Below, one piece after another: positions 1 to 64,000 of a stretch of 64,000 bases of DNA. The stretch comes from Kangiella sp. Its GTDB lineage: Bacteria > Pseudomonadota > Gammaproteobacteria > Enterobacterales > Kangiellaceae. The DNA lies in NCBI GenBank assembly GCA_048266925.1, contig JBLWYL010000001.1, positions 537,235-601,234 of the forward strand. Reading direction: 5' to 3'. The notes under the pieces are model-generated. The model did no database searches. It had not been told where the DNA came from and was given only the letters and a program-made list of their open reading frames with translations. Both the position numbers and the translations under genes were made by a program. How positions within the stretch are numbered: the stretch's first letter is position 1; every line of letters begins with the position of its first letter.

Positions 1-3000
1 CTATCAGTTATTTTATCCAAAAGAATAGAACTTTGTGCAGGCATAACAGCGTAATAAGTATTACTCCGCGGTATTAATGTATTACTAACAGGAATTGATT
101 TGATTAAACCATCAGCAGAGTCTTTTGAAGAACTCAACACAGTAACTACTACTTTATCAGTTTTAGGAGTAGTGATATCAAACTCAATCTTATTTTCTTC
201 ATGTGAAATCACTGAACTGAATACTTCAACATCTGTTTCCATGAATATTTTTTTATTGGCTTTGGCCTGAGCAGCTATACTGACCTCTGGTAAAGTTTCT
301 TCCGAACGAGAAATAACCGTTGCTCGCCCCATAAAACTATCTCCAACAGAAAGCTGCTTGGGAATACTAAGACGAGTTTCTAACATTTTTTGAGTTTTGA
401 CAGAAGCTGTTCTTGCCGAAATATCTCCGTCCAGACGAGTACCTATAACCAACACTTTCCAGCTGGCAAGGTTATCTGGTAGCTGGATATCCAAGACCTT
501 CTTAGCTCGGGATTCTACAATGACATCTGAGTTCCAATAAGCAGATTCTTTGAACAAAGTTCTGAGCTGTGAAGTGTCGACTTTAAGCCCGCCAACGTCA
601 ATCAAGGAACGTTGACCAGACAAAGATGCCTCAAAGCTTAAATCCTTCGATCGAGTCATTACTGTGACTGGAGCGGCCCCCAATCCAACATCTGATCGCT
701 TAAGCCTAGAGCCAGTAACGACAATCATTTCCGAATCAGAAAAAATATCTAACTCCATACTCTTAAGATCGCTATCTTGATAGAGGCTGCTCGAGTATAG
801 CTTCTTGGATAAGGTATAAGTATTTGGAGAATCCCATCTGATCTTATCGGGAGACATTTCTGACTGATAGATATCATAGTACTGCGCATCAACCATTTGA
901 TTTACAATACTTTCATCAACAACCGCAACGGTATACTTCATATGCCCGCCAGTTAGATTCTCAATAGCTAGCTCAACAACCTCGCCCGGTTTCTTAATAG
1001 AATCATCCAGCTCAACTTTGAAGCTGTCAGGCCTAACAGGAGATTCTACCGTTACTCGCTGAGTAATGGATGGAGCAAAATCAATAAGCTTTGAGTTTTT
1101 GGGCAAACTTCCTAACTCTTTCGGAAATAAGTTTATTGTAATATCAACTCCTGGAGCCATTTCCTCAATAACTTTTAAGTCATGAGAATTCAATCCGTTA
1201 CCCACTTCCATGACATGATATTCAATCATTTTATTTCGATGAACAATCAGTAGAGCAGTAGCTTCTTTAAATGGATTAGTAAACGAGATAGTAGCTGTAT
1301 CACCAACCTGATAAATATCGCTGTCGGAATGAATAGTCATATCTTGAAGACTATTATTGTCCGAGCTGTCTTTATAAAAATATTTTTGAGCGTAGGATGT
1401 TTGGTGGCTACCATCATCATAGTGTATGGTCGCTAAAATATCGTAATAACCTTCAAGGTCCGGAGTGAAAGTACAGGAGTTAAGATCTTTCTGTAAACAC
1501 TCGATATCTTCGTCGGGGCTTTCTTTATCATCAGCTGACCGACCCCAGAATGGTTTTGACTTTCTAATAGCATAATCAACGGGGATATCCTCAACTTCGT
1601 CCCCTTCAGGTGTAACAACCACCGACTCAATGGTGTAGGGCTTATTGGAAGGTATTGACCAGCCTATTGACTTTATACCTACAAAGTATGGCTTGCTGGA
1701 GTAAGGGATAGTTACTATTCGACTAACTGCATCATCCATTCCTCCACCACTCACTGACGATTGAACGGTTATTTTTCCGTAATTGAAGGTATTCTTGGGC
1801 ACAGATAACTTTTTACTAGCCAAACCATCACTATCAAGTCGCCCACCAAAGAAAAACTCTGTTACATCATCACAATAACCACAAGAATTTTCATAAAAAA
1901 CATAATCACCATACTGAATGTGGCTTTGACTGATTGAATAGGGTTCAACCTTTATCATTACCTCTGTTTGCCCCGCAGAGTAAGGGCCGCCCGAGAAATA
2001 CTCTGCTTTGGTGGAAACATCTAATTGCTCGCTTCCATACAAGCTTTCTTGCTCGATCTTCGTAGTAACCTTAATATCATTCGTTTTAAAATTGGCAACT
2101 TTGAAATAAGCCTGGCTATCAAAGTAACCTTTTCCCTCAAGTATAATTGAGTAATCACCGTCGTTGATTTTTTCCGGCAAATGAATCTGTCCAGAATATG
2201 TTCCAAACTCGTCAAACTTAGGGTCTTTCTTCTGATAAAACCCTTCACAATTTCTTATACTATAACAATCATAATCTGAGCCACTGACTGACAATACTGT
2301 TTCACCAGATAACTGAGGAATTATCAATTCATTGTCACGCAACTCTCTTAAGTAAACAGTATAATTGACGATTTCACCAGGCCTGTATATTGGCTTATCA
2401 GTAATTCCCCACAACCAATATTCACCTTCATTTATATAACTTGATTCGTAAGATAAAGAACCTGTTACAGCGGTATTTGCACTATGGTATTGCGTTAAAA
2501 ATGCTTTACTATCCCACTTGTCATCAAATGAAAATAATATTTTATCAAAGTTGAACTTATTCAGTTTGTTAATGGCTGAAACAGAATCAACTTTAGCAAT
2601 ACCACTATTATTCGTTTCTAAGTCGATTAAGTGATACTGCTGCTGGCTATTAATGGTACTGAGTGAAAACTGGGTATTAGCTAGAGGTTCTCCACTTGAT
2701 AAATCTGTAATAAAGAATAAAGCTTCATGTTTACTCTTTATAAAATGGATGTTGTATCGCGTTCTTTGTATAGAAAAATTAGAGAAATAAGTTTGATCGT
2801 CATCGTAATAAATAGATCCAGAGAGTTGCTTCGCATCTGAAAGTCCTGGCAAGTCCACCTTGGTCTTGACTAATTTATTTCTACCAGGAACAGTATCTAA
2901 GTGTTTCTTATGATTAACAGAAACGTAGTCTTGGTAATCAATAGCAACCTCCAAGCGATCAACGTTGAGAGTGTGTGCAAATAAGCTAATCTCATCATTT

Positions 3001-4037
3001 ATGCTCAACACTTCTTCTCTGTAAGGGTTTTCTGCGTTCGGATCAAAGTCATTTGCTCTAAGAACAATATCACTATTTTTTAACTTTCGACCAAAGATAT
3101 CTTTGACATCTTTAAAACACACTAATCTAATATCGGTATTTGGTTTGTAGATCAAGACTTCTATTGAGGAGTTAATATAATTGTTTGCAAGTTCTAATTC
3201 AGAGATAGAAGCCATACAGCTTTCTACCGACTCGCTATCCAAAGGGACGTTGAATTTTAGGGAAACGGCCGAATTAGCCTTACAAGCTTCATTCTCTTTA
3301 AGAGGGTCTTCCCAATGGTCACGACAAGTGCTACCAAGATATTTAAATGTCTTATAAGGCTCTATATTTTTTTTAAACGTAATACTTTCAGACTTTAAAT
3401 AACCGTGTGGTGTACTTATTCCTGATGTTTGGAAAATTTGATATTGATGATTCAGTTTTAATGGTTTATTCGGAGTTAAGAGCCAACCAGTATTTTTTTT
3501 ATAATCTTCAGTTTCTCTACTGAAATTATCTTTTTCAGCTGGTTTAACAGTCAATTCAATCAAGTCACCTTTATCACTTTTAAGGAAAATTGACTTTTTA
3601 AGAGATTCGGGAACAACAGAAATATTAAAATATGCCAAAATGACTGGAAGGTCGGGACTCTGCCATTTATGCACTGAAAAATGCTCTATTTCAGGGCGGC
3701 TAGTGGATACTTTTACACTAAAACCAGGAATTTTTGTTCCATCCGTATAATAAAGCCCATCCTTAACATTAATACTGTAGCTTGCAGCAGGAGGCAAAGT
3801 AGATGCATTATATAACTCACATTCTAAATTTTTTCGGTCACTCCACACCCAGTTACAGGAATGTTCGGGGGATATGTGAATGGGTAATTGACTCGGAGAA
3901 ACTCTTTGTACAGGCTTATCGAATGCTATTCGTATTTCTTGGCGCTCGATATAATCCTTAAATATTATTTCATTCTTAGCTAGAAGACTGTTTGACCCAA
4001 ACAATGTAAACATGACAAGCAATAACTTTATTTTCAT
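1..4037 (-). CDS. Bacterial alpha-2-macroglobulin family protein (5' part; runs off the window start)
   Basis: Manual translation from ATG at 4037 (MKIKLLLVMFTLFG..., signal-peptide-like) stays open to base 1. MG2-type motif WGITDKPIYRPGEIVNYTVYLR and A2M-domain motifs LRTLFKESAYW and LPDNLASWKVLVIG. Missing from the ORF track because there is no in-window stop. Confidence 0.85.
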   Translation of the reverse strand, partial: MKIKLLLVMFTLFGSNSLLAKNEIIFKDYIERQEIRIAFDKPVQRVSPSQLPIHISPEHSCNWVWSDRKNLECELYNASTLPPAASYSINVKDGLYYTDGTKIPGFSVKVSTSRPEIEHFSVHKWQSPDLPVILAYFNISVVPESLKKSIFLKSDKGDLIELTVKPAEKDNFSRETEDYKKNTGWLLTPNKPLKLNHQYQIFQTSGISTPHGYLKSESITFKKNIEPYKTFKYLGSTCRDHWEDPLKENEACKANSAVSLKFNVPLDSESVESCMASISELELANNYINSSIEVLIYKPNTDIRLVCFKDVKDIFGRKLKNSDIVLRANDFDPNAENPYREEVLSINDEISLFAHTLNVDRLEVAIDYQDYVSVNHKKHLDTVPGRNKLVKTKVDLPGLSDAKQLSGSIYYDDDQTYFSNFSIQRTRYNIHFIKSKHEALFFITDLSSGEPLANTQFSLSTINSQQQYHLIDLETNNSGIAKVDSVSAINKLNKFNFDKILFSFDDKWDSKAFLTQYHSANTAVTGSLSYESSYINEGEYWLWGITDKPIYRPGEIVNYTVYLRELRDNELIIPQLSGETVLSVSGSDYDCYSIRNCEGFYQKKDPKFDEFGTYSGQIHLPEKINDGDYSIILEGKGYFDSQAYFKVANFKTNDIKVTTKIEQESLYGSEQLDVSTKAEYFSGGPYSAGQTEVMIKVEPYSISQSHIQYGDYVFYENSCGYCDDVTEFFFGGRLDSDGLASKKLSVPKNTFNYGKITVQSSVSGGGMDDAVSRIVTIPYSSKPYFVGIKSIGWSIPSNKPYTIESVVVTPEGDEVEDIPVDYAIRKSKPFWGRSADDKESPDEDIECLQKDLNSCTFTPDLEGYYDILATIHYDDGSHQTSYAQKYFYKDSSDNNSLQDMTIHSDSDIYQVGDTATISFTNPFKEATALLIVHRNKMIEYHVMEVGNGLNSHDLKVIEEMAPGVDITINLFPKELGSLPKNSKLIDFAPSITQRVTVESPVRPDSFKVELDDSIKKPGEVVELAIENLTGGHMKYTVAVVDESIVNQMVDAQYYDIYQSEMSPDKIRWDSPNTYTLSKKLYSSSLYQDSDLKSMELDIFSDSEMIVVTGSRLKRSDVGLGAAPVTVMTRSKDLSFEASLSGQRSLIDVGGLKVDTSQLRTLFKESAYWNSDVIVESRAKKVLDIQLPDNLASWKVLVIGTRLDGDISARTASVKTQKMLETRLSIPKQLSVGDSFMGRATVISRSEETLPEVSIAAQAKANKKIFMETDVEVFSSVISHEENKIEFDITTPKTDKVVVTVLSSSKDSADGLIKSIPVSNTLIPRSNTYYAVMPAQSSILLDKITD

Positions 4038-4178
4038 TATATTCCCTAAAATATTATTTATATTAGAGTCCAAGGCAAGCTATACGCCTAGCTTTTATTA
4101 TGGCCTGTGAATACTTTCAACCAACTATATTGAGCTTGCCGCCATGTTGCAAGTTGATAGTAAGAGATAAGCTCTCTT

Positions 4179-4455
4179 GATGGGTTACGAAGCAAGCTTC
4201 TAACCCTTCCTATATTCTGATGAGACTCCCAGGAACCTTCTTCTTAAACCTTGTGAATTGCCTTTAAAATTTAACGATCAGTACTTTAACTGCCAAAACA
4301 GATTATCTACAGAGATTTCACCATAGGCGCTTCCTGCGGTCGCCCCTGCGGCTCACGCGGTTTGTAGAGACAACTTATAGGATGGGTTAGGCGTCAGCCG
4401 TAACCCATCAATCAAGCAACAAATGGGTTACGCTCAAAGAGCTAACCCATCCTAT
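4179..4455. repeat. Cluster of REP palindromes (ATAGGATGGGTT...AACCCATC family plus degenerate GTAG-type REPs)
   Basis: Copies at 4179-4213, 4377-4409 and 4423-4455; the last two form an inverted doublet. Same sequence family as the REPs flanking the RAYT at 41.4 kb. Confidence 0.85.
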
Positions 4456-4540
4456 ATTCTGATGAAGGACCCAAAGACTTTCTTCCTACATATCGCGAAT
4501 ATTCATCCAAACGATAATGCGTTTAACAAATTCCAGGCAT

Positions 4541-4569
4541 AAAAAAAGCCCTGACGCTGTCAGGGCTTT
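4541..4569. terminator. Intrinsic terminator downstream of the tRNA cluster
   Basis: A7-AGCCCTGAC-GCT-GTCAGGGCT-TT hairpin with a T-run on the minus strand. Confidence 0.8.
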
Positions 4570-4799
4570 AAAGACAGGCAACACGGCAAGCAGCAATTCA
4601 ATGGCCATAAGACCAGCACTAGCTCAACACCTACGACAAAAAATCCACCAAAGCTCCCACTTTGGACAGGCCATTACCGGTCCATAAAGGCTAAAATATT
4701 AGGAAATGATATTCGGAAAGGGCTAAATTGAGAGTTTTTCAAAGGTTAGAGCTTGAGAGTTAAAACAGGAAATATGCTATAAATACAGAGTTTAAATGA

Positions 4800-4886
4800 T
4801 GGTGCCCAGGGCCGGAGTCGAACCGGCACGGTGTTGCCACCGAGGGATTTTAAGTCCCTTGCGTCTACCAATTTCGCCACCTGGGC
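4800..4886 (-). tRNA. leuZ: tRNA-Leu(TAA)
   Basis: Reverse complement GCCCAGGTGGCG...GACTTAAAATCCC...GGGCACCA, long variable arm, anticodon TAA. Confidence 0.97.
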
Positions 4887-4932
4887 AGATGACTTGCTTT
4901 ATCGCACCAACTTTACAGCTTTAGTCTAATTA

Positions 4933-5006
4933 TGGAGGCTGAGGCCGGAGTCGAACCGACGTCCACGGATTTGCAATCCGCTGTATAGCCACTCTACCAC
5001 TCAGCC
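4933..5006 (-). tRNA. cysT: tRNA-Cys(GCA)
   Basis: Cloverleaf GGCTGAGTGG...GGATTGCAAATCC...GCCTCCA, anticodon GCA. Confidence 0.97.
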
Positions 5007-5070
5007 ATAAATCAGTTTTGCTGGTGCTGATATAAAAAACCTCGGCCTAGAAGCACCGAGGTTTTGAATT

Positions 5071-5146
5071 TGGAGCGGGAAACGAGATTCGAACTCGCGA
5101 CCCCAACCTTGGCAAGGTTGTGCTCTACCAGCTGAGCTATTCCCGC
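5071..5146 (-). tRNA. glyW: tRNA-Gly(GCC)
   Basis: GCGGGAATAGCTCAG...CCTTGCCAAGG...CCCGCTCCA; conserved pgsA-Gly-Cys-Leu order. Confidence 0.97.
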
Positions 5147-5296
5147 GTCATTTGATGGCGTGCATTTTACTGTGAAATCTTAATGTGTCAACACAAAAAA
5201 CCGATTTTTTTAGCACGCATCCTGAGGCTGATTAAGGCTTGAACAATATGTTCTTTTTTTAAGCCGAAATCCTGGTGCCGCGTCAGGAGCTGGTTA

Positions 5297-5863
5297 TTAT
5301 GCGTCATTCTCTGAGCTTGTCAAGTACGGCCAGGCAGCTTTTAAATAGGTATACATAGACCATAAAGTAAGCAACGCTGATAACCAGATGAAGACGAATC
5401 CAAAGGTCTTAGGTAGGCCAAATACGCTCGGCGGCGCTAACAGGAATAAGAAAATCGCGAACATCTGGCTCAGGGTTTTAAGCTTTCCAATCACAGACAC
5501 ACCAACTACCGCTCGATTGCCCACTTCTGCCATCCATTCGCGTAATGCCGAAATGGTGATTTCGCGGCCAATGATAACCATAGCAGGAATCGCCAGCCAT
5601 AGGCTTCCTTCTCTTTCTACGAGCAGGATAAGGGTTATCGCGACCATCAGCTTATCGGCCACTGGATCTAAAAAGGCCCCGAATGGCGACTCAATATTCA
5701 TTTTCCGTGCTAAAAAGCCATCCAACCAATCGGTCGCCGCCGCAAAACAGAAAATGCCTAAGGTAATCCAGCGTGCCACAGGACTATCAATATAAAAGAA
5801 TAAGACGAACAGCGGGACCAATAAAATTCGAAAAGCTGTGAGTACGTTAGGTAAATTCCACAT
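5297..5863 (-). CDS. pgsA: CDP-diacylglycerol--glycerol-3-phosphate 3-phosphatidyltransferase
   Basis: NLPNVLT start and DWLDGFLAR...GAFLDPVADK CDP-alcohol phosphotransferase motif; synteny with uvrC. Confidence 0.97.
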   Translation of the reverse strand: MWNLPNVLTAFRILLVPLFVLFFYIDSPVARWITLGIFCFAAATDWLDGFLARKMNIESPFGAFLDPVADKLMVAITLILLVEREGSLWLAIPAMVIIGREITISALREWMAEVGNRAVVGVSVIGKLKTLSQMFAIFLFLLAPPSVFGLPKTFGFVFIWLSALLTLWSMYTYLKAAWPYLTSSENDA

Positions 5864-5934
5864 GATGACTTTCAGGTTCCAGATTGATTGTTATTGACGG
5901 CCTCATTGTAGCGGATTGTTTTTAAGAAATACCG

Positions 5935-7773
5935 CTAACTATGCAAATAATCATAAATTTTTTGTGCCAGCGACATGCTCACCCCCGGTGCTCCAGCAAT
6001 ATCTTTGACGCTGGCTTTTTCGACCTCTTGCCAGCCACCGAAATGCCTGAGCAACGCTTGTCGCCGCTTAGCTCCCACGCCGGGGATTTCTTCCAGCAAA
6101 GACTTAGTAGCTGACTTTTTACGTTGATGACGATGTTTGGTGATGGCAAAGCGATGTGCTTCGTCGCGAATGTGCTGAATAAAGTGCAATGCTTTCGAGT
6201 CATCATCCAGCAATAAGGGCTGATGCTGCCCCGGAAACCAAATCTGTTCCATGCCCACTTTGCGGTCGCTGCCCTTGGAAACACCGATCAGATAAACAGA
6301 CTGCAGCTCCAGCTCATTAAAGACTTCTTCTGCCTTTGCCAGCTGCCCTTTGCCGCCATCGACAATCACCAGGTCAGGCAAAGCCTGCTGTTCGTCTTTC
6401 AAACGCTTGTAGCGGCGTGTCAGGGCTTGCTGCATCGCAGCATAATCATCACCGCCGGTAATCCCCGAAATATTAAAGATGCGATAGTCAGCTTTCTTAG
6501 GGCCATTCTCATCGAACACCACGCAAGACGCCACCGTTTGCTTGCCCTGGGTATGGCTGATATCAAAGCACTCCACATGCTTCGGCATCTGCTCCATCTG
6601 CAATGCTTTTTGCAGGTCGAGCAAACGTTGCGTGAAATTGGATTTACTGTTGAGCTTGGCGCGCAAGGAATGTTCAGCATTCTTATTGGCAAAGGTTTGC
6701 CATTCTTTAACCTGGCCGCGGCTGGCCTGACGAATGGTTACCTTATTGCCGCGCTGTTCAGTAAAGGCTTCTTGAAGCGCTTCTATATCTTCCGGCAAAT
6801 TCTCAATCACCACCTGTTTAGGGATTTCTGCGCCAGATAAATAATAAAACCCAAGAAAGGTTGAAACGATTTCCTGTAAATCACTGTGCTTCGGTACTTT
6901 CGGGAAGTAGGTTTTATTGCCAACAATCGTGCCCTGGCGAATAAAGACCAACAAGATACAGCAGACACCGGAAGCGTAAGCCACACCGATTACATCCATA
7001 TCCGAAGCCGTGCCGCTTATTACTTGTTGCTGCATGACATGACGCATTTGCTTAATCTGGTCGCGGTAACGCGCGGCAATTTCAAACTCCAGGTTCTGGC
7101 TGGCCACATCCATCTTCTTCTGCAGACGCTTAATGACCTGTTCGCTTTTGCCCTGATAAAACAGTTTCACGTTCTCCACATCCTTGGCGTACTCTTCTTT
7201 CGAGATATAACCAACACACGGCGCGGTGCAACGCTTAATCTGATACTGCAAGCAAGGCCGAGAACGATTAGCAAAATAGCTGTCTTCACACTGACGGATC
7301 TGGAAGGTCTTTTGGATCAGCGACAAGCTCTGGCGCACAGCGCTGGAACTGGGAAAAGGCCCGAAATACTCGCCCTTTTCTTTCTTGGCTCCGCGATGAT
7401 AAGCCAGTCGCGGGAAATCACCCGCCGATAAAAAGACAAAAGGATAGGATTTATCATCCCGAAAAAGCACATTAAAGCGCGGCTTGTATTTCTTGATCAG
7501 ATTGTTTTCGAGCAGCAGCGCTTCGGTTTCTGTTTCGGTCACCGTTGTATGAATATCTTCAATATAGGTGACCATCAGTTCAGTTTTGGGCGACTGATGC
7601 TGCTTGGTAAAATAGCTTTTAACACGATTGGAAAGATTCTTGGCCTTGCCCACATACAGGGTTTCGCCGTCTTTACCCAGCATCTGATAGACGCCAGGCT
7701 TATGACTCAGGTGAGCAAGGATTTTTTTGATATGCGGTTTAATTGAAGATGAAGTCTCGTCCACAGGACTCAT
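5935..7773 (-). CDS. uvrC: Excinuclease ABC subunit C
   Basis: GIY-YIG N-terminus (PGVYQM...LYVGKAKNL), ECFDISH, DGGKGQ, C-terminal HhH. Confidence 0.98.
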   Translation of the reverse strand: MSPVDETSSSIKPHIKKILAHLSHKPGVYQMLGKDGETLYVGKAKNLSNRVKSYFTKQHQSPKTELMVTYIEDIHTTVTETETEALLLENNLIKKYKPRFNVLFRDDKSYPFVFLSAGDFPRLAYHRGAKKEKGEYFGPFPSSSAVRQSLSLIQKTFQIRQCEDSYFANRSRPCLQYQIKRCTAPCVGYISKEEYAKDVENVKLFYQGKSEQVIKRLQKKMDVASQNLEFEIAARYRDQIKQMRHVMQQQVISGTASDMDVIGVAYASGVCCILLVFIRQGTIVGNKTYFPKVPKHSDLQEIVSTFLGFYYLSGAEIPKQVVIENLPEDIEALQEAFTEQRGNKVTIRQASRGQVKEWQTFANKNAEHSLRAKLNSKSNFTQRLLDLQKALQMEQMPKHVECFDISHTQGKQTVASCVVFDENGPKKADYRIFNISGITGGDDYAAMQQALTRRYKRLKDEQQALPDLVIVDGGKGQLAKAEEVFNELELQSVYLIGVSKGSDRKVGMEQIWFPGQHQPLLLDDDSKALHFIQHIRDEAHRFAITKHRHQRKKSATKSLLEEIPGVGAKRRQALLRHFGGWQEVEKASVKDIAGAPGVSMSLAQKIYDYLHS

Positions 7774-7784
7774 GGCTCTATCTA

Positions 7785-8423
7785 CTACTGAGCTTCGATC
7801 ACTTTATAGCGAAGCGCCATGTGAGTCAGGCTCACATCATTTTCAACGCCGAGCTTTTCAAATAAACGATAACGGTAACTGTTCACCGTCTTGGGGCTTA
7901 AGTGTAGCTTGTCCGAAATGGCCTGCACCTTCTCGCCACGCGTGATCATCAACATGATCTGCATTTCACGCTCAGACAAATTACTGAAAGGGTTGTCTTC
8001 AGATTTGTTAAACTGGCTCAGCGCCATCTGTTGCGCCACTTCTGCCGCCAGGTAAAGCTTACCGCGATTAACTGAATGAATGGCCTTCACCATTTCATCA
8101 ATATCGGTTCCCTTAGTCAGGTAGCCCATAGCGCCAGCAGCAATAAACTGCGATGGATAAGGTTCAGAGCCATGCACCGTCAAAGCAATTACCTTCAAAT
8201 CCGGCTCAAAGCGCAGCATACGACGAGTCGCTTCCAAGCCGCCGATCCCCGGCATATTAGCATCCATCATCACCACATGAGGATTCAGCTCCTTCACTTT
8301 CTTAATTGCTTCTTCCCCAGATTCAGCCTCGCCAACCACATCAATTCCATCTGCATCCGAAAGTAAACGACCCAATCCCATGCGAACCAAATCGTGATCA
8401 TCTACCAGCAAGACTTTAATCAT
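7785..8423 (-). CDS. uvrY: Response regulator UvrY/GacA
   Basis: REC domain (LLVDDH) plus LuxR HTH (LSEREMQIM...LSPKTVNSYRYR), directly upstream of uvrC. Confidence 0.95.
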   Translation of the reverse strand: MIKVLLVDDHDLVRMGLGRLLSDADGIDVVGEAESGEEAIKKVKELNPHVVMMDANMPGIGGLEATRRMLRFEPDLKVIALTVHGSEPYPSQFIAAGAMGYLTKGTDIDEMVKAIHSVNRGKLYLAAEVAQQMALSQFNKSEDNPFSNLSEREMQIMLMITRGEKVQAISDKLHLSPKTVNSYRYRLFEKLGVENDVSLTHMALRYKVIEAQ

Positions 8424-8516
8424 GTAAACCTCAATAAATCATTTATATTTTTGAATAAAATAGCGGTTCAATTATTATGAAATTGCTTTAATATAGCAAG
8501 CACAGTTAAGACAGGA

Positions 8517-9062
8517 ATGAGAACTAATATGAATATAAAGCACATCTGCATTTTATTTGGGATAACTGCATGGGCCAACCTCGCCACAGCAGCCTCAACC
8601 CCGGAAGATTGCGCGGCCATAACAAACGACGATAAACGTCTGGCCTGCTACGACCAATTTCTAAAAGCGAAGAAAGCACCAGCCAAGCCAGAACAAGCGG
8701 CACAGCCTGAAAAACCGGCCAAACCCGCTAAGCCAGAGCTTCCTGAACAGGCGCAAAAACCAGCTCCTAAACCAGACGTTGCTGCGAAAAAAGACAAAGT
8801 CGAAGAATTTGGCCAAGAACGAATTAAAAAAGAAGAAACCCTCGATAAAATCACTGCCACCGCGCTAGGTGAATTTACTGATTGGGAAAAAGGACTGCAA
8901 ATCCAACTTGATAATGGTCAAGTCTGGGAGATCACCGACCTGCGTCCCGGCTACTACAAAGTTACCAACCCCACAGTAACCATCGAAAAAGGCTTCATGG
9001 GCAGCTACAACATGAACGTCAAAGGCCGCAACAAAAGCTACCGCGTCATTCGTATTGAATAA
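8517..9062 (+). CDS. Secreted hypothetical protein with Cys-pair N-domain, Pro/Ala/Lys-rich linker and beta-rich C-domain
   Basis: Signal-peptide-like N-terminus, CAAITNDDKRLACYD motif, KPAKPE repeats. Confidence 0.7.
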   Translation: MRTNMNIKHICILFGITAWANLATAASTPEDCAAITNDDKRLACYDQFLKAKKAPAKPEQAAQPEKPAKPAKPELPEQAQKPAPKPDVAAKKDKVEEFGQERIKKEETLDKITATALGEFTDWEKGLQIQLDNGQVWEITDLRPGYYKVTNPTVTIEKGFMGSYNMNVKGRNKSYRVIRIE

Positions 9063-9078
9063 TAGACCAATTTTTACG

Positions 9079-9510
9079 GTAGGGAGTGCCTTGCCACACC
9101 TTTCTTTAATAGGATGAATTAAATTCCAAATGTACGGTAGGGGCGACCTGCGGTCGCCCAATAAGCACTGTATAGGTGGTCCAAGGCCCGCTACAAACCT
9201 CCTCAACCCAAGGAATGTCATTTGACCCACAGAGAACATAACTCCTAAAGTAATGTCATTCCAAACTGGATTTGGAATCTGCCTTTCGTTCTTGGAAGTT
9301 ACTGGTTTCCGGATCGAGTCCGGAAAGACGAATATGACGTACGGACAACTCTTGAGTTGTCCCTACAAACACCCCCTCAAGGAATGCCATAGGATGGGTT
9401 AGCAAAGCGTAACCCATCAATTAAGAGCAGATTCCAAATCCAGTTTGGAATGACAAGCTTTTGTGATTTTGCTCCATCCCCAAGGAATATCATCCTGAAT
9501 TTAACTCAGG
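9079..9510. repeat. Mosaic of several REP/palindrome families between convergent genes
   Basis: GTAGGGGCGACCTGCGGTCGCCC (9137-9159), perfect 29-bp inverted pair 9254-9282/9427-9455, GGACAAC REP 9339-9366, ATAGGATGGG REP 9389-9418. Confidence 0.85.
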
Positions 9511-9540
9511 ATCTGCTCTTTAGCTCTGCTCTTCCTTCTT

Positions 9541-11634
9541 TTAAAACCTAAACTCAAACCCCACATAAACATTTCGGCCATTGGCTGGCAAACGCTCGCC
9601 AACCGCAATATCGCTTCCAGCAGCACGATTAATGCCACCCAAGTGCTCCACATACTGCTTATCGAATAGGTTCTCAATCCCCGCCCGCACGGTCAGGGCA
9701 TTATCAAACATATAATCCGCCATCCAGTCCCAAACCACATACCCGGCGGTTTCGTTTTCATTATTGATACTCGACACCCGATCCTGATCCGCATAAATCT
9801 GCGCAGCGAATTGGGTACTGAACTGAACGCCCTGATAGCCCCACACAAATCGCGTATTGAGCGGTGCAATACGATACAAATTGATATCGCTGTCATCGCG
9901 CTCACCACGCACATAACTCACCACCCCGGACATAAAGAAATCCGATGGCATGTCATAGCGCCAGTTACCATCAAAGCCCCATAAGGTTGCATCAACATTG
10001 GTGAACTGCAATGGGGCTGGGTCACCCATCATGCCAGCCACCATGATCGCTCTGGGGTCGGTACTTGGCGTTCCTTCAATATAATCCTTAACCTGCGAAT
10101 AAAAGACCCGTGGCGACACCTTAAAACCACCATTGCTGTAATCAAAACCCGTATCAATCTGGTAAGCCGTTTCTGGCTCAAGATTGATATCGCCAAAGTA
10201 AGTCTTACCATCTGCCAGGCCGCCGGTTGACTGCATCGGAATCCACAGATAACGCTGTTGATAACTGGCCGCATGTTGCTTAATGCCTGCGCTGTAGTTC
10301 CAGATAAAACTCTCGCTCAGTACCGACTTACCATGATAAGTCACATCATAAGTCGTATCACTAACGCTGCGATCCTCCTGATTAAAGTCATTCTGCAAAC
10401 CCGCAATCGCAGAACTCATCATTGCCATCGAATGCGCCACTTCGCCAGCATCGGCGTGGTTATACTTAACCCGAACGCCAAGGGTATCGCTACGCGCTTC
10501 TGAGCGCTGCCCCCACTGCACATAAGCGCTGTGACGGTCATCCTCAACCTGATTAAAATTAACCACACTGAACATCATATTATTGGGATTACTAATATCC
10601 ACATCATGCTCAGACAAATACCCCTGCAATCCATACACCCAGTCACCAGCTGTCAGTTGCAAATTATAATCTGAGCTCTTGGCTGCCGCATAGGTATAAC
10701 GCTGCGCGCTAAGATTAAGGTTCTCGCGCTGACTAAAATTATCCATGCCATGGGTATAGTCCGAAGCCCCGAACTGCCACTCCAGCACAGCGCTGCCTAA
10801 CTGATGCTCGCCATCCAGACTCCACTGCTCGCCATGCACATAATTGATATCCATCGGCAACGCAGGCGTTCCCGAGAAGCCGGTGTCAGTCTTGCCATAA
10901 CGCACACCAATGCGGCTGTTACCGAACTCATAAGCCATATCCAGGCCCAATTGCTGCTTATCGTAAGCAGTCGTAATGATGTCACGGCCCAGCGCATCCT
11001 CTGCATTATTGGCACTCTGGTCGCTGATAAAGGCATACACACCGAAATCATTAGCGCTGACATTGATATCCCCAGCATAAGTCGTGCCGTCGTTAATCCC
11101 CGAATACCAGCTGCTCAAAGAACCCTCGACCGACAGCTCCTCAGAAGTGCGCGCGCGTTTCAGATGCACATCCACCGCACCGCCCAGCGTATCGATACCC
11201 GCTGTCACTGGCGCAATCCCTCGATACACAGTCATCGCCTCAACGCTTAATGGCACGGCATAAGTCAAAGGCGCGTCCATCGCATTCGGCCCAGCACCAA
11301 TCGCCGTACGACCATTCAAGCTAACGCCGACACGATCACCAAACATCCCGCGATACTGCGCAATCCCCGTTACTGGGCCATTCTTATTCACATTCGCCCC
11401 TGGCACCGTCTTCAACCACTGCGCCACATCCGACTCAACTGGATCCGCATCCGCCACCGACAAATCATCAGACGAAGCTCTCTTTAAGGAACTCGACGCA
11501 CTAATCGTAATCACATCAATATGCTCATCCTCAGATTCAATATCCTCAGCCAACACAACCCCAGAAAAGAAACAACCAGACACAGCCAACGCAACCGCGC
11601 TCACACGAAAAGAATCAATAGAAAAGAAATTCAT
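9541..11634 (-). CDS. TonB-dependent receptor, Met/His-rich (possible copper uptake)
   Basis: Signal peptide, DVITISA TonB-box region, plug motif GVAQYRGMFGDRV-like (GIAQYRGMFGDRV), C-terminal NVYVGFEFRF; Met clusters HSMAMMSS, MVAGMM, NNMMF. Confidence 0.88.
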   Translation of the reverse strand: MNFFSIDSFRVSAVALAVSGCFFSGVVLAEDIESEDEHIDVITISASSSLKRASSDDLSVADADPVESDVAQWLKTVPGANVNKNGPVTGIAQYRGMFGDRVGVSLNGRTAIGAGPNAMDAPLTYAVPLSVEAMTVYRGIAPVTAGIDTLGGAVDVHLKRARTSEELSVEGSLSSWYSGINDGTTYAGDINVSANDFGVYAFISDQSANNAEDALGRDIITTAYDKQQLGLDMAYEFGNSRIGVRYGKTDTGFSGTPALPMDINYVHGEQWSLDGEHQLGSAVLEWQFGASDYTHGMDNFSQRENLNLSAQRYTYAAAKSSDYNLQLTAGDWVYGLQGYLSEHDVDISNPNNMMFSVVNFNQVEDDRHSAYVQWGQRSEARSDTLGVRVKYNHADAGEVAHSMAMMSSAIAGLQNDFNQEDRSVSDTTYDVTYHGKSVLSESFIWNYSAGIKQHAASYQQRYLWIPMQSTGGLADGKTYFGDINLEPETAYQIDTGFDYSNGGFKVSPRVFYSQVKDYIEGTPSTDPRAIMVAGMMGDPAPLQFTNVDATLWGFDGNWRYDMPSDFFMSGVVSYVRGERDDSDINLYRIAPLNTRFVWGYQGVQFSTQFAAQIYADQDRVSSINNENETAGYVVWDWMADYMFDNALTVRAGIENLFDKQYVEHLGGINRAAGSDIAVGERLPANGRNVYVGFEFRF

Positions 11635-11694
11635 AACGCCCTCAGAAAAGAATCAAATCGGCGCTAATTGTATAGATACGAAAGGAAAAAACAC

Positions 11695-11711
11695 TGCGAC
11701 AAATTGTCGCA
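11695..11711. promoter_or_regulatory. Palindromic operator TGCGACA-AAT-TGTCGCA, resembling a RegA/PrrA/RoxR box
   Basis: Perfect 7-3-7 palindrome fitting GCGNC-N5-GNCGC, about 60 bp upstream of the TonB receptor start. Confidence 0.55.
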
Positions 11712-11750
11712 CTCTTTAAGAGCAAGTATTCAGAGAGAGGACATAAATGA

Positions 11751-11828
11751 TGTAAGGACAACTCATGAGTTATCCCTACAAACTTCACCAACACCTAAAC
11801 TCAAACCCAACATAAACATTTCGGCCAT
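11751..11828. repeat. REP copy plus 36-bp remnant of the TonB receptor 3' end
   Basis: 11793-11828 matches 9546-9581 at 35/36 nt; 11751-11780 is a variant of the REP at 9339-9366. Confidence 0.85.
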
Positions 11829-11986
11829 CACCAAACCCTCTCATATTCGACTTGCCACCAATGCGCTAACGCATTGATTTTACAGATATTTCTTACACAA
11901 CATACCGCTTTCTCTTATAGCAAAAAAGTCCAAGTCGCCTATCATGTGCAAGAGGCAGTCGTTCTATCAAGACTGCCTCTTCAATT

Positions 11987-14854
11987 ATGGATTATTTAAC
12001 AAGGAGTTACACTATGACACCATTTAGCAAATGGATAGTACCATCCTTTATCCTCCTTTTTAGTAGCACCCTATTCGCTTCTGAAAAGTATGACGGCTTA
12101 GTTCCCGTCGATGAAAATGGTAATGTCCAAGAATACCTGGAAACAGGTTCCTCCCTTACACTCGCCGCTTCTGGCTTAGAGAAAAATCGACTGTATGAAG
12201 TTCGACTTGGTATCGATACTGAGTATGTCGAGGACTATAGAGAAGCAGTCAGTTTCGCCCGCGTTAGCACCAATGCACGCGGTGAAATCCCTAACTTTAT
12301 TTTGTGGTATCACACCGGGGTTGTCGGCTGTTCTTATCGCTCAAAACAGGAGTTAGAACAACCCTTTGCTTTTCGTAGCTTCGAAGAAGCTCGTGAAAAA
12401 CTGGCAGGACGAAAGTTAGCGGTGAGCCTACACGAAGTTGAACGCGACGAATCAGGAAAGATTCCGCCGATGAAGCTCAGAGTTGGCAAACCCATTCAGC
12501 AACTTCATCTCCCGGTCATTCAAGACAAAAGACCACTCGTCTACCCATCCGATCGCGAAGCTTGCCTACACAACAGTATGCACAGCCAAAAGCAGGATCT
12601 GTTTATCTCGGGCAGCAACTTTGAGCCTGGCGAAAAACTACGGGTCTCACTGGTCCCCAACCAACGCCGTTGGACAGAAGGCGACCTGGTTAACGACATC
12701 ACCGGCGAATTCAGTGCCGCAGCTGCCGAATGGGTTGAAGCTGATGGCAACGGTGACTTTACCGTTCGCAGCTGGGATCGAGCGTTACAACGTCGCGGCG
12801 CATACGACATTATCGTCCAGCGCGAAGATCGCGAACTCGATTATGACCGTTTAGACTTGGCAGACCGCGTGTCGTACGGACAGGACACCGCCTTTGTGCT
12901 CTATCTCTACTACCCTCCGGGTGGCCCATTGATGGACATTGCAGGTCGTCAACTAACAGGCGGATTCCCCTACTTTGAATTTGCCGACTCATTCGCCGAC
13001 CAAAACGATGACGTTTGGGGCGCGGTTGACCCAACCTATGTTCAGGCAGGTCACGCTGGCGGTAATTACGCCGCTTACTATGTGGTCAATCACAGAAGCA
13101 CACCGCAATGGGATCCCGGCATGGGCGGTTCGACCAACCTGGTTGATGTTTCTGGCGGCATAGAAATTATGCGCGTCAAATCCGGTTGCATTAACGGCAC
13201 CGACACCATTATCTGGCACGCACCGCTGAACGAAGGCGAATATGATGTGGTGGTTGATTTCGGTTCGACGGTAGCCATGACTCCCGCACAGTACGTCTCA
13301 GACAACAACTACGACAGCAGCATTGATTTCCTCGATGGCTCAACGCAGATTGGCTTTATCGTAGCCGATGACCCATATGACTTAGGCAACTACGCCATTG
13401 GTGAATTCGAATACAGTTATGATGACTACTTTGCCACTATGGGCAATGCATCCGATGTCGACTTACGCGCTATCGTTCGCTATCCAGCAACAGTTGCCGG
13501 CACCAACACGCCAGTCGCCGCAGGTCAGCATCCGATATTCCTGATCCAACATGGTAACCACCGCGTGTGTGAAATATCAGTTCCACAACCACACCACGTT
13601 AATTGCCCGGTTAACCAACGGACGCCAAACCATGAAGGCTATATGCGTTTGCTGGAAACCTTAGCCAGTAATGGCGTGATTGCAGTATCCATTGATGCAT
13701 TCGATCTGAGCGGTTATGTCCCACAGTGGATTCCGGAGCGTGGTGAATTAATTCTGCGTCACATTGAGCTGTGGTCACACATGAACAACAGTGCGAGCTA
13801 TCCAAGCTATCCTGACCCCAGTTCCGGCTTATTCACCAACCATGTAGATATGAACAAAATTGCCGTCAGCGGTCACTCGCGTGGTGGCGAAGCTTCCGTT
13901 TCAGCCTATGTGCAAAATACTGCCTTTAACATTGTCGCAGTATCCTCCATTGCACCAACTGATCGTTATGACTTCAGCAACCCGCTCTACACCCTTGGCG
14001 ACATCCCATACTTTGTCATGCTGCCCGCAGCAGATGGCGATGTGTCGGATTTGCGAGGCATTCGTCTGTATGACCGAGCAGGAAGCACCGTCAGCGACAA
14101 CACCGTTAAAAGTGGTTTCCATCTATATGGCGCAAACCACAACTTCTTTAATACGGTGTGGGCATCGCACGGCGATGATGCATCCGCAGCAAGGCCACAG
14201 TACATTCCAGCAGCACAGCAACAACGTATTGGCGAAGCTTATCTCGCTGCCTTTAACCTGATTCACTTAAAAGGCGAATCAGTCTATCAAGACATGTTGC
14301 GCGGAAACTTAAGCTTTCCATCAACCGCTGGCGTCAACAACTACCACTTCCACCATGAAAAGATTCACCAAAAGGTCGAAGCAGGTTCAGACAACACCAG
14401 CAGCTCTTCTGGAGTGGTTAAGTCATCCGTCAATGGCCCATCAATCCACACAACGCAAGCGCTACAAGCAGCCTGGAACGCAAGCTCAGCCACCATGGAA
14501 TATTCGATTCCAGCAGGCCAGCAAGACGTATCCGGCTACGAAGTCCTATCCTTCCGGGTCGCTATGACCAACTCAGGCACTAACCCTGTCTCAGGAACTC
14601 AAGACTTCTATGTAGAGCTCGTCAGTGGTGCCAACCAGCGCTCGACACACGCCGCAAACTTTGACCAGATCCCAGTGCCTTATGATCGCCCAGCAAACGA
14701 TTATAATGTTATGACCACGGTCAGAATTCCGCTGCACTCATTCATCGTAAACAACTCCAATGTCGACCTAACTGACATTGACGTTATTCGATTCAAATTT
14801 AACAATCCATCACAAGGAGAGATCTATGTGGACGATATTGAATTCTCACGCTAA
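11987..14854 (+). CDS. Large secreted multidomain protein with C-terminal alpha/beta hydrolase
   Basis: Signal-like MTPFSKWIVPSFILLFSSTLFA (likely true start), oxyanion region LIQHGNH, nucleophile elbow GHSRGGEA, GANHNFFNTVW, beta-sandwich C-terminus. Confidence 0.75.
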   Translation: MDYLTRSYTMTPFSKWIVPSFILLFSSTLFASEKYDGLVPVDENGNVQEYLETGSSLTLAASGLEKNRLYEVRLGIDTEYVEDYREAVSFARVSTNARGEIPNFILWYHTGVVGCSYRSKQELEQPFAFRSFEEAREKLAGRKLAVSLHEVERDESGKIPPMKLRVGKPIQQLHLPVIQDKRPLVYPSDREACLHNSMHSQKQDLFISGSNFEPGEKLRVSLVPNQRRWTEGDLVNDITGEFSAAAAEWVEADGNGDFTVRSWDRALQRRGAYDIIVQREDRELDYDRLDLADRVSYGQDTAFVLYLYYPPGGPLMDIAGRQLTGGFPYFEFADSFADQNDDVWGAVDPTYVQAGHAGGNYAAYYVVNHRSTPQWDPGMGGSTNLVDVSGGIEIMRVKSGCINGTDTIIWHAPLNEGEYDVVVDFGSTVAMTPAQYVSDNNYDSSIDFLDGSTQIGFIVADDPYDLGNYAIGEFEYSYDDYFATMGNASDVDLRAIVRYPATVAGTNTPVAAGQHPIFLIQHGNHRVCEISVPQPHHVNCPVNQRTPNHEGYMRLLETLASNGVIAVSIDAFDLSGYVPQWIPERGELILRHIELWSHMNNSASYPSYPDPSSGLFTNHVDMNKIAVSGHSRGGEASVSAYVQNTAFNIVAVSSIAPTDRYDFSNPLYTLGDIPYFVMLPAADGDVSDLRGIRLYDRAGSTVSDNTVKSGFHLYGANHNFFNTVWASHGDDASAARPQYIPAAQQQRIGEAYLAAFNLIHLKGESVYQDMLRGNLSFPSTAGVNNYHFHHEKIHQKVEAGSDNTSSSSGVVKSSVNGPSIHTTQALQAAWNASSATMEYSIPAGQQDVSGYEVLSFRVAMTNSGTNPVSGTQDFYVELVSGANQRSTHAANFDQIPVPYDRPANDYNVMTTVRIPLHSFIVNNSNVDLTDIDVIRFKFNNPSQGEIYVDDIEFSR

Positions 14855-15299
14855 GAGCTTACTAGCAGGGATAGCTTTAAGTCTTATCGCCGCGACCAGC
14901 ATCGCCGCCGGCGACAGCCCAGACAAAAGAGCCGAACCTGCCAAAGGCAAAAGCGCCATAGACATCAAAACGGCACAAGTTGTTAAGCTCGACGCCAAAC
15001 AACAAGCCAATATTTATGGCAAAAGCTCAGTACGCAAACTCAAACAAGACGACCTGGTGATCAAAGTGGAAACACAAGAACCCGTCAACTTGTACCTGTC
15101 CAGTTCACCCATCATCACAGTGAACGGCAAAGAAGTACTGACCAAGTTTGAGCCACACCAAGCAACCACCTTCTACGCCTTCGTAGACAAAGAAATGCTT
15201 CAAAAAGGCACAAACTCAATCGACATGATCTGGCCTGATATGCCAGCAAGCGCCGAAACAAAAAGCAGGCGCCCTCAATATCAGCTAGAGATTAAATAA
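14826..15299 (+). CDS. Secreted hypothetical protein
   Basis: AAGGAG RBS before the ATG at 14826, overlapping the upstream stop; signal-like KSLLAGIALSLIAATSIAA. Confidence 0.65.
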   Translation: MWTILNSHAKSLLAGIALSLIAATSIAAGDSPDKRAEPAKGKSAIDIKTAQVVKLDAKQQANIYGKSSVRKLKQDDLVIKVETQEPVNLYLSSSPIITVNGKEVLTKFEPHQATTFYAFVDKEMLQKGTNSIDMIWPDMPASAETKSRRPQYQLEIK

Positions 15300-15308
15300 A
15301 TCCACCCC

Positions 15309-15343
15309 AAAAAAAAGCCCGCTCAAAAGCGGGCTTTCTTTTT
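15309..15343. terminator. Bidirectional intrinsic terminator
   Basis: A8-GCCCGCT-CAAA-AGCGGGC-TTTCTTTTT. Confidence 0.85.
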
Positions 15344-15378
15344 AAGATACTGAAATTCTATGGACGACACTTGCACCA

Positions 15379-15433
15379 AAAAGAATCAAATCGGCGCTAA
15401 TAGTAAAGATATGAAGGAAAAGAAACTGCTGAC
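15379..15433. repeat. Second copy of the TonB receptor upstream segment
   Basis: AAAAGAATCAAATCGGCGCTAAT identical at 11646-11668 and 15379-15401, with about 30 more nt of similarity. Confidence 0.85.
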
Positions 15434-15509
15434 CAGTGCCAGCAGCGGACTGGTATTGACTTGACATCAGGAAGGCGTCCATATATGTCCAATAAGGCCT
15501 TTACCATTA

Positions 15510-15995
15510 CTAGAATTTAATGTCTAAGTTGTTGTTATCTAAATTCTCTTGTGATCTCTGCTCATTTAACAACGCCCGTTCAACAATTTTCTTTTCTAAC
15601 GTATCTATGCCTGTCGGATCTCCGGGGTTTTCATCCATCCAACTTTGAATAATTGATAAACCCGCGTTGCAATAGCCTTCAAATACCTTTACTGCATCAT
15701 TTAAATTTTCATACTTCAAACATGTAGCATCTTTCTTTTTTAATAGTGCTAGTAAATATATGTAGGTATCTTGTTGAGTATTGGCATAAGTGCCTAGCGT
15801 GATCTGGATTTTGTCAGAAGTTACTGACTCAAACTTATCGTGTGAGTAGCCAACCATAGCAGCAAATACCATTAAATCTTTATTGTGACTGAAAATAACA
15901 TGATCACCTTGAGTCAATTTTTCTACTAAAGGTTCATGCTTCCTATCTCGATTTACATTGATCCCTAGCCACTTTCTATCATCTAATCTAGACAT
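15510..15995 (-). CDS. DNA phosphorothioation-associated small protein (PbeD-like, dnd-associated protein 4 type)
   Basis: VNRDRKHEPLVEKL...IFSHNKDLMVFAAMVG pattern; last gene after the Rad50-like ATPase, overlapping its stop. Confidence 0.65.
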   Translation of the reverse strand: MSRLDDRKWLGINVNRDRKHEPLVEKLTQGDHVIFSHNKDLMVFAAMVGYSHDKFESVTSDKIQITLGTYANTQQDTYIYLLALLKKKDATCLKYENLNDAVKVFEGYCNAGLSIIQSWMDENPGDPTGIDTLEKKIVERALLNEQRSQENLDNNNLDIKF

Positions 15996-18021
15996 AAGCA
16001 CCTACCTTTTCTATTACAGTGCGATCAACTGGACAGTTATATTTAACAGTTGGGTATTTTGTCCCTTGAATTGTAATTTCATCCACTGCTTTAGCATCTC
16101 GATCAGCTTGAACTTCTAAAACAAGGTTATACTCCATTCCAACCTTATCCCTAATATTATCTTCAACAGTACCTTCCCAATGGCTAGAAGAAAGGAAAAA
16201 GACAACCTGACCTACAGACTCAGGAATTGATTTAGCAACATTTCCTTTGTATTTGTTATCAAGAACACCAAAAGGTGCATCAATGATAAAAGGCGCAATT
16301 GCTCCCGGCGTTAATATTTCACCAGAGGCATTTTTCCTTTCTCTCGCAAGTTCAATTAAAGAAGAAATAAATGTCAAACTTAAAAGTAACCCTTGTCCAT
16401 CACTTTCAGCTACTTGTACATCATTGCGGTCAAAGAGCCTTATATCAAAGGAGTTTTTATCCATTTTTGCACGGTAATCTTGACGTACAAACTGCCCTAG
16501 ATATGAGTTAACTTTTTCCATGATCTTTAACTCAACATTCTCCTGAGTTAATGCTAATGTTCTCTCGATTGTTAACTGAACTTTTTGAGCGATTTCTTCT
16601 AATTCTCGATATTTATTAACTTCCGAAGAGCTAGATTTAAGCCTTAATACTTCCCCCCTCTTCTTCTCAAGTAAAGATGCACTGTCTTTCACTTGTCGTT
16701 CTAAATTTCCTATAGCTCGATTGTCATCCCCTAAGCGCATTTGAAATTGACTTCTGCGCTTTTCAAGTTCTTGGATATCTCCAATATCTTTTGCACCTTG
16801 AATTTCAATAGAGATGTTTTTTAATCTTTCTTCAAATTTGCTGACATTATCTCGGCTAGAAGAAATACCTTTTAGATTAAACTCAAAGTCTTCCTTAGCC
16901 TGCGAAGAAATTTTTTTAATACTTCGTAACTCAGCTTGAGCTTTTGTTACCCTGCTTTCTTGTTGGGGATCTGCTGCCGATTTTAATAGATCTTGAATTC
17001 TATTATATGCCTCACTTCCAACTGTGATATCGGCTCCACAAATACACTGCGTTTCTTCTAAAATTTTATAAACGAGATTTTCGTTATACGGAGAAGGTAT
17101 AGTGGATTTAAACTCATCTTCATCGATAAAATTTAAAACCTCAAAAGATATATCATGGGCAAACACATTGGCCGCGTATTTTTTAATCAAGTTAACTCGA
17201 TTATTTTCGAATCTAGAAAGATTATTATGTGCATCTTTTAGATCTCGTTCAGCTTCAGCTCTTTCTTTATGCTTCGCTTTAATGAACTCACTATTTGAAG
17301 AGGCTAGCTGAGCATCAATTTTTCTAATTTCATAAGTATAACGTTCAACAGATTCGTTCTTTTCTTCGAGTCTCTTATTATCTTCTTGTAAATCTGATTC
17401 AAGCCGATCTATATCTCTTTGAATTTTTGATATTTCACCATCTTTATCAGCTCTTTGAAGAGATTTACTATACTCTTTCTTAATTTTTTGAACATCCTCT
17501 AAAGCGTTCTTTGCTACGGTGAAACCAAGGATCTTCTGAATTGCTTCTTTTATTTGTTTACCACCATGTTTACTCGTAAATGAACCAACACCCTCACCCT
17601 GGAAAAAGAAGTAATTAGCCATATCTTTAGGTATAACTGAATTTATAAATATGTCTGGATTAGAAACATCTTTAAAATCTCCACCTTCAATTATGAAGAC
17701 CCTAAAGGTGTCTTGAGTTACAGGGCCACATGCTCTTTGTACTGAATAATTTCTTCCTTCTTCTTCAAACTCAATTTCAACTTTGTAATTTTGCTTCCCT
17801 TCAGCTTTAGCTGCATTATTTATTAAACTTCTTGAATCTTTAAAGTTAGGGGTGAAAGTCTTGAAAAAACACCATAAAATTGCGTTTAATAGGGCTGTCT
17901 TACCAACTCCATTCTCTGCGTGAATTAGAGTGACATTTTTATCTTCATTAGTAGAAAAATGAATTGTTTGCTCACCATAGAATTGACGGAAATTTGTTAG
18001 TACTATTTTCTTTATTAGCAT
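15988..18021 (-). CDS. pbeC: Rad50/SMC-like ABC ATPase (PbeC/DndD-like)
   Basis: Walker A HAENGVGKT, long coiled coils with central CICG hook, signature AESDGQ, Walker B/D-loop IIDAPFGVLD. Confidence 0.75.
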   Translation of the reverse strand: MLIKKIVLTNFRQFYGEQTIHFSTNEDKNVTLIHAENGVGKTALLNAILWCFFKTFTPNFKDSRSLINNAAKAEGKQNYKVEIEFEEEGRNYSVQRACGPVTQDTFRVFIIEGGDFKDVSNPDIFINSVIPKDMANYFFFQGEGVGSFTSKHGGKQIKEAIQKILGFTVAKNALEDVQKIKKEYSKSLQRADKDGEISKIQRDIDRLESDLQEDNKRLEEKNESVERYTYEIRKIDAQLASSNSEFIKAKHKERAEAERDLKDAHNNLSRFENNRVNLIKKYAANVFAHDISFEVLNFIDEDEFKSTIPSPYNENLVYKILEETQCICGADITVGSEAYNRIQDLLKSAADPQQESRVTKAQAELRSIKKISSQAKEDFEFNLKGISSSRDNVSKFEERLKNISIEIQGAKDIGDIQELEKRRSQFQMRLGDDNRAIGNLERQVKDSASLLEKKRGEVLRLKSSSSEVNKYRELEEIAQKVQLTIERTLALTQENVELKIMEKVNSYLGQFVRQDYRAKMDKNSFDIRLFDRNDVQVAESDGQGLLLSLTFISSLIELARERKNASGEILTPGAIAPFIIDAPFGVLDNKYKGNVAKSIPESVGQVVFFLSSSHWEGTVEDNIRDKVGMEYNLVLEVQADRDAKAVDEITIQGTKYPTVKYNCPVDRTVIEKVGAYV

Positions 18022-18215
18022 ATGTCACCTTTTTTCCTTGCATTTTCTATAAGTTCACGTATCAATCGAAGTCGATTATTTGAACTTGCTTCTCCATAAA
18101 TATGCTTTCTTTCAACATTTATAATTGATGATGTAAGTTCCTGTAGAGGCGTAGGTTTCTCTACTTCCTTAGCGGCTTCCTGAAACATTCTTTCTAATTC
18201 AGATTTAGATGTCAT
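18015..18215 (-). CDS. Small helical protein (PbeB-like by position)
   Basis: 66 aa, overlaps both neighbours, lies between helicase and SMC ATPase. Confidence 0.6.
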   Translation of the reverse strand: MTSKSELERMFQEAAKEVEKPTPLQELTSSIINVERKHIYGEASSNNRLRLIRELIENARKKGDIC

Positions 18216-20385
18216 AATACAATCCTAGTTGTTCTAATTGCTTCTCAACTTGCAGCTTATTGTCAGCCAAAAGTAAAAAATCATTCACTCTTTCCATTTC
18301 AGCAGATATTAGTTTTTTTGACGCTGGTTGCTCAAAGTCAGAATTAGGCAATACTATAAAATCGTAGATAATGGCTTTTCTTTTGTTGGGGAATCGTCTT
18401 AAAACCCTACCCCTCCTTTGAACGTATTGCCGAGGGTTTCTAGTGCTAGAAAGTATTACAGCAGTTTGACATGCGGGAACATCAATACCTTCATCTAAAA
18501 CTTTCATAGCTACTAAAGCGTTAATGGCTTTATCTTTAAATGCTTCCATTACGTTTTTACGTTCAGCACTATTTATTGCGCTAGTAAATTGAGAAGTCTT
18601 CCATCCATTCTTATAAAGTATATCAGAAACTTGATCTATTACCTTACAATCATGTGAATCTTCATTCTGTTGAAATGGCTTCCCTTCTCCTGCATAAAAT
18701 AAAGTTAAGTTTCGCATTGACTCAGGAATCATAGCGCTTAGTTTATCCAACTTTTTTAATTTGTCAGAAGCCGAACCGAGCAGCCTACTTCGTTGACCAC
18801 AAAAAATAGTTAACTTCTCTTTGTCATCTTTACTTAGATGGCCACCGGATTTAGTAATAATTGAAGAGATTTTTTCCGATAATTCTTCAAAAGACTTCTG
18901 CTCTTCATCGTTTAGATAAACAGGAACCAAATGGTAATCATAAGGTGTTAATATTTCGTCATGAATTGCATCACCAAGTCCATACTCAGCGACAATGTCA
19001 CCGTAGTATGAGAGCAAATTCTCTCTAGATACATTAGGAAACATAGAATCAATTTCATCATCGTCACTCCTAAAAGGAGTTGCTGATAATCCCATTCTAA
19101 AATCTGAAAGTGGTAATAAGCTATTTACCTTATTTGAGCCGTGATTGTGGCACTCGTCACCAACAAACATCATGCTTTTAGGATTTACTAAAGATAATAC
19201 CTGTTGAAAATCATTTGAAACCAGAGTTCTATTTACCACTACCAAGCAAATGAAGTCTTTTATGCCAGCATTAAATGTTGCGATAGACTCTTTAATATTT
19301 GGCAACCAGCTATTTTTCGTGTTGTAACACTTGTGAGAGCTTATTCCAAAATTCAATAAGTTTTCAACCCATTGAGTTGCAAGCTCAATGTATGGAACAG
19401 CAATAACTAAACACAAACCTCTATTTTGGGTTTTAAGTGTTTCATATACTTTGACAGCACCATATATGGATGTAATGGTTTTACCAGAACCTGTTGCTAA
19501 TTTAAGGATTCCTTTGTAACCATTAGCTCTCCATTTATTTAAAGCCAATTTTTGATGGTCTTTAATTTTAAATTTATAACCATTTAAAAAAAACGGAATG
19601 TGAGGAGTACTTATTGAATTTGTGTTTGATTGCTCTGCCTCATGTTGTGTTATTAGTTCTTCAATTTTTTCAATGTCATGTAAAGATAACTTCTGAAGTT
19701 TAGGTGAACTTTCTACGTACTTAGATACTTCTGAATAAAAATCAGAACCAATATCGACCACAAACGTATTCTTTTGTTCGCTCTTCCAAAGTTTTTCAAA
19801 CCCTTGTTGATAGACATCACCATATGCTTCAAACAGCTCAGGCTCCCAACTTTTATAAACACTTATTGATTCAGCATTAAGATGTTCAAACATTCCTGAG
19901 GGGGTTTCATTAGCCGAGCCTTGAAAGACCACAACATCTCCATGGGAGTCATGAATGATGCCAATTTTTTCGTGGTACATACCTGCCCTTCTAAAAGCAA
20001 ACTTAATTTCTAAACGACCCGAAGCTATTAAGATGGCTAAGAGTTCTAGTCTTTGAGATACAACGTCCTTATCATTTTGTATCCAGCCTAATAAAGTATT
20101 CGTGTATTGATCTGATAACTCAGCAGGAGAACTAACGGCACAGCGAATTGCTTCAAACTCATCTTGCTCTAATGGATGCCCAATTATCAATCGCATTGTT
20201 CCTTTGGACTTAATTATTGAACTTAACCCACGGAGGTTTGCAGCTAGGATTTTTGAAGAAAAAAAGCCTACGGCACGATCGTAATTTATAGCTCTGGATA
20301 AAACTGGTTGATAGAAATCTTTAAAAAGATCGTCATCTCCTGTCCTATACACATGTTTCAGCTTTAATTCAGATAAGTTGCTCAT
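18205..20385 (-). CDS. pbeA: PLD-nuclease/SF2 helicase fusion (PbeA-like, phosphorothioation-system restriction enzyme type)
   Basis: N-terminal HEKIGIIHD...FQGSANET (PLD-like HxK/GSxN), Walker A LATGSGKT, DECH, SAT, LDEGIDVP, QRRGRVLR. Confidence 0.78.
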   Translation of the reverse strand: MSNLSELKLKHVYRTGDDDLFKDFYQPVLSRAINYDRAVGFFSSKILAANLRGLSSIIKSKGTMRLIIGHPLEQDEFEAIRCAVSSPAELSDQYTNTLLGWIQNDKDVVSQRLELLAILIASGRLEIKFAFRRAGMYHEKIGIIHDSHGDVVVFQGSANETPSGMFEHLNAESISVYKSWEPELFEAYGDVYQQGFEKLWKSEQKNTFVVDIGSDFYSEVSKYVESSPKLQKLSLHDIEKIEELITQHEAEQSNTNSISTPHIPFFLNGYKFKIKDHQKLALNKWRANGYKGILKLATGSGKTITSIYGAVKVYETLKTQNRGLCLVIAVPYIELATQWVENLLNFGISSHKCYNTKNSWLPNIKESIATFNAGIKDFICLVVVNRTLVSNDFQQVLSLVNPKSMMFVGDECHNHGSNKVNSLLPLSDFRMGLSATPFRSDDDEIDSMFPNVSRENLLSYYGDIVAEYGLGDAIHDEILTPYDYHLVPVYLNDEEQKSFEELSEKISSIITKSGGHLSKDDKEKLTIFCGQRSRLLGSASDKLKKLDKLSAMIPESMRNLTLFYAGEGKPFQQNEDSHDCKVIDQVSDILYKNGWKTSQFTSAINSAERKNVMEAFKDKAINALVAMKVLDEGIDVPACQTAVILSSTRNPRQYVQRRGRVLRRFPNKRKAIIYDFIVLPNSDFEQPASKKLISAEMERVNDFLLLADNKLQVEKQLEQLGLYYDI

Positions 20386-20402
20386 AACTTTATATTTTTT
20401 CT

Positions 20403-21287
20403 TTATAAACTACATATCAAACAAGACTGGTCTTCTGGGTCTTCATCTTCTTCGTTATATCGAAGCTCATCTTGCCATCTTTTATATTGTTTGGCTTTAA
20501 AAGTTCGGCCTTCTTTTTCTGCTTTTTCTGCTCTAGCTATTAACTCGTCAAGTGAACCCTGAGTGCTCCAGGTATACTCCCCATCTCCAACAGCTATTAA
20601 CCCCTCACCATATTGCCATTTTTTTCTAGAGCGGCCTTCAAAAGCTTTTGCTTTTTCATATAACTCTGGGTGGTTTCTTTTTAAGCCCAGCCATTCATCT
20701 TGTCTTTGGAAGAAGCAAAAATAACAACCGGACCTGCTTCTCCATTTATAGTATTCAGGTATTCCTACGCTATCCTCTAAAATTTGGAAAATGTCATCTC
20801 TGACTAAACCGTCATCTATGAAAGGATAAACAGCATCTACATCTTCGATGGTGTAATAATTTGGTTTTTTACCAACACCAGTATTCAAACCCTCACGAAA
20901 CTCATCGGCTCTGATACCAATATAACTAATTGCTGCTGTACCTTTTACAAAATCAACAAAAGGTTTGATTTTCATAACCCTTGTACACCAACGCTGACGT
21001 ACAGATGGCAGATAGTCGTTGTGGACCTTTAACCAGTGCTCGAAGTCTTCCCCAGAAGCAAGTCTATTAATTTCCTTACCAAGATAGGCTTCCATTTTAT
21101 CTAAAAACTCATAGACTTCTGGCAGCTCTGCACCAGTATCAGAGAAGAAATACTCCATTTTGGAGTGTAAATCTGGATAATGATTTTTAATATAGATTGC
21201 AAGTGCAGCACTATCCTTTCCCCCCGATAGTCCCAACACATGCCTAACATTTTCTTTTTTGGCTACTTCAGCAAAGTGTTCAGACAC
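20403..21287 (-). CDS. sspD: PAPS-reductase-fold ATP pyrophosphatase (SspD-like)
   Basis: PP-loop LSGGKDS, RWCT, SRSGCYFCFFQ and C-terminal CLIC Cys motifs; follows DUF4007 and the large ATPase. Confidence 0.75.
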   Translation of the reverse strand: MSEHFAEVAKKENVRHVLGLSGGKDSAALAIYIKNHYPDLHSKMEYFFSDTGAELPEVYEFLDKMEAYLGKEINRLASGEDFEHWLKVHNDYLPSVRQRWCTRVMKIKPFVDFVKGTAAISYIGIRADEFREGLNTGVGKKPNYYTIEDVDAVYPFIDDGLVRDDIFQILEDSVGIPEYYKWRSRSGCYFCFFQRQDEWLGLKRNHPELYEKAKAFEGRSRKKWQYGEGLIAVGDGEYTWSTQGSLDELIARAEKAEKEGRTFKAKQYKRWQDELRYNEEDEDPEDQSCLICSL

Positions 21288-24200
21288 TTAAGCCTCCTTG
21301 TTTTTAGAAACCATTACTTGACTTTGTTTTAATTTATTAGACTCTTTATACTCACTTAAAAAGTCATTTACAAGCTCAGCGACAACCGCAAGCTGCATCT
21401 CTTTATCATCGAGTTCTCTTAATTCTTCAAATATCTTATCTTTTGTCTTATGTATAGCTTGCGAACAATCTTTATTAATAGTCGCAACCTCATCTAACTC
21501 ACCCTGCCCTTTCTTGATGCTTCGTAACAGAATAACTTCAAAATCTTCCTTACCTGACTTGTTATTTATGTTGTGTTGCAGCCAGAGTTTGTGCAGGTCA
21601 TTAACCTGATTAGCATATTGTGCAAGACGATACTCAGCTTGACTTTGATCTGCATCTGACCATTTATCTATAGGTTTGTGTCCTAAGAATACGAACAGAC
21701 TTTCTAACCAGTTTTGGTCTGAATCAGAACGTTTTGCTAGACGCTTAAGGAATGCTTTTACTCCAGCAACATCAACTGTAAAGTCTTCTAAACCCGAGAC
21801 CTTCCCTGAAATATCAGCCCTTAACTCCTTCATTGATGAGAATTTATTGAAGCCTAAAGCATTAGCAAGTAAGCCAACTTCTCTGTCTTTTAATTTGTCG
21901 CAGGCGTATTTAAGCTCTCTAAAAACCTCCATGATTTTGTCGGTGAACCCATCAAAGTTTGTTTTAGCATCATCAACCTTATAGCTTAGTGCTTTTGGAA
22001 GTTCTTCGAAAAGCAACTTAATAGGAGATTTTGAAAGGTTAAAAGCTGTTCTAACAGCTATTGCTTCTTTGGAAAGTTGCTTAGTTTTCTTAGTGTAATC
22101 AGGTAGCTCTGCCATAAACTTAGCTAAAGGTTTGACTATGTCCAGAACAGTGCGTACTTCACCAGATTGTTTTTTACCATCTTCTGAATCGAAAAGACCC
22201 AAATTAAGCTCTGAGAAGATACTCTTCTTTACACCTTCAATTTTAAAGTATTGGATTTCAAACTCATCAGGCCTTTTTACAAAGCGCTCTATTTGATCAG
22301 CTCCTAAAGATGGAACAAAGCGCCTATTTTCATATATGGCTATTTCGTCTTTGTAAACAAGGCAAGCTGAAATGTAAAGTATGGGAAGTAAACCAGCTTT
22401 AACTCCGAATGGTGGCGCGACAAGGACTCTATCAAGTTCACCAAAAGACTTAGATTGTTTTTCTGTACTTTCAATAAACTCTTTGATTACCGTCCAGACT
22501 TTATGGAACTGTGTTTTCTTATGCTTTCTCCCATCAAGAGAGGGTTCGGTGAGCATCCATCCGCCTTTATAGTCCAGCGAGTGCAGACCTGAAGCCTTTA
22601 TCAATGAATTATATATTGCTTTTTCAGGTGGGTTCTTCTCTATCCCCAAATCCTTCAAATCGCTATGTGCTAGCATTGCTTGAAGCAACTTTCCTCGTGC
22701 AGCAACCGCCTGACTAGAAGGCTTATCCCTATTAATTAATTCATTATGAATTACTGGTGATGCGTGATATACGTTGTTAAGTACATTTGATAGCTGCTCC
22801 TGGAATTGGCGACGATTTCTAACTTGTAGCTTCTCCCCACTCCAATACCATTCAGATGACTCTGGAGAATCAATTAACTCTCTAAGGATCAGTTGCTCGG
22901 TTCTTTCTGCTGAATCCAATCGATCTTGATATTCACGCATTGCAACGGGATCTGAGTTAAGCTCCTGTTTGTTTATTCGTACTTTGTCTAAAGCTTCAAC
23001 CTCTGCAACGGCCTCTCTAAGAGATTCAGCATTTTTGCATATTGCAACAATATCTAGATCACCAAAGTAATTACGGACATGGGTTTCAAATAATGACTCA
23101 TCATCCTTACCCAAAGATAAGTAGAATAAAGCCCTAGGTTTATCATCATTCACATAAAGCTGCTTATAACTTTGCGCATCAATAAAGACAGGCATGAAGT
23201 ATCTAAGCGCTCCGCTTTCTATGGTGTAGCGTCTTGCTACAAGTGGCAAGAAATTTGCTCGTTCATTCAGTATTTCTGATAAAGAGAACTGACCTAAGTT
23301 AGACAATTCCTCTTGAAGAGATAGCTCTACATCAAAATCGCTACCCTGCCATACACGGTATTCTGAGCTAAACTTTCTAAATTGAACTACGGAGTGTTTC
23401 TCTAACGTTGCTATCGCGCTACTTAGCTTTGTTGTAGTTAAACACCCCAAGATTTCCTTTGATGCTTTTAAACCACCATGAGCACCAATGATATTTAATA
23501 AACCAATAGTTTTAAGTAAAGACATTTCTTCAACTGAAACATCCCCAACTCGTTCTATAGCTGTAATTACCTCAACCCACCTTCTATGTGTCAAATGGTC
23601 GCCAATTGATGCGGGTTGATTCATAATAAAGTAATCAAATATATGATGTGGCATCACATATTCGTCTACTGAATTGAAATCTTTTATTAAGCTCTTTAAT
23701 CCATTAGGTTCATGACTACCTAAAAAGCTAAATAGGGTTCTTTCATTCTGTGCAACTTTCTGACACAACATTGGCAGAAGCAATGCTGAAACTGGGTGCA
23801 ATGGATAACAACCTGAAAATAGGTCTACCGCACTATTTATGTCTAGTACTCCTGGTAATGCAGACTCTTTTTCTAAAACTTTAACAATGCTCTTTACCGA
23901 ACTATTTTTCGACTTAATTTCTTTGGTGCTAAATTTATGTTTAAAAGCCCGACTAACGACTCTTAATGTTTGTTCCGGCCCTTCTAAGAAAGGAATATCT
24001 TCAAATCGTCCTTGAATTTTGGCCCACTCTTTTTTTAATGACTCCCCTAAACCTTTTGCATATTGCTCAAATGACTGATGAAGCATGGCAAATAAATACA
24101 AATTAACTTTATTCTTACTGCAGGCGTGTTCAGCAAGAATTTGTAAAAGAAATATATCATTGACGCCATAATGTCTTGCTTCATACTCTAAAAACTTACC

Positions 24201-24782
24201 CAGCTCGTCAATTACAAGCAAAATGCCACTAGACTTTCCATCAAGCAGTCTTTGTAATTCTTTAATATAACCAAGTATTTCATTTGGGCTAACTTCTTGT
24301 TTATTGGTAGCTTTAGACAGCTCTTTTAAAAGCTTGGGCTTACGTGAGCTTGATTTCCAATAGAGATCTGCGGCGCTATGAAGACTTTGAACAAGTCTCT
24401 TTGAAAGAGGCTCCGGAGCACCGCTTAGCAATATCTTAAAAAAGCCTCTGGTCTTTTGATTTTCTCTTTTAAAGGCCGAAAGTAATTTTTTTTCTGAAGA
24501 CAAAACACTGTATGCAGCTTTGGTTGGAATTGAGCTGGGCTCTCCCACCAAGTGATTCAAGAAAATAGAGAAGGATGACTTGCCTGAACCATAAGGGCCA
24601 ATTAGTGACCAAGCTCTAGGTGCTTGCCTTTCTCCAAAAGCATCTACCACACGTTCTAATGTTCTTAGCGCTCTTGAGGTAGGGATATACGATTTAACAA
24701 CATCTGCTGAAGTTGCATCACGTTCAATATTAACTGAACGAGTGTAATGAGTATTCAATTCCACCTTTTCAATAATACTCAT
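21288..24782 (-). CDS. sspC: Large P-loop ATPase (SspC/BrxC-like)
   Basis: N-terminal YTRSVNIERD, Walker A GPYGSGKSS, Walker B LLVIDELGK, YPLHP; 4-nt overlap with the upstream gene. Confidence 0.75.
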   Translation of the reverse strand: MSIIEKVELNTHYTRSVNIERDATSADVVKSYIPTSRALRTLERVVDAFGERQAPRAWSLIGPYGSGKSSFSIFLNHLVGEPSSIPTKAAYSVLSSEKKLLSAFKRENQKTRGFFKILLSGAPEPLSKRLVQSLHSAADLYWKSSSRKPKLLKELSKATNKQEVSPNEILGYIKELQRLLDGKSSGILLVIDELGKFLEYEARHYGVNDIFLLQILAEHACSKNKVNLYLFAMLHQSFEQYAKGLGESLKKEWAKIQGRFEDIPFLEGPEQTLRVVSRAFKHKFSTKEIKSKNSSVKSIVKVLEKESALPGVLDINSAVDLFSGCYPLHPVSALLLPMLCQKVAQNERTLFSFLGSHEPNGLKSLIKDFNSVDEYVMPHHIFDYFIMNQPASIGDHLTHRRWVEVITAIERVGDVSVEEMSLLKTIGLLNIIGAHGGLKASKEILGCLTTTKLSSAIATLEKHSVVQFRKFSSEYRVWQGSDFDVELSLQEELSNLGQFSLSEILNERANFLPLVARRYTIESGALRYFMPVFIDAQSYKQLYVNDDKPRALFYLSLGKDDESLFETHVRNYFGDLDIVAICKNAESLREAVAEVEALDKVRINKQELNSDPVAMREYQDRLDSAERTEQLILRELIDSPESSEWYWSGEKLQVRNRRQFQEQLSNVLNNVYHASPVIHNELINRDKPSSQAVAARGKLLQAMLAHSDLKDLGIEKNPPEKAIYNSLIKASGLHSLDYKGGWMLTEPSLDGRKHKKTQFHKVWTVIKEFIESTEKQSKSFGELDRVLVAPPFGVKAGLLPILYISACLVYKDEIAIYENRRFVPSLGADQIERFVKRPDEFEIQYFKIEGVKKSIFSELNLGLFDSEDGKKQSGEVRTVLDIVKPLAKFMAELPDYTKKTKQLSKEAIAVRTAFNLSKSPIKLLFEELPKALSYKVDDAKTNFDGFTDKIMEVFRELKYACDKLKDREVGLLANALGFNKFSSMKELRADISGKVSGLEDFTVDVAGVKAFLKRLAKRSDSDQNWLESLFVFLGHKPIDKWSDADQSQAEYRLAQYANQVNDLHKLWLQHNINNKSGKEDFEVILLRSIKKGQGELDEVATINKDCSQAIHKTKDKIFEELRELDDKEMQLAVVAELVNDFLSEYKESNKLKQSQVMVSKNKEA

Positions 24783-25702
24783 GCTGCAACTCCTTTTACT
24801 GAACCCTTATAATGTTTAGCAATAAATTCTGAAGGACAAAGTTTATCATCAAGAATATAGACTTGATGTATTCCAGCTGTTTCGCGGATAGTAAGCTTGT
24901 TGGGGATGTAATTCACTAACTGCTCTAACTTTGTAACCAGTTCATTCTCGGTCATACGAAAAATAGCTCCAGGAGCAACATAAACATCTTTGGCATACAT
25001 TAAGTCTTCAATTGGTATTGAAGAAGTGCCTCTATTTATCATCAATGAAGTCACTGCATAACCAATCACACCTAATGGCAAATAACTTCTTTCATCTGGT
25101 TTAGAAATGTAATGTTTTGACGTTGAGCCAAGTTGAATCAACCTGAGTAAACTTAAAGGTGAGTCAAGTGCTTCTTCTATTGGTGCCTTGGTGTTTGCTT
25201 TAGATGGTGTATACATTCTAAGAACTAGCTGTGCATCATTCTTAACAGTTGTTGCACTTACTTTTGTTTCAATTTGATCCTTCACGTAATCACTCAAGGC
25301 CGTCTGCACCTCTTGAGAAGTAAATTCTGCTTTGTGGAATTTATTAAAGAACCAAAAGATTGAAGTAGCTTTTGACGGATTAGAAGCTAGTAGCCAATGT
25401 AATAACCAAATAGTAGCTTCATCTTCAAGATAAGGATCAACTCCATCATTATTATCAAAGATGAAGCTACCAATAGTGGTTGGTGTTGAAGATTTATCAT
25501 CGATGATTTGACATGCTGTAAGCCAATATTTAATAGCATTGACCATATTTCTACCGACACCCAGCTCAACGGTAGCTTCGTCTTTCTTAAATATGTCGGG
25601 GTCAGCTGTAAAAGCATTGTAACCTTTCGTTAACCAACCATACCGCAAAGCAAACGACTCATGTCTACCGAACGCAACTTCATTCTTTATTAGCTTCATC
25701 AC
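24779..25702 (-). CDS. sspB: DUF4007 family protein (SspB-like)
   Basis: FGRHESFALRYGWLTKG, LGVGRNMVNAIKYW and DPYLEDEATIWLLHWLLAS, all characteristic of DUF4007. Confidence 0.8.
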   Translation of the reverse strand: MMKLIKNEVAFGRHESFALRYGWLTKGYNAFTADPDIFKKDEATVELGVGRNMVNAIKYWLTACQIIDDKSSTPTTIGSFIFDNNDGVDPYLEDEATIWLLHWLLASNPSKATSIFWFFNKFHKAEFTSQEVQTALSDYVKDQIETKVSATTVKNDAQLVLRMYTPSKANTKAPIEEALDSPLSLLRLIQLGSTSKHYISKPDERSYLPLGVIGYAVTSLMINRGTSSIPIEDLMYAKDVYVAPGAIFRMTENELVTKLEQLVNYIPNKLTIRETAGIHQVYILDDKLCPSEFIAKHYKGSVKGVAA

Positions 25703-25885
25703 TTATGCTCTTTTTTCTGGGACTTCCAAGTCAAAAGAAAGCTGGTCTTTATTAAGCAGCTCTTGAGCTTGCTGTAAAAACCAGTCCTTCATATTTACAC
25801 CATCTTGTTTAAGTGCTTGATATAATTGTTTTTTTAATACTGGATCTATTTCTACAACTATACGACCACTATTTCCAACACTCAT
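25703..25885 (-). CDS. Small ribbon-helix-helix-like DNA-binding protein
   Basis: SGRIVVEIDPVLKKQLYQAL...MKDWFLQQAQELL (strand-helix-helix pattern); first gene of the operon, with its stop abutting the next start. Confidence 0.6.
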   Translation of the reverse strand: MSVGNSGRIVVEIDPVLKKQLYQALKQDGVNMKDWFLQQAQELLNKDQLSFDLEVPEKRA

Positions 25886-25901
25886 AAAACGCACCCTGAT
25901 C

Positions 25902-25931
25902 TATGTTACATAACAAGAAGAATGTAACATA
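25902..25931. promoter_or_regulatory. Inverted-repeat operator TATGTTACAT-N10-ATGTAACATA
   Basis: Perfect 10-bp inverted repeat directly upstream of the first operon gene. Confidence 0.65.
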
Positions 25932-26089
25932 AATTTATTAGGCTGCATAATACGCATTATGCATAGATTGACGACAGAATATGTCACCAATTGTTGATGA
26001 CATCAACACGGGTTTCGTTGTTAGGTCCCATTAAAGCCCATGTAAGAAATAGAGTATAGAAAGAAGTTAAAAAGATATATTCCAGGCAC

Positions 26090-26118
26090 AAAAAAAGACG
26101 CTGGTTAGCGTCTTTTTT
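26090..26118. terminator. Intrinsic terminator downstream of tRNA-Ser
   Basis: A7-GACGCT-GGTT-AGCGTC-T6. Confidence 0.85.
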
Positions 26119-26124
26119 GAGATA

Positions 26125-26215
26125 TGGCGGAGAGGGTGGGATTTGAACCCACGGTGGGCTACAAACCCACGCCGGTTTTCAAGACCGGTGCATTCAGCCG
26201 CTCTGCCACCTCTCC
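26125..26215 (-). tRNA. tRNA-Ser(TGA)
   Basis: GGAGAGGTGGCAGAG...GGTCTTGAAAACC..., long variable arm, ...CCTCTCCGCCA. Confidence 0.97.
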
Positions 26216-26357
26216 GAATTGCGCGAAATAATACCGTATGAAGTTTCCTTATGGAAGCCTTTTTAGTAAAAAATTCGCTGTTTTTACTGTTATTTTCAAT
26301 AACCGGTCAGTTTTGATTACTATTTAATCTAAACTGTATCTAACTTTGGTTATGAAT

Positions 26358-26434
26358 TGGTCGGAGCGAGAGGATTTGAACCTCCGACCCCTTGCACCCC
26401 ATGCAAGTGCGCTACCAAGCTGCGCCACGCTCCG
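26358..26434 (-). tRNA. tRNA-Pro(GGG)
   Basis: CGGAGCGTGGCGCAG...TGCATGGGGTGCA...CTCCGACCA; the usual position after ihfA-merR. Confidence 0.97.
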
Positions 26435-26530
26435 ACTAGCATTTTCATTTAGGCAATAAAAAATGCGGTGCCAATAGTACCGCATTTCCTTAATTTTGCA
26501 ATGATTTGTTTAGCTTATTCTCAGCGGGCT

Positions 26531-26881
26531 TTAGGCGGCTAAGAATTGCTTGAGTTTTTCGAGCTCTTCGATTAACTCATCGATTTGCGCTTTGTTGACT
26601 GGAGCGTCTTCGCCGTTGCTTTCGCTGAGGCATTGTCTTGCTCCGCCTATCGTGTAGCCGTGTTCGTATAGTAGCGAACGGATTTGGCGTACGATAAGGA
26701 CGTCGTCGCGTTGGTAGTAACGACGGTTACCACGACGCACCGGATCAAGTTGGTCGAACTCTTGTTCCCAATAGCGTAGGACGTGTGGTTTTACTGCGCA
26801 AAGGTCGCTTACTTCCCCAATAGTAAAGTAGCGTTTGCCGGGGATTGCCGGCAATTCGTTATTGTTGCTCGGTTCCAACAT
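26531..26881 (-). CDS. MerR family transcriptional regulator
   Basis: [25 protein letters not shown]; conserved gene after ihfA. Confidence 0.93.
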
Positions 26882-27161
26882 AGTCGGCGACTTTTCCTCT
26901 TAATTTTTGTCCAGGCTTGAAGGTCACAACGCGTCGCGCGCTGATTGGAACTTCTTCTCCGGTTTTCGGGTTACGTCCAGGCCGTTGTGCCTTGTCCCTG
27001 AGTTCAAAGTTTCCGAAACCGGAAAGTTTGACGTTATATCCATCTTCCAGGGCATCACGGATCTGCTCGAAAAACGCTTCTACGATTTCCTTAGACTCAC
27101 GTTTGTTAAGCCCTAGCTCTTCGTACAAACGTTCTGCCATGTCAGCTTTAGTCAGTGCCAT
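26859..27161 (-). CDS. ihfA: Integration host factor alpha
   Basis: [10 protein letters not shown]...VKLSGFGNF...[22 protein letters not shown]. Confidence 0.98.
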
Positions 27162-27192
27162 AATATATCCCCTTTGATTCCAGTCGAAGCCG

Positions 27193-29571
27193 TTAGTTTC
27201 TTAACGCCGCTCCATATTGCTCAGCAAGTCCAGACACTACTTTTTCGACTACAGCATTGATTTCTGCGTCTTCGAGTGTCTTGTCCGGATGACGGAGTGT
27301 CATGGCCAATGCAATACTTTTCTTGCCTGGTTCCAAGTGCTCACCCTTGTATATATCAAAAATATGGGCGTCTGTCAGTAAATTCCCACCATTTTTTACA
27401 ATAAAATCAAGTAATTCGCCGCCATTCACAGAATCAGCTACAACTAGCGCAAGATCGCGTCGAATCGACGGGAACTTGGATAATGGCTTAAATTCAGGCA
27501 ATTGACGCTCAGAGAGCGGCGCAAGGTCCATCTGGAACACGAATGCGTCCATATCCAGGTCGATTTCCTGCTGTACCTGCGGGTGGATTTTACCGATATA
27601 ACCCACTGCATGACCGTCGATGCTAATCTCGGCTGCCTGGCCCGGATGAAGGATGTCCATATGCAGGGTTTCGAAGTCGTATGACTTGTTGGTGGCTTGC
27701 AATAAGGCTTCTACGTCGCCTTTCAGATCGTAGAAATCAACCTTCTCGCCATCGGTGTTCCAGCTTTCTTTATTGCGCAGGCCGCAGACCAGCCCGGCAA
27801 TGGTTGGGATCTGTTGCAGCGTGTCGCCGGAGTTGATGAAGCGCAAACCGAGTTCGAAGATCCGAATGCGGTTCTGTTGGCGGTTGATGTTGAATTTTGC
27901 GGTTTGCACCAGGCCCGGCAATAAGTTGGTGCGCATGACCGCCATTTCGCTGGAAATCGGGTTCATCAGCGGCAATGGTTCTATGCCCGGGTGCAGTTGT
28001 AATTGGAATTCTGGTTCAACGAAGCTGTAGGTGATGACTTCCTGATAGCCGCGCTTGACCAGTACATCGCGCATGTCGTTTTTCCAGACGCGGTTTTCCG
28101 GCTGGTCGAACATCGCCATTTCGGCTTGTGGCTTGCGGCTCGGTAGCTTGTTGTAGCCGTAAACGCGCACCAGCTCTTCAATCAGGCTCTCTTCGTTGTC
28201 GATGTCGAAGCGGAAGCTTGGTACTACTACGTCCCAACCGTCTGCGTTAGCGGTCAGCTTGAGGCCCAGGCGCTTTAAAATGTCCTGTACCTGATCATCA
28301 GCGAATGGGAAGCCCACAACGCGCTCGATGCGTTGACGACGCAAACGCAGATGCCGCTTGCTTGGCATGGCATCAAGATCAACTGCTTCAATGATGTCGC
28401 CTGGCTGGCCGCCGACGATGTCTAGCAGAAGTTCTGTAGCGCGCTCTATGGCAGTACGCTGCAATTCAAAGTCTACGCCACGCTCGTAGCGGTGCGATGC
28501 GTCAGTGTGCAGGCCGTATTGGCGCGCACGACCGGCAATCGCAATCGGGTCGAAGTAGGCGCTTTCGAGGAAGATGTTATCAGTTTGGCTGTTGATGCCC
28601 GAGTGCTCGCCACCCATCACGCCAGCAATGGCTAATGGCTTGTTATGGTCTGCAATTAATAGAGTGTCGTCAGTCAGTTCGACTTCCTGACCGTCTAGCA
28701 GAGTGAGTTTCTCGCCCTGCTTCGCCATACGAACATCAATGCCGCCTTCGATTTGTTTGAGATCGAACGCGTGCATTGGGTGACCGAGTTCCAGCAACAC
28801 AAAGTTAGTCACGTCGACTACAGGGTCAATCGCACGAACGCCTGAGCGCTCGATGTACTTAACCATCCAGTCAGGCGTTTTGGCCTGTGGGTTGATGCCT
28901 TTAATGACACGACCAAGGTAACGTGGGCAGGCTTGAGGAGCCGATAGTTTAATCGGCAGGGTGTCGCTGATTTCAGGTGTCAGCGCTTGAGGCTTGTGTT
29001 CTGTGACCGCAGTTTGCGTCAATACACCCACTTCACGCGCGATGCCTCGAATACCTAAGCAATCACCACGATTCGGCGTCAGGTCCACTTCAATAACGTG
29101 GTCATTGAGCTCGAAATAATCTTTTAGGTCCTGGCCTAGCGGCGCCTGGCTATCCAGCTCAACAATGCCGTCGCCGTCTTCGCCAATCTCAAGCTCAGTT
29201 GTAGAACACAACATGCCTTGTGATTCGATACCGCGAAGCTTGGCTTTTTTGATTTTGAAGTCGCCCGGTAATACCGCGCCAATCATGGCGACCGCGACTT
29301 TGATGCCTGCGCGTGCGTTTGGCGCACCGCAGATGATTTGTAGGTCTTCGTCGCTGACTGAACCGACCGAGACTTTGCAGACGCGCAGTTTGTCGGCGTC
29401 TGGGTGTTGTTCGGCTTCGACGATTTCGCCGACCACAACTCCTGAGAATTTATTGCCCAGGTATTCAAATCCATCAACTTCCAGGCCAGCCATTGTTAAT
29501 TTTTCTACTAACTCTTGAGTAGAAATTTCAGGGTTTACCCACTCTCGTAACCACTTTTCGCTGAATTTCAT
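27193..29571 (-). CDS. pheT: Phenylalanine--tRNA ligase beta subunit
   Basis: [39 protein letters not shown]. Confidence 0.98.
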
Positions 29572-29635
29572 AATGCTTTACCTAGTTTGCTACCTTGGGG
29601 TAGCTTTTCTATTGGCTAAATTTAAAATCTGTTTT

Positions 29636-29749
29636 GAGGACAAGTCGTGACTTGTCCCTACACCTACATTTCATGCTGTCATTCCCGCGGAGGCGGGAAT
29701 CCATAAGGCTCTTTTAAAAGAGTGGACTCCCGCCTTCGCGGGAGTGACA
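29636..29749. repeat. GGACAA REP plus TGTCATTCCCGC...GCGGGAATCCA inverted doublet between pheS and pheT
   Basis: 29636-29662 REP; 29677-29703 and 29723-29749 are near-perfect inverted copies, each itself palindromic. Confidence 0.85.
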
Positions 29750-29759
29750 AAATATATAA

Positions 29760-30827
<1,068 letters not shown>

Positions 30828-30873
30828 CTATGTCTAATAAGTGACTCAAAAAAGCCTCTAATTGAAAATGCAT

Positions 30874-30907
30874 AAAAAAAGGAAGAGCATTTCTGCCCTT
30901 CCTTTTT
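30874..30907. terminator. Terminator between rplT and pheS
   Basis: Minus strand AAAAAGGAAGGGC-AGAAAT-GCTCTTCCTTTTTTT. Confidence 0.75.
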
Positions 30908-30974
30908 ACTTCAATCGCTTGTCACCCGTGGGCGACTAAAATACTATTCTCGTTAAAGAACAGTTATCAGCTTA

Positions 30975-31334
30975 TTAAGCTTCAAGGACAGATTTAGCCT
31001 GGTCTGCAAAAGCAGCAAAGGCTACTTTATCAAAAACCGCTAATTCTGCTAGCATTTTACGATCAACTTCAATGTTTGATTTCTTCAAACCATTGATAAA
31101 GCGGCTGTACGACAAACCGTGTACACGAGCTTCAGCATTGATACGAGCAATCCATAAAGCACGGAATTGACGTTTACGCTGACGACGGTCACGATATGCA
31201 TATTGACCCGCTTTGATAACAGCTTGTTTAGCTACACGGTATACACGACTACGTGCACCATAATAACCTTTAGCTTGCTTTAAGATTTTCTTGTGACGCG
31301 CATGGGCAGTCACACCACGTTTTACTCTTGGCAT
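30975..31334 (-). CDS. rplT: 50S ribosomal protein L20
   Basis: [30 protein letters not shown]. Confidence 0.99.
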
Positions 31335-31349
31335 CTCTTAATCCTCACC

Positions 31350-31547
31350 TTAACCGTTTGGCAACATACGATCGATTGAACGTGTGTCAGCAGCATCAAC
31401 TAACTTAGCATGACGTAAATGACGCTTACGCTTCGTTGATTTCTTGGTCAGGATGTGACGCAAGTGTGATTGTTTGTGCTTGTAACGGCCAGAAGCAGTT
31501 TTCTTGAAACGCTTCGATGCACCGCGGTCAGTTTTCATCTTTGGCAT
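31350..31547 (-). CDS. rpmI: 50S ribosomal protein L35
   Basis: MPKMKT...AKRF-type start (ASKRFKKT), [12 protein letters not shown]. Confidence 0.98.
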
Positions 31548-31701
31548 AATAAAATACTCGCATTGTTACCCGTCATGGCCATTGCTTTAATTTGTGCAAT
31601 CGTTTGAGCGCATGACTAGTTATAAAAACGGACAGCTCAGTGGTTACACCATGCTGCCCAACCTATGAAAAGTGTAAGTGCTCTTGCGAGACTCTTCTTA
31701 C

Positions 31702-32235
31702 TTACCTTTTCTTTTTGGGGCCAATCACCATCGTCATCTGACGACCTTCCATTGAAGGGCGGTGTTCAACAGCTCCGTATTCTTCCAGGTCTTTTTCGAC
31801 ACGCTTCAATAACTCCATTCCGAGTTCTTGGTGCGCCATCTCACGACCACGGAAGCGAACTGTTACTTTCGCCTTGTCCCCATCTTCCAGGAAACGTATC
31901 AGGTTGCGTAGTTTTACCTGATAATCTCCTATGTCCGTCCCTGGGCGAAACTTAATTTCTTTCACGTGAGTTACTTTTTGTTTTTTCTTAGCAGCTGCTT
32001 TCGCTTTCTTCTGCTCAAAAAGGAACTTACCGAAATCCATCACTTTACAAACTGGAGGATCCGCATCTGGCGAAACTTCCACTAAGTCCTGGTTAGCTTC
32101 TTTCGCTTGAGCCAAGGCTTCTTTGATTCCTACTACGCCGACGTTTTCACCGGTGGCGTCTATCAGGCGAACTTCTTTCACCCGGATGTCTTCGTTTATG
32201 CGCTGTCTATCAGAGCGCTTATCACCTTTTCTGAT
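31702..32235 (-). CDS. infC: Translation initiation factor IF-3 (non-AUG start, ATC 32235 or ATT 32241)
   Basis: [25 protein letters not shown]; the frame extends 5' of the GTG call to ATC/ATT downstream of a GAGG RBS. Confidence 0.95.
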
Positions 32236-32260
32236 GGTAATTTTCCTCTTTAATTATTGC

Positions 32261-34180
32261 CTAGTCAGCCTTTCTGGCTCGCTTCGCAACTTCTGCTTCT
32301 AGCAACTCAGCAAAGGCTTCAATACTCATGCTACCTAAGTCTTCCCCATCACGAGTACGGACTGCAACATGGTTATTTTCGACTTCTCTATCACCGACCA
32401 CTAACAAGAATGGCACGCGTGCTAGAGTCTGCTCGCGAATTTTAAAGCCGATCTTCTCATTTCTCAAGTCCGAATTCACTCTAAAACCTTTATTTTTCAA
32501 GGATTCGACCACTTTTTGGCAAAAATCGGCCTGTTTGTCGGTAATATTCATGACAACAGCCTGAGTTGGCGCCAACCAAGCAGGGAATTTTCCAGCGAAT
32601 TCTTCGATCAAAATACCGATAAATCGTTCAAGTGACCCCAAAATGGCTCGGTGCAACATCACCGGAGTTTCGCGCTCGCCACTTTCCGCCACATATTCTG
32701 CGTCTAAGCGACCCGGCATTGAGAAGTCCACCTGAATAGTACCACATTGCCAGTGTCGCTCGAGACAATCTTTTAGCGTGAACTCAAGTTTCGGGCCATA
32801 GAAGGCACCTTCGCCCGGCTGGTATTCGAATTGGATGTCATTGGCTTTCAGTGCATCGGCCAGTGCTGCTTCGGCTTTGTCCCACTCTTGATCAGTGCCG
32901 ACGCGTTTTTCTGGACGGGTTGAAAGCTTGACGATAACGTCAGTGAAACCAAAGTCTGCATAAACGTCATAAAGCATTGCGATGAACTTGGACACTTCTT
33001 CCTGAATTTGATCTTCAGTACAGAAAATGTGTGCATCGTCCTGCACAAAGTTGCGCAGACGCATGATGCCGTGCAAGGCACCCGACGGTTCATTACGGTG
33101 GCAAGAACCGAACTCGGCCATACGCAATGGCAGGTCACGGTAGCTTTTCAGGCCAACGTTGAAAATCTGGACGTGGCATGGGCAGTTCATTGGCTTAATC
33201 GCATAATCACGCTCGTCTGATTTGAGCGTAAACATGTCGTCGCCGAACTTGTCCCAGTGGCCTGATTTTTCCCACAAGCTGCGGTCAACCATTTGAGGCG
33301 TTTTCACTTCCTGATAATCGTGTTCTTTCAAACGCTCGCGAATGTATTGCTCAAGCGTTTTATAAATGGTCCAGCCTTTGTCGTGCCAGAAAATCATGCC
33401 AGGCGCTTCTTCCTGAATATGGAATAGGTCCAAAGCTTTGGCGATTTTACGGTGGTCACGCTTCTCCGCTTCTTCCAAGCGGTGCAAGTAGGCTTTCAAT
33501 TCTTTCTTGTTAGTCCAGGCTGTACCGTAGATACGTTGCAGCATGGCGTTGTTCGAATCGCCACGCCAGTAAGCACCGGCAACTTTCATCAACTTGAAGG
33601 CTTTCAGTTTCGACGTGGAAGGCACGTGTGGGCCACGGCACAGGTCGATAAAATCGCCCTGGCGATACAAGGATAAGGTTTCGTTCTGCGGAATCGACTC
33701 GATGATTTCAGCTTTGTATTCTTCGCCCATATTGCGAAAGAAAGCCACTGCTTCGTCACGGCCCATTTCAGTGCGCTCAACTTGCAGGTTCTCTTTGGTG
33801 ATTTTTTCCATCTCTTTTTCGATGGCGCGCAAGTCGTCTTCTGAAAACGGCTTTTCAGTGGCGAAATCATAGTAAAAGCCATTATCAATTACTGGCCCGA
33901 TGGTGACTTGGACGTTATCAAACAAACGCTGTACCGCCTGCGCTAACAAGTGGGCGGTTGAGTGACGAATCACTTCCAGGCCGTCTTCATCGCGCTCGGT
34001 GATGATTGCTAAATTCGCATCGTTTTCGATAACAAAGCTGGTGTCTACCATCTGACCATTCACTTTGCCAGCTAATGCAGCTTTGGCTAATCCGGGACCT
34101 ATGTCGTTTGCAACGTCATAAACTGAGACTGCGTGGTCGAATTCACGCTTACTTCCATCAGGTAATGTAATTACAGGCAT
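32261..34180 (-). CDS. thrS: Threonine--tRNA ligase
   Basis: [39 protein letters not shown]. Confidence 0.99.
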
Positions 34181-34200
34181 TTTTACTCTCTCTTTCGAAT

Positions 34201-34222
34201 ATAGCCCCTACGAATGGGCTAT
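34201..34222 (-). promoter_or_regulatory. thrS translational operator (tRNA-Thr anticodon-arm mimic)
   Basis: Minus-strand hairpin ATAGCCC-ATTCGTAG-GGGCTAT with CGU in the loop, 20 nt upstream of the thrS ATG. Confidence 0.65.
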
Positions 34223-34444
34223 TATTCAATCGGTTAATTAATAGTACAAAAGCGAATGAGCTTTAAAAACACAGTCGCAAAAAACACCCGTCAACCTGGA
34301 TTATGAGGCTGATTGAGGCGTTAATGTGAAATTATCGGGGAACCCGACGAATATATGCAATAGGATATAGCAAAAAGCCCTGTAAAACATCAGGTTTTAT
34401 GGATATTCTTATCATTTTTAAAGCTGTTTAAGGAAATTACCGCT

Positions 34445-34897
34445 ATGAGTTATGCAACCGCTCAATGCCTGTGTGGAAAAACAGGAATCAGCGCCCCCAA
34501 TCTCGGCGACAGTATTGGTGCCTGCCATTGTGTGATGTGCCGCACCTGGTCCGGTGGCCCGATGCTTGGCGTCGATGGTGGCGAAGGATTAATTCTTGAG
34601 AACGAAGCCCATATCAGCGTCTACAATTCGTCCGAGTGGGCCGAGCGCGGATTTTGTAATGTCTGTGGTACTCACCTTTTTTACCGCCTCGTCGATAGCG
34701 ATAAGTATTACATTCCCGTCGGGCTGTTTGCCGACAGCGACAAGTTTCATTTCGATGAGCAGATTTATGTTGAGCAAAAGCCGCATTACTATGATTTCGC
34801 CACCAAGACCAAAATGATGACCGGTGATGAAGTGGTGTCAGAGTTTGAGGAACAAAGCGCTGAGAAGTCGCCTGATGATTTGAAGAGCTATCCTTAA
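34445..34897 (+). CDS. GFA/CENP-V family zinc protein
   Basis: CLCG, CHCVMCR, RGFCNVCGTHLF. Confidence 0.92.
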   Translation: MSYATAQCLCGKTGISAPNLGDSIGACHCVMCRTWSGGPMLGVDGGEGLILENEAHISVYNSSEWAERGFCNVCGTHLFYRLVDSDKYYIPVGLFADSDKFHFDEQIYVEQKPHYYDFATKTKMMTGDEVVSEFEEQSAEKSPDDLKSYP

Positions 34898-34945
34898 TTT
34901 TATTAAAGTCACTGGATTCCGCTATCAAGTAGCGGAATGACAAGA

Positions 34946-35704
34946 TTAAAGCAACTCACTCAAGGCTGAATAAATCAGCTTACAGCCGAGCCCAAAAAGC
35001 AGCACATAAATAATATTAAGGAAGGTTTTTTGTGGTAAATGGCTCTGTAGCCATTTGCCTAATGCCACGCCGATTAAAGCGACGGGGATTAGGAGTGCGC
35101 CTTGCCATAGGATCTGTTTGTTAAATTGTTCGAGAGCGATGTAAGGATAGAGTTTGAACAGGTTGATGGCAGCAAAGAAGTAAACCGCTGTAGCGAGGAA
35201 TTCTGAGCGTGATAGTTTTTGCTTGAGCAGGAACATGTTGAGTGGCGGACCGCCTGCATGAGCTAAGAAGCTGGTGAAGCCTGCGCTGGCTCCGGCGACG
35301 GCTCCAAAAACTGCATTGGGTTTATCTTGCTGATCTTTTTTATTTTGGTTGGGCCATAGTTGAATCACGACAAAAACGATCGCTATAACGCCTAACAACA
35401 GTCGTATCCAGTCTTCGGATAATTGGTCGGCGGTGGCATAACCGATGGCGACGCCGATGAGGGAAGCTGGGATCAGTGCGATTAACAGTTTGCGATTGTA
35501 TTGTCCCCACCAGAGTTTGAGGCTGAATCCATCCATGATGATTAGCAGTGGCAACATCAGGGCGATGGCCTGCAATGGGGACATCACCAGCGACAACAAC
35601 GGTACGGCAACCGCGCCAGCACCACCGGCAAATCCGGATTTGGAGATACCTGTGATGAGGACAGCGATTACCGCAACGCTCCAGTATAGAATTAAGTCAA
35701 TCAA
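34946..35704 (-). CDS. TauE/SafE family sulfite exporter
   Basis: TGISKSGFAGG, AHAGGPP, multiple TM helices. Confidence 0.92.
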   Translation of the reverse strand: MIDLILYWSVAVIAVLITGISKSGFAGGAGAVAVPLLSLVMSPLQAIALMLPLLIIMDGFSLKLWWGQYNRKLLIALIPASLIGVAIGYATADQLSEDWIRLLLGVIAIVFVVIQLWPNQNKKDQQDKPNAVFGAVAGASAGFTSFLAHAGGPPLNMFLLKQKLSRSEFLATAVYFFAAINLFKLYPYIALEQFNKQILWQGALLIPVALIGVALGKWLQSHLPQKTFLNIIYVLLFGLGCKLIYSALSELL

Positions 35705-35757
35705 CGATTATCCTTATGCATTACCGCCTATTGATTACGAGATAAGCGATAACGAGC

Positions 35758-36462
35758 TTAGTTCAAGGGAGCCATGTCGAAAATCAACACTTCAGCTTTG
35801 TTGCCATTTGCAAGCTCAATAGTTTCGCCAGCTTCAAAACCAACACCATCACCTTGGTTAAGATCTTCGCCATTAACCTGCACGCTACCGCGCGCTACAT
35901 GTAACCATGCTTTGCGCTTTGCTGACAACTGATGCGATGCTGATTCTGCGCCATCAAACAGGCCGGCATACATGTCCACATCCTGCCCAATGGTCACAGA
36001 GCCGTCACGACCATTCTGCGAGGCGACTAGTTTTAATTGGCCACGCTTCTCATCCTCACTAAAGGCTTTTTGCTCATAACCGGGTTCTGTGCCCTGCTCC
36101 GCTGGTAAAAACCAGATTTGCAAAAAGCCTGTGGTGTTTTCTTGGTCATGATTAAATTCGCTGTGGGTGACGCCTGTTCCGGCGGACATGCGTTGCACTT
36201 CGCCAGGACGAATCACGCCGTCATTGCCCATGCTGTCTTTATGCGCCAAAGCACCTTCCAGAACATAGGAGACGATTTCCATATTCTGATGTCCGTGGGT
36301 TTGAAATCCTGCACCAGCTCGTACTTTGTCATCGTTAATCACCCGCAAGCTTTCATAACCCATAAATTTCGGATCGTAATAATGTCCGAAGGAAAAGGTG
36401 TGCGAGGTGTTTAGCCAACCGAAGTCAAAGTTTCCACGCTCATTAGCTCGACGAATTAACAT
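35758..36462 (-). CDS. Pirin family protein (YhhW-like)
   Basis: GFQTHGHQNMEIVSYVLEGALAHKDSMG, VQRMSAGTGVTHSE. Confidence 0.95.
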   Translation of the reverse strand: MLIRRANERGNFDFGWLNTSHTFSFGHYYDPKFMGYESLRVINDDKVRAGAGFQTHGHQNMEIVSYVLEGALAHKDSMGNDGVIRPGEVQRMSAGTGVTHSEFNHDQENTTGFLQIWFLPAEQGTEPGYEQKAFSEDEKRGQLKLVASQNGRDGSVTIGQDVDMYAGLFDGAESASHQLSAKRKAWLHVARGSVQVNGEDLNQGDGVGFEAGETIELANGNKAEVLIFDMAPLN

Positions 36463-36562
36463 AACAAACTCCTTAAGTTTGGTTTACAGGAGTTAGTTTA
36501 GGCCTTGCCAGAAATAACCTCAACGCATAGAAACTGATATTAGATATGCCCTCAACGCATGA

Positions 36563-36757
36563 TTAATCATTGTCTGTGGCTATGTTAATACTGACATCCT
36601 CGCCATCGGCAGATACCTGAACTTGGAACTCAATTGGCCGACAACAAATTTGGCAGTCTTCAATATACGACTGTTGCAAAACGGATGGATCAATCAGAAT
36701 AGTTTGCGGCTCACCGCAATAGGGACAGTTGATGGTGGATTCGATTTGTCTAAGCAT
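36563..36757 (-). CDS. CPXCG-motif cysteine-rich small protein
   Basis: CPYCGE...EDCQICCRPI. Confidence 0.88.
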   Translation of the reverse strand: MLRQIESTINCPYCGEPQTILIDPSVLQQSYIEDCQICCRPIEFQVQVSADGEDVSINIATDND

Positions 36758-36793
36758 AAGCCATTCTGGATCAGTATGGTGCTGATTGGCAAA

Positions 36794-37795
36794 TCAGGAA
36801 GCCGGTTTTAGGGCTGCACCTTCATCCGGTTCGTAACTGACCACTTCGATTCGATTGCGGCCGGTTTTCTTTGCCTGATACATGGCAATGTCTGCGTCAC
36901 GAGTGAACAAAGAAGAGCTGGAGTCTTTCGGCGGTATTCCGTAGCAAACACCGGTGCTAATAGTTAGGTATGAACTAACCGCTGAATATTGGTTTTCGAT
37001 ATTGAGATCGATAATGGATTGTCTCAGTCGCTCAAGATGGTCAATAAAACAATCGACACCATTTTCCAGGGTTGCGACAATTACAAATTCTTCACCGCCA
37101 AAACGCGCTACCAAATCGGCTTTACGCGAGAAGCTTTCTGAAATTTTATCCGCTACAGCTTTTAAGGCTTTGTCGCCTTCCAGATGACCGTAGTGATCGT
37201 TGTACAACTTGAAACTGTCAATATCGATAAAGACCACCGCCATGGTCGCTTCAAGTCTCTGATGCACCGCCCACAGACGATCCAGTTCCTGGCCAAAGTA
37301 GCGGCGATTGTGTAAGCTGGTCAATGAGTCGCGGCTGGCCAATTCCTGCAACTCGTCTTTCAAATTCAAAAGATTCTCGTGCCTTTCTTGAATATGCCTC
37401 TCTTTCTCAACTCGTTCAGTAACGTCCTTTTGTACCGCGATGTAGTGTGTTAACGAACCGCCATCAGAAAACACTGGAGAAATGCTTAACTCACTCCAGA
37501 AAGGCTCACCTGTTTTTTTGTGGCTAAGCAGGGTGACACGGCAAGACTCTTGGTTAAAAACGGCCTGGTGTAGCACTTCAATTTCCGGTTGCTCTTCAGT
37601 ACCTTCAATATAAGTCCAGTAATCTTTACCAAGTACTTCATCAGCTGTATAACCTGTTAATGATTCAAAGGCGGGATTAACAAAAATGATCTGGCAATCA
37701 TCACCGGTAATTTCAGATATAACAATGCCATCCACCGTCGCTTTTAAAGCTTCGGCGAGCAGATCTGATGAAATAGGACCGCTCTTCTGTGTCAT
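36794..37795 (-). CDS. PAS-domain diguanylate cyclase
   Basis: PAS (FVNPAFESLTGY...FWSELSISP), coiled coil, DSLT, RKAD I-site, GGEEF. Confidence 0.93.
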   Translation of the reverse strand: MTQKSGPISSDLLAEALKATVDGIVISEITGDDCQIIFVNPAFESLTGYTADEVLGKDYWTYIEGTEEQPEIEVLHQAVFNQESCRVTLLSHKKTGEPFWSELSISPVFSDGGSLTHYIAVQKDVTERVEKERHIQERHENLLNLKDELQELASRDSLTSLHNRRYFGQELDRLWAVHQRLEATMAVVFIDIDSFKLYNDHYGHLEGDKALKAVADKISESFSRKADLVARFGGEEFVIVATLENGVDCFIDHLERLRQSIIDLNIENQYSAVSSYLTISTGVCYGIPPKDSSSSLFTRDADIAMYQAKKTGRNRIEVVSYEPDEGAALKPAS

Positions 37796-38070
37796 ATTCG
37801 TTATATCAATATAGGCTCAAAGGCAGGCTCAAACAGCTAAAGGAGGATCGGGCCTGACAGCTTCTCAGAGCATTTCATCCAAAATCATGCGCTAAGAGTA
37901 GAAAATATACAGCCCGGATCCCTTGGTAGCGCTAGCGTTATACCAGAAACTGTACATTTTTAACACAGGTAATTTGTGGGGTTATTAAGAGTGTTATTAG
38001 TTTTTGACATATATCAGGTCATGGTTAGTTACTTGATTGTTATGACAAATCGGCAATGTATCGAGTGAGA

Positions 38071-38463
38071 TTACGTGATTTCGACGCGCCATGGAGGATT
38101 CAAGCGGTTTTCGCCGGCCCAATACAACTTGATTTTATTACCGCTGGGATCGTGGAGAATAGCCTCTCGCCATAGGTAGCTCATGTCGGTGGGCAGCTGC
38201 TCAAACTCTATGCCTTTGGCAATCAGTTCATCAACCCACTCATCAAGAGCCTCATGTTCAAAGTAAATGGTAGCTCCCGAACCGGTAGTTTGCGGTTCCA
38301 GCATCAGTGAAAAAGTTGAGGGCTCATGGCTATCAGAGCGTGCAGGACATTCAAACCGGGCATAGTGTGGCGAATCGACGATCTGCATAAACCCCAGTCG
38401 CCGGTAAAACTCAGTCGCTTTAGGAATATTGTTTACGGGTAACGTGACTTGATTAAGATTCAT
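38071..38463 (-). CDS. VOC/glyoxalase family protein
   Basis: LNQVTLPV...FYRRLGF...WREAILHDPSGNKI. Confidence 0.9.
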   Translation of the reverse strand: MNLNQVTLPVNNIPKATEFYRRLGFMQIVDSPHYARFECPARSDSHEPSTFSLMLEPQTTGSGATIYFEHEALDEWVDELIAKGIEFEQLPTDMSYLWREAILHDPSGNKIKLYWAGENRLNPPWRVEIT

Positions 38464-38484
38464 AATACTTTCCCCGCCAATTGG

Positions 38485-38625
38485 TTAACCTAGAAAAAGC
38501 CTGATGCCGAAGCCGATAGTTGCCAGCGCTAAAACGCCGGCTATCCATAAACCAACAAACCATAAGATCTTTTTCCAGGCTGGTTTGTTGGATGCTTCTC
38601 TAAGCTCTTCACCGGCTTTAGTCAT
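38485..38625 (-). CDS. Small membrane protein after cydB (DUF2474-like, putative bd oxidase small subunit), 46 aa
   Basis: Manual translation MTKAGEELREASNKPAWKKILWFVGLWIAGVLALATIGFGIRLFLG; ATG overlaps the cydB stop (TAATG). Confidence 0.8.
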   Translation of the reverse strand: MTKAGEELREASNKPAWKKILWFVGLWIAGVLALATIGFGIRLFLG

Positions 38626-39656
38626 TAATGATACCCCTCATTGGCTTTAACCTTACCGCGGAAGACCCAGTAAGCATAAGCAGTGTAGCCAATGATAATC
38701 GGTAGCAATGCCGCCGCGCCCACCAGCAGGAATTTCAAGCTATCATCCGGAGCGGCTGCTTGCCAGATGGTGACCGAAGGTGGCACCAGGTTTGGATAGA
38801 AGCTGATTAAAATACCAATGTAGCTAAGCACAAACAGACCAATGGCATAGAAGAAGGGGCTATTATCGCGACCTTTACGCAAGCCATTGAGTAGCTGGAA
38901 ACCGCAGAACAACACGGCTAATGGCACAATGATCAAATAGTAGAGGTTCGGTGCATCAAACCAGCGATGCAGGTATTGCTGTTCGATAAACACCATCCAC
39001 AGACTGATGATGCCAATAAAGAGCAATGTCAGCCAAGCGGCAATTTTGGCAAATTGAATGGACTGTTTTTGTAATTCGCCTGTGGTTTTCATATTGAGCC
39101 AGGTTGCACCTAAGAGTACGTAGCCCACCGCCAAAGCAATGCCGGTAGTGATACTGAAAGGCGTTAACCAATCCCACCAGCCGCCAGCATAGGCGCGATC
39201 AGCCACGGTAATACCCTGCACTAATGCGCCGAGCGCGATGCCCTGACATAAAGTCGCGACTAACGAGCCGAGGAAGAAGCCGCGATCCCACCAGTCTTGC
39301 GAATTTTTGGTGCGCCAATGAAATTCAAAAGCAACGCCACGGAAAATCAAACCAAGCAACATCAATATTATCGGCATGTATAAAGCCGGCATAATGACTG
39401 AATAAGCCAGTGGAAATACAGCAAAGAGCCCACCGCCACCGAGCACCAGCCAGGTTTCATTACCATCCCAGATGGGTGCCACTGAGTTCATGGCCGTTTC
39501 TTGATCGGTTTTGTTTTTAATGAAGGGAAATAGAATACCAATACCCAGATCGAATCCGTCGAGGATGATATAGGCGAGCACTGCAAAGGCAATCAGCCCA
39601 GCCCAGATCATAGCGTAATCTATGCCAGAAGAAGCAATCGTCATAGAATCAATCAT
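38625..39656 (-). CDS. cydB: Cytochrome bd ubiquinol oxidase subunit II (CioB type)
   Basis: LDGFDLGIG, APIWDGNETWLV. Confidence 0.96.
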   Translation of the reverse strand: MIDSMTIASSGIDYAMIWAGLIAFAVLAYIILDGFDLGIGILFPFIKNKTDQETAMNSVAPIWDGNETWLVLGGGGLFAVFPLAYSVIMPALYMPIILMLLGLIFRGVAFEFHWRTKNSQDWWDRGFFLGSLVATLCQGIALGALVQGITVADRAYAGGWWDWLTPFSITTGIALAVGYVLLGATWLNMKTTGELQKQSIQFAKIAAWLTLLFIGIISLWMVFIEQQYLHRWFDAPNLYYLIIVPLAVLFCGFQLLNGLRKGRDNSPFFYAIGLFVLSYIGILISFYPNLVPPSVTIWQAAAPDDSLKFLLVGAAALLPIIIGYTAYAYWVFRGKVKANEGYH

Positions 39657-41074
39657 TGGTCACCCTCCTTTATTGTGCCGTCTGACTTGCTGGCCACGCG
39701 ATTTGACAGGAACACGGTAGTTTCCGAATCGTCATCGACTTCGATGACTTGCGATGGTCGTTTACTCATCAAGCGCATGGTGTACCAGACGCCTGAGCCG
39801 AACACAATAAAGTAAACAATCATGAACGCCAGTAATGAGGTCGCGACAGCTGGCGCGTCTAGCGGCGAAGCCGAGTCAGCCGTTTTTAATAAACCGTAAA
39901 CCGTATAAGGTTGTCGCCCTACTTCGGTAACAAACCAGCCCGCCAGGGTTGCGATAATACCTGACGGAGTGAACACAATCGCTACCCGCAGCAGCATGGG
40001 AGAGTCATAGAGTTTCTTGCGAGCACGTAAATACAGACTCCACAAACCTATCGCAATCATACTCATACCTATCGCAAGCATGATGCGGAAACTCCAGAAC
40101 ACAATTGGCACATTGGGCCATTCATCTTTAGGAAATTGATCGAGGCCAACCAGCTCACCATCAGGATCATGAGTCAGAATAAAGCTGGCCGCTTTGGGGA
40201 TTTTGATGGCGTAGTCAACAGTCTCTGTTTCGCTATTCGGTAAACCAAATAAATACAGTGGCGCACCTTTTTGAGTTTGGTAATTGCCTTCCATTGCCGC
40301 GACTTTAGCAGGCTGATGCTCCAGCGTATTGAGTCCATGCAGATCACCAATCAGTAACTGTAAAGGTGCAACCAGGGCTGCCATCCACATTGCCATAGAG
40401 AACATCAAACGTGCCACTTCATTGCGCTCCCCCTTTTTGCGAGCCTTGAACAAATGCCAGGCACCGACACCACCGACCAAGAAAGCAGTGCTTAAGAAAG
40501 CCGCCGTTGTCATGTGCGCTAATCGGTAAGGAAAAGAAGGATTGAAAATCACCTCGAACCAATCGGCGACAATAAACTGCCCTACTTCATTTATGGCATA
40601 GCCAGTGGGCGTTTGCATCCAGCTGTTAACGCTCAGAATCCAGAAGGCCGACATCAAGGTACCGATTGAAACCATTAGCGTAGCGAAGAAATGTAAACCC
40701 TTGCCCACCTTGTTCATGCCAAACAGCATGACGCCCAAGAAACCGGCTTCAAGGAAAAAGGCTGACAGAACTTCATAGCCCATGAGCGGGCCAAGCACGG
40801 GCCCGGTTTTATCGGAAAAGATGCTCCAGTTAGTGCCGATCTGATAGCTCATCACCACGCCGGACACCACGCCCATACCAAAAATGATAGAGAAGATTTT
40901 GAGCCAGTATTTAAAGGTAGCGAGGTAAACCGATTTGCCAGTTTTCAGCCAGAGGCCTTCGAGAACTGCGAGATAAGCGGCTAACCCGATGGATAAGCCA
41001 GGAAAGATAATATGAAACGCGATGGTAAAAGCGAATTGAATTCTCGCCAGCAGCACAGCATCGAGCAGCTCCAT
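39653..41074 (-). CDS. cydA: Cytochrome bd ubiquinol oxidase subunit I (short Q-loop, CioA type)
   Basis: ARIQFAFTIAFHIIF, EAGFLG, HQPAKVAAME, GWFVTEVGRQPY. Confidence 0.96.
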   Translation of the reverse strand: MELLDAVLLARIQFAFTIAFHIIFPGLSIGLAAYLAVLEGLWLKTGKSVYLATFKYWLKIFSIIFGMGVVSGVVMSYQIGTNWSIFSDKTGPVLGPLMGYEVLSAFFLEAGFLGVMLFGMNKVGKGLHFFATLMVSIGTLMSAFWILSVNSWMQTPTGYAINEVGQFIVADWFEVIFNPSFPYRLAHMTTAAFLSTAFLVGGVGAWHLFKARKKGERNEVARLMFSMAMWMAALVAPLQLLIGDLHGLNTLEHQPAKVAAMEGNYQTQKGAPLYLFGLPNSETETVDYAIKIPKAASFILTHDPDGELVGLDQFPKDEWPNVPIVFWSFRIMLAIGMSMIAIGLWSLYLRARKKLYDSPMLLRVAIVFTPSGIIATLAGWFVTEVGRQPYTVYGLLKTADSASPLDAPAVATSLLAFMIVYFIVFGSGVWYTMRLMSKRPSQVIEVDDDSETTVFLSNRVASKSDGTIKEGDQ

Positions 41075-41102
41075 CCATAACCTCCTTTATTTCAAGAGAG
41101 AA

Positions 41103-41116
41103 TTGACCTAAGTCAA
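41103..41116. promoter_or_regulatory. FNR/Anr-like palindrome TTGAC-CTAA-GTCAA
   Basis: Perfect 5-4-5 palindrome close to TTGAT-N4-ATCAA, about 30 bp upstream of cydA. Confidence 0.55.
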
Positions 41117-41267
41117 GGCTAAAACCATCATACCGTGCAGGTCATTGTATACAAGGGGCTTTGCACGCTCTTTGCAGGATCTTTTGTATGGGCAAAATTA
41201 ATTTGGATTAGTTTTTGTAAGGATGAAAGAAAGGAACAGTTGATTGCATAGATTAATGGATCATTTT

Positions 41268-41401
41268 GATGGGTTACGCTCCGCTAACCCATCCTATAGG
41301 TACTACGCTGGGTCTGCCCCCCCCTCGGGTAAACCCATCCTATGATGAGCTCAACCGTTACCTTCGTTATAGGATGGGTTAGGCGCTAGCCGTAACCCAT
41401 C
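41268..41401. repeat. REP copies downstream of RAYT
   Basis: 41268-41297, partial 41331-41343, and oppositely oriented 41369-41401. Confidence 0.88.
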
Positions 41402-41403
41402 AA

Positions 41404-41946
41404 CTAGCCTTCACCATAACTCTTATCGCAGCCAAATTCAGGAGCCACCGCACCACCCCAATCAGCTGGAAACAAACCCTTTCTAACGTCACGGTGAAAG
41501 CTTGAATACGGCCAATCAATAACTCGTTTGACATGACCATGTTTAACTGGATTAAAGTAACAGTAGTCAATGTGTTTTCTATAATCTTCTTCATGAACAA
41601 TGAGATGTGCCCAAAAACGTCTTTGCCATATCCCTCTTTCTTTTTTGTTGGCTCTTGATGGTGTTATGAATTCGGTAGAGCTAATCCCCCTGGAGAAATA
41701 ACTTTTAATTAAACGAATAATGGTGGAGTAATTTTGGTTAATATCTGGGAGCGTCAGTACACAATGAAAATGTTCAGGAAGGACTGTTATGGCATCGATA
41801 TTAAATGGATATTGAGCTTTTACCTTATTAAAAGCTTCTCTTAACAAATCAATATTTTCCGTTAATAGCTTAGATTTACGATTAGCTAAATTAACCGTAA
41901 GAAAATAGGCACTGTTTGGATTGTAGGTCCTTCTGTAATTAGTCAT
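41404..41946 (-). mobile_element. REP-associated tyrosine transposase (RAYT/TnpA-REP)
   Basis: YFLTV, VLPEHFH (HUH), WQRRFWAH, YCYFNPVKHG, DWPYSS; REPs on both sides. Confidence 0.93.
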
Positions 41947-41970
41947 TCCTTTGACTCCAGCTTGTGGTTT

Positions 41971-42070
41971 GATGGGTTACGCTACGCTAACCCATCCTAT
42001 AAAAGTTTGGGGGGTCATTTTACAGGATGCACCCAAGGGGGCAGACTCGGTTAAGCTTCTGCCGTAACCC
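41971..42070. repeat. REP copies upstream of RAYT
   Basis: GATGGGTTACGCTACGCTAACCCATCCTAT at 41971-42000 plus a degenerate copy at about 42022-42070. Confidence 0.85.
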
Positions 42071-42081
42071 AGCACACACTA

Positions 42082-42495
42082 CTACGAATTCTGCTCTTTC
42101 TTAATATAACTGCCCATAAACCATTCGAAGAACACGTGGCTATTTAAATAACCTCGGAAGCCGATCAAATAGAGAATCACCAATAAGCTGTAAACCATGG
42201 CTAAGAAGCCGCCCAAGGTTAGAAAATCTTTGGCAATAATCAGCAGATTAAGCGCTTGTAATAGTGCTACCACATACAACATGGCGCGCATAAATTTCCA
42301 CCAAGAGCGCACCTTAAACACGATGATCAGATTACTGATTAGCATGCCGCCGAGCAAAGTCCAATCAGACAAGGCGGTGAGCATTTCGCTGCTAGATTGA
42401 ACATATAGACGGTACAATGACCATAGAGCTATCAATATGATCACTGTATTAATTAACACGACAATTTTTGTACTTTTAGGCATCGGTGTAGGCAT
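42082..42495 (-). CDS. Hypothetical 4-TM membrane protein
   Basis: 137-aa ORF with four hydrophobic segments, 3 nt after the TonB receptor stop. Confidence 0.7.
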   Translation of the reverse strand: MPTPMPKSTKIVVLINTVIILIALWSLYRLYVQSSSEMLTALSDWTLLGGMLISNLIIVFKVRSWWKFMRAMLYVVALLQALNLLIIAKDFLTLGGFLAMVYSLLVILYLIGFRGYLNSHVFFEWFMGSYIKKEQNS

Positions 42496-42498
42496 TGA

Positions 42499-44505
42499 TT
42501 ACCAACTCTTTGTTAATCTGACTCCAAAACTTCGGCCTTCAGCATAAGGAGCAACGTCATCGGATGATGAAAAATAGTCTTCATCAAAAGCGTTATCGAC
42601 AAACATTGACCAGTTGAAGTTATCACTCAACTCTTGCTTAAAGGCTATGTTGCTTATCCAGGCCGCAGGTGTGGCTTTTTCGCCAGCGCCGAAGTCATCT
42701 TTAGAAAGCCGGTATTGTAGCGAAAAGTCGAGCGACCAGCCATTAGCAAAATACTGGGCTCGACCTTGCAAACGGTTTGCCGGGATATCAGACAGAGTCT
42801 CTCCATCATCATCTTTGCCTTTAACAAACATACCACCTAAGCCCAATCGCCATTGCTCATTGACAACAAAATTAGTATCAAACTCAGCCCCATAAATAAC
42901 ACCATTGTTGAGATTGCGATAAGTTAACAGACCCGGTGATATTTCAATTCGTTCAATATAGTCGCTGACTTCTTGATGATAAACATTCAGACTGAACTGC
43001 TTATTTTGCGTGCCGTATCGTAATCCCAGATCAAAGCTTAGCGAGCGCTCTTTACTCAAGCCAGGGTTACCCATCACTTCACCTCGCCCGGTTGTTCCAG
43101 TGTAAAAGCGCTCGCTGACTGTGGCAAAGCGAACTCCAGTGCCAACATTAGCGGTTAGCATCGTATTGGAGCTGAGAGTCTTTGATAAACCTAGAAATCC
43201 GGTAATGGCATTATCAGAGATGGATGCGTTACCTCGATTGGATTGATGATTATTAATCAGGCGGGTTCCCATTTGCCATTTAGTATCAATCCAAAACCAA
43301 TTTAAAGTCGCAAAGGTAGCGAGCTCTCTTTCTGACGCGCCGTCTAGACTTTGACTATGTGTCACATTGTTATCTAAATAGGATAACTCCTGTTCTTTGG
43401 CATTAATATTAGCCCTTTGAAAACCATCAACACCCCATAAACCTTCTAGAGCCGAAGCAGATGTTTTCCAGTTTTTTTCAAAGTGAAACCCATAATCTTG
43501 TGATTCATTGGCCACATGATTTTCTCTTTGCTCGGGTCGGATGGTTAAGGTTTCAACTTCATTAGGATGGAAATAAAGACTGCCTCTCCAATCCATAGTT
43601 TGCGCACTCAGCTGATTTAACCAATGCTTTTCAGAAGGAACCGTTACCAAGCGATCCGGATACTGTGTGCTTGAACGACCAATGGCATCCCCATCACTCA
43701 TTAACAGCAGCCATTCGAAATCGACTCCATCCAATGTCCAATGCTTAATGAAAGTTCCGGAAAGTTGCTCGTAGCCATTGTTTAATTCATTACCATAAAC
43801 ATCATCACTGTTGCTTGAGTATTGTCTGGCTATGGCTATGGACCAGTCCATATCGCCGGTTCCATAAATCTGGCTATTTCGATTACCTTGGGTCTGGTAA
43901 TCAGTTGACAGGAATGAGCCATTGAAAAAAGCGGGAGATAATTTGACCACCCCACCTAAACTTCCGGATTGGTACAGAGTCGATGCTGGACCTCTGTAAA
44001 CTTCAGCATGATCTAATAATAGAGGATGCAAAAATGAGCTAGCCACTCCGGCTCTGCGTTCTGCTTTTAAAGGAATATCAGAAACATAAGTTAAGACTCT
44101 GTGACGGGACAGTCCACGAATTGAATACACCTGAAACAATCCGGCCTGACCGTTTTCTGCAACACCTGGAACTTCTACCAGCATGTCTAAAATATCAGAG
44201 GGGGTTATGGTTAACTGTGTTGGCGAAACTAAACTTGAAGTCGTATTCAGGTCAGTGAAATGCTTTGGTGAGGATGTTGCCAGGATTGTAATTTTGTTTG
44301 GAGTGTCGAGGCTATCCACCATTTCTTTATTACATAATTCATTAGCACTTTCATCATCCGTCTGAGCAGCGCTCTCACTACACACTTTTTTTTGTTCTAT
44401 TTTTTTTTCTGTAGGCAGCTCTGAAATTTGTTCTGCGCCTACAACGTTACTGTAGGAACTCATTAACAGTAAACTGAATATGAAGTATTTAGTCATTCTT
44501 TTCAC
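42499..44505 (-). CDS. TonB-dependent receptor
   Basis: Signal peptide, plug (DMLVEVPGV...YSIRG, AEVYRGPASTLY), C-terminal GRSFGVRLTKSW. Confidence 0.9.
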   Translation of the reverse strand: MKRMTKYFIFSLLLMSSYSNVVGAEQISELPTEKKIEQKKVCSESAAQTDDESANELCNKEMVDSLDTPNKITILATSSPKHFTDLNTTSSLVSPTQLTITPSDILDMLVEVPGVAENGQAGLFQVYSIRGLSRHRVLTYVSDIPLKAERRAGVASSFLHPLLLDHAEVYRGPASTLYQSGSLGGVVKLSPAFFNGSFLSTDYQTQGNRNSQIYGTGDMDWSIAIARQYSSNSDDVYGNELNNGYEQLSGTFIKHWTLDGVDFEWLLLMSDGDAIGRSSTQYPDRLVTVPSEKHWLNQLSAQTMDWRGSLYFHPNEVETLTIRPEQRENHVANESQDYGFHFEKNWKTSASALEGLWGVDGFQRANINAKEQELSYLDNNVTHSQSLDGASERELATFATLNWFWIDTKWQMGTRLINNHQSNRGNASISDNAITGFLGLSKTLSSNTMLTANVGTGVRFATVSERFYTGTTGRGEVMGNPGLSKERSLSFDLGLRYGTQNKQFSLNVYHQEVSDYIERIEISPGLLTYRNLNNGVIYGAEFDTNFVVNEQWRLGLGGMFVKGKDDDGETLSDIPANRLQGRAQYFANGWSLDFSLQYRLSKDDFGAGEKATPAAWISNIAFKQELSDNFNWSMFVDNAFDEDYFSSSDDVAPYAEGRSFGVRLTKSW

Positions 44506-44529
44506 ATTTTGAAAATCTAAATCATAATG

Positions 44530-44564
44530 AAAAAAGCACTGGCGGAAACCACCAGTGCTTTTTT
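44530..44564. terminator. Bidirectional intrinsic terminator
   Basis: A6-GCACTGG-CGGAAACCA-CCAGTGC-T6. Confidence 0.85.
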
Positions 44565-44581
44565 GTTTTTAGAAAATACTA

Positions 44582-47500
44582 TTAGGAAAGATATTTTCTA
44601 CGTCGTGCTAGACCAGCTAGTGCCAATAGCGCCAAGATAACAAATCCAGTGCTACCGCCACCGCCACGAGAAGGGTCTTTGTTGATAGTCAATGTTGCTT
44701 GACTCGCCCCCAAGTCGGCTTTACCGGCATTTGACAATTCGAACTCAAAGTTCAAGTCAGATTCCTGATCGGTATCAAGCGTTTCGATAGTGATAACCTT
44801 GTCTGCCGTCTCACCATGTGCCCAGGTTAAAGTGCCTGATGCTTCAGTAAAGTGAGTACCTGCAAGAGCTGTACCATCAACTGTTGTGTAATCAACAGTT
44901 ACCTGATGATCAGAACCATCAACGCGAGATACAGTAATCTGAATTGAACTACCATTTCTCACAGCACCGCTGTTACCACTGATGCCTAACTCACCAAAAA
45001 CAGGCTCTCTGACGGTCAAGCTAATATTCTTAGTGATGGTCCCATACGGAGTGTCATTACTAAAAATGGCTTGAGCTTCATAAGTACCAAGAGGTAAGTC
45101 TAGCGTCGAAACATTAAACTCCAGATCAGCAGTACTATTAGCATCAACCGTACCCGTTGTAGCAGATAGCGTTATCCAGGTTGGAGTAATATCACAGACA
45201 CCAGTTTCACCTGAAGTGATACCTACCACAGTTTGTCTGGCTTGGTTAACAGCCCATAAGTTGCCATCACAATCTATGGCAAGACCGGCTTGACCGCCAT
45301 CCATTAAATCCTCAAGAATATCATCTCCATCGGTATCAACAGATGGAATAACAATTTGACCAATCGGATCCAATTCAGGAGTCGAAGCATCTAAAACCAT
45401 AATATCTGGTTCAACACTTCCAGCCACATCGTTAGACATGACGAACAAATGATTGGTCGATGGATTTAATGCGAGACCCGAAACAGATAAGTCAACGTTG
45501 ATAGAGCGAAGAATATTACCTTCTGCATCAAACTGATGAATCACGCTGTCGTTCCAAGAACCGGCATAGAAGGTTCCTGAAATAGGATCGTAAGCTAAAC
45601 CACGTTGTGATGTGCCAAAGGTAGGGCAGATTTTATTGCCTGTTACCGTTTTAGCTACCGCATCAATTTCGTGGATACAGGTGTTATTAGTAACCGAAAC
45701 CTGCCACAAGCTCTGAGTACGTGCATTGTATGCAAGATCGGCCGCATAGCCTACGGTTACCGCGCTGGTATCAATAAACTCACCAGTCTTAGTGCCGTCA
45801 GTAGCATATTGATGCAATGCATCAAGCGCGGCTCCACCTGCAGTAACATCACCAACCCAAATGTCTGAAGTTGATTTATCGAATCCAATACCCCAGCCGA
45901 GCGTTAACTCTGTTGGGAATTGCGCAACAAAATCTACAGCGACTTCTGGAGCACTAGGTGCATATGAACGATAACGAATCTTCTTAGTATCGAACTCTTG
46001 TAACGCTTTAGGGCCAAAGCGACGAGTAGCCTGGTCAAAAATACCATAGGGCTTACTCACCTGCTCAACGTCACGAGTGAGGAACAATGAAAGCTCGTAG
46101 TTGGCATCTGCGTTACCACTATTTTCAAGAGAAACACTTGCTGTTTCCTCGACTTCAGCGGCAACCTCTAACACAACCTCACCAACTTCTAACAAGCCCG
46201 CATCAAGCATCACAGGCTGGCTTAAATCAAATTGAGAAAGATCAACGGTTTGAGTTTGGTAATTGTTTGCAGAAACTTCGACTTCAGTGACGCCATCAGA
46301 ACCGATGAACACTCTGAAGAAACCATCATCCAGGCTCGCATCATCCGGAGTTGCTACAGAGCTGGTTGAAGATGAAGAACCGCTAACACTTGCTCCATTA
46401 AGTGCCAGTTGAGTGTTATTATCAATAACATAGCCGCTTGCATAGTAACCGCCATCAGCGACACAGCTTGGAGTACCAAAAGCAACGTTATCAATATAAG
46501 CGTACCACTCGTAGTCAGCTTCATATGCAAATCGAATCTGGAAGCTGGTAGCGCCAGCGAGCTGTGTTGATAAATCTATAGAAAGATTATCTACAGTATT
46601 AGTCGCTACAAAGTCATACACTGATACCCATCCAGCATCGTCAACATTGATATCGACTGTATACACATCACTACCAGCGAAAGTTCTAAATAAGCTGGTG
46701 AACGTCAGTGTTGTAGACTCAATATCAGCGACATTAATCACTGGAGAAACGAGCACCGAGCTAACTAGGTTACCAGGGCCAGCTGCATCACTATCAATAG
46801 CTGCCGCTTCGCCGTTAACATTCAACAAGTTGCCTTTAGGAGCAGTCGAAGCTGCCTGCCATTCCATGCCTGAACTTGTGATGTCCTGAACGGTCCAGCC
46901 AGTTGGTGGCACACCTGCATCAAAACCTTCAAAGAAGGTGTTCCAGACATAACCTTGCGCAGTACAGTTAGAATCAATTTCTAATGCAAAGTCACGAACA
47001 GGAGTATTCTCTGGAAGTATGTCGTAGCTTACTGTTAGATAACCAGCATCTATCGCTGTTGCTCCAATTTTGACTAAGGTACCCTCATAGGCTTCTAGTG
47101 AATATTGCCCAGTTGAAGGATCTGTGAAAGTAGAAATCGTTGCACCTGGAGCAGTAATGGTTACTTCGGCATAAAGCGGAGTTCCCAGACCCGAACCATC
47201 GGTTACGGTGCCGCTAACAGTTACCTGATCAGCTTCATCAAGTGACACATCAACATCTTCCACTTCATCTTCAGCTAAATCGATACCATTAACGTTTCCA
47301 GCAAGATAACCATATTTTGTAAACTCAAGGTCATACAAACTATCAGCAGGCAAGGTTAACGAATAGTTACCACTAGCATCGGTGGTAGCAGTTGCGCCAC
47401 CGGCAGCAACTCTTACATCCTGGATTGGATTACCAGAATTATCAGTTACCGTCCCTTCGATGTATCCTTTAGGACCCGCTACACAGTTATCAAACTTAAA

Positions 47501-49177
47501 ACTACCAATATAGGTTGCCCAGCCCGTAGAGTTATCGTTAGCAGTTTTGTAATACTCGGTGGTATACCAGAAAGTACAATCATCTACAGGATCAACACTT
47601 AAACTACTGTAGTCACCCCAGCGGTTAGCTCCTGACTGAGAACCTTCGCCGGCTTTGAGCTCTTGCTCAGCGACCGTTAAAGTATCAGCCGGGTCAGCTT
47701 GATAACGACCGCTGAAACGAATTGAAGGGAACGTTGCTGGACCAGACACACTGTAAGCAACACCAATGTTACCAACCGCATCCATCGCAGCACTACCCAT
47801 CCAACGCGAATTACCATCGTCTAAATTAAAAGTACCCTGATTAGCGACTGAAGCATCACCGGTGGTACCATCAATATCAAATTCATACCAACGCACACCA
47901 GCAATATTCGAATCAGTTGCTGAGCCAACCACTGTATGGTTTGCGACTAACTTATGATCCGTGCCATTCAAAAAGCGATAAGCCAGGCGGAACATCATGC
48001 GTTCGCCAATAGCATCAAGTCGCTGAGCATTAGGCTGAACAATACAGTCACGCGAGAAGCCACAGACTCCACCATTGTAATCTGCAACAGCCAGCGTATT
48101 TTTCAGGTTGAAAGTGGAATTGGCAGGAGTGTCCCAATCAACATCAAATGTCCATACATCCATCGTGTTAAGAGAAGTACCCGACGTTACGAAATAACCT
48201 GGCATACCTTCTGGTGGCAAATAGCTGCCATCAATGTCAGCTGGCATTGGCGTGAAGGTATTAGGGTGAGAGGATTCAAGATCAATAATGACCTGCTGTG
48301 CAGGTTGACCAGCAAGCATCTTGTCACGTTCATAGGCGACCACGCCTGAGCCCGCAAAAGACAGTGAACTACCTGCAAACTGGTTAACACCCATATAATA
48401 GGCATCCGTCCAAACACCCAAGTGAGGGTAGTCATTAAACTTGGTGGTGCTATATGCAAAATCATACAGATAGTAAGCACCTGTCGGATCGTTTGTTTGA
48501 GAAATGGCAATACATTCTCTGTTATCAGTAAATCCATCAGTGAATGCAAATTGACTCAGCATCCATCTGTCGGCTGCACTATCATATAAAACAATAGGAT
48601 CACCACGGTTAGTTGATTCACACAAACCACCAAAACCTGACCACAATTGATTGATAGCAATTGGGCCTACTAATTGATTACCATCTTTGTCCCAAATAGC
48701 TAAAGCAGTATTAACCATTTGCACAACGTGGTTAGGACCCACATCAGCAACCGTATCTGGCGGAACCGCACCGGTAACGTTGCCCATGCCATCGAAACCA
48801 GTTTCGATTGAAGGAATTAATGGAGAAAAAGCGTCACGCTTTTGCTTGGTTTGAAGAACAGGATCACCTGCAAAGTCTACATTTTTTTGTAGTATTTCTT
48901 TTGCAAAAGGATGGTTCTGATTTGGGACCTCGCGGATTAAATCAACACCAGGAATCTTCTCACCTGACTGGCTGAGCTTATATTTACGAGCGTTGGTGAC
49001 TTCTGGCAAAGGTTTCGCCACAGTGCGCAAAGGCTCACTGAGTTTTGGTTTGGATAACACAACTTTGACTGAATCACGGTCTCCCGCTTCAGCAATGTTC
49101 ATTCCCCCAAAGATAGCAGTTGTACCTAACAAACCCGCTATGCATAACCTGACCAAAGTTTTATTGGTATTTGACAC
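44582..49177 (-). CDS. Large surface protein with carboxypeptidase-regulatory-like repeats, propeller-like region, Calx-beta domain and GlyGly-CTERM
   Basis: Likely GTG start at 49177 after AAGGAG; PPDTVADVGPNHVVQMVN N-domain, GYIEGTVTD and VTVSGTVTD repeats, TVDYTTVDGTALAG...SGTLTW (Calx-beta), terminal GGGGSTGFVILALLALAGLARRRK. Confidence 0.82.
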   Translation of the reverse strand: MSNTNKTLVRLCIAGLLGTTAIFGGMNIAEAGDRDSVKVVLSKPKLSEPLRTVAKPLPEVTNARKYKLSQSGEKIPGVDLIREVPNQNHPFAKEILQKNVDFAGDPVLQTKQKRDAFSPLIPSIETGFDGMGNVTGAVPPDTVADVGPNHVVQMVNTALAIWDKDGNQLVGPIAINQLWSGFGGLCESTNRGDPIVLYDSAADRWMLSQFAFTDGFTDNRECIAISQTNDPTGAYYLYDFAYSTTKFNDYPHLGVWTDAYYMGVNQFAGSSLSFAGSGVVAYERDKMLAGQPAQQVIIDLESSHPNTFTPMPADIDGSYLPPEGMPGYFVTSGTSLNTMDVWTFDVDWDTPANSTFNLKNTLAVADYNGGVCGFSRDCIVQPNAQRLDAIGERMMFRLAYRFLNGTDHKLVANHTVVGSATDSNIAGVRWYEFDIDGTTGDASVANQGTFNLDDGNSRWMGSAAMDAVGNIGVAYSVSGPATFPSIRFSGRYQADPADTLTVAEQELKAGEGSQSGANRWGDYSSLSVDPVDDCTFWYTTEYYKTANDNSTGWATYIGSFKFDNCVAGPKGYIEGTVTDNSGNPIQDVRVAAGGATATTDASGNYSLTLPADSLYDLEFTKYGYLAGNVNGIDLAEDEVEDVDVSLDEADQVTVSGTVTDGSGLGTPLYAEVTITAPGATISTFTDPSTGQYSLEAYEGTLVKIGATAIDAGYLTVSYDILPENTPVRDFALEIDSNCTAQGYVWNTFFEGFDAGVPPTGWTVQDITSSGMEWQAASTAPKGNLLNVNGEAAAIDSDAAGPGNLVSSVLVSPVINVADIESTTLTFTSLFRTFAGSDVYTVDINVDDAGWVSVYDFVATNTVDNLSIDLSTQLAGATSFQIRFAYEADYEWYAYIDNVAFGTPSCVADGGYYASGYVIDNNTQLALNGASVSGSSSSTSSVATPDDASLDDGFFRVFIGSDGVTEVEVSANNYQTQTVDLSQFDLSQPVMLDAGLLEVGEVVLEVAAEVEETASVSLENSGNADANYELSLFLTRDVEQVSKPYGIFDQATRRFGPKALQEFDTKKIRYRSYAPSAPEVAVDFVAQFPTELTLGWGIGFDKSTSDIWVGDVTAGGAALDALHQYATDGTKTGEFIDTSAVTVGYAADLAYNARTQSLWQVSVTNNTCIHEIDAVAKTVTGNKICPTFGTSQRGLAYDPISGTFYAGSWNDSVIHQFDAEGNILRSINVDLSVSGLALNPSTNHLFVMSNDVAGSVEPDIMVLDASTPELDPIGQIVIPSVDTDGDDILEDLMDGGQAGLAIDCDGNLWAVNQARQTVVGITSGETGVCDITPTWITLSATTGTVDANSTADLEFNVSTLDLPLGTYEAQAIFSNDTPYGTITKNISLTVREPVFGELGISGNSGAVRNGSSIQITVSRVDGSDHQVTVDYTTVDGTALAGTHFTEASGTLTWAHGETADKVITIETLDTDQESDLNFEFELSNAGKADLGASQATLTINKDPSRGGGGSTGFVILALLALAGLARRRKYLS

Positions 49178-49375
49178 AATAACTCCTTGAATAGATTTGA
49201 TTATTTGATGAGTATTAAGCCCCCCCTCCATCACTTTGTTTTTAGGTAGGTGATTTTCCTGAGCCACGATTTTATAACACAACCCTCTCAGATATACTGT
49301 AGAGACTTGTAGTTATTTGTAGCTATCTTGCTGCTAAGTTTATATATATTATTTATTCAAAAAGGAAAGCTAAAT

Positions 49376-49699
49376 CTATTGCTCGGAATCTTTATCTTCT
49401 TCCTTATCTTCTTCCTTGTATTTTTTATCTATTAACTCTTGTGGATATTCAGGGTTAGGCACTTCACATATACCCTGTTCGTTTTTATATTGATCTTTGC
49501 AATCCTGCTCTTTCAGCTCCGTATCTTTTGAAATTTCTGTAAGTGGTTTACTTTCTTCTGGTGTTACCGTTTGCTGGTTTTCAGAAACACCTTCATCGTC
49601 ATTGACTGACTCATTCACTGAATCTTTTGCGCAACCCGATAATAGAAGAGCAGAACCCATAATACCGCTCAAGAACACTAGCTTTGAAAGCCTATTCAT
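49376..49699 (-). CDS. Hypothetical lipoprotein
   Basis: Lipobox LLSGC followed by an acidic low-complexity region and a Cys pair. Confidence 0.75.
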   Translation of the reverse strand: MNRLSKLVFLSGIMGSALLLSGCAKDSVNESVNDDEGVSENQQTVTPEESKPLTEISKDTELKEQDCKDQYKNEQGICEVPNPEYPQELIDKKYKEEDKEEDKDSEQ

Positions 49700-49753
49700 A
49701 CATACACTCCTTTTACAACTTTTAGTCTTTTAATCTTACTTTCTGTTTTGAGC

Positions 49754-50146
49754 TTACTGGTTATGTCTGTCTTCTAATAGTTCAATTTTGTATCCATCCG
49801 GATCTTCAGCAAAAGCCAATACTGTAGTGCCGTGTTTCATAGGCCCTGGTTCGCGAGTAATGTTACCACCTGCCTGGCGGATTTTTTCACAAGCTTCGTA
49901 CACATCGTCTACTGCAATGGCAATATGACCAAAAGCGTTGCCCATATCGTAATCATCGGTATCCCAGTTATGGGTCAGTTCTAGCACCGTATTGTCTTTT
50001 TCCTCACCATAACCCACAAAAGCCAATGTAAAGCGGCCAGATTCATAATCGTGCTTACGAATTAACTTCATCCCTAAAACGTCGGTGTAAAAGTCTAACG
50101 CTTTATCCAGATCTCGAACGCGTAGCATAGTGTGTAAGATTCTCAT
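49754..50146 (-). CDS. gloA: Lactoylglutathione lyase (glyoxalase I)
   Basis: [10 protein letters not shown]...LELTHNW...GHIAI...[12 protein letters not shown]; start placed at MRILH. Confidence 0.96.
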
Positions 50147-50202
50147 TGTTCCTCCGAAGGTTATTTGTCGGTTACGCTTTAGTTGCAAGCATGACTTGCA
50201 AA

Positions 50203-50485
50203 TATACCCAATCTACTTGGAAATGTACGTTTCAGAGTTCAGCCATGATGCTAGTGCAAAACACGACTAGCAAATACGCGACTTTAAGGGAATGTCCACA
50301 CCCTTGATGAGACTTTTACCACGGCAATGTCATCATGGCAAAACTCCCAAAGGGCGAGGCTAAAAGCGCTTTATACCGCGTTAGATGTTGTTGGTTTGAG
50401 CTCACCAGATCTTCCAACATCTGCCCTGTCTAAAACACTTTATATCTCCCGCTGAAACCGTGCATTTCCAAGCAGATTGGGTATA
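50203..50485. mobile_element. 283-bp MITE with 33/34-bp terminal inverted repeats and TA ends
   Basis: Left TATACCCAATCTACTTGGAAATGTACGTTTCAG vs reverse complement of right TATACCCAATCTGCTTGGAAATGCACGGTTTCAG (2 mismatches, 1 indel); non-coding interior. Confidence 0.8.
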
Positions 50486-50538
50486 ATGACCCGCCATTAT
50501 AGCAAGTAAATGGTTAAGCGCCTTAAGGCACGAATTTT

Positions 50539-51579
50539 ATGCAAAGCATTACTATAACTCGTCCAGATGACTGGCACATCCACCTGCGTTCCGGCGCAGC
50601 CTTGCAACATACGGTTAAAGATGTCGCTCGCCAATTTGCGCGCGCAATTGTTATGCCGAATCTGGTGCCACCAGTAACTAACGTTGAGCAAGCCAAAGAC
50701 TACCGCGACTGCATCATGCGTTATAAAAATGATAGCGCTGACTTTGAACCGCTAATGACCCTGTATTTAACTGATAACACCTCAGTTGAAGACATAGAAG
50801 AAGCCGCTCAGTCTGATTTCGTTAAAGCATGTAAACTTTACCCTGCTGGCGCTACGACTAACTCAGATTCAGGACTGACCGATATTGAGAAAGCCTATCC
50901 AGTCTTTGAAAAGATGGCGGAGCTTGGGATGCCGTTGCTGGTGCACGGTGAAGTGACCTCCCCTGAAATCGATGTCTTTGATCGGGAAAAAGTGTTCATT
51001 GATACCAAGCTGCGCCCTATCATTGAGCAGTTCCCCGACCTCAAAGTCGTGCTGGAGCACATTACTACCAAAGATGCGGTCGAGTTCGTTTCTTCACAAG
51101 GACCTAATGTAGCAGCGACCATCACCGTGCATCATCTGTTACTTAACCGCAATGATATGCTGGTCGGCGGTATTCGCCCGCACCTTTATTGCTTGCCCAT
51201 CCTAAAGCGACAAATACACCAGGCAGCATTGATTGCTGCAGCGACTTCCGGCTCTCCCAAGTTTTTCCTGGGTACCGATAGCGCCCCTCATACTAAAGAT
51301 AAAAAAGAAGCGGCCTGCGGTTGCGCTGGTGTTTACACTGCTTATTCAGCAATAGAGCTGTATGCAGAAGTATTCGAACTTAATGACGCTTTAGACAAGT
51401 TAGAAGCATTTGCCAGCTTCCATGGCCCAGATTTTTACGGCCTACCACGCAATACCGAGACCATTAAGCTGGTCAAAGAGCCTTGGAAAGTGCCTAAGAA
51501 ATTATGCCTTGGAAACGATAACCTGGTTCCATTCCGAGCAGGTGAAACTATCCAATGGAAAATTAAAGACAATGATTAA
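50539..51579 (+). CDS. pyrC: Dihydroorotase
   Basis: [31 protein letters not shown]. Confidence 0.98.
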
Positions 51580-52174
51580 CTTAAGCATGAAGGAGCGATT
51601 TCGCGGCTTCTTCCCGGTCATTGTTGATGTGGAAACAGGTGGCTTTAATGCGGCAACTGATGCTCTGCTTGAACTGGCAGCGGTTACTACTGGGTTTAAT
51701 GCTCAAGGCAGACTCGAAATCAAAAACAGCTATCATTTCAATATTGAGCCTTTTGAAGGGGCCAATATTGAGCAAAAGGCATTAGATTTTACGGGCATTG
51801 ACCCTGACAACCCTTTGCGCGGAGCCATTGCAGAACAAAAAGCCTTAAAATCTTTATTCAAGGATTTGCGCAATGAGCAGAAAGATGCCGAATGTAATCG
51901 ATGCGTGCTGGTCGGCCATAACTCCTGGTTTGACTTAAGTTTTTTGAATGCCGCCACTGAACGGGCTGACATAAAGCGTAATCCTTTTCACCCTTTCACC
52001 AGTTTTGATACCGCTTCTTTGTCAGCTTTGATGCTTGGGCATACAGTACTGGCGCAAGCTTGCGATCTGGCTGGCATCGAATTCAGCCAGAAAGAAGCTC
52101 ATTCAGCGCTGTATGATGCGACTAAAACCGCTGAATTATTTTGTTTGCTGGTTAATCGCGCTAATCAATTTTAA
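51572..52174 (+). CDS. rnt: Ribonuclease T
   Basis: [34 protein letters not shown] (DEDDh); start overlaps the pyrC stop. Confidence 0.96.
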
Positions 52175-52187
52175 AACCGCTACTGAA

Positions 52188-52436
52188 CTATTGGCTGTTG
52201 AATAAACAACGGCCACACAATTCTTCACAGGTCATCTGTAAAATGAGCGCCTTCTCTACCAGCTTCAATCGGTCTGGAGTGGTCGCTCTTAATTCTTCAT
52301 AACTGACCAGGCCCGAATCAAACAAATCGTTCAGCCGCCGACCTTTCCAGCAAGCTACTACGGCTCCAGAATCCGGTTCTACTAATTGCAACTCTGGCTG
52401 TGGTTTATCCAGCCAGGCATTGATCATATAAGTCAT
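52188..52436 (-). CDS. Small protein resembling Pseudomonas PA4570-like iron-starvation proteins
   Basis: MTYMINAWLDKPQPELQL start recalls the MTYLIDAWLDRP type; Fur box upstream. Confidence 0.6.
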   Translation of the reverse strand: MTYMINAWLDKPQPELQLVEPDSGAVVACWKGRRLNDLFDSGLVSYEELRATTPDRLKLVEKALILQMTCEELCGRCLFNSQ

Positions 52437-52484
52437 TCCTCACCCTTTTGTTATCGTATCGTTCAAATGTTTCCAAACAACCCA

Positions 52485-52503
52485 AATGAGAATAGTTATC
52501 ATT
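52485..52503. promoter_or_regulatory. Fur box
   Basis: AATGAGAATAGTTATCATT, 2 mismatches to AATGATAATNATTATCATT. Confidence 0.75.
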
Positions 52504-52624
52504 TACATAATATGCAATAGTTAATCAACATTTTTATTAAAAAGTTCACAACTCGGGGTGCAATCCGATAAATTTGCACTTATGCTTAGAGCAATCAGTT
52601 CAACTCAATATGGTTAAATTAACG

Positions 52625-53647
52625 ATGATAAAACAAACGCTTACCGCCATTACCCTGCTGACCGGATTAGCATTTGGAGCAAACGCTATGGACAAACCCA
52701 GCTATGAAAAGGCTCAAACAGCCATCGTCATCCACGGCGGTGCCGGAACTATATTAAAGTCGAAAATGACGCCAGAGATTGAACAGGCATACATCGAGGC
52801 CTTAGAGCATGCGCTAAAAACCGGACATGCAATCTTGGAAAAAGGCGGCTCTAGCACCGAAGCGGTCAAAGCAACCATTGTCACCATGGAAGACTCACCG
52901 CTGTTTAATGCTGGCAAAGGCGCCGTATTTACTCATGACGGTAAGAATGAGCTGGATGCTTCGATCATGGTCAGCAGTGATTTATCAGCCGGCGCCATTG
53001 CAGGTGTCAGCCATATTAAAAACCCAATTCTGTTAGCCGATAAAGTTCGTACCGACTCCAAGCATGTCCTGATGGCACGCGAAGGCGCTGAAGAGTTCGC
53101 CAAAGAGCAAGGCTTTGAACTGGTTGTCCCTAAGTACTTCTTTACTCAGAATCGTTGGGACCAGCTGCAAAAAATACTCAAAGAAGATCCCGATAAAATG
53201 CAGCTGTCGGAAGATGAAGCTAAGAATTCTAAATTTGGTACGGTAGGTGCTGTAGCGCTGGATAAAGATGGGGTAATCACCGCTGGTACCTCTACCGGTG
53301 GCATGACCAACAAACGCTACGCGCGTATTGGCGACTCGCCGATTATTGGTGCTGGCACTTACGCCAATGCTCATTGCGGTATTTCTGCCACCGGTCATGG
53401 CGAATACTTTATTCGAGCTGCCGTGGCTTATGACATTTGTGCATTAGTGGAGTACAAAGGCGAAACCATTCAGCAAGCAGCCGATATCGTCATCAAAGAC
53501 AAACTCAAAGAGATGGGCGGCGATGGCGGCGTCATTGGCCTTGATAAAGACGGCAACATTATGATGAGCTTCAACACACCCGGAATGTACCGAGGCGCCA
53601 TCGATGTTGACGGCAAGATCACGATAGAAATCTACCAGCAAAAATAA
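52625..53647 (+). CDS. Isoaspartyl peptidase/L-asparaginase (Ntn hydrolase) with signal peptide
   Basis: IVIHGGAG, FNAGKGAV, autocleavage GTVGAVA, TSTGG, RIGDSP; start near MIKQTL. Confidence 0.92.
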   Translation: MIKQTLTAITLLTGLAFGANAMDKPSYEKAQTAIVIHGGAGTILKSKMTPEIEQAYIEALEHALKTGHAILEKGGSSTEAVKATIVTMEDSPLFNAGKGAVFTHDGKNELDASIMVSSDLSAGAIAGVSHIKNPILLADKVRTDSKHVLMAREGAEEFAKEQGFELVVPKYFFTQNRWDQLQKILKEDPDKMQLSEDEAKNSKFGTVGAVALDKDGVITAGTSTGGMTNKRYARIGDSPIIGAGTYANAHCGISATGHGEYFIRAAVAYDICALVEYKGETIQQAADIVIKDKLKEMGGDGGVIGLDKDGNIMMSFNTPGMYRGAIDVDGKITIEIYQQK

Positions 53648-53678
53648 AGCGCATAGCAGGCGCGAATAGGAGTTTTGT

Positions 53679-54113
53679 ATGAACACAAAAACATTGGGCA
53701 TCATTAGCATCTTAATGCTTTCAAGCCTGTTAGGCGCCTGCAGCGACGACTCATCAAACAAATCCAATCAGACAAAACCAGAAACCCGTAACGATGATGA
53801 GATTGGAGTGCTGGAACCCTATCTGGAAGAACCCGTTTTAGAAACACACCAAAACGGCGAAAGAAAAGTTGGCCTCTACTCCGAGAGCAATGGGCAAGGT
53901 ACATTTGAAGACTGTAAAACAGGCAAAGAATACGGGGTTGATATCAACCAAGATGTCAGCCGACTCCATTCTACTTACATCTCACTAAGCCAAACTGACG
54001 GACAAAAACTATTTGTTGAAGTTGTGGGCGAAACTCAAATAAATAAAGAAGAAGCAGAAACCTTGCAGCCTCAGAAGCTACTAGGCATTATCCATAAAGC
54101 AACCTGTGATTAA
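53679..54113 (+). CDS. Lipoprotein with NlpE C-terminal-like OB domain
   Basis: Lipobox LLGAC; GLYSE...FEDCKTGKEY...LFVEVVG. Confidence 0.6.
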   Translation: MNTKTLGIISILMLSSLLGACSDDSSNKSNQTKPETRNDDEIGVLEPYLEEPVLETHQNGERKVGLYSESNGQGTFEDCKTGKEYGVDINQDVSRLHSTYISLSQTDGQKLFVEVVGETQINKEEAETLQPQKLLGIIHKATCD

Positions 54114-54378
54114 TTTCCAAACGAACGATTCCACTCGTCGAAATAACCTCGGCATTAATTGTCAGAAGCGATGGGTCGCACCCACCCTATAATATTCACT
54201 AATTTTATATTCAGCACAAAAAAGCCTGACAAAACGCCAGGCTTTCTTACAAGTAATTACGCAGGAAAATTATTCAAGTTCGAGGCGCCTGAGTGTTTTT
54301 TAGCGGAGGCGGCCTTTAGGGTCGTTGGGCATCAAAAATGATCAGACAACAAAGAAATTGGATAATTTAACCAGTAAT

Positions 54379-54981
54379 TTATAGTTTGTCGGCAGACTCA
54401 GATAGATACTTAGCTACACCTTCAGGCGTCGCATCCATACCTTTATCACCTTTGTTCCAACCTGCTGGACAAACTTCACCGTGCTCTTCGTGGAACTGTA
54501 GCGCGTCAACCATACGGATTAATTCATCAACGTTACGGCCTAATGGTAGGTCGTTAACGACTTGATGACGGACTACGCCATCTTTGTCGATTAGGAATGA
54601 ACCACGGAAAGCTACGCCTGCTTCTGGATGCTCAACATCAAACGCTTGGCAGATTTCGTGTTTTACGTCAGCTACCAGGGTATAACCTACTTGGCCAATA
54701 CCGCCGTTGTTGATGTCGGTGTTACGCCATGCGTTGTGAGTGAAGTGAGAGTCGATTGAAACACCGATCACTTCTACACCACGCTTTTTGAACTCTTCTA
54801 AGCGGTGGTCGAATGCGATTAGCTCTGATGGGCATACGAATGTGAAGTCTAACGGGTAGAAAAAGACAACAGTTGGCTTGCCTTTGGTTGTTTCGGCAAA
54901 GTTAAAGTCTTCTACGATCTCGCCGTTGCCTAATACTGCTGCTGCCGTGAAATCTGGTGCCTTGCGGCCTACTAATACTCC
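54379..54981 (-). CDS. 2-Cys peroxiredoxin (AhpC type)
   Basis: FFYPLDFTFVCPSE and EVCPAGW; start placed at MGVLVG. Confidence 0.96.
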   Translation of the reverse strand, partial: GVLVGRKAPDFTAAAVLGNGEIVEDFNFAETTKGKPTVVFFYPLDFTFVCPSELIAFDHRLEEFKKRGVEVIGVSIDSHFTHNAWRNTDINNGGIGQVGYTLVADVKHEICQAFDVEHPEAGVAFRGSFLIDKDGVVRHQVVNDLPLGRNVDELIRMVDALQFHEEHGEVCPAGWNKGDKGMDATPEGVAKYLSESADKL

Positions 54982-55126
54982 CATTATTTCCTCCAAGAGT
55001 GTGTTTATTCAATTTTAGGTGTGCGTATTATACGCTGATATGACAATAATTCTTAAGACCTTTCACAAAAGATTAAAAGTCTGATTGAAATCGATTAAAA
55101 CTTGAACGATGACGCAGACTCGCTCC

Positions 55127-56080
55127 CTAACTGGGCTTTTCTGAGCAAGCACTAATCACTTTACGGGTTTGCTCAAAACTTTCTCGCATCAGGACTCTGA
55201 ACCATTTGTGAAGTGCGGTCTGGTGTTGTCGTTCATGCCAGTAGAGATATATGTCCAGAAGTGGCAGTTTCAAGGGCATTTCCTTCATAACCACACCATA
55301 GCGATCGCATTCTTTCTCCGCGACCAGACGCGGCATCGAAAACATCAGGTCGGTGCGGCTACAGATATCAAGCGCTAAGTGAAAAGTGGGAACATAGAGT
55401 GCGATTTTTCGCGATAGTCCCTGCTTTTCGAGAGTACGATCTATGAACGGCTTGCCTTTACCGGTTACCGTCACCAGTCCGTGTCGTTGCTTTAAATACT
55501 CGTCAAGACTGATTGATTTTTGTTTTGCCAGCCGATGTTGCTTTGACATCACCAATACAAAATCATGCTGAATCAGGTGGAAGCTATGATACTTGGTGCT
55601 TTCAAATGACTTATCTTCTTCACCGACCAGAAAATCGATGTCCCCCTGCTCCAGCAAAGAAATTCCATCGGGACGAATATTAAAGGAGCGCAACGCAACG
55701 TTAGGCGCCTGAGCCTGCAAATCTTGCCATAGGTTAGGCATGAACAGGCTCATCTCTAAATCCATCGACATAATGCTGATTTCACCTTTGGCTTTTGTCG
55801 GGTCAAACTTTTCCGGCTGGATCATGCACATGAAATCAGCTAGCCAGCTTTTAAGCCTCGGTTGTAGCTCCATTGCTTTGTCGGTTAGCTGATAACCGTT
55901 ACCAACCCTCACCAACAACGGGTCATCCAGCATCTCGCGCAATCTCTGTAAAGAGCGACTGACCGCCGGTTGGCTCATGTGCAGTCGATCAGCGGCATTA
56001 GAAATATGCTTTTCTTCGAGCAGCACATCCAGTAACACCAGCAGATTCATATCTAAAGAGCGAATATTCTCAACTTGCAT
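55127..56080 (-). CDS. LysR family regulator
   Basis: DMNLLVLL...ISNAADRLHMSQPAVSRSLQRLR. Confidence 0.95.
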   Translation of the reverse strand: MQVENIRSLDMNLLVLLDVLLEEKHISNAADRLHMSQPAVSRSLQRLREMLDDPLLVRVGNGYQLTDKAMELQPRLKSWLADFMCMIQPEKFDPTKAKGEISIMSMDLEMSLFMPNLWQDLQAQAPNVALRSFNIRPDGISLLEQGDIDFLVGEEDKSFESTKYHSFHLIQHDFVLVMSKQHRLAKQKSISLDEYLKQRHGLVTVTGKGKPFIDRTLEKQGLSRKIALYVPTFHLALDICSRTDLMFSMPRLVAEKECDRYGVVMKEMPLKLPLLDIYLYWHERQHQTALHKWFRVLMRESFEQTRKVISACSEKPS

Positions 56081-56096
56081 ACTTGATATCTATTTA

Positions 56097-56111
56097 ATGC
56101 ATTTCAAGCAT
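56097..56111. promoter_or_regulatory. LysR-type operator ATGC-N7-GCAT
   Basis: Dyad with T-N11-A spacing between the divergent LysR and flavodoxin genes. Confidence 0.65.
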
Positions 56112-56171
56112 AACTATAAACCAGCTACAGTCGCTCCATCAAGTCAATAAATTCAATTTGGAGTTAAAAAA

Positions 56172-56738
56172 ATGAGTAAAAAACTAGTAGCCGTGGTTTA
56201 TCACAGTGGTTATGGCCACACTGAAGTACTTGCCAATCAAGTTCATCAAGGTGTGCTGGATGCTAATGCGGATGCCGCACTGGTTTCAGTCAATGAAGTC
56301 GATGAACAATGGGATACGCTAGCTAAGGCCGATGCCATCATTTTCGGCAGCCCGACCTATATGGGTAGCGTGAGTGCTGATTTTAAGGCTTTCATGGATA
56401 AATCTTCCAAAGTCTGGGCTGAACAAGGCTGGAAAGACAAATTAGCGGCAGGTTTTACCAATTCTGGGTCTATGAGCGGCGATAAACTGAATACATTGAT
56501 TCAAATGTCGGTGTTTGCCGCCCAACAAAGCATGCTATGGGTTAGTTTAGGTCTGATGCCCGGTAACGCCAGTAGCGAAGCTTCCCCTGATGATGTAAAC
56601 CGAATTGGCGGTTACCTGGGAGCCATGGCGCAGAGCAATACTGATCAGGGCGCGGACCTGGCACCGCCACAAAGCGATCGTGAAACAGCACGCATACTCG
56701 GGACGCGGGTTGCTGAAATAGCTAAAAAATTCAACTAG
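56172..56738 (+). CDS. WrbA-like flavodoxin / NADPH-dependent FMN reductase
   Basis: VYHSGYGHT, FGSPTYMG, GFTNSGS. Confidence 0.92.
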   Translation: MSKKLVAVVYHSGYGHTEVLANQVHQGVLDANADAALVSVNEVDEQWDTLAKADAIIFGSPTYMGSVSADFKAFMDKSSKVWAEQGWKDKLAAGFTNSGSMSGDKLNTLIQMSVFAAQQSMLWVSLGLMPGNASSEASPDDVNRIGGYLGAMAQSNTDQGADLAPPQSDRETARILGTRVAEIAKKFN

Positions 56739-56908
56739 TTAGTATGTTTAATCTGATTTTCACGTCACTTTCACGGAGCTTAAGGTATGTTAAGAACATC
56801 AGTTCCCTAAACTGTGTTGTTGCAAAACGTGCTGTTGCAATCTTTTTATTGAAATCTGTATTCAACAGACTCGTCTGAAACAAGGAAGTTATTTGTGACA
56901 CTTCCCCG

Positions 56909-56933
56909 GGCCACCTCGCGTGGCCTTTTTTTT
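56909..56933 (+). terminator. Intrinsic terminator
   Basis: GGCCAC-CTCGC-GTGGCC-T8. Confidence 0.85.
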
Positions 56934-57008
56934 GCCTGTATACCAACCTGCTGCTTATTTGACTGATACTAACCTTGGAAAAAATATCTAAATGCCAATG
57001 CAAGAGCA

Positions 57009-57037
57009 GTTGACAATCATTCTCATTTAGATATAAT
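57009..57037 (+). promoter_or_regulatory. Consensus sigma70 promoter of bfd with overlapping Fur box
   Basis: TTGACA 57010-57015, 16-nt spacer, TATAAT 57032-57037; Fur-like AATGAGAATGATTGTCAAC on the minus strand at 57009-57027. Confidence 0.8.
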
Positions 57038-57069
57038 CTCAATTATCGAACACTATTTAATCTATTCTT

Positions 57070-57303
57070 ATGTACGTTTGCCTTTGTAAAGCTATCACAG
57101 ATAAGCAAATTAAAGACGCCGCTTTCAACGGTGCGTCCAGTATGCGTTGTCTGAATAAAGAACTCGGCGTTGCTACCCAGTGTGGCAAATGTGCGGTAAC
57201 TGCGAAGCAGATTTTGCGCGAACATCATAGTCAGGTCACTCAGTTCGATCCGCAAACGACACCCAGCTTTGTGGATGCAACTTTAGGCAAAGCCTTAAAG
57301 TAA
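57070..57303 (+). CDS. bfd: Bacterioferritin-associated ferredoxin
   Basis: MYVCLCKAITD...TQCGKC. Confidence 0.96.
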   Translation: MYVCLCKAITDKQIKDAAFNGASSMRCLNKELGVATQCGKCAVTAKQILREHHSQVTQFDPQTTPSFVDATLGKALK

Positions 57304-57539
57304 AAACACTACTTCAGAAAGCCGCTCCTATCGAGCGGTTTTTTTTCCTCCTTATTTAACAGCCCATCCAAAACAATCTTTCATAATATCAAAAATCACT
57401 CTCAAATAAGAACTCATACCATTTAGCAATCATTCTAATTTACATTTAAATTCAACAAGTTACGTTACCCTTAACTTGCTTGATCCAGGTCAAAGTCGTA
57501 CAATCATTGGATACATTCTTAACCATCGGATTAAAAACA

Positions 57540-58019
57540 ATGAAAGGCGACGCAAAAGTTATAGAAATTCTTAACCAAGCATTGGGCAATGAGTTAGTTG
57601 CTATCAACCAATATTTTTTGCATGCTCGCATGTACAAAGATTGGGGCTTAAAAGAACTGGCCGATCATGAATACGAAGAATCGATTGATGAGATGAAGCA
57701 CGCGGATATGCTGGTTGAGCGCATTCTGTTTTTGGAAGGCCTGCCGAACTTGCAAGATTTAGGCCGCTTACGCATCGGTGAAAACACCAAAGAGATGCTG
57801 GAGTGCGATTTAGCGTTAGAGCTTGATGCGATTCCGGACTTACGCGACGGCATTAAATACTGCGAGGAAGTTCGTGATTATGTCAGCCGCGATATTCTCA
57901 ATGACATTCTGGAAAGTGAAGAAGAACACGTCGACTGGCTGGAAACTCAATTAGGTTTAATTGAAAAGATTGGTATCCAGAACTATCTGGCTGAAAAAAT
58001 GAAGGAAGGCGGCAATTAA
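57540..58019 (+). CDS. bfr: Bacterioferritin
   Basis: MKGDAKVI...[18 protein letters not shown], heme Met, EEEHVDWLE. Confidence 0.97.
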
Positions 58020-58036
58020 TTGTCGAGAGTTTTTTG

Positions 58037-58067
58037 AAAAAAGGGTAGCAACTGCTACCCTTTTTTT
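58037..58067. terminator. Bidirectional terminator between convergent bfr and GDPD
   Basis: A6-GGGTAGCA-AC-TGCTACCC-T7; contains the GDPD stop codon. Confidence 0.8.
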
Positions 58068-58759
58068 GTTGGAACGTCATAAAGGATTCTCACTCTATCG
58101 GGATAATCGGTAAAAATGCCATCAACACCCATCGCTTTAACTTTAACAATATTATCAGGTTCATTCACGGTATGAACATAAAGCAACATACCTTCCTGAT
58201 GCACCTCTTGGACTAGCTCTTCCGTCACTAAAGACAGGCTGGGATGAAAGCTATAGGCGTTAACGTCACGAGCAAAGCTTAAGGCTACATCCGGTTGCTC
58301 ATCGGCTATGACACCGATTTGAATGTCTGGATCAAGTTGGCGCACCATAAACAATTCAGAAAACAAATAGGAAGAAATAATAAAGTTTTCTTTTTTATAA
58401 CGGTCTTTGTCCAGCATCTTGACCAATTCCATCACCAGGCTGGCGGTGCGAACACCTTTTAATTCGATATTGATAAAAGTGTCAACATCGATCAGCTCAA
58501 TCACTTCATTCAGAAAAGGAATCTTTTCGCCCTGCCCCGCATTAAGACTACGTAAATAGTCTACTGAGTGATCGAGCAATAGCCCTGAGCCATTGGTTGT
58601 TCTATCCAAAGTATCATCATGAAAAACCAACAAGTGACCATCAATATTTTGCACATCAAATTCAACACCATCGACACCAAGTTCCAGCGCCTTGCGAAAG
58701 GATAAGAGTGTATTCTCAGGCGCTAGTCCCATAGCACCGCGATGGCCGATGACTTTCAT
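58055..58759 (-). CDS. Glycerophosphodiester phosphodiesterase
   Basis: IGHRGA...PENTL, VEFDV, NIELK, DGIFTDYP. Confidence 0.95.
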   Translation of the reverse strand: MKVIGHRGAMGLAPENTLLSFRKALELGVDGVEFDVQNIDGHLLVFHDDTLDRTTNGSGLLLDHSVDYLRSLNAGQGEKIPFLNEVIELIDVDTFINIELKGVRTASLVMELVKMLDKDRYKKENFIISSYLFSELFMVRQLDPDIQIGVIADEQPDVALSFARDVNAYSFHPSLSLVTEELVQEVHQEGMLLYVHTVNEPDNIVKVKAMGVDGIFTDYPDRVRILYDVPTKKG

Positions 58760-58760
58760 G

Positions 58761-59471
58761 CTATTTACCGCTTTTTTGTTTCTTATCCCTAACTTTCAAG
58801 TTGGTGCCAAAAGATTTGGTCTCGAACAGATCAATCACCTTAATCAGATCGCTTAACTTCTTATAGCCGTAGTTGCGGATATCAATCGATGATTTATTGG
58901 CAATGAATGAACCAATAGGTCCCAATGAGGCCCAGCCATCATCATCGGATGTCATTTCAATAGCATTTCTGATCAGTTCGATAAGTTTGGTATCTTGCTT
59001 AAGCTTACTCGGAGAGAACTTAGAAACATCAGCATTATCGAGCTTGGCGCCGAGTTCTAAAAAGCGGGTACAGGCATTACGAAACGCATCCGGCGTTTTG
59101 GTTTCCCCATAACCGAAAACCAGTTTGCCTTCATTAATAAGACGAGTGGCCAAAGGAGTAAAGTCACAATCGGATGTTACCAGGCAAAAGATATCTACAT
59201 CCTTGCCATATAGAACATCCATAACGTCTATAGCCATAGCCAGATCGGTAGCGTTCTTGCCTTTGGTTAAATCAAATTGCTGGATCGGCTGAATGGCAAA
59301 CTCCAGCAAGATATCTTCCCAACCTCTCAGGTTGGCATTTTTCCAGTTACCGTAGGCCTTGCGGATAATGACCATGCCATGATTAGCAAGATCCGATAAA
59401 ATCAAATCGAAGTATTTGCTCGAGGCATTATCCGCATCAACAAATAATGCAATATGCTTATTGTGTTCCAT
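58761..59471 (-). CDS. NYN-domain (LabA/DUF88) protein with C-terminal OST-HTH/LOTUS
   Basis: ALFVDADN, GKNATDLAMAID, TSDCDFTPL, GWASLG...YGYKKLSDL. Confidence 0.9.
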   Translation of the reverse strand: MEHNKHIALFVDADNASSKYFDLILSDLANHGMVIIRKAYGNWKNANLRGWEDILLEFAIQPIQQFDLTKGKNATDLAMAIDVMDVLYGKDVDIFCLVTSDCDFTPLATRLINEGKLVFGYGETKTPDAFRNACTRFLELGAKLDNADVSKFSPSKLKQDTKLIELIRNAIEMTSDDDGWASLGPIGSFIANKSSIDIRNYGYKKLSDLIKVIDLFETKSFGTNLKVRDKKQKSGK

Positions 59472-59544
59472 AATATTCCATCCATAAAAAATGCCGCGTT
59501 ATAGCGGCATTTAATCATATTAGCAGTTTGGGTAAAACGACGTT

Positions 59545-59874
59545 TTACTCAGGCTGCTTACCGTAAGACTCGTTGAGCGCTTCCTGCAACTCGCCTTGCT
59601 GGAACATTTCAAGAATGATGTCACAACCGCCTAGAAGCTCACCATCAACCCACAACTGTGGGAATGTTGGCCAGTTAGCGTATTTTGGAAGTTCGGCACG
59701 AATGTCTGGGTTTTGCAAAATATCGACATAAGCAAACTCATGGCCACACTGCATCAAAGCTTGGACCGCTTGAGCTGAGAAACCACACATCGGTAGTTTC
59801 GGTGAACCTTTCATGTAAATTAAAACTTTGTTGTCTGCAATCTGTTGTTTGATTTGCTCAATAGTGTCGCTCAT
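59545..59874 (-). CDS. grxD: Monothiol glutaredoxin Grx4
   Basis: MKGSP..PMCGFS, WPTFPQLW, GGCD. Confidence 0.97.
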   Translation of the reverse strand: MSDTIEQIKQQIADNKVLIYMKGSPKLPMCGFSAQAVQALMQCGHEFAYVDILQNPDIRAELPKYANWPTFPQLWVDGELLGGCDIILEMFQQGELQEALNESYGKQPE

Positions 59875-60025
59875 GTAAAACCTCGAATTTCGTTAATGGG
59901 GCACCCAGCCCTGTATCAGATGGCGGCGATTATAACGCTTTTCAAGGGCTATGAGCACCGTTAATCTAAAGAAATCTTGATCTGCATCTATGCAAGCTGA
60001 ATTCTTGTCGCTACAATGCGTTACA

Positions 60026-60044
60026 AATGAGAATTAGTTTCAAT
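60026..60044. promoter_or_regulatory. Possible Fur box upstream of the ABC ATPase
   Basis: AATGAGAATTAGTTTCAAT, 4 mismatches to consensus. Confidence 0.45.
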
Positions 60045-60087
60045 TAGAGTTCGATTAGTACTGTTAAGGGCAGATAATTCATCTTCT

Positions 60088-61158
60088 ATGAGCGAATTTA
60101 GCGACCACCCTATTCTGCAACTGAACGACGTTCAGTGTCGCCACGGCGAACAAATCATTGTTAACCACATCAGTTTTAAACTCAAAGCCGGTGATAGCGC
60201 CTGCCTTTTGGGTCCCAGCGGTTGCGGAAAAACAACTCTATTACGTGCTGTTGCCGGGCTCGAGCCTGTGTATGAAGGTTTTATCAGCATTCATGGTCAA
60301 TTTTGCTCAAAGCCTGACTTCACCCTACCGCCGGAAAACCGTCATTTAGGGTTGGTATTTCAGGATCATGCCCTCTTCCCCCATTTAGACATCTTCGATA
60401 ACGTGGCCTTCGGTTTACGCCATTTACCTCGTAAAGAGCGACGTGAACGGGTGCAGGAGTGTCTCGAGCTGGTAGGCCTGGAAGCTATGGAGAAGCGCTA
60501 TCCTCATCAATTGTCTGGTGGCCAGCAACAACGCGTTGCCCTGGCACGCAGCATAGCACCGCGCCCTGAGCTAATCCTGTTGGACGAACCTTTCTCCAGT
60601 CTGGATACCCATTTACGGCGCTCTTTGGCACGCGAACTGAAAAGCCTACTGAAAGAACAGAACATCGCCAGCCTGCTAGTGACTCACGATCAACAGGAAG
60701 CCTTTGCTATGGCTGACTACATCGGGGTCATGCATCAAGGTCAGTTGCTGCAGTGGGATACGCCCTACAATCTCTATCACAAGCCCGAAGATGCCCAAAT
60801 CGCTTCCTTTATTGGTGAAGGTCATTTCATCGCGGGGCAGATTTCAGATCATCAGCACGTCAATACCGTACTCGGCAATTTCACCATCGCCAATGGCCAG
60901 AAATTCACGCCAAATGACAGCGTTCTGGTGCTGATGCGCCCTGATGACGTCAAACCTAATATGAACTCGCCCTTACGCGGAAAAGTCACTCACAAGGTCT
61001 TTAAAGGCGCGATCATTGAATATGAGCTGGAATTAGCTAATAAAGAGCAATTAAAGGCGATTTTCCCCAGCCACCATGACTACCCATTATCACAAGATAT
61101 AGGGTTCGACCTGGATGTGAAGCACTTGATCGTGTATCCAGATCACATTTCTTTGTAA
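60088..61158 (+). CDS. ABC transporter ATP-binding protein (FbpC/PotA-like, probably Fe3+)
   Basis: [41 protein letters not shown]-like C-terminus. Confidence 0.85.
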
Positions 61159-61265
61159 AATTTTTAACCAACTCAAAAAAAATGCAAATATGACTTAAAA
61201 CGCTTGACCTAGCGCAAGCCCAAGCCCCGCAAGGCCTCGCGACTTACCCACCATTTGCTAACAAT

Positions 61266-61274
61266 TTATCCACA
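61266..61274 (+). promoter_or_regulatory. DnaA box
   Basis: Perfect TTATCCACA in the nrdA promoter region. Confidence 0.7.
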
Positions 61275-61281
61275 GAAAATT

Positions 61282-61361
61282 CCCCAAGATATACTCTTGC
61301 CAAGCGCTCAAAAACGCACTATCTTGTATTCATTGCGACAGCAACTAACTATATATAGTGA
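61282..61361. promoter_or_regulatory. Three NrdR boxes at 32-bp spacing
   Basis: CCCCAAGATATACTCT (61282), ACGCACTATCTTGTAT (61314), TAACTATATATAGTGA (61346) vs acaCwAtATaTwGtgt. Confidence 0.7.
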
Positions 61362-61463
61362 ATCAAGAAGTTCGTCTAACTTGTTGATTCTCTGTTATCT
61401 CAGTCAAAAAATGAACAAAAAACAGCCAATCGCCAATAATGCAAAGAGGTCTGTGGAGGAATA

Positions 61464-64000
61464 ATGGAAACCGAAGTCAGCAAACCTGAACAATCAGCTG
61501 CCAAAACACCAACTAATACACCATCTCGTCCGGAAATCGAAGCTACCAAACCTGGTGAGATTCGTGTTATTCGCCGTAATGGAAAAGTAACGCCTTATGA
61601 CGACAGCAAAATCGAAGTCGCCATGACCAAGGCGTTTCTAGCCGTCGAAGGTGGAGCAGCAGCAGCATCAAGCCGTGTACATGAAACGGTACGTCAATTA
61701 ACCAAGCAAATCACTGAAGCATTCAAACGCAGAATGCCAGGTGGCGGCATCATCCACATTGAAGATGTTCAGGATCAGGTTGAACTGGCCTTGATGCGCA
61801 ATGGCGAACAGAAAGTCGCTCGTTCTTACGTGTTATACCGCGAAGAACGTTCACGCGAACGCGCCGCTCGCGACACAGCCAAGCTTGATGCACTGGTTGG
61901 CGACAATCAGGTGATGGTAACCGTTGAAGACGGTAGCAAGCGTCCCTTAGATGTTGAGCGTTTGCATACGGTTGTGGTTGAAGCCTGTAAAGACCTTTCT
62001 GACGTTGAACCAGACCAAATTCTTAAAGACACTATGCGTAACTTGTACGATGGTGTTGCTATTAAAGACGCTTACCAGGCATTGGTCATGACCGCTCGCA
62101 CCATGATCGAGAAAGAGCCGAACTACACTTACGTAACCGCTCGCCTGTTGCTCGACAGTATTCGCTCTGAAGCCTTAAGAGAACTAGGTGTTGCTAAACG
62201 TGCCACCCAAAGTGAAATGACTGGGATCTATCCAGAAGCCTTCAAAGCATATTTGAGCGTTGGCGTTGAAAATGAATTGTTAAGTCCAGAGCTTCTGAGC
62301 TTTGACCTCGACAAGATCGCTAATGCCATCAAGCCTGAGCGCGACATGCTGTTTACCTACCTTGGCATTCAAACGCTATTCGATCGCTACTTCATCCATA
62401 AAGACGAAGTCCGTATCGAACTTCCTCAGGTGTTCTGGATGCGTGTGGCGATGGGCTTGGCGGTCAACGAAGATGATCGTGAAGCGCGTGCGATTGAGTT
62501 CTATGATGTGCTATCTACATTCCACTATATGAGCTCAACCCCTACTCTATTCAACTCAGGCACTTTGCGTCCTCAGCTTTCAAGCTGCTACCTGACCAAT
62601 GTTCCTGACGACCTCGACGGCATCTACGGCGCGATTAAAGATAACGCCCTATTGTCGAAGTTTGCCGGCGGTCTAGGTAACGACTGGACGCCAGTACGTG
62701 GCCTTGGTGCTTACATCAAAGGTACTAACGGCAAATCACAAGGTGTTGTGCCCTTCCTGAAAGTGGCTAATGACACTGCAGTTGCAGTCAACCAGGGTGG
62801 CAAGCGTAAAGGCGCGGTCTGTGCTTACCTTGAAACCTGGCACATCGATATCGAAGAGTTCCTCGAGCTTCGTAAAAATACCGGTGATGACCGTCGTCGT
62901 ACGCACGATATGAATTCTGCCAACTGGGTGCCTGACTTGTTCTTGAAGCGTGTCAGCACAGATGGCGATTGGACGCTATTCAGCCCCAACGAAGTGCCTG
63001 ATTTGCACGACCTCTATGGTAAAGAATTCGAAGAGCGTTACGAATACTACGAAGAGATGGCTAAATACGGCAAGATCAAAACCGCTAAGACCATTCCGGC
63101 GAATGTTCTATGGCGTAAGATGTTGTCGATGTTGTTCGAAACAGGCCATCCTTGGATTACTTTCAAAGATCCTTGTAACCTGCGTTCGCCACAACAGCAC
63201 GTTGGTGTCGTACACAGCTCTAACTTATGTACAGAGATCACCTTGAACACCAAAGCAGGCGAAGAAATTGCGGTCTGTAACCTGGGTTCAGTCAACCTGC
63301 CGAAGCACATGAAAGACGGTAAGTTGGATACTGAGCAGCTGGAGAAAACCGTTGCCACTGCAGTTCGTATGTTGGACAACGTGATTGATATTAACTTCTA
63401 CCCAGTAGAAACCGCGCGTAAATCGAATATGCGTCACCGTCCAGTGGGTCTTGGCCTAATGGGCTTCCAGGATGCTCTGTACTTGCAGAAAATTCCTTAC
63501 ACCTCCGAAGCAGCGGTTGAGTTTGCTGACAATGCGATGGAAGCGATTTCGTACTATGCCATTCAGGCATCAACGGATCTTGCTGAAGAGCGCGGTTCTT
63601 ATGAAAGTTTCGCCGGTTCTCTATGGTCACAAGGCGTTCTACCGATTGATTCGATTGAGAAGTTAATCGAAGAGCGTGGCGCTGAGTTCATCGAAGTGGA
63701 TACCAGTTCAACGATGGATTGGGATACATTGCGCGAGCGTGTGAAAACTGTCGGTATGCGTAACTCGAATGTGATGGCCATTGCACCAACCGCAACCATC
63801 TCTAACATCTCTGGCGTCTCTCAATCAATTGAGCCGACCTACCAGAACCTGTACGTGAAGTCGAACCTGTCAGGCGAATTCACGGTAGTTAATCCATACA
63901 TGGTTAAAGAACTGAAAGCTCGCAAGCTGTGGGATTCTGTGATGGTTAATGACCTGAAATACTACGAAGGTAGTTTGCAGCACATTGACCGCATTCCAAA
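61464..64000 (+). CDS. nrdA: Class Ia ribonucleotide reductase alpha subunit with two ATP-cones (3' truncated by the window)
   Basis: GGAGGA RBS and ATG at 61464; IRVIRRNG ATP-cone and a second cone-like region, STPTLFNSG, QLSSC, NQGGKRKG, SNLCTEI, VCNLGS, IAPTATIS. Confidence 0.95.
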   Translation, partial: METEVSKPEQSAAKTPTNTPSRPEIEATKPGEIRVIRRNGKVTPYDDSKIEVAMTKAFLAVEGGAAAASSRVHETVRQLTKQITEAFKRRMPGGGIIHIEDVQDQVELALMRNGEQKVARSYVLYREERSRERAARDTAKLDALVGDNQVMVTVEDGSKRPLDVERLHTVVVEACKDLSDVEPDQILKDTMRNLYDGVAIKDAYQALVMTARTMIEKEPNYTYVTARLLLDSIRSEALRELGVAKRATQSEMTGIYPEAFKAYLSVGVENELLSPELLSFDLDKIANAIKPERDMLFTYLGIQTLFDRYFIHKDEVRIELPQVFWMRVAMGLAVNEDDREARAIEFYDVLSTFHYMSSTPTLFNSGTLRPQLSSCYLTNVPDDLDGIYGAIKDNALLSKFAGGLGNDWTPVRGLGAYIKGTNGKSQGVVPFLKVANDTAVAVNQGGKRKGAVCAYLETWHIDIEEFLELRKNTGDDRRRTHDMNSANWVPDLFLKRVSTDGDWTLFSPNEVPDLHDLYGKEFEERYEYYEEMAKYGKIKTAKTIPANVLWRKMLSMLFETGHPWITFKDPCNLRSPQQHVGVVHSSNLCTEITLNTKAGEEIAVCNLGSVNLPKHMKDGKLDTEQLEKTVATAVRMLDNVIDINFYPVETARKSNMRHRPVGLGLMGFQDALYLQKIPYTSEAAVEFADNAMEAISYYAIQASTDLAEERGSYESFAGSLWSQGVLPIDSIEKLIEERGAEFIEVDTSSTMDWDTLRERVKTVGMRNSNVMAIAPTATISNISGVSQSIEPTYQNLYVKSNLSGEFTVVNPYMVKELKARKLWDSVMVNDLKYYEGSLQHIDRIP

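Follow-up and report, generated by a model that had tools for sequence, protein, structure and literature searches.

The bait region of an alpha-2-macroglobulin (A2M) encoded at the left edge of a 64,000-nucleotide stretch of Kangiella sp. DNA (the window) carries a mimic of the N-terminus of a TonB-dependent receptor, and this mimic is a real and selected feature of the protein. A first-pass annotation had reported a TonB-receptor motif here, and the minus strand at 651-731 reads exactly as quoted there, with all 27 residues (aa 1103-1129 of the A2M) in place. The features to which we refer are as follows.

1..4037, continuing to window coordinate -1485, minus strand: A2M gene (1840 aa, start ATG at 4037)
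3978..4037, minus strand: probable Sec signal peptide of the A2M, no lipobox cysteine (by eye)
903..1337, minus strand: Pfam A2M_BRD (aa 901-1045, E 4.2e-12)
579..896, minus strand: disordered bait loop (about aa 1048-1153, pLDDT <50)
651..731, minus strand: mimic of a receptor N-terminus (aa 1103-1129), sharing 20 of 26 residues with receptor G000:C1:1156417-1159086
711..731, minus strand: counterpart of the TonB box (aa 1103-1109), aligned in register with BtuB residues 6-12
690..710, minus strand: basic stretch after the box (aa 1110-1116)
651..671, minus strand: equivalent of the first plug strand (aa 1123-1129), by the register of PDB 1nqe
291..542, minus strand: Pfam A2M (MG7) match (aa 1166-1249)
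4800..5146, minus strand: tRNA-Gly, -Cys and -Leu cluster that follows pgsA and immediately precedes the A2M gene

The A2M open reading frame occupies a minus-strand frame (4073-3) whose 3' end is open in the window, extending 1,485 bases beyond its left edge. Pfam MG2, A2M_BRD, A2M and bMG10 all matched above cut-off, and the thioester motif CWEQ, coded like bMG10 outside the window, is intact at aa 1379-1382 and invariant across 22 aligned mimic carriers. Excerpts of PMC4498604 give EXMY and RDDR as the C-terminal motifs of bacterial A2Ms; in our protein the EXMY residues E1821, M1823 and Y1824 are invariant and a literal RDDR is absent from the sequence. A profile of the A2M clade retrieved ECAM and SaA2M as its best PDB matches (E 1.5e-45), a PDB search with the single sequence P0001 gave 0 matches, and a scan against NCBIfam returned no family. 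An AlphaFold2 model of aa 770-1270, computed from an alignment of 17 sequences (mean pLDDT 64.5, pTM 0.39), showed folded beta domains on either side of a stretch of about aa 1048-1153 that fell below pLDDT 50, and Foldseek with this model led to A2M and complement structures. Scans of the A2M for PF00593 and PF07715 matched neither, hence no barrel and no complete plug; one of 22 A2M homologues scanned (P0025) has a sub-threshold Plug match (E 0.008). The window protein is thus a bacterial thioester A2M, and neither a YfhM-type lipoprotein nor a TonB-dependent receptor.

The gene adjoins what appears to be a standard uvrY-uvrC-pgsA-tRNA(Gly, Cys, Leu) block (window 4800-8423, names judged from sequence). 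Its GC content is 37.5%, compared with 43.9% for the genome, and this low value together with the position after the tRNA cluster fits an acquired gene, the cluster being its likely insertion site. The neighbours are tRNAs and unrelated ORFs, with no pbpC, and no conserved operon was seen around the A2M among the carrier loci listed, whose ORFs are given without a family scan. Across 24 genomes of the genus, the window type of A2M occurs in 2 and a canonical type of 1650 aa in 11. In the present genome the canonical protein is a lipoprotein of 1652 aa without the motif (L122:812-7410; G000:C2:30311-36909, minus strand). About 240 bases upstream of it is the gene of a 467-aa protein that combines a TonB C-terminal domain with Sel1-like repeats, and similar coordinates suggest the same pair in G001, G004, G014 and G016; this would be a second, separate link between A2M and TonB.

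That the bait holds a receptor-like segment, as the annotation maintained, is borne out in several ways. The segment sits between A2M_BRD and MG7, inside the disordered stretch, and a profile built from 11 receptor N-termini and no A2M (profile A2, in which the resident receptor is one of the 11) gives it 53.9 bits (E 4.9e-14), higher than two real receptors of the genome (49.7 and 45.9 bits); searched against the PDB, the same short profile gave chance matches only. Among the 5,735 stop-to-stop frames of the genome the best other match to the segment was an 890-aa TonB-dependent receptor with Pfam barrel and plug (C1:1156417-1159086, phmmer E 1.1e-6), whose matching stretch aligns to residues 5-31 of BtuB, Ton box included (PDB 1nqe). 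In BtuB, according to excerpts of PMC5413942, residues 5-14 constitute the Ton-box peptide and residues 23-73 a weak subdomain that is unfolded by TonB. The box of the window bait is in register with the Ton box and has a beta-strand pattern, and proline is absent from all 42 mimic boxes compared. The most conserved part of the bait across the clade is the basic stretch together with T1108-G1109; the equivalent of the first plug strand is absent from the bait of the nearest orthologue (G017). A search of window 600-800 with the Pfam Plug model, proposed as a check by the annotation, produced no match at E up to 10, because PF07715 begins after the box and only one strand is imitated here.

The motif also proved to be conserved among homologues, being kept in all seven close orthologue sequences (P0002-P0004 and L006-L009, two of which are the same protein). 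In a set of 247 A2M sequences, reduced to 208 after removal of fragments and duplicates, the box pattern was found at 44 places within the 100 residues ahead of MG7 (20,800 aa) and at 12 in the remaining 367,928 aa, although the pattern was written after the baits had been seen, 2 of the 44 matches are false positives, and one search feeding the set used a motif-containing query, which favours carriers. In one homologue search, carriers made up 14 of the 79 loci with a located MG7. A FastTree tree of the C-terminal part, built with the bait excluded, contains a clade of 37 members (support 0.955), 36 of which carry the motif. A trio with receptor types 'GIRAS' or 'ARKR' is placed as sister of this clade with weak support (0.41), and boxes are also found in P0063/P0083 and P0005, within a large group of mostly short glycine-rich baits, a distribution that would suggest several gains of the mimic in A2Ms. 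Named carriers include records from Pleionea, Aliikangiella, Arenimonas, Dokdonella, Algicola and Agarilytica, and the baits of L040 and L041 repeat those of the same-family genomes G028 and G033, which places the host of the window in this family. Among 22 hand-picked carriers, the eight core columns have an average conservation of 0.73 (top 1.4% of windows) as opposed to 0.20 in both flanks. A chance resemblance of a low-complexity loop, for which one could cite the shortness of the motif and the failure of the Pfam Plug model, is refuted by the receptor-only profile, by the enrichment before MG7 and by the tree clade, and we attach practically no weight to it.

The extent of the imitation varies. 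Many mimics are only about 14 residues long, while others reach 59-60 residues at 82-83% identity, and the long ones end before the receptor's LRG strand, within the span that matches the weak subdomain of BtuB. Some baits contain tandem or box-less plug pieces (P0025, P0029, P0045, L063, L117 and L203). The two clade paralogues in G085, L190 and L203, each have a two-part mimic of the same receptor. Of two distant A2Ms, P0008 has a bait with a CarboxypepD_reg domain followed by a box-like strand, and P0073 a bait stretch that by eye resembles the plug core.

The mimics follow the receptors of their hosts. When 17 baits were scored against 77 receptor N-termini from the same 17 genomes, the receptor of the bait's own genome came first in 7 cases, first or second in 10, and fifth or worse in 7; under shuffling the mean number of firsts was 1.0, and 7 was not attained in any of 10,000 shuffles, a figure that is overstated since kin are not independent. 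The receptor sets comprised matches to a TGSR-type profile only and several genomes are fragmented MAGs, such that the true partner may be missing. The sister A2Ms L063 and L117 each prefer their own receptor (243 versus 200 and 219 versus 189, respectively), and L098 copies a two-residue insertion of its host receptor. At sites where the own receptor and that of a close relative differ, 19 mimic segments, drawn from 10 genomes with a clear dominant receptor, sided with their own 311 times and with the other 111 times, and the parts tracked include the residues just before the box and the variable loop between the box and the first strand. The window's own bait tracks the receptor at genus level only, siding with the receptor of G017 by 5 to 2 at differing sites, and tracking failed or was weak for L054, L046, L055, L118, L007, L008 and L009.

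By a self-consistent codon adaptation index the imitated receptor gene is 3rd of 2050, with the next receptor at rank 60 and the A2M gene at rank 1039; judged by codon bias alone, the imitated receptor is probably the most abundant outer-membrane transporter of the cell. In the 10 genomes with a clear dominant receptor, the A2M has its best match in the receptor whose codons are the most optimised among those retrieved (2-10 each; 13 for G000). In G028, G033, G089 and G090 the best-matched receptor is not the most optimised one, and in G081, G082 and G086 the match is too weak to be considered. Another TonB-dependent receptor is encoded within the window itself (9541-11634, minus strand); its N-terminus is unlike the bait and its codon adaptation rank is 1614 of 2050.

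The annotation had also proposed that the segment is a captured receptor fragment serving as a decoy, and the codons bear on the first half of this proposal. In 38 pairs of a mimic with its own receptor, 284 of 744 codons at identical degenerate residues were shared, compared with 292.9 expected if the two were independent, and 27 of 59 serines switched between TCN and AGY (25.5 expected). In control pairs of receptors from different genomes (65-85% identity), 715 of 1319 codons were shared (604 expected) and 10 of 117 serines switched; in nine A2M core pairs, 15 of 135 serines switched where 67 were expected. In a selection of eleven strong pairs, each reduced to its best-matching segment (300 of 371 residues the same, mean protein identity 81%), 126 of 299 codons agreed (117.5 expected, z 1.1) and 9 of 23 serines switched (Fisher p 6e-4 against 10 of 117, the pairs not being independent). 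For the window bait and receptor the count was 6 of 19 identical codons, with 6.1 expected. Recent DNA duplication or gene conversion from the receptor gene is accordingly rejected as a general source; L187 (with L182) is a partial exception, with 31 of 49 codons identical (24.1 expected) and a 20-nt exact DNA run. Inspection of the alignments by eye revealed no DGR-like A-specific pattern, the differences being ordinary third-position changes. As codons at identical residues are as different as independent draws, any capture would be old, which is possible, and the match would be kept by selection on the protein. To judge from the codons, then, the mimicry is held and updated at the protein level rather than being a fresh gene fragment; of the earlier proposal the captured fragment is not borne out by the DNA, and the decoy function survives as the leading reading.

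A related view is that the segment is a relic, an old piece of a receptor gene in a tolerant loop that persists as a generic arginine-rich bait without host-matching selection. Bait loops do tolerate insertions, receptor genes are numerous, kinship alone yields some apparent tracking, and the L187/L182 pair fits. Against it stand the conservation of the motif relative to its flanks (in hand-picked carriers), the preference of the sisters L063 and L117 for their own receptors, the high protein identity of the strong pairs without a significant codon excess, and the convergence of unrelated families in one genome on the same receptor, and we regard a relic as quite unlikely.

The last of these points stems from proteins other than A2Ms. 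The annotation presented the motif as a feature of the A2M; it is present in the A2M bait but not special to it, as exported proteins of other families have it too and track the same resident receptor. One operon of this genome (L003:5212-8560; G000:C3:135211-138559, minus strand) has an ECF sigma factor gene flanked by those of a YfbK vWA lipoprotein and of a protein labelled anti-sigma-like from its position and shape, without a family match; both flanking proteins carry a receptor mimic. This arrangement of three genes seems to be repeated in G017 and G085. Carriers in other genomes comprise more YfbK and anti-sigma-like proteins, a DUF2135-TPR protein and an unnamed 1400-aa protein, and G085 has six mimic segments in four proteins, all of which best match receptor L174. 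Two proteins of about 1400 aa, L169:1-3078 and L221:1-3045 (minus strand), have no Pfam match in the part covered, and in each a host-matched mimic occupies the corresponding position, ahead of a motif that the two have in common. A 236-aa exported protein of this genome (G000:C1:462388-463095; L002:5389-6096, minus strand) has the box right after its signal peptide; it has no Pfam match and a weak Atlas lead to SIMPL (0.85, the family being on 10% of members), and one Atlas cluster of look-alikes is auto-named 'TonB-dependent receptor'. A 134-aa protein without a Pfam match (L188:1249-1650) shows a plug-like segment and a degenerate box.

How could such a mimic act? Our tentative preference, short of even confidence, is for a decoy bait aimed at proteases that attack the TonB-pulled segment of the receptor. 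The bait imitates the part of the dominant receptor that TonB pulls into the periplasm, i.e. the TonB box and the force-labile plug segment, and a protease recognising this segment would otherwise disable or unplug the main transporter. With the A2M acting as an exported protease trap upon bait cleavage, as its likeness to known A2Ms would have it, the putative attacker would cut the bait instead, the thioester would be triggered and the protease caught; the YfbK-type vWA lipoproteins may be further traps and the anti-sigma-like protein a sensor of cleavage. ECAM is activated by bait cleavage, according to excerpts of PMC4498604, human A2M likewise requires its bait to be broken (PMC9352918), and the decoy is suggested by the location of the mimic in a disordered bait and by the retention of CxEQ in 41 of 42 carriers. 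It is further favoured by the fact that host-specific side chains and indels are tracked more closely than TonB reportedly requires (excerpts of PMC11658791 state that TonB-box activity depends less on side chains than on secondary structure), by the tandem and box-less plug pieces, and by the choice of the most codon-optimised receptor as model. On the other hand, no protease specific for the TonB box or plug was found here or in the literature searched, and a protease does not obviously need 60 matched residues. Moreover, the one element common to nearly all mimics is the TonB box, proline-free as TonB binding would require, a cut in the 236-aa protein would remove little, and tracking is incomplete, both in the 7 of 17 genomes ranked fifth or worse and in the window bait.

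These objections lead to the possible, if somewhat doubtful, alternative that the mimic serves as a tag by which its carrier docks to the Ton machinery of the host, meaning the TonB C-terminal domain and perhaps TPR or TtpC proteins of the tonB operon. The machinery would co-evolve with its dominant client, while the other clients, here the A2M, vWA and anti-sigma proteins, would converge on that client's sequence and be tethered, moved or mechanically primed by TonB. Consistent with this, what the mimics share is above all the box, present in 36 of 37 clade members and free of proline throughout, the residues just before it are tracked too, and in the 236-aa carrier it lies at the mature N-terminus, as it does in receptors. 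The genome encodes 8 TonB_C proteins as well as a ttpC-exbB-exbD-tonB-TPR-like operon, its genes being named from sequence. Excerpts of PMC5413942 report that a 10-residue Ton-box peptide binds TonB with a KD of 9.4 uM, and for the Fec system excerpts of PMC12036975 describe a proposal in which cleavage of the anti-sigma factor is set off by force from TonB. Yet TonB contacts about 5-10 residues, whereas tracking reaches 60, helix included; other receptors of the same genome have quite different boxes, and still the mimics follow one receptor; and the box is missing from some mimic segments (P0025 and the first segment of L203). In addition, activation of human A2M needs a break in the bait, and stretching the uncut bait triggers no conformational change (PMC9352918), which weakens the energy-coupled A2M with a TonB site that the annotation had offered as its second possibility, although we keep Ton docking as a rival. 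Alternatively, the mimic could dock into the receptor itself, filling the site vacated by an N-terminal segment that TonB has pulled or a protease has removed, and so hold traps and sensors under open channels. Such docking would explain the match to one receptor, the kept arginine (R14 of BtuB), the imitation of plug strand and helix, and the C-terminal limit of the long mimics, but tracking also extends to the residues before the box and to the variable loop that joins it to the strand, parts that presumably need not pack in the barrel, and many mimics have only about 14 residues; we consider it unlikely. The protease decoy and docking to the Ton machinery are compatible with each other, as TonB may bind whichever box is exposed.

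Relatives of the A2M and several exported proteins of other families resemble the receptor of their own host, and this points to an unrecognised decoy or docking system. It may be, though we advance this with some reserve, that many gammaproteobacteria practise a self-mimicry surveillance, in which unrelated exported proteins imitate the N-terminus of the dominant receptor and are kept up to date by selection, one recognition event, by a protease or by the Ton machinery, leading to both trapping and a sigma response. Searches of openly available full texts gave no account of a receptor mimic, whether in the bait of an A2M or in the other carrier families, and we know of no natural target protease of a bacterial A2M. 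A bait that imitates one identified host protein would name the substrate protected, and the thioester would then serve as an internal reagent with which to capture and identify the attacker; should the Ton reading be true instead, TonB would have non-receptor clients among the cell's own proteins. In either case, an imitation of 15-60 residues that follows the host receptor without shared codons would be an unusual instance of intragenomic protein mimicry, and mimics may explain small proteins auto-named 'TonB-dependent receptor'.

Plant immunity offers a parallel in its integrated decoys and guarded protease substrates, such as PBS1/RPS5, to which the proposed decoy may be likened: the logic of an imitated protease target wired to a response would be shared, by analogy only and with no homology. 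The vWA/sigma/anti-sigma-like operon has the same parts as ECF289-type operons, in which a sigma factor occurs with a DUF3520-vWA (YfbK) protein; the likeness is by parts alone, and a TonB-box mimic is not mentioned for these operons in the excerpts of PMC7826278 that describe them. With the type I A2Ms ECAM (YfhM) of E. coli and SaA2M of Salmonella (PDB 4rtd, 5a42, 4u48), the window A2M shares the architecture of MG domains, BRD, thioester and C-terminal MG domains as well as CxEQ, the EXMY motif and a disordered bait, but it has neither lipobox nor pbpC neighbour, is about 200 aa longer and bears a receptor mimic in the bait. Akin to BtuB (PDB 1nqe, 2gsk) and other TonB-dependent transporters, its segment is in register with the Ton box and the first plug strand, whereas the protein lacks a barrel and plug core and its box is internal, in a loop tethered at both ends. 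Group B colicins are known non-receptor users of the TonB box (excerpts of PMC11658791), and unlike these and other TonB-box-bearing colicins or pyocins, the carrier described here is the cell's own exported protein, imitating one resident receptor well beyond the box.

What the first reader, a model, noticed from the sequence alone, without database searches (positions are those of the whole stretch)
15510..25931. Hybrid phosphorothioate defence operon: SspBCD-like writer coupled to a PbeABCD-like effector
Seen in sequence: eight co-oriented genes with overlapping or abutting stops and starts. The order is RHH, DUF4007, 1164-aa ATPase, PAPS-reductase fold, PLD/SF2 helicase, 66-aa protein, Rad50-like ATPase, 163-aa protein. 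Established knowledge: DUF4007+ATPase+PAPS-reductase is the SspBCD architecture (single-strand PT, normally paired with SspE or SspFGH). Helicase+small+SMC ATPase+small is the PbeABCD architecture, characterised with the double-strand DndCDEA writer in archaea. Inference: here a ssPT writer is paired with a Pbe effector, with no SspE, FGH, DndB/C/E or PglZ. This is not one of the experimentally characterised pairings I know of, though bioinformatic surveys may have listed it.
Basis: partly seen in the sequence, partly recalled or inferred. Interest (0 to 1): 0.9.

Follow-up and report, generated by a model that had tools for sequence, protein, structure and literature searches.

The report
SspBCD writer with PbeABCD effector operon
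A marine Kangiella bacterium carries one eight-gene operon joining a DNA-sulfur-marking module (SspBCD) to a PbeABCD anti-virus module; this pairing has not been tested experimentally, but it is common in proteobacterial genomes rather than a one-off hybrid.

Summary
Eight co-oriented minus-strand genes (25894-15510), overlapping or abutting, encode an RHH protein, SspB (DUF4007), SspC, SspD, PbeA (HKD nuclease plus SF2 helicase), PbeB, PbeC and PbeD. They form a low-GC island next to tRNA-Ser in a Kangiella-like chromosome. No SspA, SspE, SspFGH, DndC/D/E, PglZ or BrxL was found.

Of the 80 species-level PbeA loci I fetched, 44 have SspBCD within 10 kb, 23 have DndC, and most of the rest are truncated contigs. 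The window's PbeA sits in a gammaproteobacterial clade in which every locus with enough flank is Ssp-linked. Three loci that the 2019 Pbe paper listed without DndCD are Ssp-linked here.

Modules are shuffled. The Pbe cassette is 88% identical in DNA to one in Pseudoalteromonas, whose SspBCD is only 26-48% identical and points the other way.

Refinements: PbeC is a CxC zinc-hook ABC ATPase, not Rad50. PbeD is dnd_assoc_4 with a weakly DndE-like fold. The RHH gene has a conserved operator.

I found no open-access paper naming or testing SspBCD-PbeABCD. Verdict: a real, probably functional phosphorothioate defence operon, a new variant of a known kind, of moderate interest.

The parts
25947..25974 (-). 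Promoter-like site for the operon (-35 TCGTCA, 16-nt spacer, -10 TATTAT)
   Evidence: Consensus scan. This is a pattern match only, and such matches were not enriched over shuffled sequence.
25899..25934 (.). Candidate operator between the promoter and the RHH start codon: two 9-bp palindromic sites ATGTWACAT (25903-25911 and 25922-25930), within a 13-nt inverted repeat
   Evidence: repeats I1 and D1. The same ATGTAACAT/ATGTTACAT motif lies directly upstream of the RHH homologue in L079.
25703..25894 (-). 63-aa ribbon-helix-helix protein, the probable autoregulator of the operon
   Evidence: Weak RelB hit in Pfam (E=0.009). A 45%-identical homologue occupies the same position in L079. The operator motif is conserved.
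24779..25702 (-). SspB (DUF4007), the DNA-recognition and nicking component of the phosphorothioate (PT) writer
   Evidence: PADLOC SspB 5e-90 and Pfam DUF4007 3e-80.
21288..24782 (-). SspC, a 1164-aa ATPase related to BrxC, with Walker A GPYGSGKS at residues 62-69
   Evidence: PADLOC SspC E=0 (1383 bits) against BrxC 9e-146. Motif found.
20403..21287 (-). SspD, a PAPS-reductase-fold sulfurtransferase with PP-loop SGGKDS at residues 21-26 and Cys101/188/191/289/292
   Evidence: PADLOC SspD 2.8e-95 and Pfam PAPS_reduct 1.5e-10. Motifs found.
18205..20385 (-). PbeA, an N-terminal HKD (PLD) nuclease fused to an SF2 helicase. Motifs: H138-x-K140...D146...GSxN159; Walker A GSGKT 299-303; DECH 410-413
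   Evidence: PADLOC PbeA 3e-250 and TIGR04095 4.8e-124. The motif residues are invariant across 16 homologues.
18015..18215 (-). PbeB, a 66-aa protein translationally coupled to PbeA and PbeC
   Evidence: No HMM hit. It is 80-95% identical to the equivalent ORF in L001-L003. A 40-110-aa ORF ends at the PbeC start in 73 of 78 loci and shares a core motif (IER..YG...R..IRE.I).
15988..18021 (-). PbeC, a CxC zinc-hook ABC ATPase and sister of DndD, with C326-I-C328 at the coiled-coil apex
   Evidence: PADLOC PbeC 2.7e-278 and TIGR03185 DndD 1.8e-39. A mid-protein CxC is present in every full-length PbeC inspected and in none of the DndD copies.
15510..16001 (-). PbeD, a dnd_assoc_4 protein and probable DndE cognate
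   Evidence: TIGR04062 1.4e-18, which is 67.4 bits against a cut-off of 74.25. All 39 family members tested match TIGR04062. The AF2 model has pLDDT 80.8, and its top PDB fold hits are DndE 5wtu/4lrv, but E is 0.7-3.
15425..15446 (-). Intrinsic-terminator-like hairpin plus T-run, 64 nt after the PbeD stop codon
15350..26118 (.). Low-GC island holding only this operon. It lies between the terminator of a chromosomal gene (15314-15337) and the 3' side of tRNA-Ser(tga) (26125-26215). No integrase or att repeats are present.

Best explanation
This is a single-operon, phosphorothioate (PT)-based, restriction-modification-like defence system in a Kangiella-like marine gammaproteobacterium.

Proposed mechanism:
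1. Regulation (inferred). The RHH protein represses the operon by binding two ATGTWACAT palindromes just downstream of the promoter.
2. Writing (inferred from homology). No SspA is encoded, so a housekeeping cysteine desulfurase (IscS) supplies sulfur to SspD. SspB and SspC select and prepare sites, and PT is installed on host DNA. Characterised Ssp systems write on one strand at 5'-CpsCA-3'. The motif and strandedness here are unknown.
3. Effector (inferred). PbeB, PbeC and PbeD scan DNA, and the PbeA HKD-nuclease/SF2-helicase acts on DNA lacking the PT mark, blocking phage replication. PbeC is a CxC zinc-hook ABC ATPase and PbeD looks like DndE.

What is shown here: the gene identities, intact catalytic motifs, operon structure, and a widespread, clade-wide conserved linkage of SspBCD with PbeABCD.

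What is inferred: the presence of PT, the dependence of Pbe on PT, and anti-phage activity.
For: - Family assignments are strong, and catalytic motifs are intact.
- The eight genes are translationally coupled, with one promoter-like site and one terminator.
- SspBCD lies within 10 kb of PbeA in 44 of 80 species-level loci, in at least four gene arrangements. 33 of those 44 have no SspE.
- The window's PbeA belongs to a gammaproteobacterial clade in which every locus with enough flank is Ssp-linked. A second Ssp-linked clade, in alphaproteobacteria, is nested among Dnd-linked ones.
- The same unit sits on a conjugative Rhizobium plasmid and next to an integrase in Pseudoalteromonas.
- PbeABCD activity is PT-dependent in the characterised archaeal system (PMC6459918).
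- sspBCD without sspA works with IscS (PMC8092258).
- The operator motif is conserved with L079.
Against: - No experimental data exist for this locus, and no sequencing runs were usable.
- The Pbe cassette has been exchanged between very different SspBCD modules. This argues against tight writer-effector co-adaptation and is compatible with the two modules being independent.
- Rakesh, Aravind and Krishnan (PMC10853773) question whether Pbe is a PT-dependent restriction module at all. They note that CxC systems occur without PT writers.
- The archaeal system showed no DNA cleavage despite the HKD domain.
- The window's SspBCD is only 23-35% (SspB, SspC) to 40-50% (SspD) identical to most other Ssp modules examined, so its motif and strandedness cannot be assumed.
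Confidence: 0.7

Rival explanations
1. Two independent systems that merely share a defence island. SspBCD would be an 'orphan' epigenetic PT writer. PbeABCD would be a self-contained CxC-ABC-anchored defence system that does not read PT.
For: - The Pbe cassette (88% nt identity to L001) is combined with unrelated SspBCD modules.
- PMC10853773 reports CxC systems without any PT writer.
- L055 and L059 have full flanks but no writer within 10 kb.
- PMC8092258 considers bona fide orphan SspBCD possible.
Against: - A 17-nt gap and translational coupling place both modules in one operon.
- Linkage is seen in 44 of 80 species, across several arrangements and clade-wide. That is far more than defence-island co-location predicts for two specific modules.
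- The characterised Pbe system is PT-dependent (PMC6459918).
Confidence: 0.15
2. Pbe is a backup or abortive-infection effector that guards the PT writer. PbeB would hold the PbeA nuclease in check, and phage interference with PT writing or with PbeB would release PbeA against the cell's own DNA.
For: - PMC10853773 proposes PbeB as a negative regulator released by viral enzymes.
- PbeB is conserved at the PbeC start in 73 of 78 loci.
- 11 of 44 Ssp-Pbe loci also carry SspE, so Pbe could be a second layer.
Against: - In the archaeal system, PT-modified virus escaped, and protection behaved like self/non-self discrimination (PMC6459918).
- 33 of 44 Ssp-Pbe loci have no other PT-linked effector.
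Confidence: 0.1
3. The locus is a reduced BREX type 4 or SspFGH-type system that has been mis-assigned.
For: SspB, SspC and SspD are homologous to BrxP and BrxC, with weaker PADLOC hits: BrxC 9e-146 and BrxP about 1e-11.
Against: - Ssp models score far higher (SspC 1383 bits).
- No PglZ, BrxL, BrxA/B or SspF/G/H hits appear in the operon or its flanks.
- PbeA and PbeC match the Pbe models at E of 1e-250 or below.
Confidence: 0.02

Closest known systems
DndCDEA-PbeABCD of haloarchaea (Haloterrigena jeotgali A29; Xiong et al. 2019, PMC6459918)
   Same: The four-gene effector is the same: a PbeA HKD-SF2 helicase, a small PbeB, the PbeC CxC ABC ATPase, and PbeD (dnd_assoc_4). It is also adjacent to a PT writer.
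   Different: The writer here is SspBCD (DUF4007, a BrxC-like ATPase and a short PAPS reductase) rather than DndC/D/E/A. The host is a bacterium. The whole system is a single operon fronted by an RHH gene. No cysteine desulfurase is encoded.
SspABCD-SspE (Vibrio cyclitrophicus FF75, E. coli 3234/A; Xiong et al. 2020)
   Same: The SspB, SspC and SspD writer families are the same.
   Different: There is no SspE (DUF262-DUF1524) and no SspA. SspE does co-occur with Pbe in 11 of 44 related loci (for example Vibrio halioticoli and Citrobacter pasteurii), but not here.
IscS-SspBCD-SspFGH (Vibrio anguillarum FF-93; Wang et al. 2021, PMC8092258)
   Same: An SspBCD writer without SspA that relies on IscS, coupled to a multi-gene effector acting on DNA that lacks PT.
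   Different: The effector families are unrelated. No SspF, SspG or SspH hits were found.
CxC ABC-ATPase/DndE-anchored conflict systems (Rakesh, Aravind & Krishnan 2024, PMC10853773)
   Same: PbeC has the defining mid-coiled-coil CxC. PbeD has a weakly DndE-like fold. An HKD-SF2 effector and a small protein are present.
   Different: The text I searched from that paper describes coupling to Dnd genes or methylases, or no writer at all. I found no statement there of coupling to SspBCD.
BREX type 4 (BrxP/BrxC PT writer with PglZ and BrxL; PMC12914056, PMC12839542)
   Same: The writer proteins are homologous (BrxC to SspC; BrxP to SspD plus SspB).
   Different: PglZ, BrxL, BrxA and BrxB are absent. 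SspB and SspD are separate proteins. The effector is Pbe.

Membership tests
SspBCD phosphorothioate (PT) writer | SspB (DUF4007) present | tested here: met
   PADLOC SspB 5e-90 and Pfam DUF4007 3e-80, full length.
SspBCD phosphorothioate (PT) writer | SspC large ATPase with a Walker A motif | tested here: met
   PADLOC SspC E=0, covering 1-1066 of 1064 model positions. GPYGSGKS at residues 62-69.
SspBCD phosphorothioate (PT) writer | SspD PAPS-reductase fold with a PP-loop | tested here: met
   PADLOC SspD 2.8e-95 and PAPS_reduct 1.5e-10. SGGKDS at residues 21-26.
SspBCD phosphorothioate (PT) writer | Dedicated cysteine desulfurase SspA in the cluster | tested here: not met
   tblastn with two SspA-like seeds finds nothing in the 64-kb window. 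37 of 44 related Ssp-Pbe loci do carry one. SspA is known to be replaceable by IscS (PMC8092258), so this does not exclude membership.
SspBCD phosphorothioate (PT) writer | Single-strand PT (for example 5'-CpsCA-3') in genomic DNA | not testable with these tools
   This needs LC-MS/MS and iodine-cleavage or SMRT mapping.
PbeABCD effector | PbeA: an HKD/PLD nuclease fused to an SF2 helicase | tested here: met
   PADLOC PbeA 3e-250, TIGR04095, PLDc_2, ResIII and Helicase_C. HKD, Walker A and DECH residues are invariant.
PbeABCD effector | PbeB: a small protein immediately upstream of PbeC | tested here: met
   The 66-aa ORF overlaps both neighbours. Homologues are found in relatives at up to 95% identity. 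The positional ORF is conserved in 73 of 78 loci. No library HMM matches it.
PbeABCD effector | PbeC: a CxC zinc-hook ABC ATPase | tested here: met
   PADLOC PbeC 2.7e-278. C326-I-C328 is present, the motif is found in every full-length PbeC inspected, and it is absent from every DndD.
PbeABCD effector | PbeD: dnd_assoc_4, the DndE cognate | tested here: inconclusive
   TIGR04062 at 1.4e-18, but 67.4 bits is below the 74.25 cut-off. All 39 family members tested match it. The top PDB fold hits are DndE, but E is 0.7-3 with TM 0.54-0.62 by target. A profile search of PDB sequences gave no hit.
PbeABCD effector | PT-dependent block of virus replication | not testable with these tools
   This requires phage assays with and without the writer.
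DndCDEA-PbeABCD (the characterised pairing) | A DndC/DndD/DndE writer adjacent to Pbe | tested here: not met
   No DndC, DndD or DndE is in the window. DndC is found in 23 of 80 other Pbe loci.
SspBCD-SspE | SspE (DUF262-DUF1524) adjacent | tested here: not met
   None of the operon genes or the adjacent flanking genes scanned is SspE-like; the remainder of the window was scanned with Pfam only and showed no DUF262 or DUF1524 hit. SspE was verified in other loci with E=0.
BREX type 4 | PglZ and BrxL together with a BrxP-BrxC writer | tested here: not met
   Only weak BrxC and BrxP cross-hits to SspC, SspB and SspD appear, and there is no PglZ or BrxL. The flanks are housekeeping genes.

The most novel reading that the evidence does not exclude
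PbeABCD may be a writer-agnostic reader of backbone phosphorothioate (PT).

Essentially the same Pbe cassette (88% nt identity) is found with SspBCD modules that are only 26-48% identical. Other Pbe lineages pair with DndCDE. So Pbe would discriminate self from non-self through the PT mark itself, or its density. It would not rely on a motif matched to its writer or on protein contacts with it, and it would work with both single-strand and double-strand PT.

A corollary follows. Much of the unexplained class of 320 of 553 'solitary pbeAC' loci from 2019 would in fact be Ssp-linked. Likewise, part of the 84% of sspBCD that lack SspE or SspFGH would have Pbe as the missing effector.
Probability: 0.3. 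Interest if true: 0.6.

Novelty: new variant of a known kind. Interest (0 to 1): 0.45.

Why it matters
Two published puzzles in phosphorothioate (PT) biology may answer each other.
- Most sspBCD clusters have no known restriction partner (83.9% in PMC8092258).
- Most pbeAC clusters were reported without a Dnd writer (320 of 553 in PMC6459918).

The census made here shows that SspBCD and PbeABCD are frequently each other's neighbours, including at three loci that the 2019 paper scored as lacking DndCD.

If the pairing works, it would be a fourth PT-based defence architecture. It would also show that one effector family can read marks written by two non-homologous machineries, possibly on one strand or on both. 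The natural cassette swaps offer ready-made experiments on writer-effector specificity.

It is not a new principle, since every component family is already known.

Tried and rejected
- **Sequencing runs.** I looked for runs holding the locus, to test operon transcription. Only one soil metagenome held 7% of the words, so this was unusable.
- **Island borders.** I searched for att-like direct or inverted repeats at the borders and for an integrase. None was found, so the mobility mechanism of this copy is unknown.
- **PbeD against solved structures.** A profile search of PDB sequences gave no hit, so the DndE link rests only on a weak fold match.
- **PbeB and PbeD in PADLOC.** Neither protein hit any PADLOC model.
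- **Literature.** Xiong et al. 2020 (Nat Microbiol) is not held. I therefore cannot exclude that Ssp-Pbe adjacency is mentioned there or in other subscription papers.
- **BREX type 4 and SspFGH readings.** Both were considered and rejected on the HMM evidence.
- **Promoter-like matches.** They were fewer than in shuffled sequence (18 against 33.7), so the promoter call is only positional.
Full report
**Observation**

The window holds eight co-oriented minus-strand ORFs between 25894 and 15510. Their sizes are 63, 307, 1164, 294, 726, 66, 677 and 163 aa. Seven of the eight start or stop junctions abut or overlap, and the only gap is 17 nt between the fourth and fifth genes. The block has GC 0.35-0.38 against 0.45-0.51 on either side.

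It sits directly 3' of tRNA-Ser(tga) at 26125-26215, which follows tRNA-Pro and the thrS-infC-rpmI-rplT-pheST-ihfA-merR cluster. On the other side is the terminator of a chromosomal gene at 15314-15337. PheS falls in a 90%-identity cluster made of Kangiella proteins, so the host is a Kangiella-like marine gammaproteobacterium. The rest of the window is ordinary chromosome.

**Gene identities**

- SspB: 5e-90; DUF4007 at 3e-80.
- SspC: E=0, 1383 bits, against BrxC at 9e-146.
- SspD: 2.8e-95; PAPS_reduct.
- PbeA: 3e-250; TIGR04095 'DNA phosphorothioation system restriction enzyme'; PLDc_2 plus ResIII and Helicase_C.
- PbeC: 2.7e-278; DndD-like.
- The last gene: TIGR04062 dnd_assoc_4 at 1.4e-18, slightly under the curated cut-off.
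- The 63-aa protein: only a weak RelB/RHH hit.
- The 66-aa protein: no HMM hit.

Catalytic motifs are intact:
- PbeA has H138-x-K140...D146...GSxN159, Walker A GSGKT and DECH, all invariant in 16 homologues.
- SspC has Walker A GPYGSGKS, and SspD has the PP-loop SGGKDS and five cysteines.
- PbeC has C326-I-C328 in mid-protein.

That CxC is present in every full-length PbeC from the fetched loci and in none of the DndD copies. This matches the 'CxC zinc-hook ABC ATPase' of Rakesh, Aravind and Krishnan (PMC10853773). 'Rad50-like' is therefore only approximately right.

For PbeD I built an AF2 model from 35 homologues (pLDDT 80.8, pTM 0.78). Its best PDB fold matches are DndE (5wtu, 4lrv). The scores are not significant (E 0.7-3, TM 0.54-0.62 by target), and a sequence profile finds nothing in the PDB. 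The DndE-cognate idea is supported only weakly.

**What is absent**

There is no SspE, SspFGH, DndB/C/D/E, PglZ or BrxL. No class-V aminotransferase (SspA or IscS-like) and no integrase occurs anywhere in the 64 kb. No att-like repeats flank the island.

**Regulation**

A promoter-like site lies at 25974-25947. It is followed by two copies of a 9-bp palindrome, ATGTWACAT, at 25903-25911 and 25922-25930, just before the RHH start codon. The closest co-linear relative is L079, an Oleiphilaceae MAG. It has an RHH homologue (45% identity) in the same position, and the sequence CATGTAACATAACATCTATATGTTATGTTACATG lies immediately upstream of it.

Conservation of both the motif and the gene suggests that the RHH protein autoregulates the operon, but this is an inference. 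A terminator-like hairpin follows PbeD at 15446-15425.

**How common is the pairing?**

A scan of one genome per species with a PbeA alignment gave 296 relatives. I fetched the best 80 with 10-kb flanks. Using the window's proteins as queries, plus PADLOC-verified DndC, DndD and SspE seeds, the loci divide as follows:
- 44 of 80 have SspBCD within 10 kb of PbeA.
- 23 of 80 have DndC.
- 13 have neither. Ten of these are truncated contigs, and one more has Dnd at its edge.

The sample is biased toward relatives of the query, so these are not global frequencies.

The arrangements vary:
- Divergent SspDCB and PbeABCD.
- Co-oriented, as in the window (L011, L066, L079).
- SspBCD-SspE-PbeABCD in Vibrio, Photobacterium, Citrobacter and Moraxella. 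SspE is present in 11 of the 44.
- An alphaproteobacterial form, PbeB-C-D-A convergent with SspABCD, which is also found on a conjugative Rhizobium plasmid. There PGAP gives the genes only generic names.

In a neighbour-joining tree of PbeA, the window lies in a gammaproteobacterial clade in which every locus with enough flank is Ssp-linked. The alphaproteobacterial Ssp-linked clade is nested among Dnd-linked ones. This implies at least two writer switches followed by long-term retention.

**Module shuffling**

Three loci carry PbeABCD proteins 75-95% identical to the window's, but SspBCD proteins only 23-48% identical and on the opposite strand. They are L001 (Pseudoalteromonas sp. 0303), L002 (Neptunicella) and L003 (Alteromonas oceani). 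DNA similarity to L001 (88%) and L002 (86%) runs from 27 nt inside PbeA to about 20 nt before the PbeD stop, and nowhere else.

Conversely, the window's SspBCD is closest to L079, L066 and L077 (43-66%). Their Pbe modules belong to other lineages (39-56%). That SspBCD sub-clade also lacks SspA, whereas 37 of 44 Ssp-Pbe loci carry one. L001 additionally has a tyrosine integrase and SspA next to its Ssp genes.

**Literature**

- PbeABCD was characterised with DndCDEA in haloarchaea. Of 553 pbeAC loci, 320 were called solitary because they lacked dndCD (PMC6459918). Ssp was unknown at the time.
- Wang et al. found 83.9% of 2,678 sspBCD without SspE or SspFGH, and suggested that further partners exist (PMC8092258).
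- A human-microbiome survey tabulated strains with 'PT-modifying genes plus pbeA-D', including about 10% of Vibrio, without separating Ssp from Dnd (PMC7464106).
- PADLOC had a catch-all 'PT_other' model (PMC9252829).
- Reviews and the Rakesh/Aravind/Krishnan reappraisals list Pbe only with Dnd, with methylases, or alone (PMC10853773, PMC12707154, PMC12839542, PMC13223576).

I found no open-access text that names or tests SspBCD-PbeABCD. The 2020 Ssp paper could not be read.

I then cross-checked the 2019 supplementary table. Thioclava marina NZ_MPZS01000002.1 and Novosphingobium sp. PC22D NZ_MWMO01000002.1 are scored there as lacking DndC, DndD and a methyltransferase. Vibrio halioticoli NZ_BAUJ01000010.1 is scored as lacking DndCD. 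These are my loci L056, L064 and L018, and all three are Ssp-linked. A locus that the table scores as Dnd-linked (NOR5-3, L032) is Dnd-linked in my census too.

**Interpretation**

The most likely reading is a functional PT-based defence operon. The RHH protein regulates it. IscS, SspD, SspB and SspC write PT. The PbeBCD scanning complex, together with the PbeA nuclease-helicase, acts on unmarked DNA. This rests on homology, intact motifs, operon structure and strong conserved linkage. The chemistry and the phenotype are untested here.

The main rival is that the two modules are functionally independent neighbours. The cassette swaps and the published doubts about Pbe's PT dependence favour that view. 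The clade-wide linkage and single-operon organisation argue against it.

**Verdict**

The finding is real and correctly read, but it is a common natural architecture rather than a singular hybrid. It is a new variant of a known kind. Its value lies in linking two published 'orphan' classes and in raising a testable question about writer-agnostic PT reading.

Noticed in passing
window 25899-25934; L079 about 4235-4270: Two ATGTWACAT palindromes lie upstream of the RHH gene. The same motif forms a longer palindrome upstream of the RHH homologue in the Oleiphilaceae MAG locus L079. This is a candidate conserved operator for an Ssp-Pbe regulator.
   Followed up: partly
window 15532-20358 compared with L001 10028-14851 and L002 10019-14830: The Pbe cassette alone is 86-88% identical in DNA to cassettes in Pseudoalteromonas sp. 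0303 and a Neptunicella MAG. The adjacent SspBCD genes there are unrelated at DNA level and divergently oriented. The recombination breakpoints lie at the edges of the Pbe genes.
   Followed up: yes
L001-L080, immediately upstream of PbeC; window 18015-18215: PbeB is not merely a variable disordered peptide. A 40-110-aa ORF ends at the PbeC start in 73 of 78 loci and shares a core motif (..IER..YG...R..IRE.I). The gene order is either A-B-C-D or the circular permutation B-C-D-A, so B-C-D is the conserved trio.
   Followed up: partly
L018, L021, L022, L024, L026, L078, L009, L062, L065, L007, L058: Eleven Ssp-Pbe loci also encode SspE. In Vibrio, Photobacterium and Citrobacter it usually lies between SspB and PbeA, so one writer is flanked by two different effectors.
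   Followed up: partly
L056, L064, L018 (Xiong 2019 supplementary file 6): Loci that the 2019 Pbe paper scored as PbeAC without DndC/DndD (Thioclava marina, Novosphingobium sp. PC22D, Vibrio halioticoli) have SspBCD 50 bp to 2.6 kb away. At least part of the 'solitary pbeAC' class is therefore Ssp-linked.
   Followed up: partly
L081 (Rhizobium indigoferae plasmid NZ_CP140639.1, 253328-275454): A conjugative (MOBQ, MPF_T) plasmid carries a small ORF followed by PbeC-PbeD-PbeA, convergent with SspA-SspB-SspC-SspD and next to an IS630 transposase. RefSeq names the genes only generically.
   Followed up: no
L001 1856-4296: In Pseudoalteromonas sp. 0303, a tyrosine integrase and an SspA-like cysteine desulfurase lie next to SspDCB-PbeABCD. 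The Kangiella copy has neither, although it sits beside tRNA-Ser.
   Followed up: partly
L056 12238-14132: In Thioclava marina, the 2-kb gap between PbeA and SspD holds a SIR2/ThsA-like protein and a DUF262/NsnA-like protein. This may be another defence pair embedded in the Ssp-Pbe locus.
   Followed up: no
window 3-4079 (minus strand): A reading frame of at least 1359 aa runs off the left end of the window. It has alpha-2-macroglobulin domains (MG2, A2M_BRD, A2M) and a signal-peptide-like N-terminus, and lies in a low-GC stretch (0.35-0.40).
   Followed up: partly
window 11987-15299: A 955-aa and a 173-aa protein next to the island have no Pfam hit. They lie downstream of a TonB-dependent receptor gene (9541-11634).
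   Followed up: no
window 41404-41946 and 44582-49282: An IS200/Y1-transposase-like gene lies near a 1566-aa protein with CarboxypepD_reg and Calx-beta domains, next to a second TonB-dependent receptor.
   Followed up: no
P0121-P0240: The precomputed annotation assigns all PbeD homologues to a Pfam family, PF27807.1. The local Pfam copy did not report this family, so a dedicated model for dnd_assoc_4/PbeD seems to exist in a newer release.
   Followed up: no
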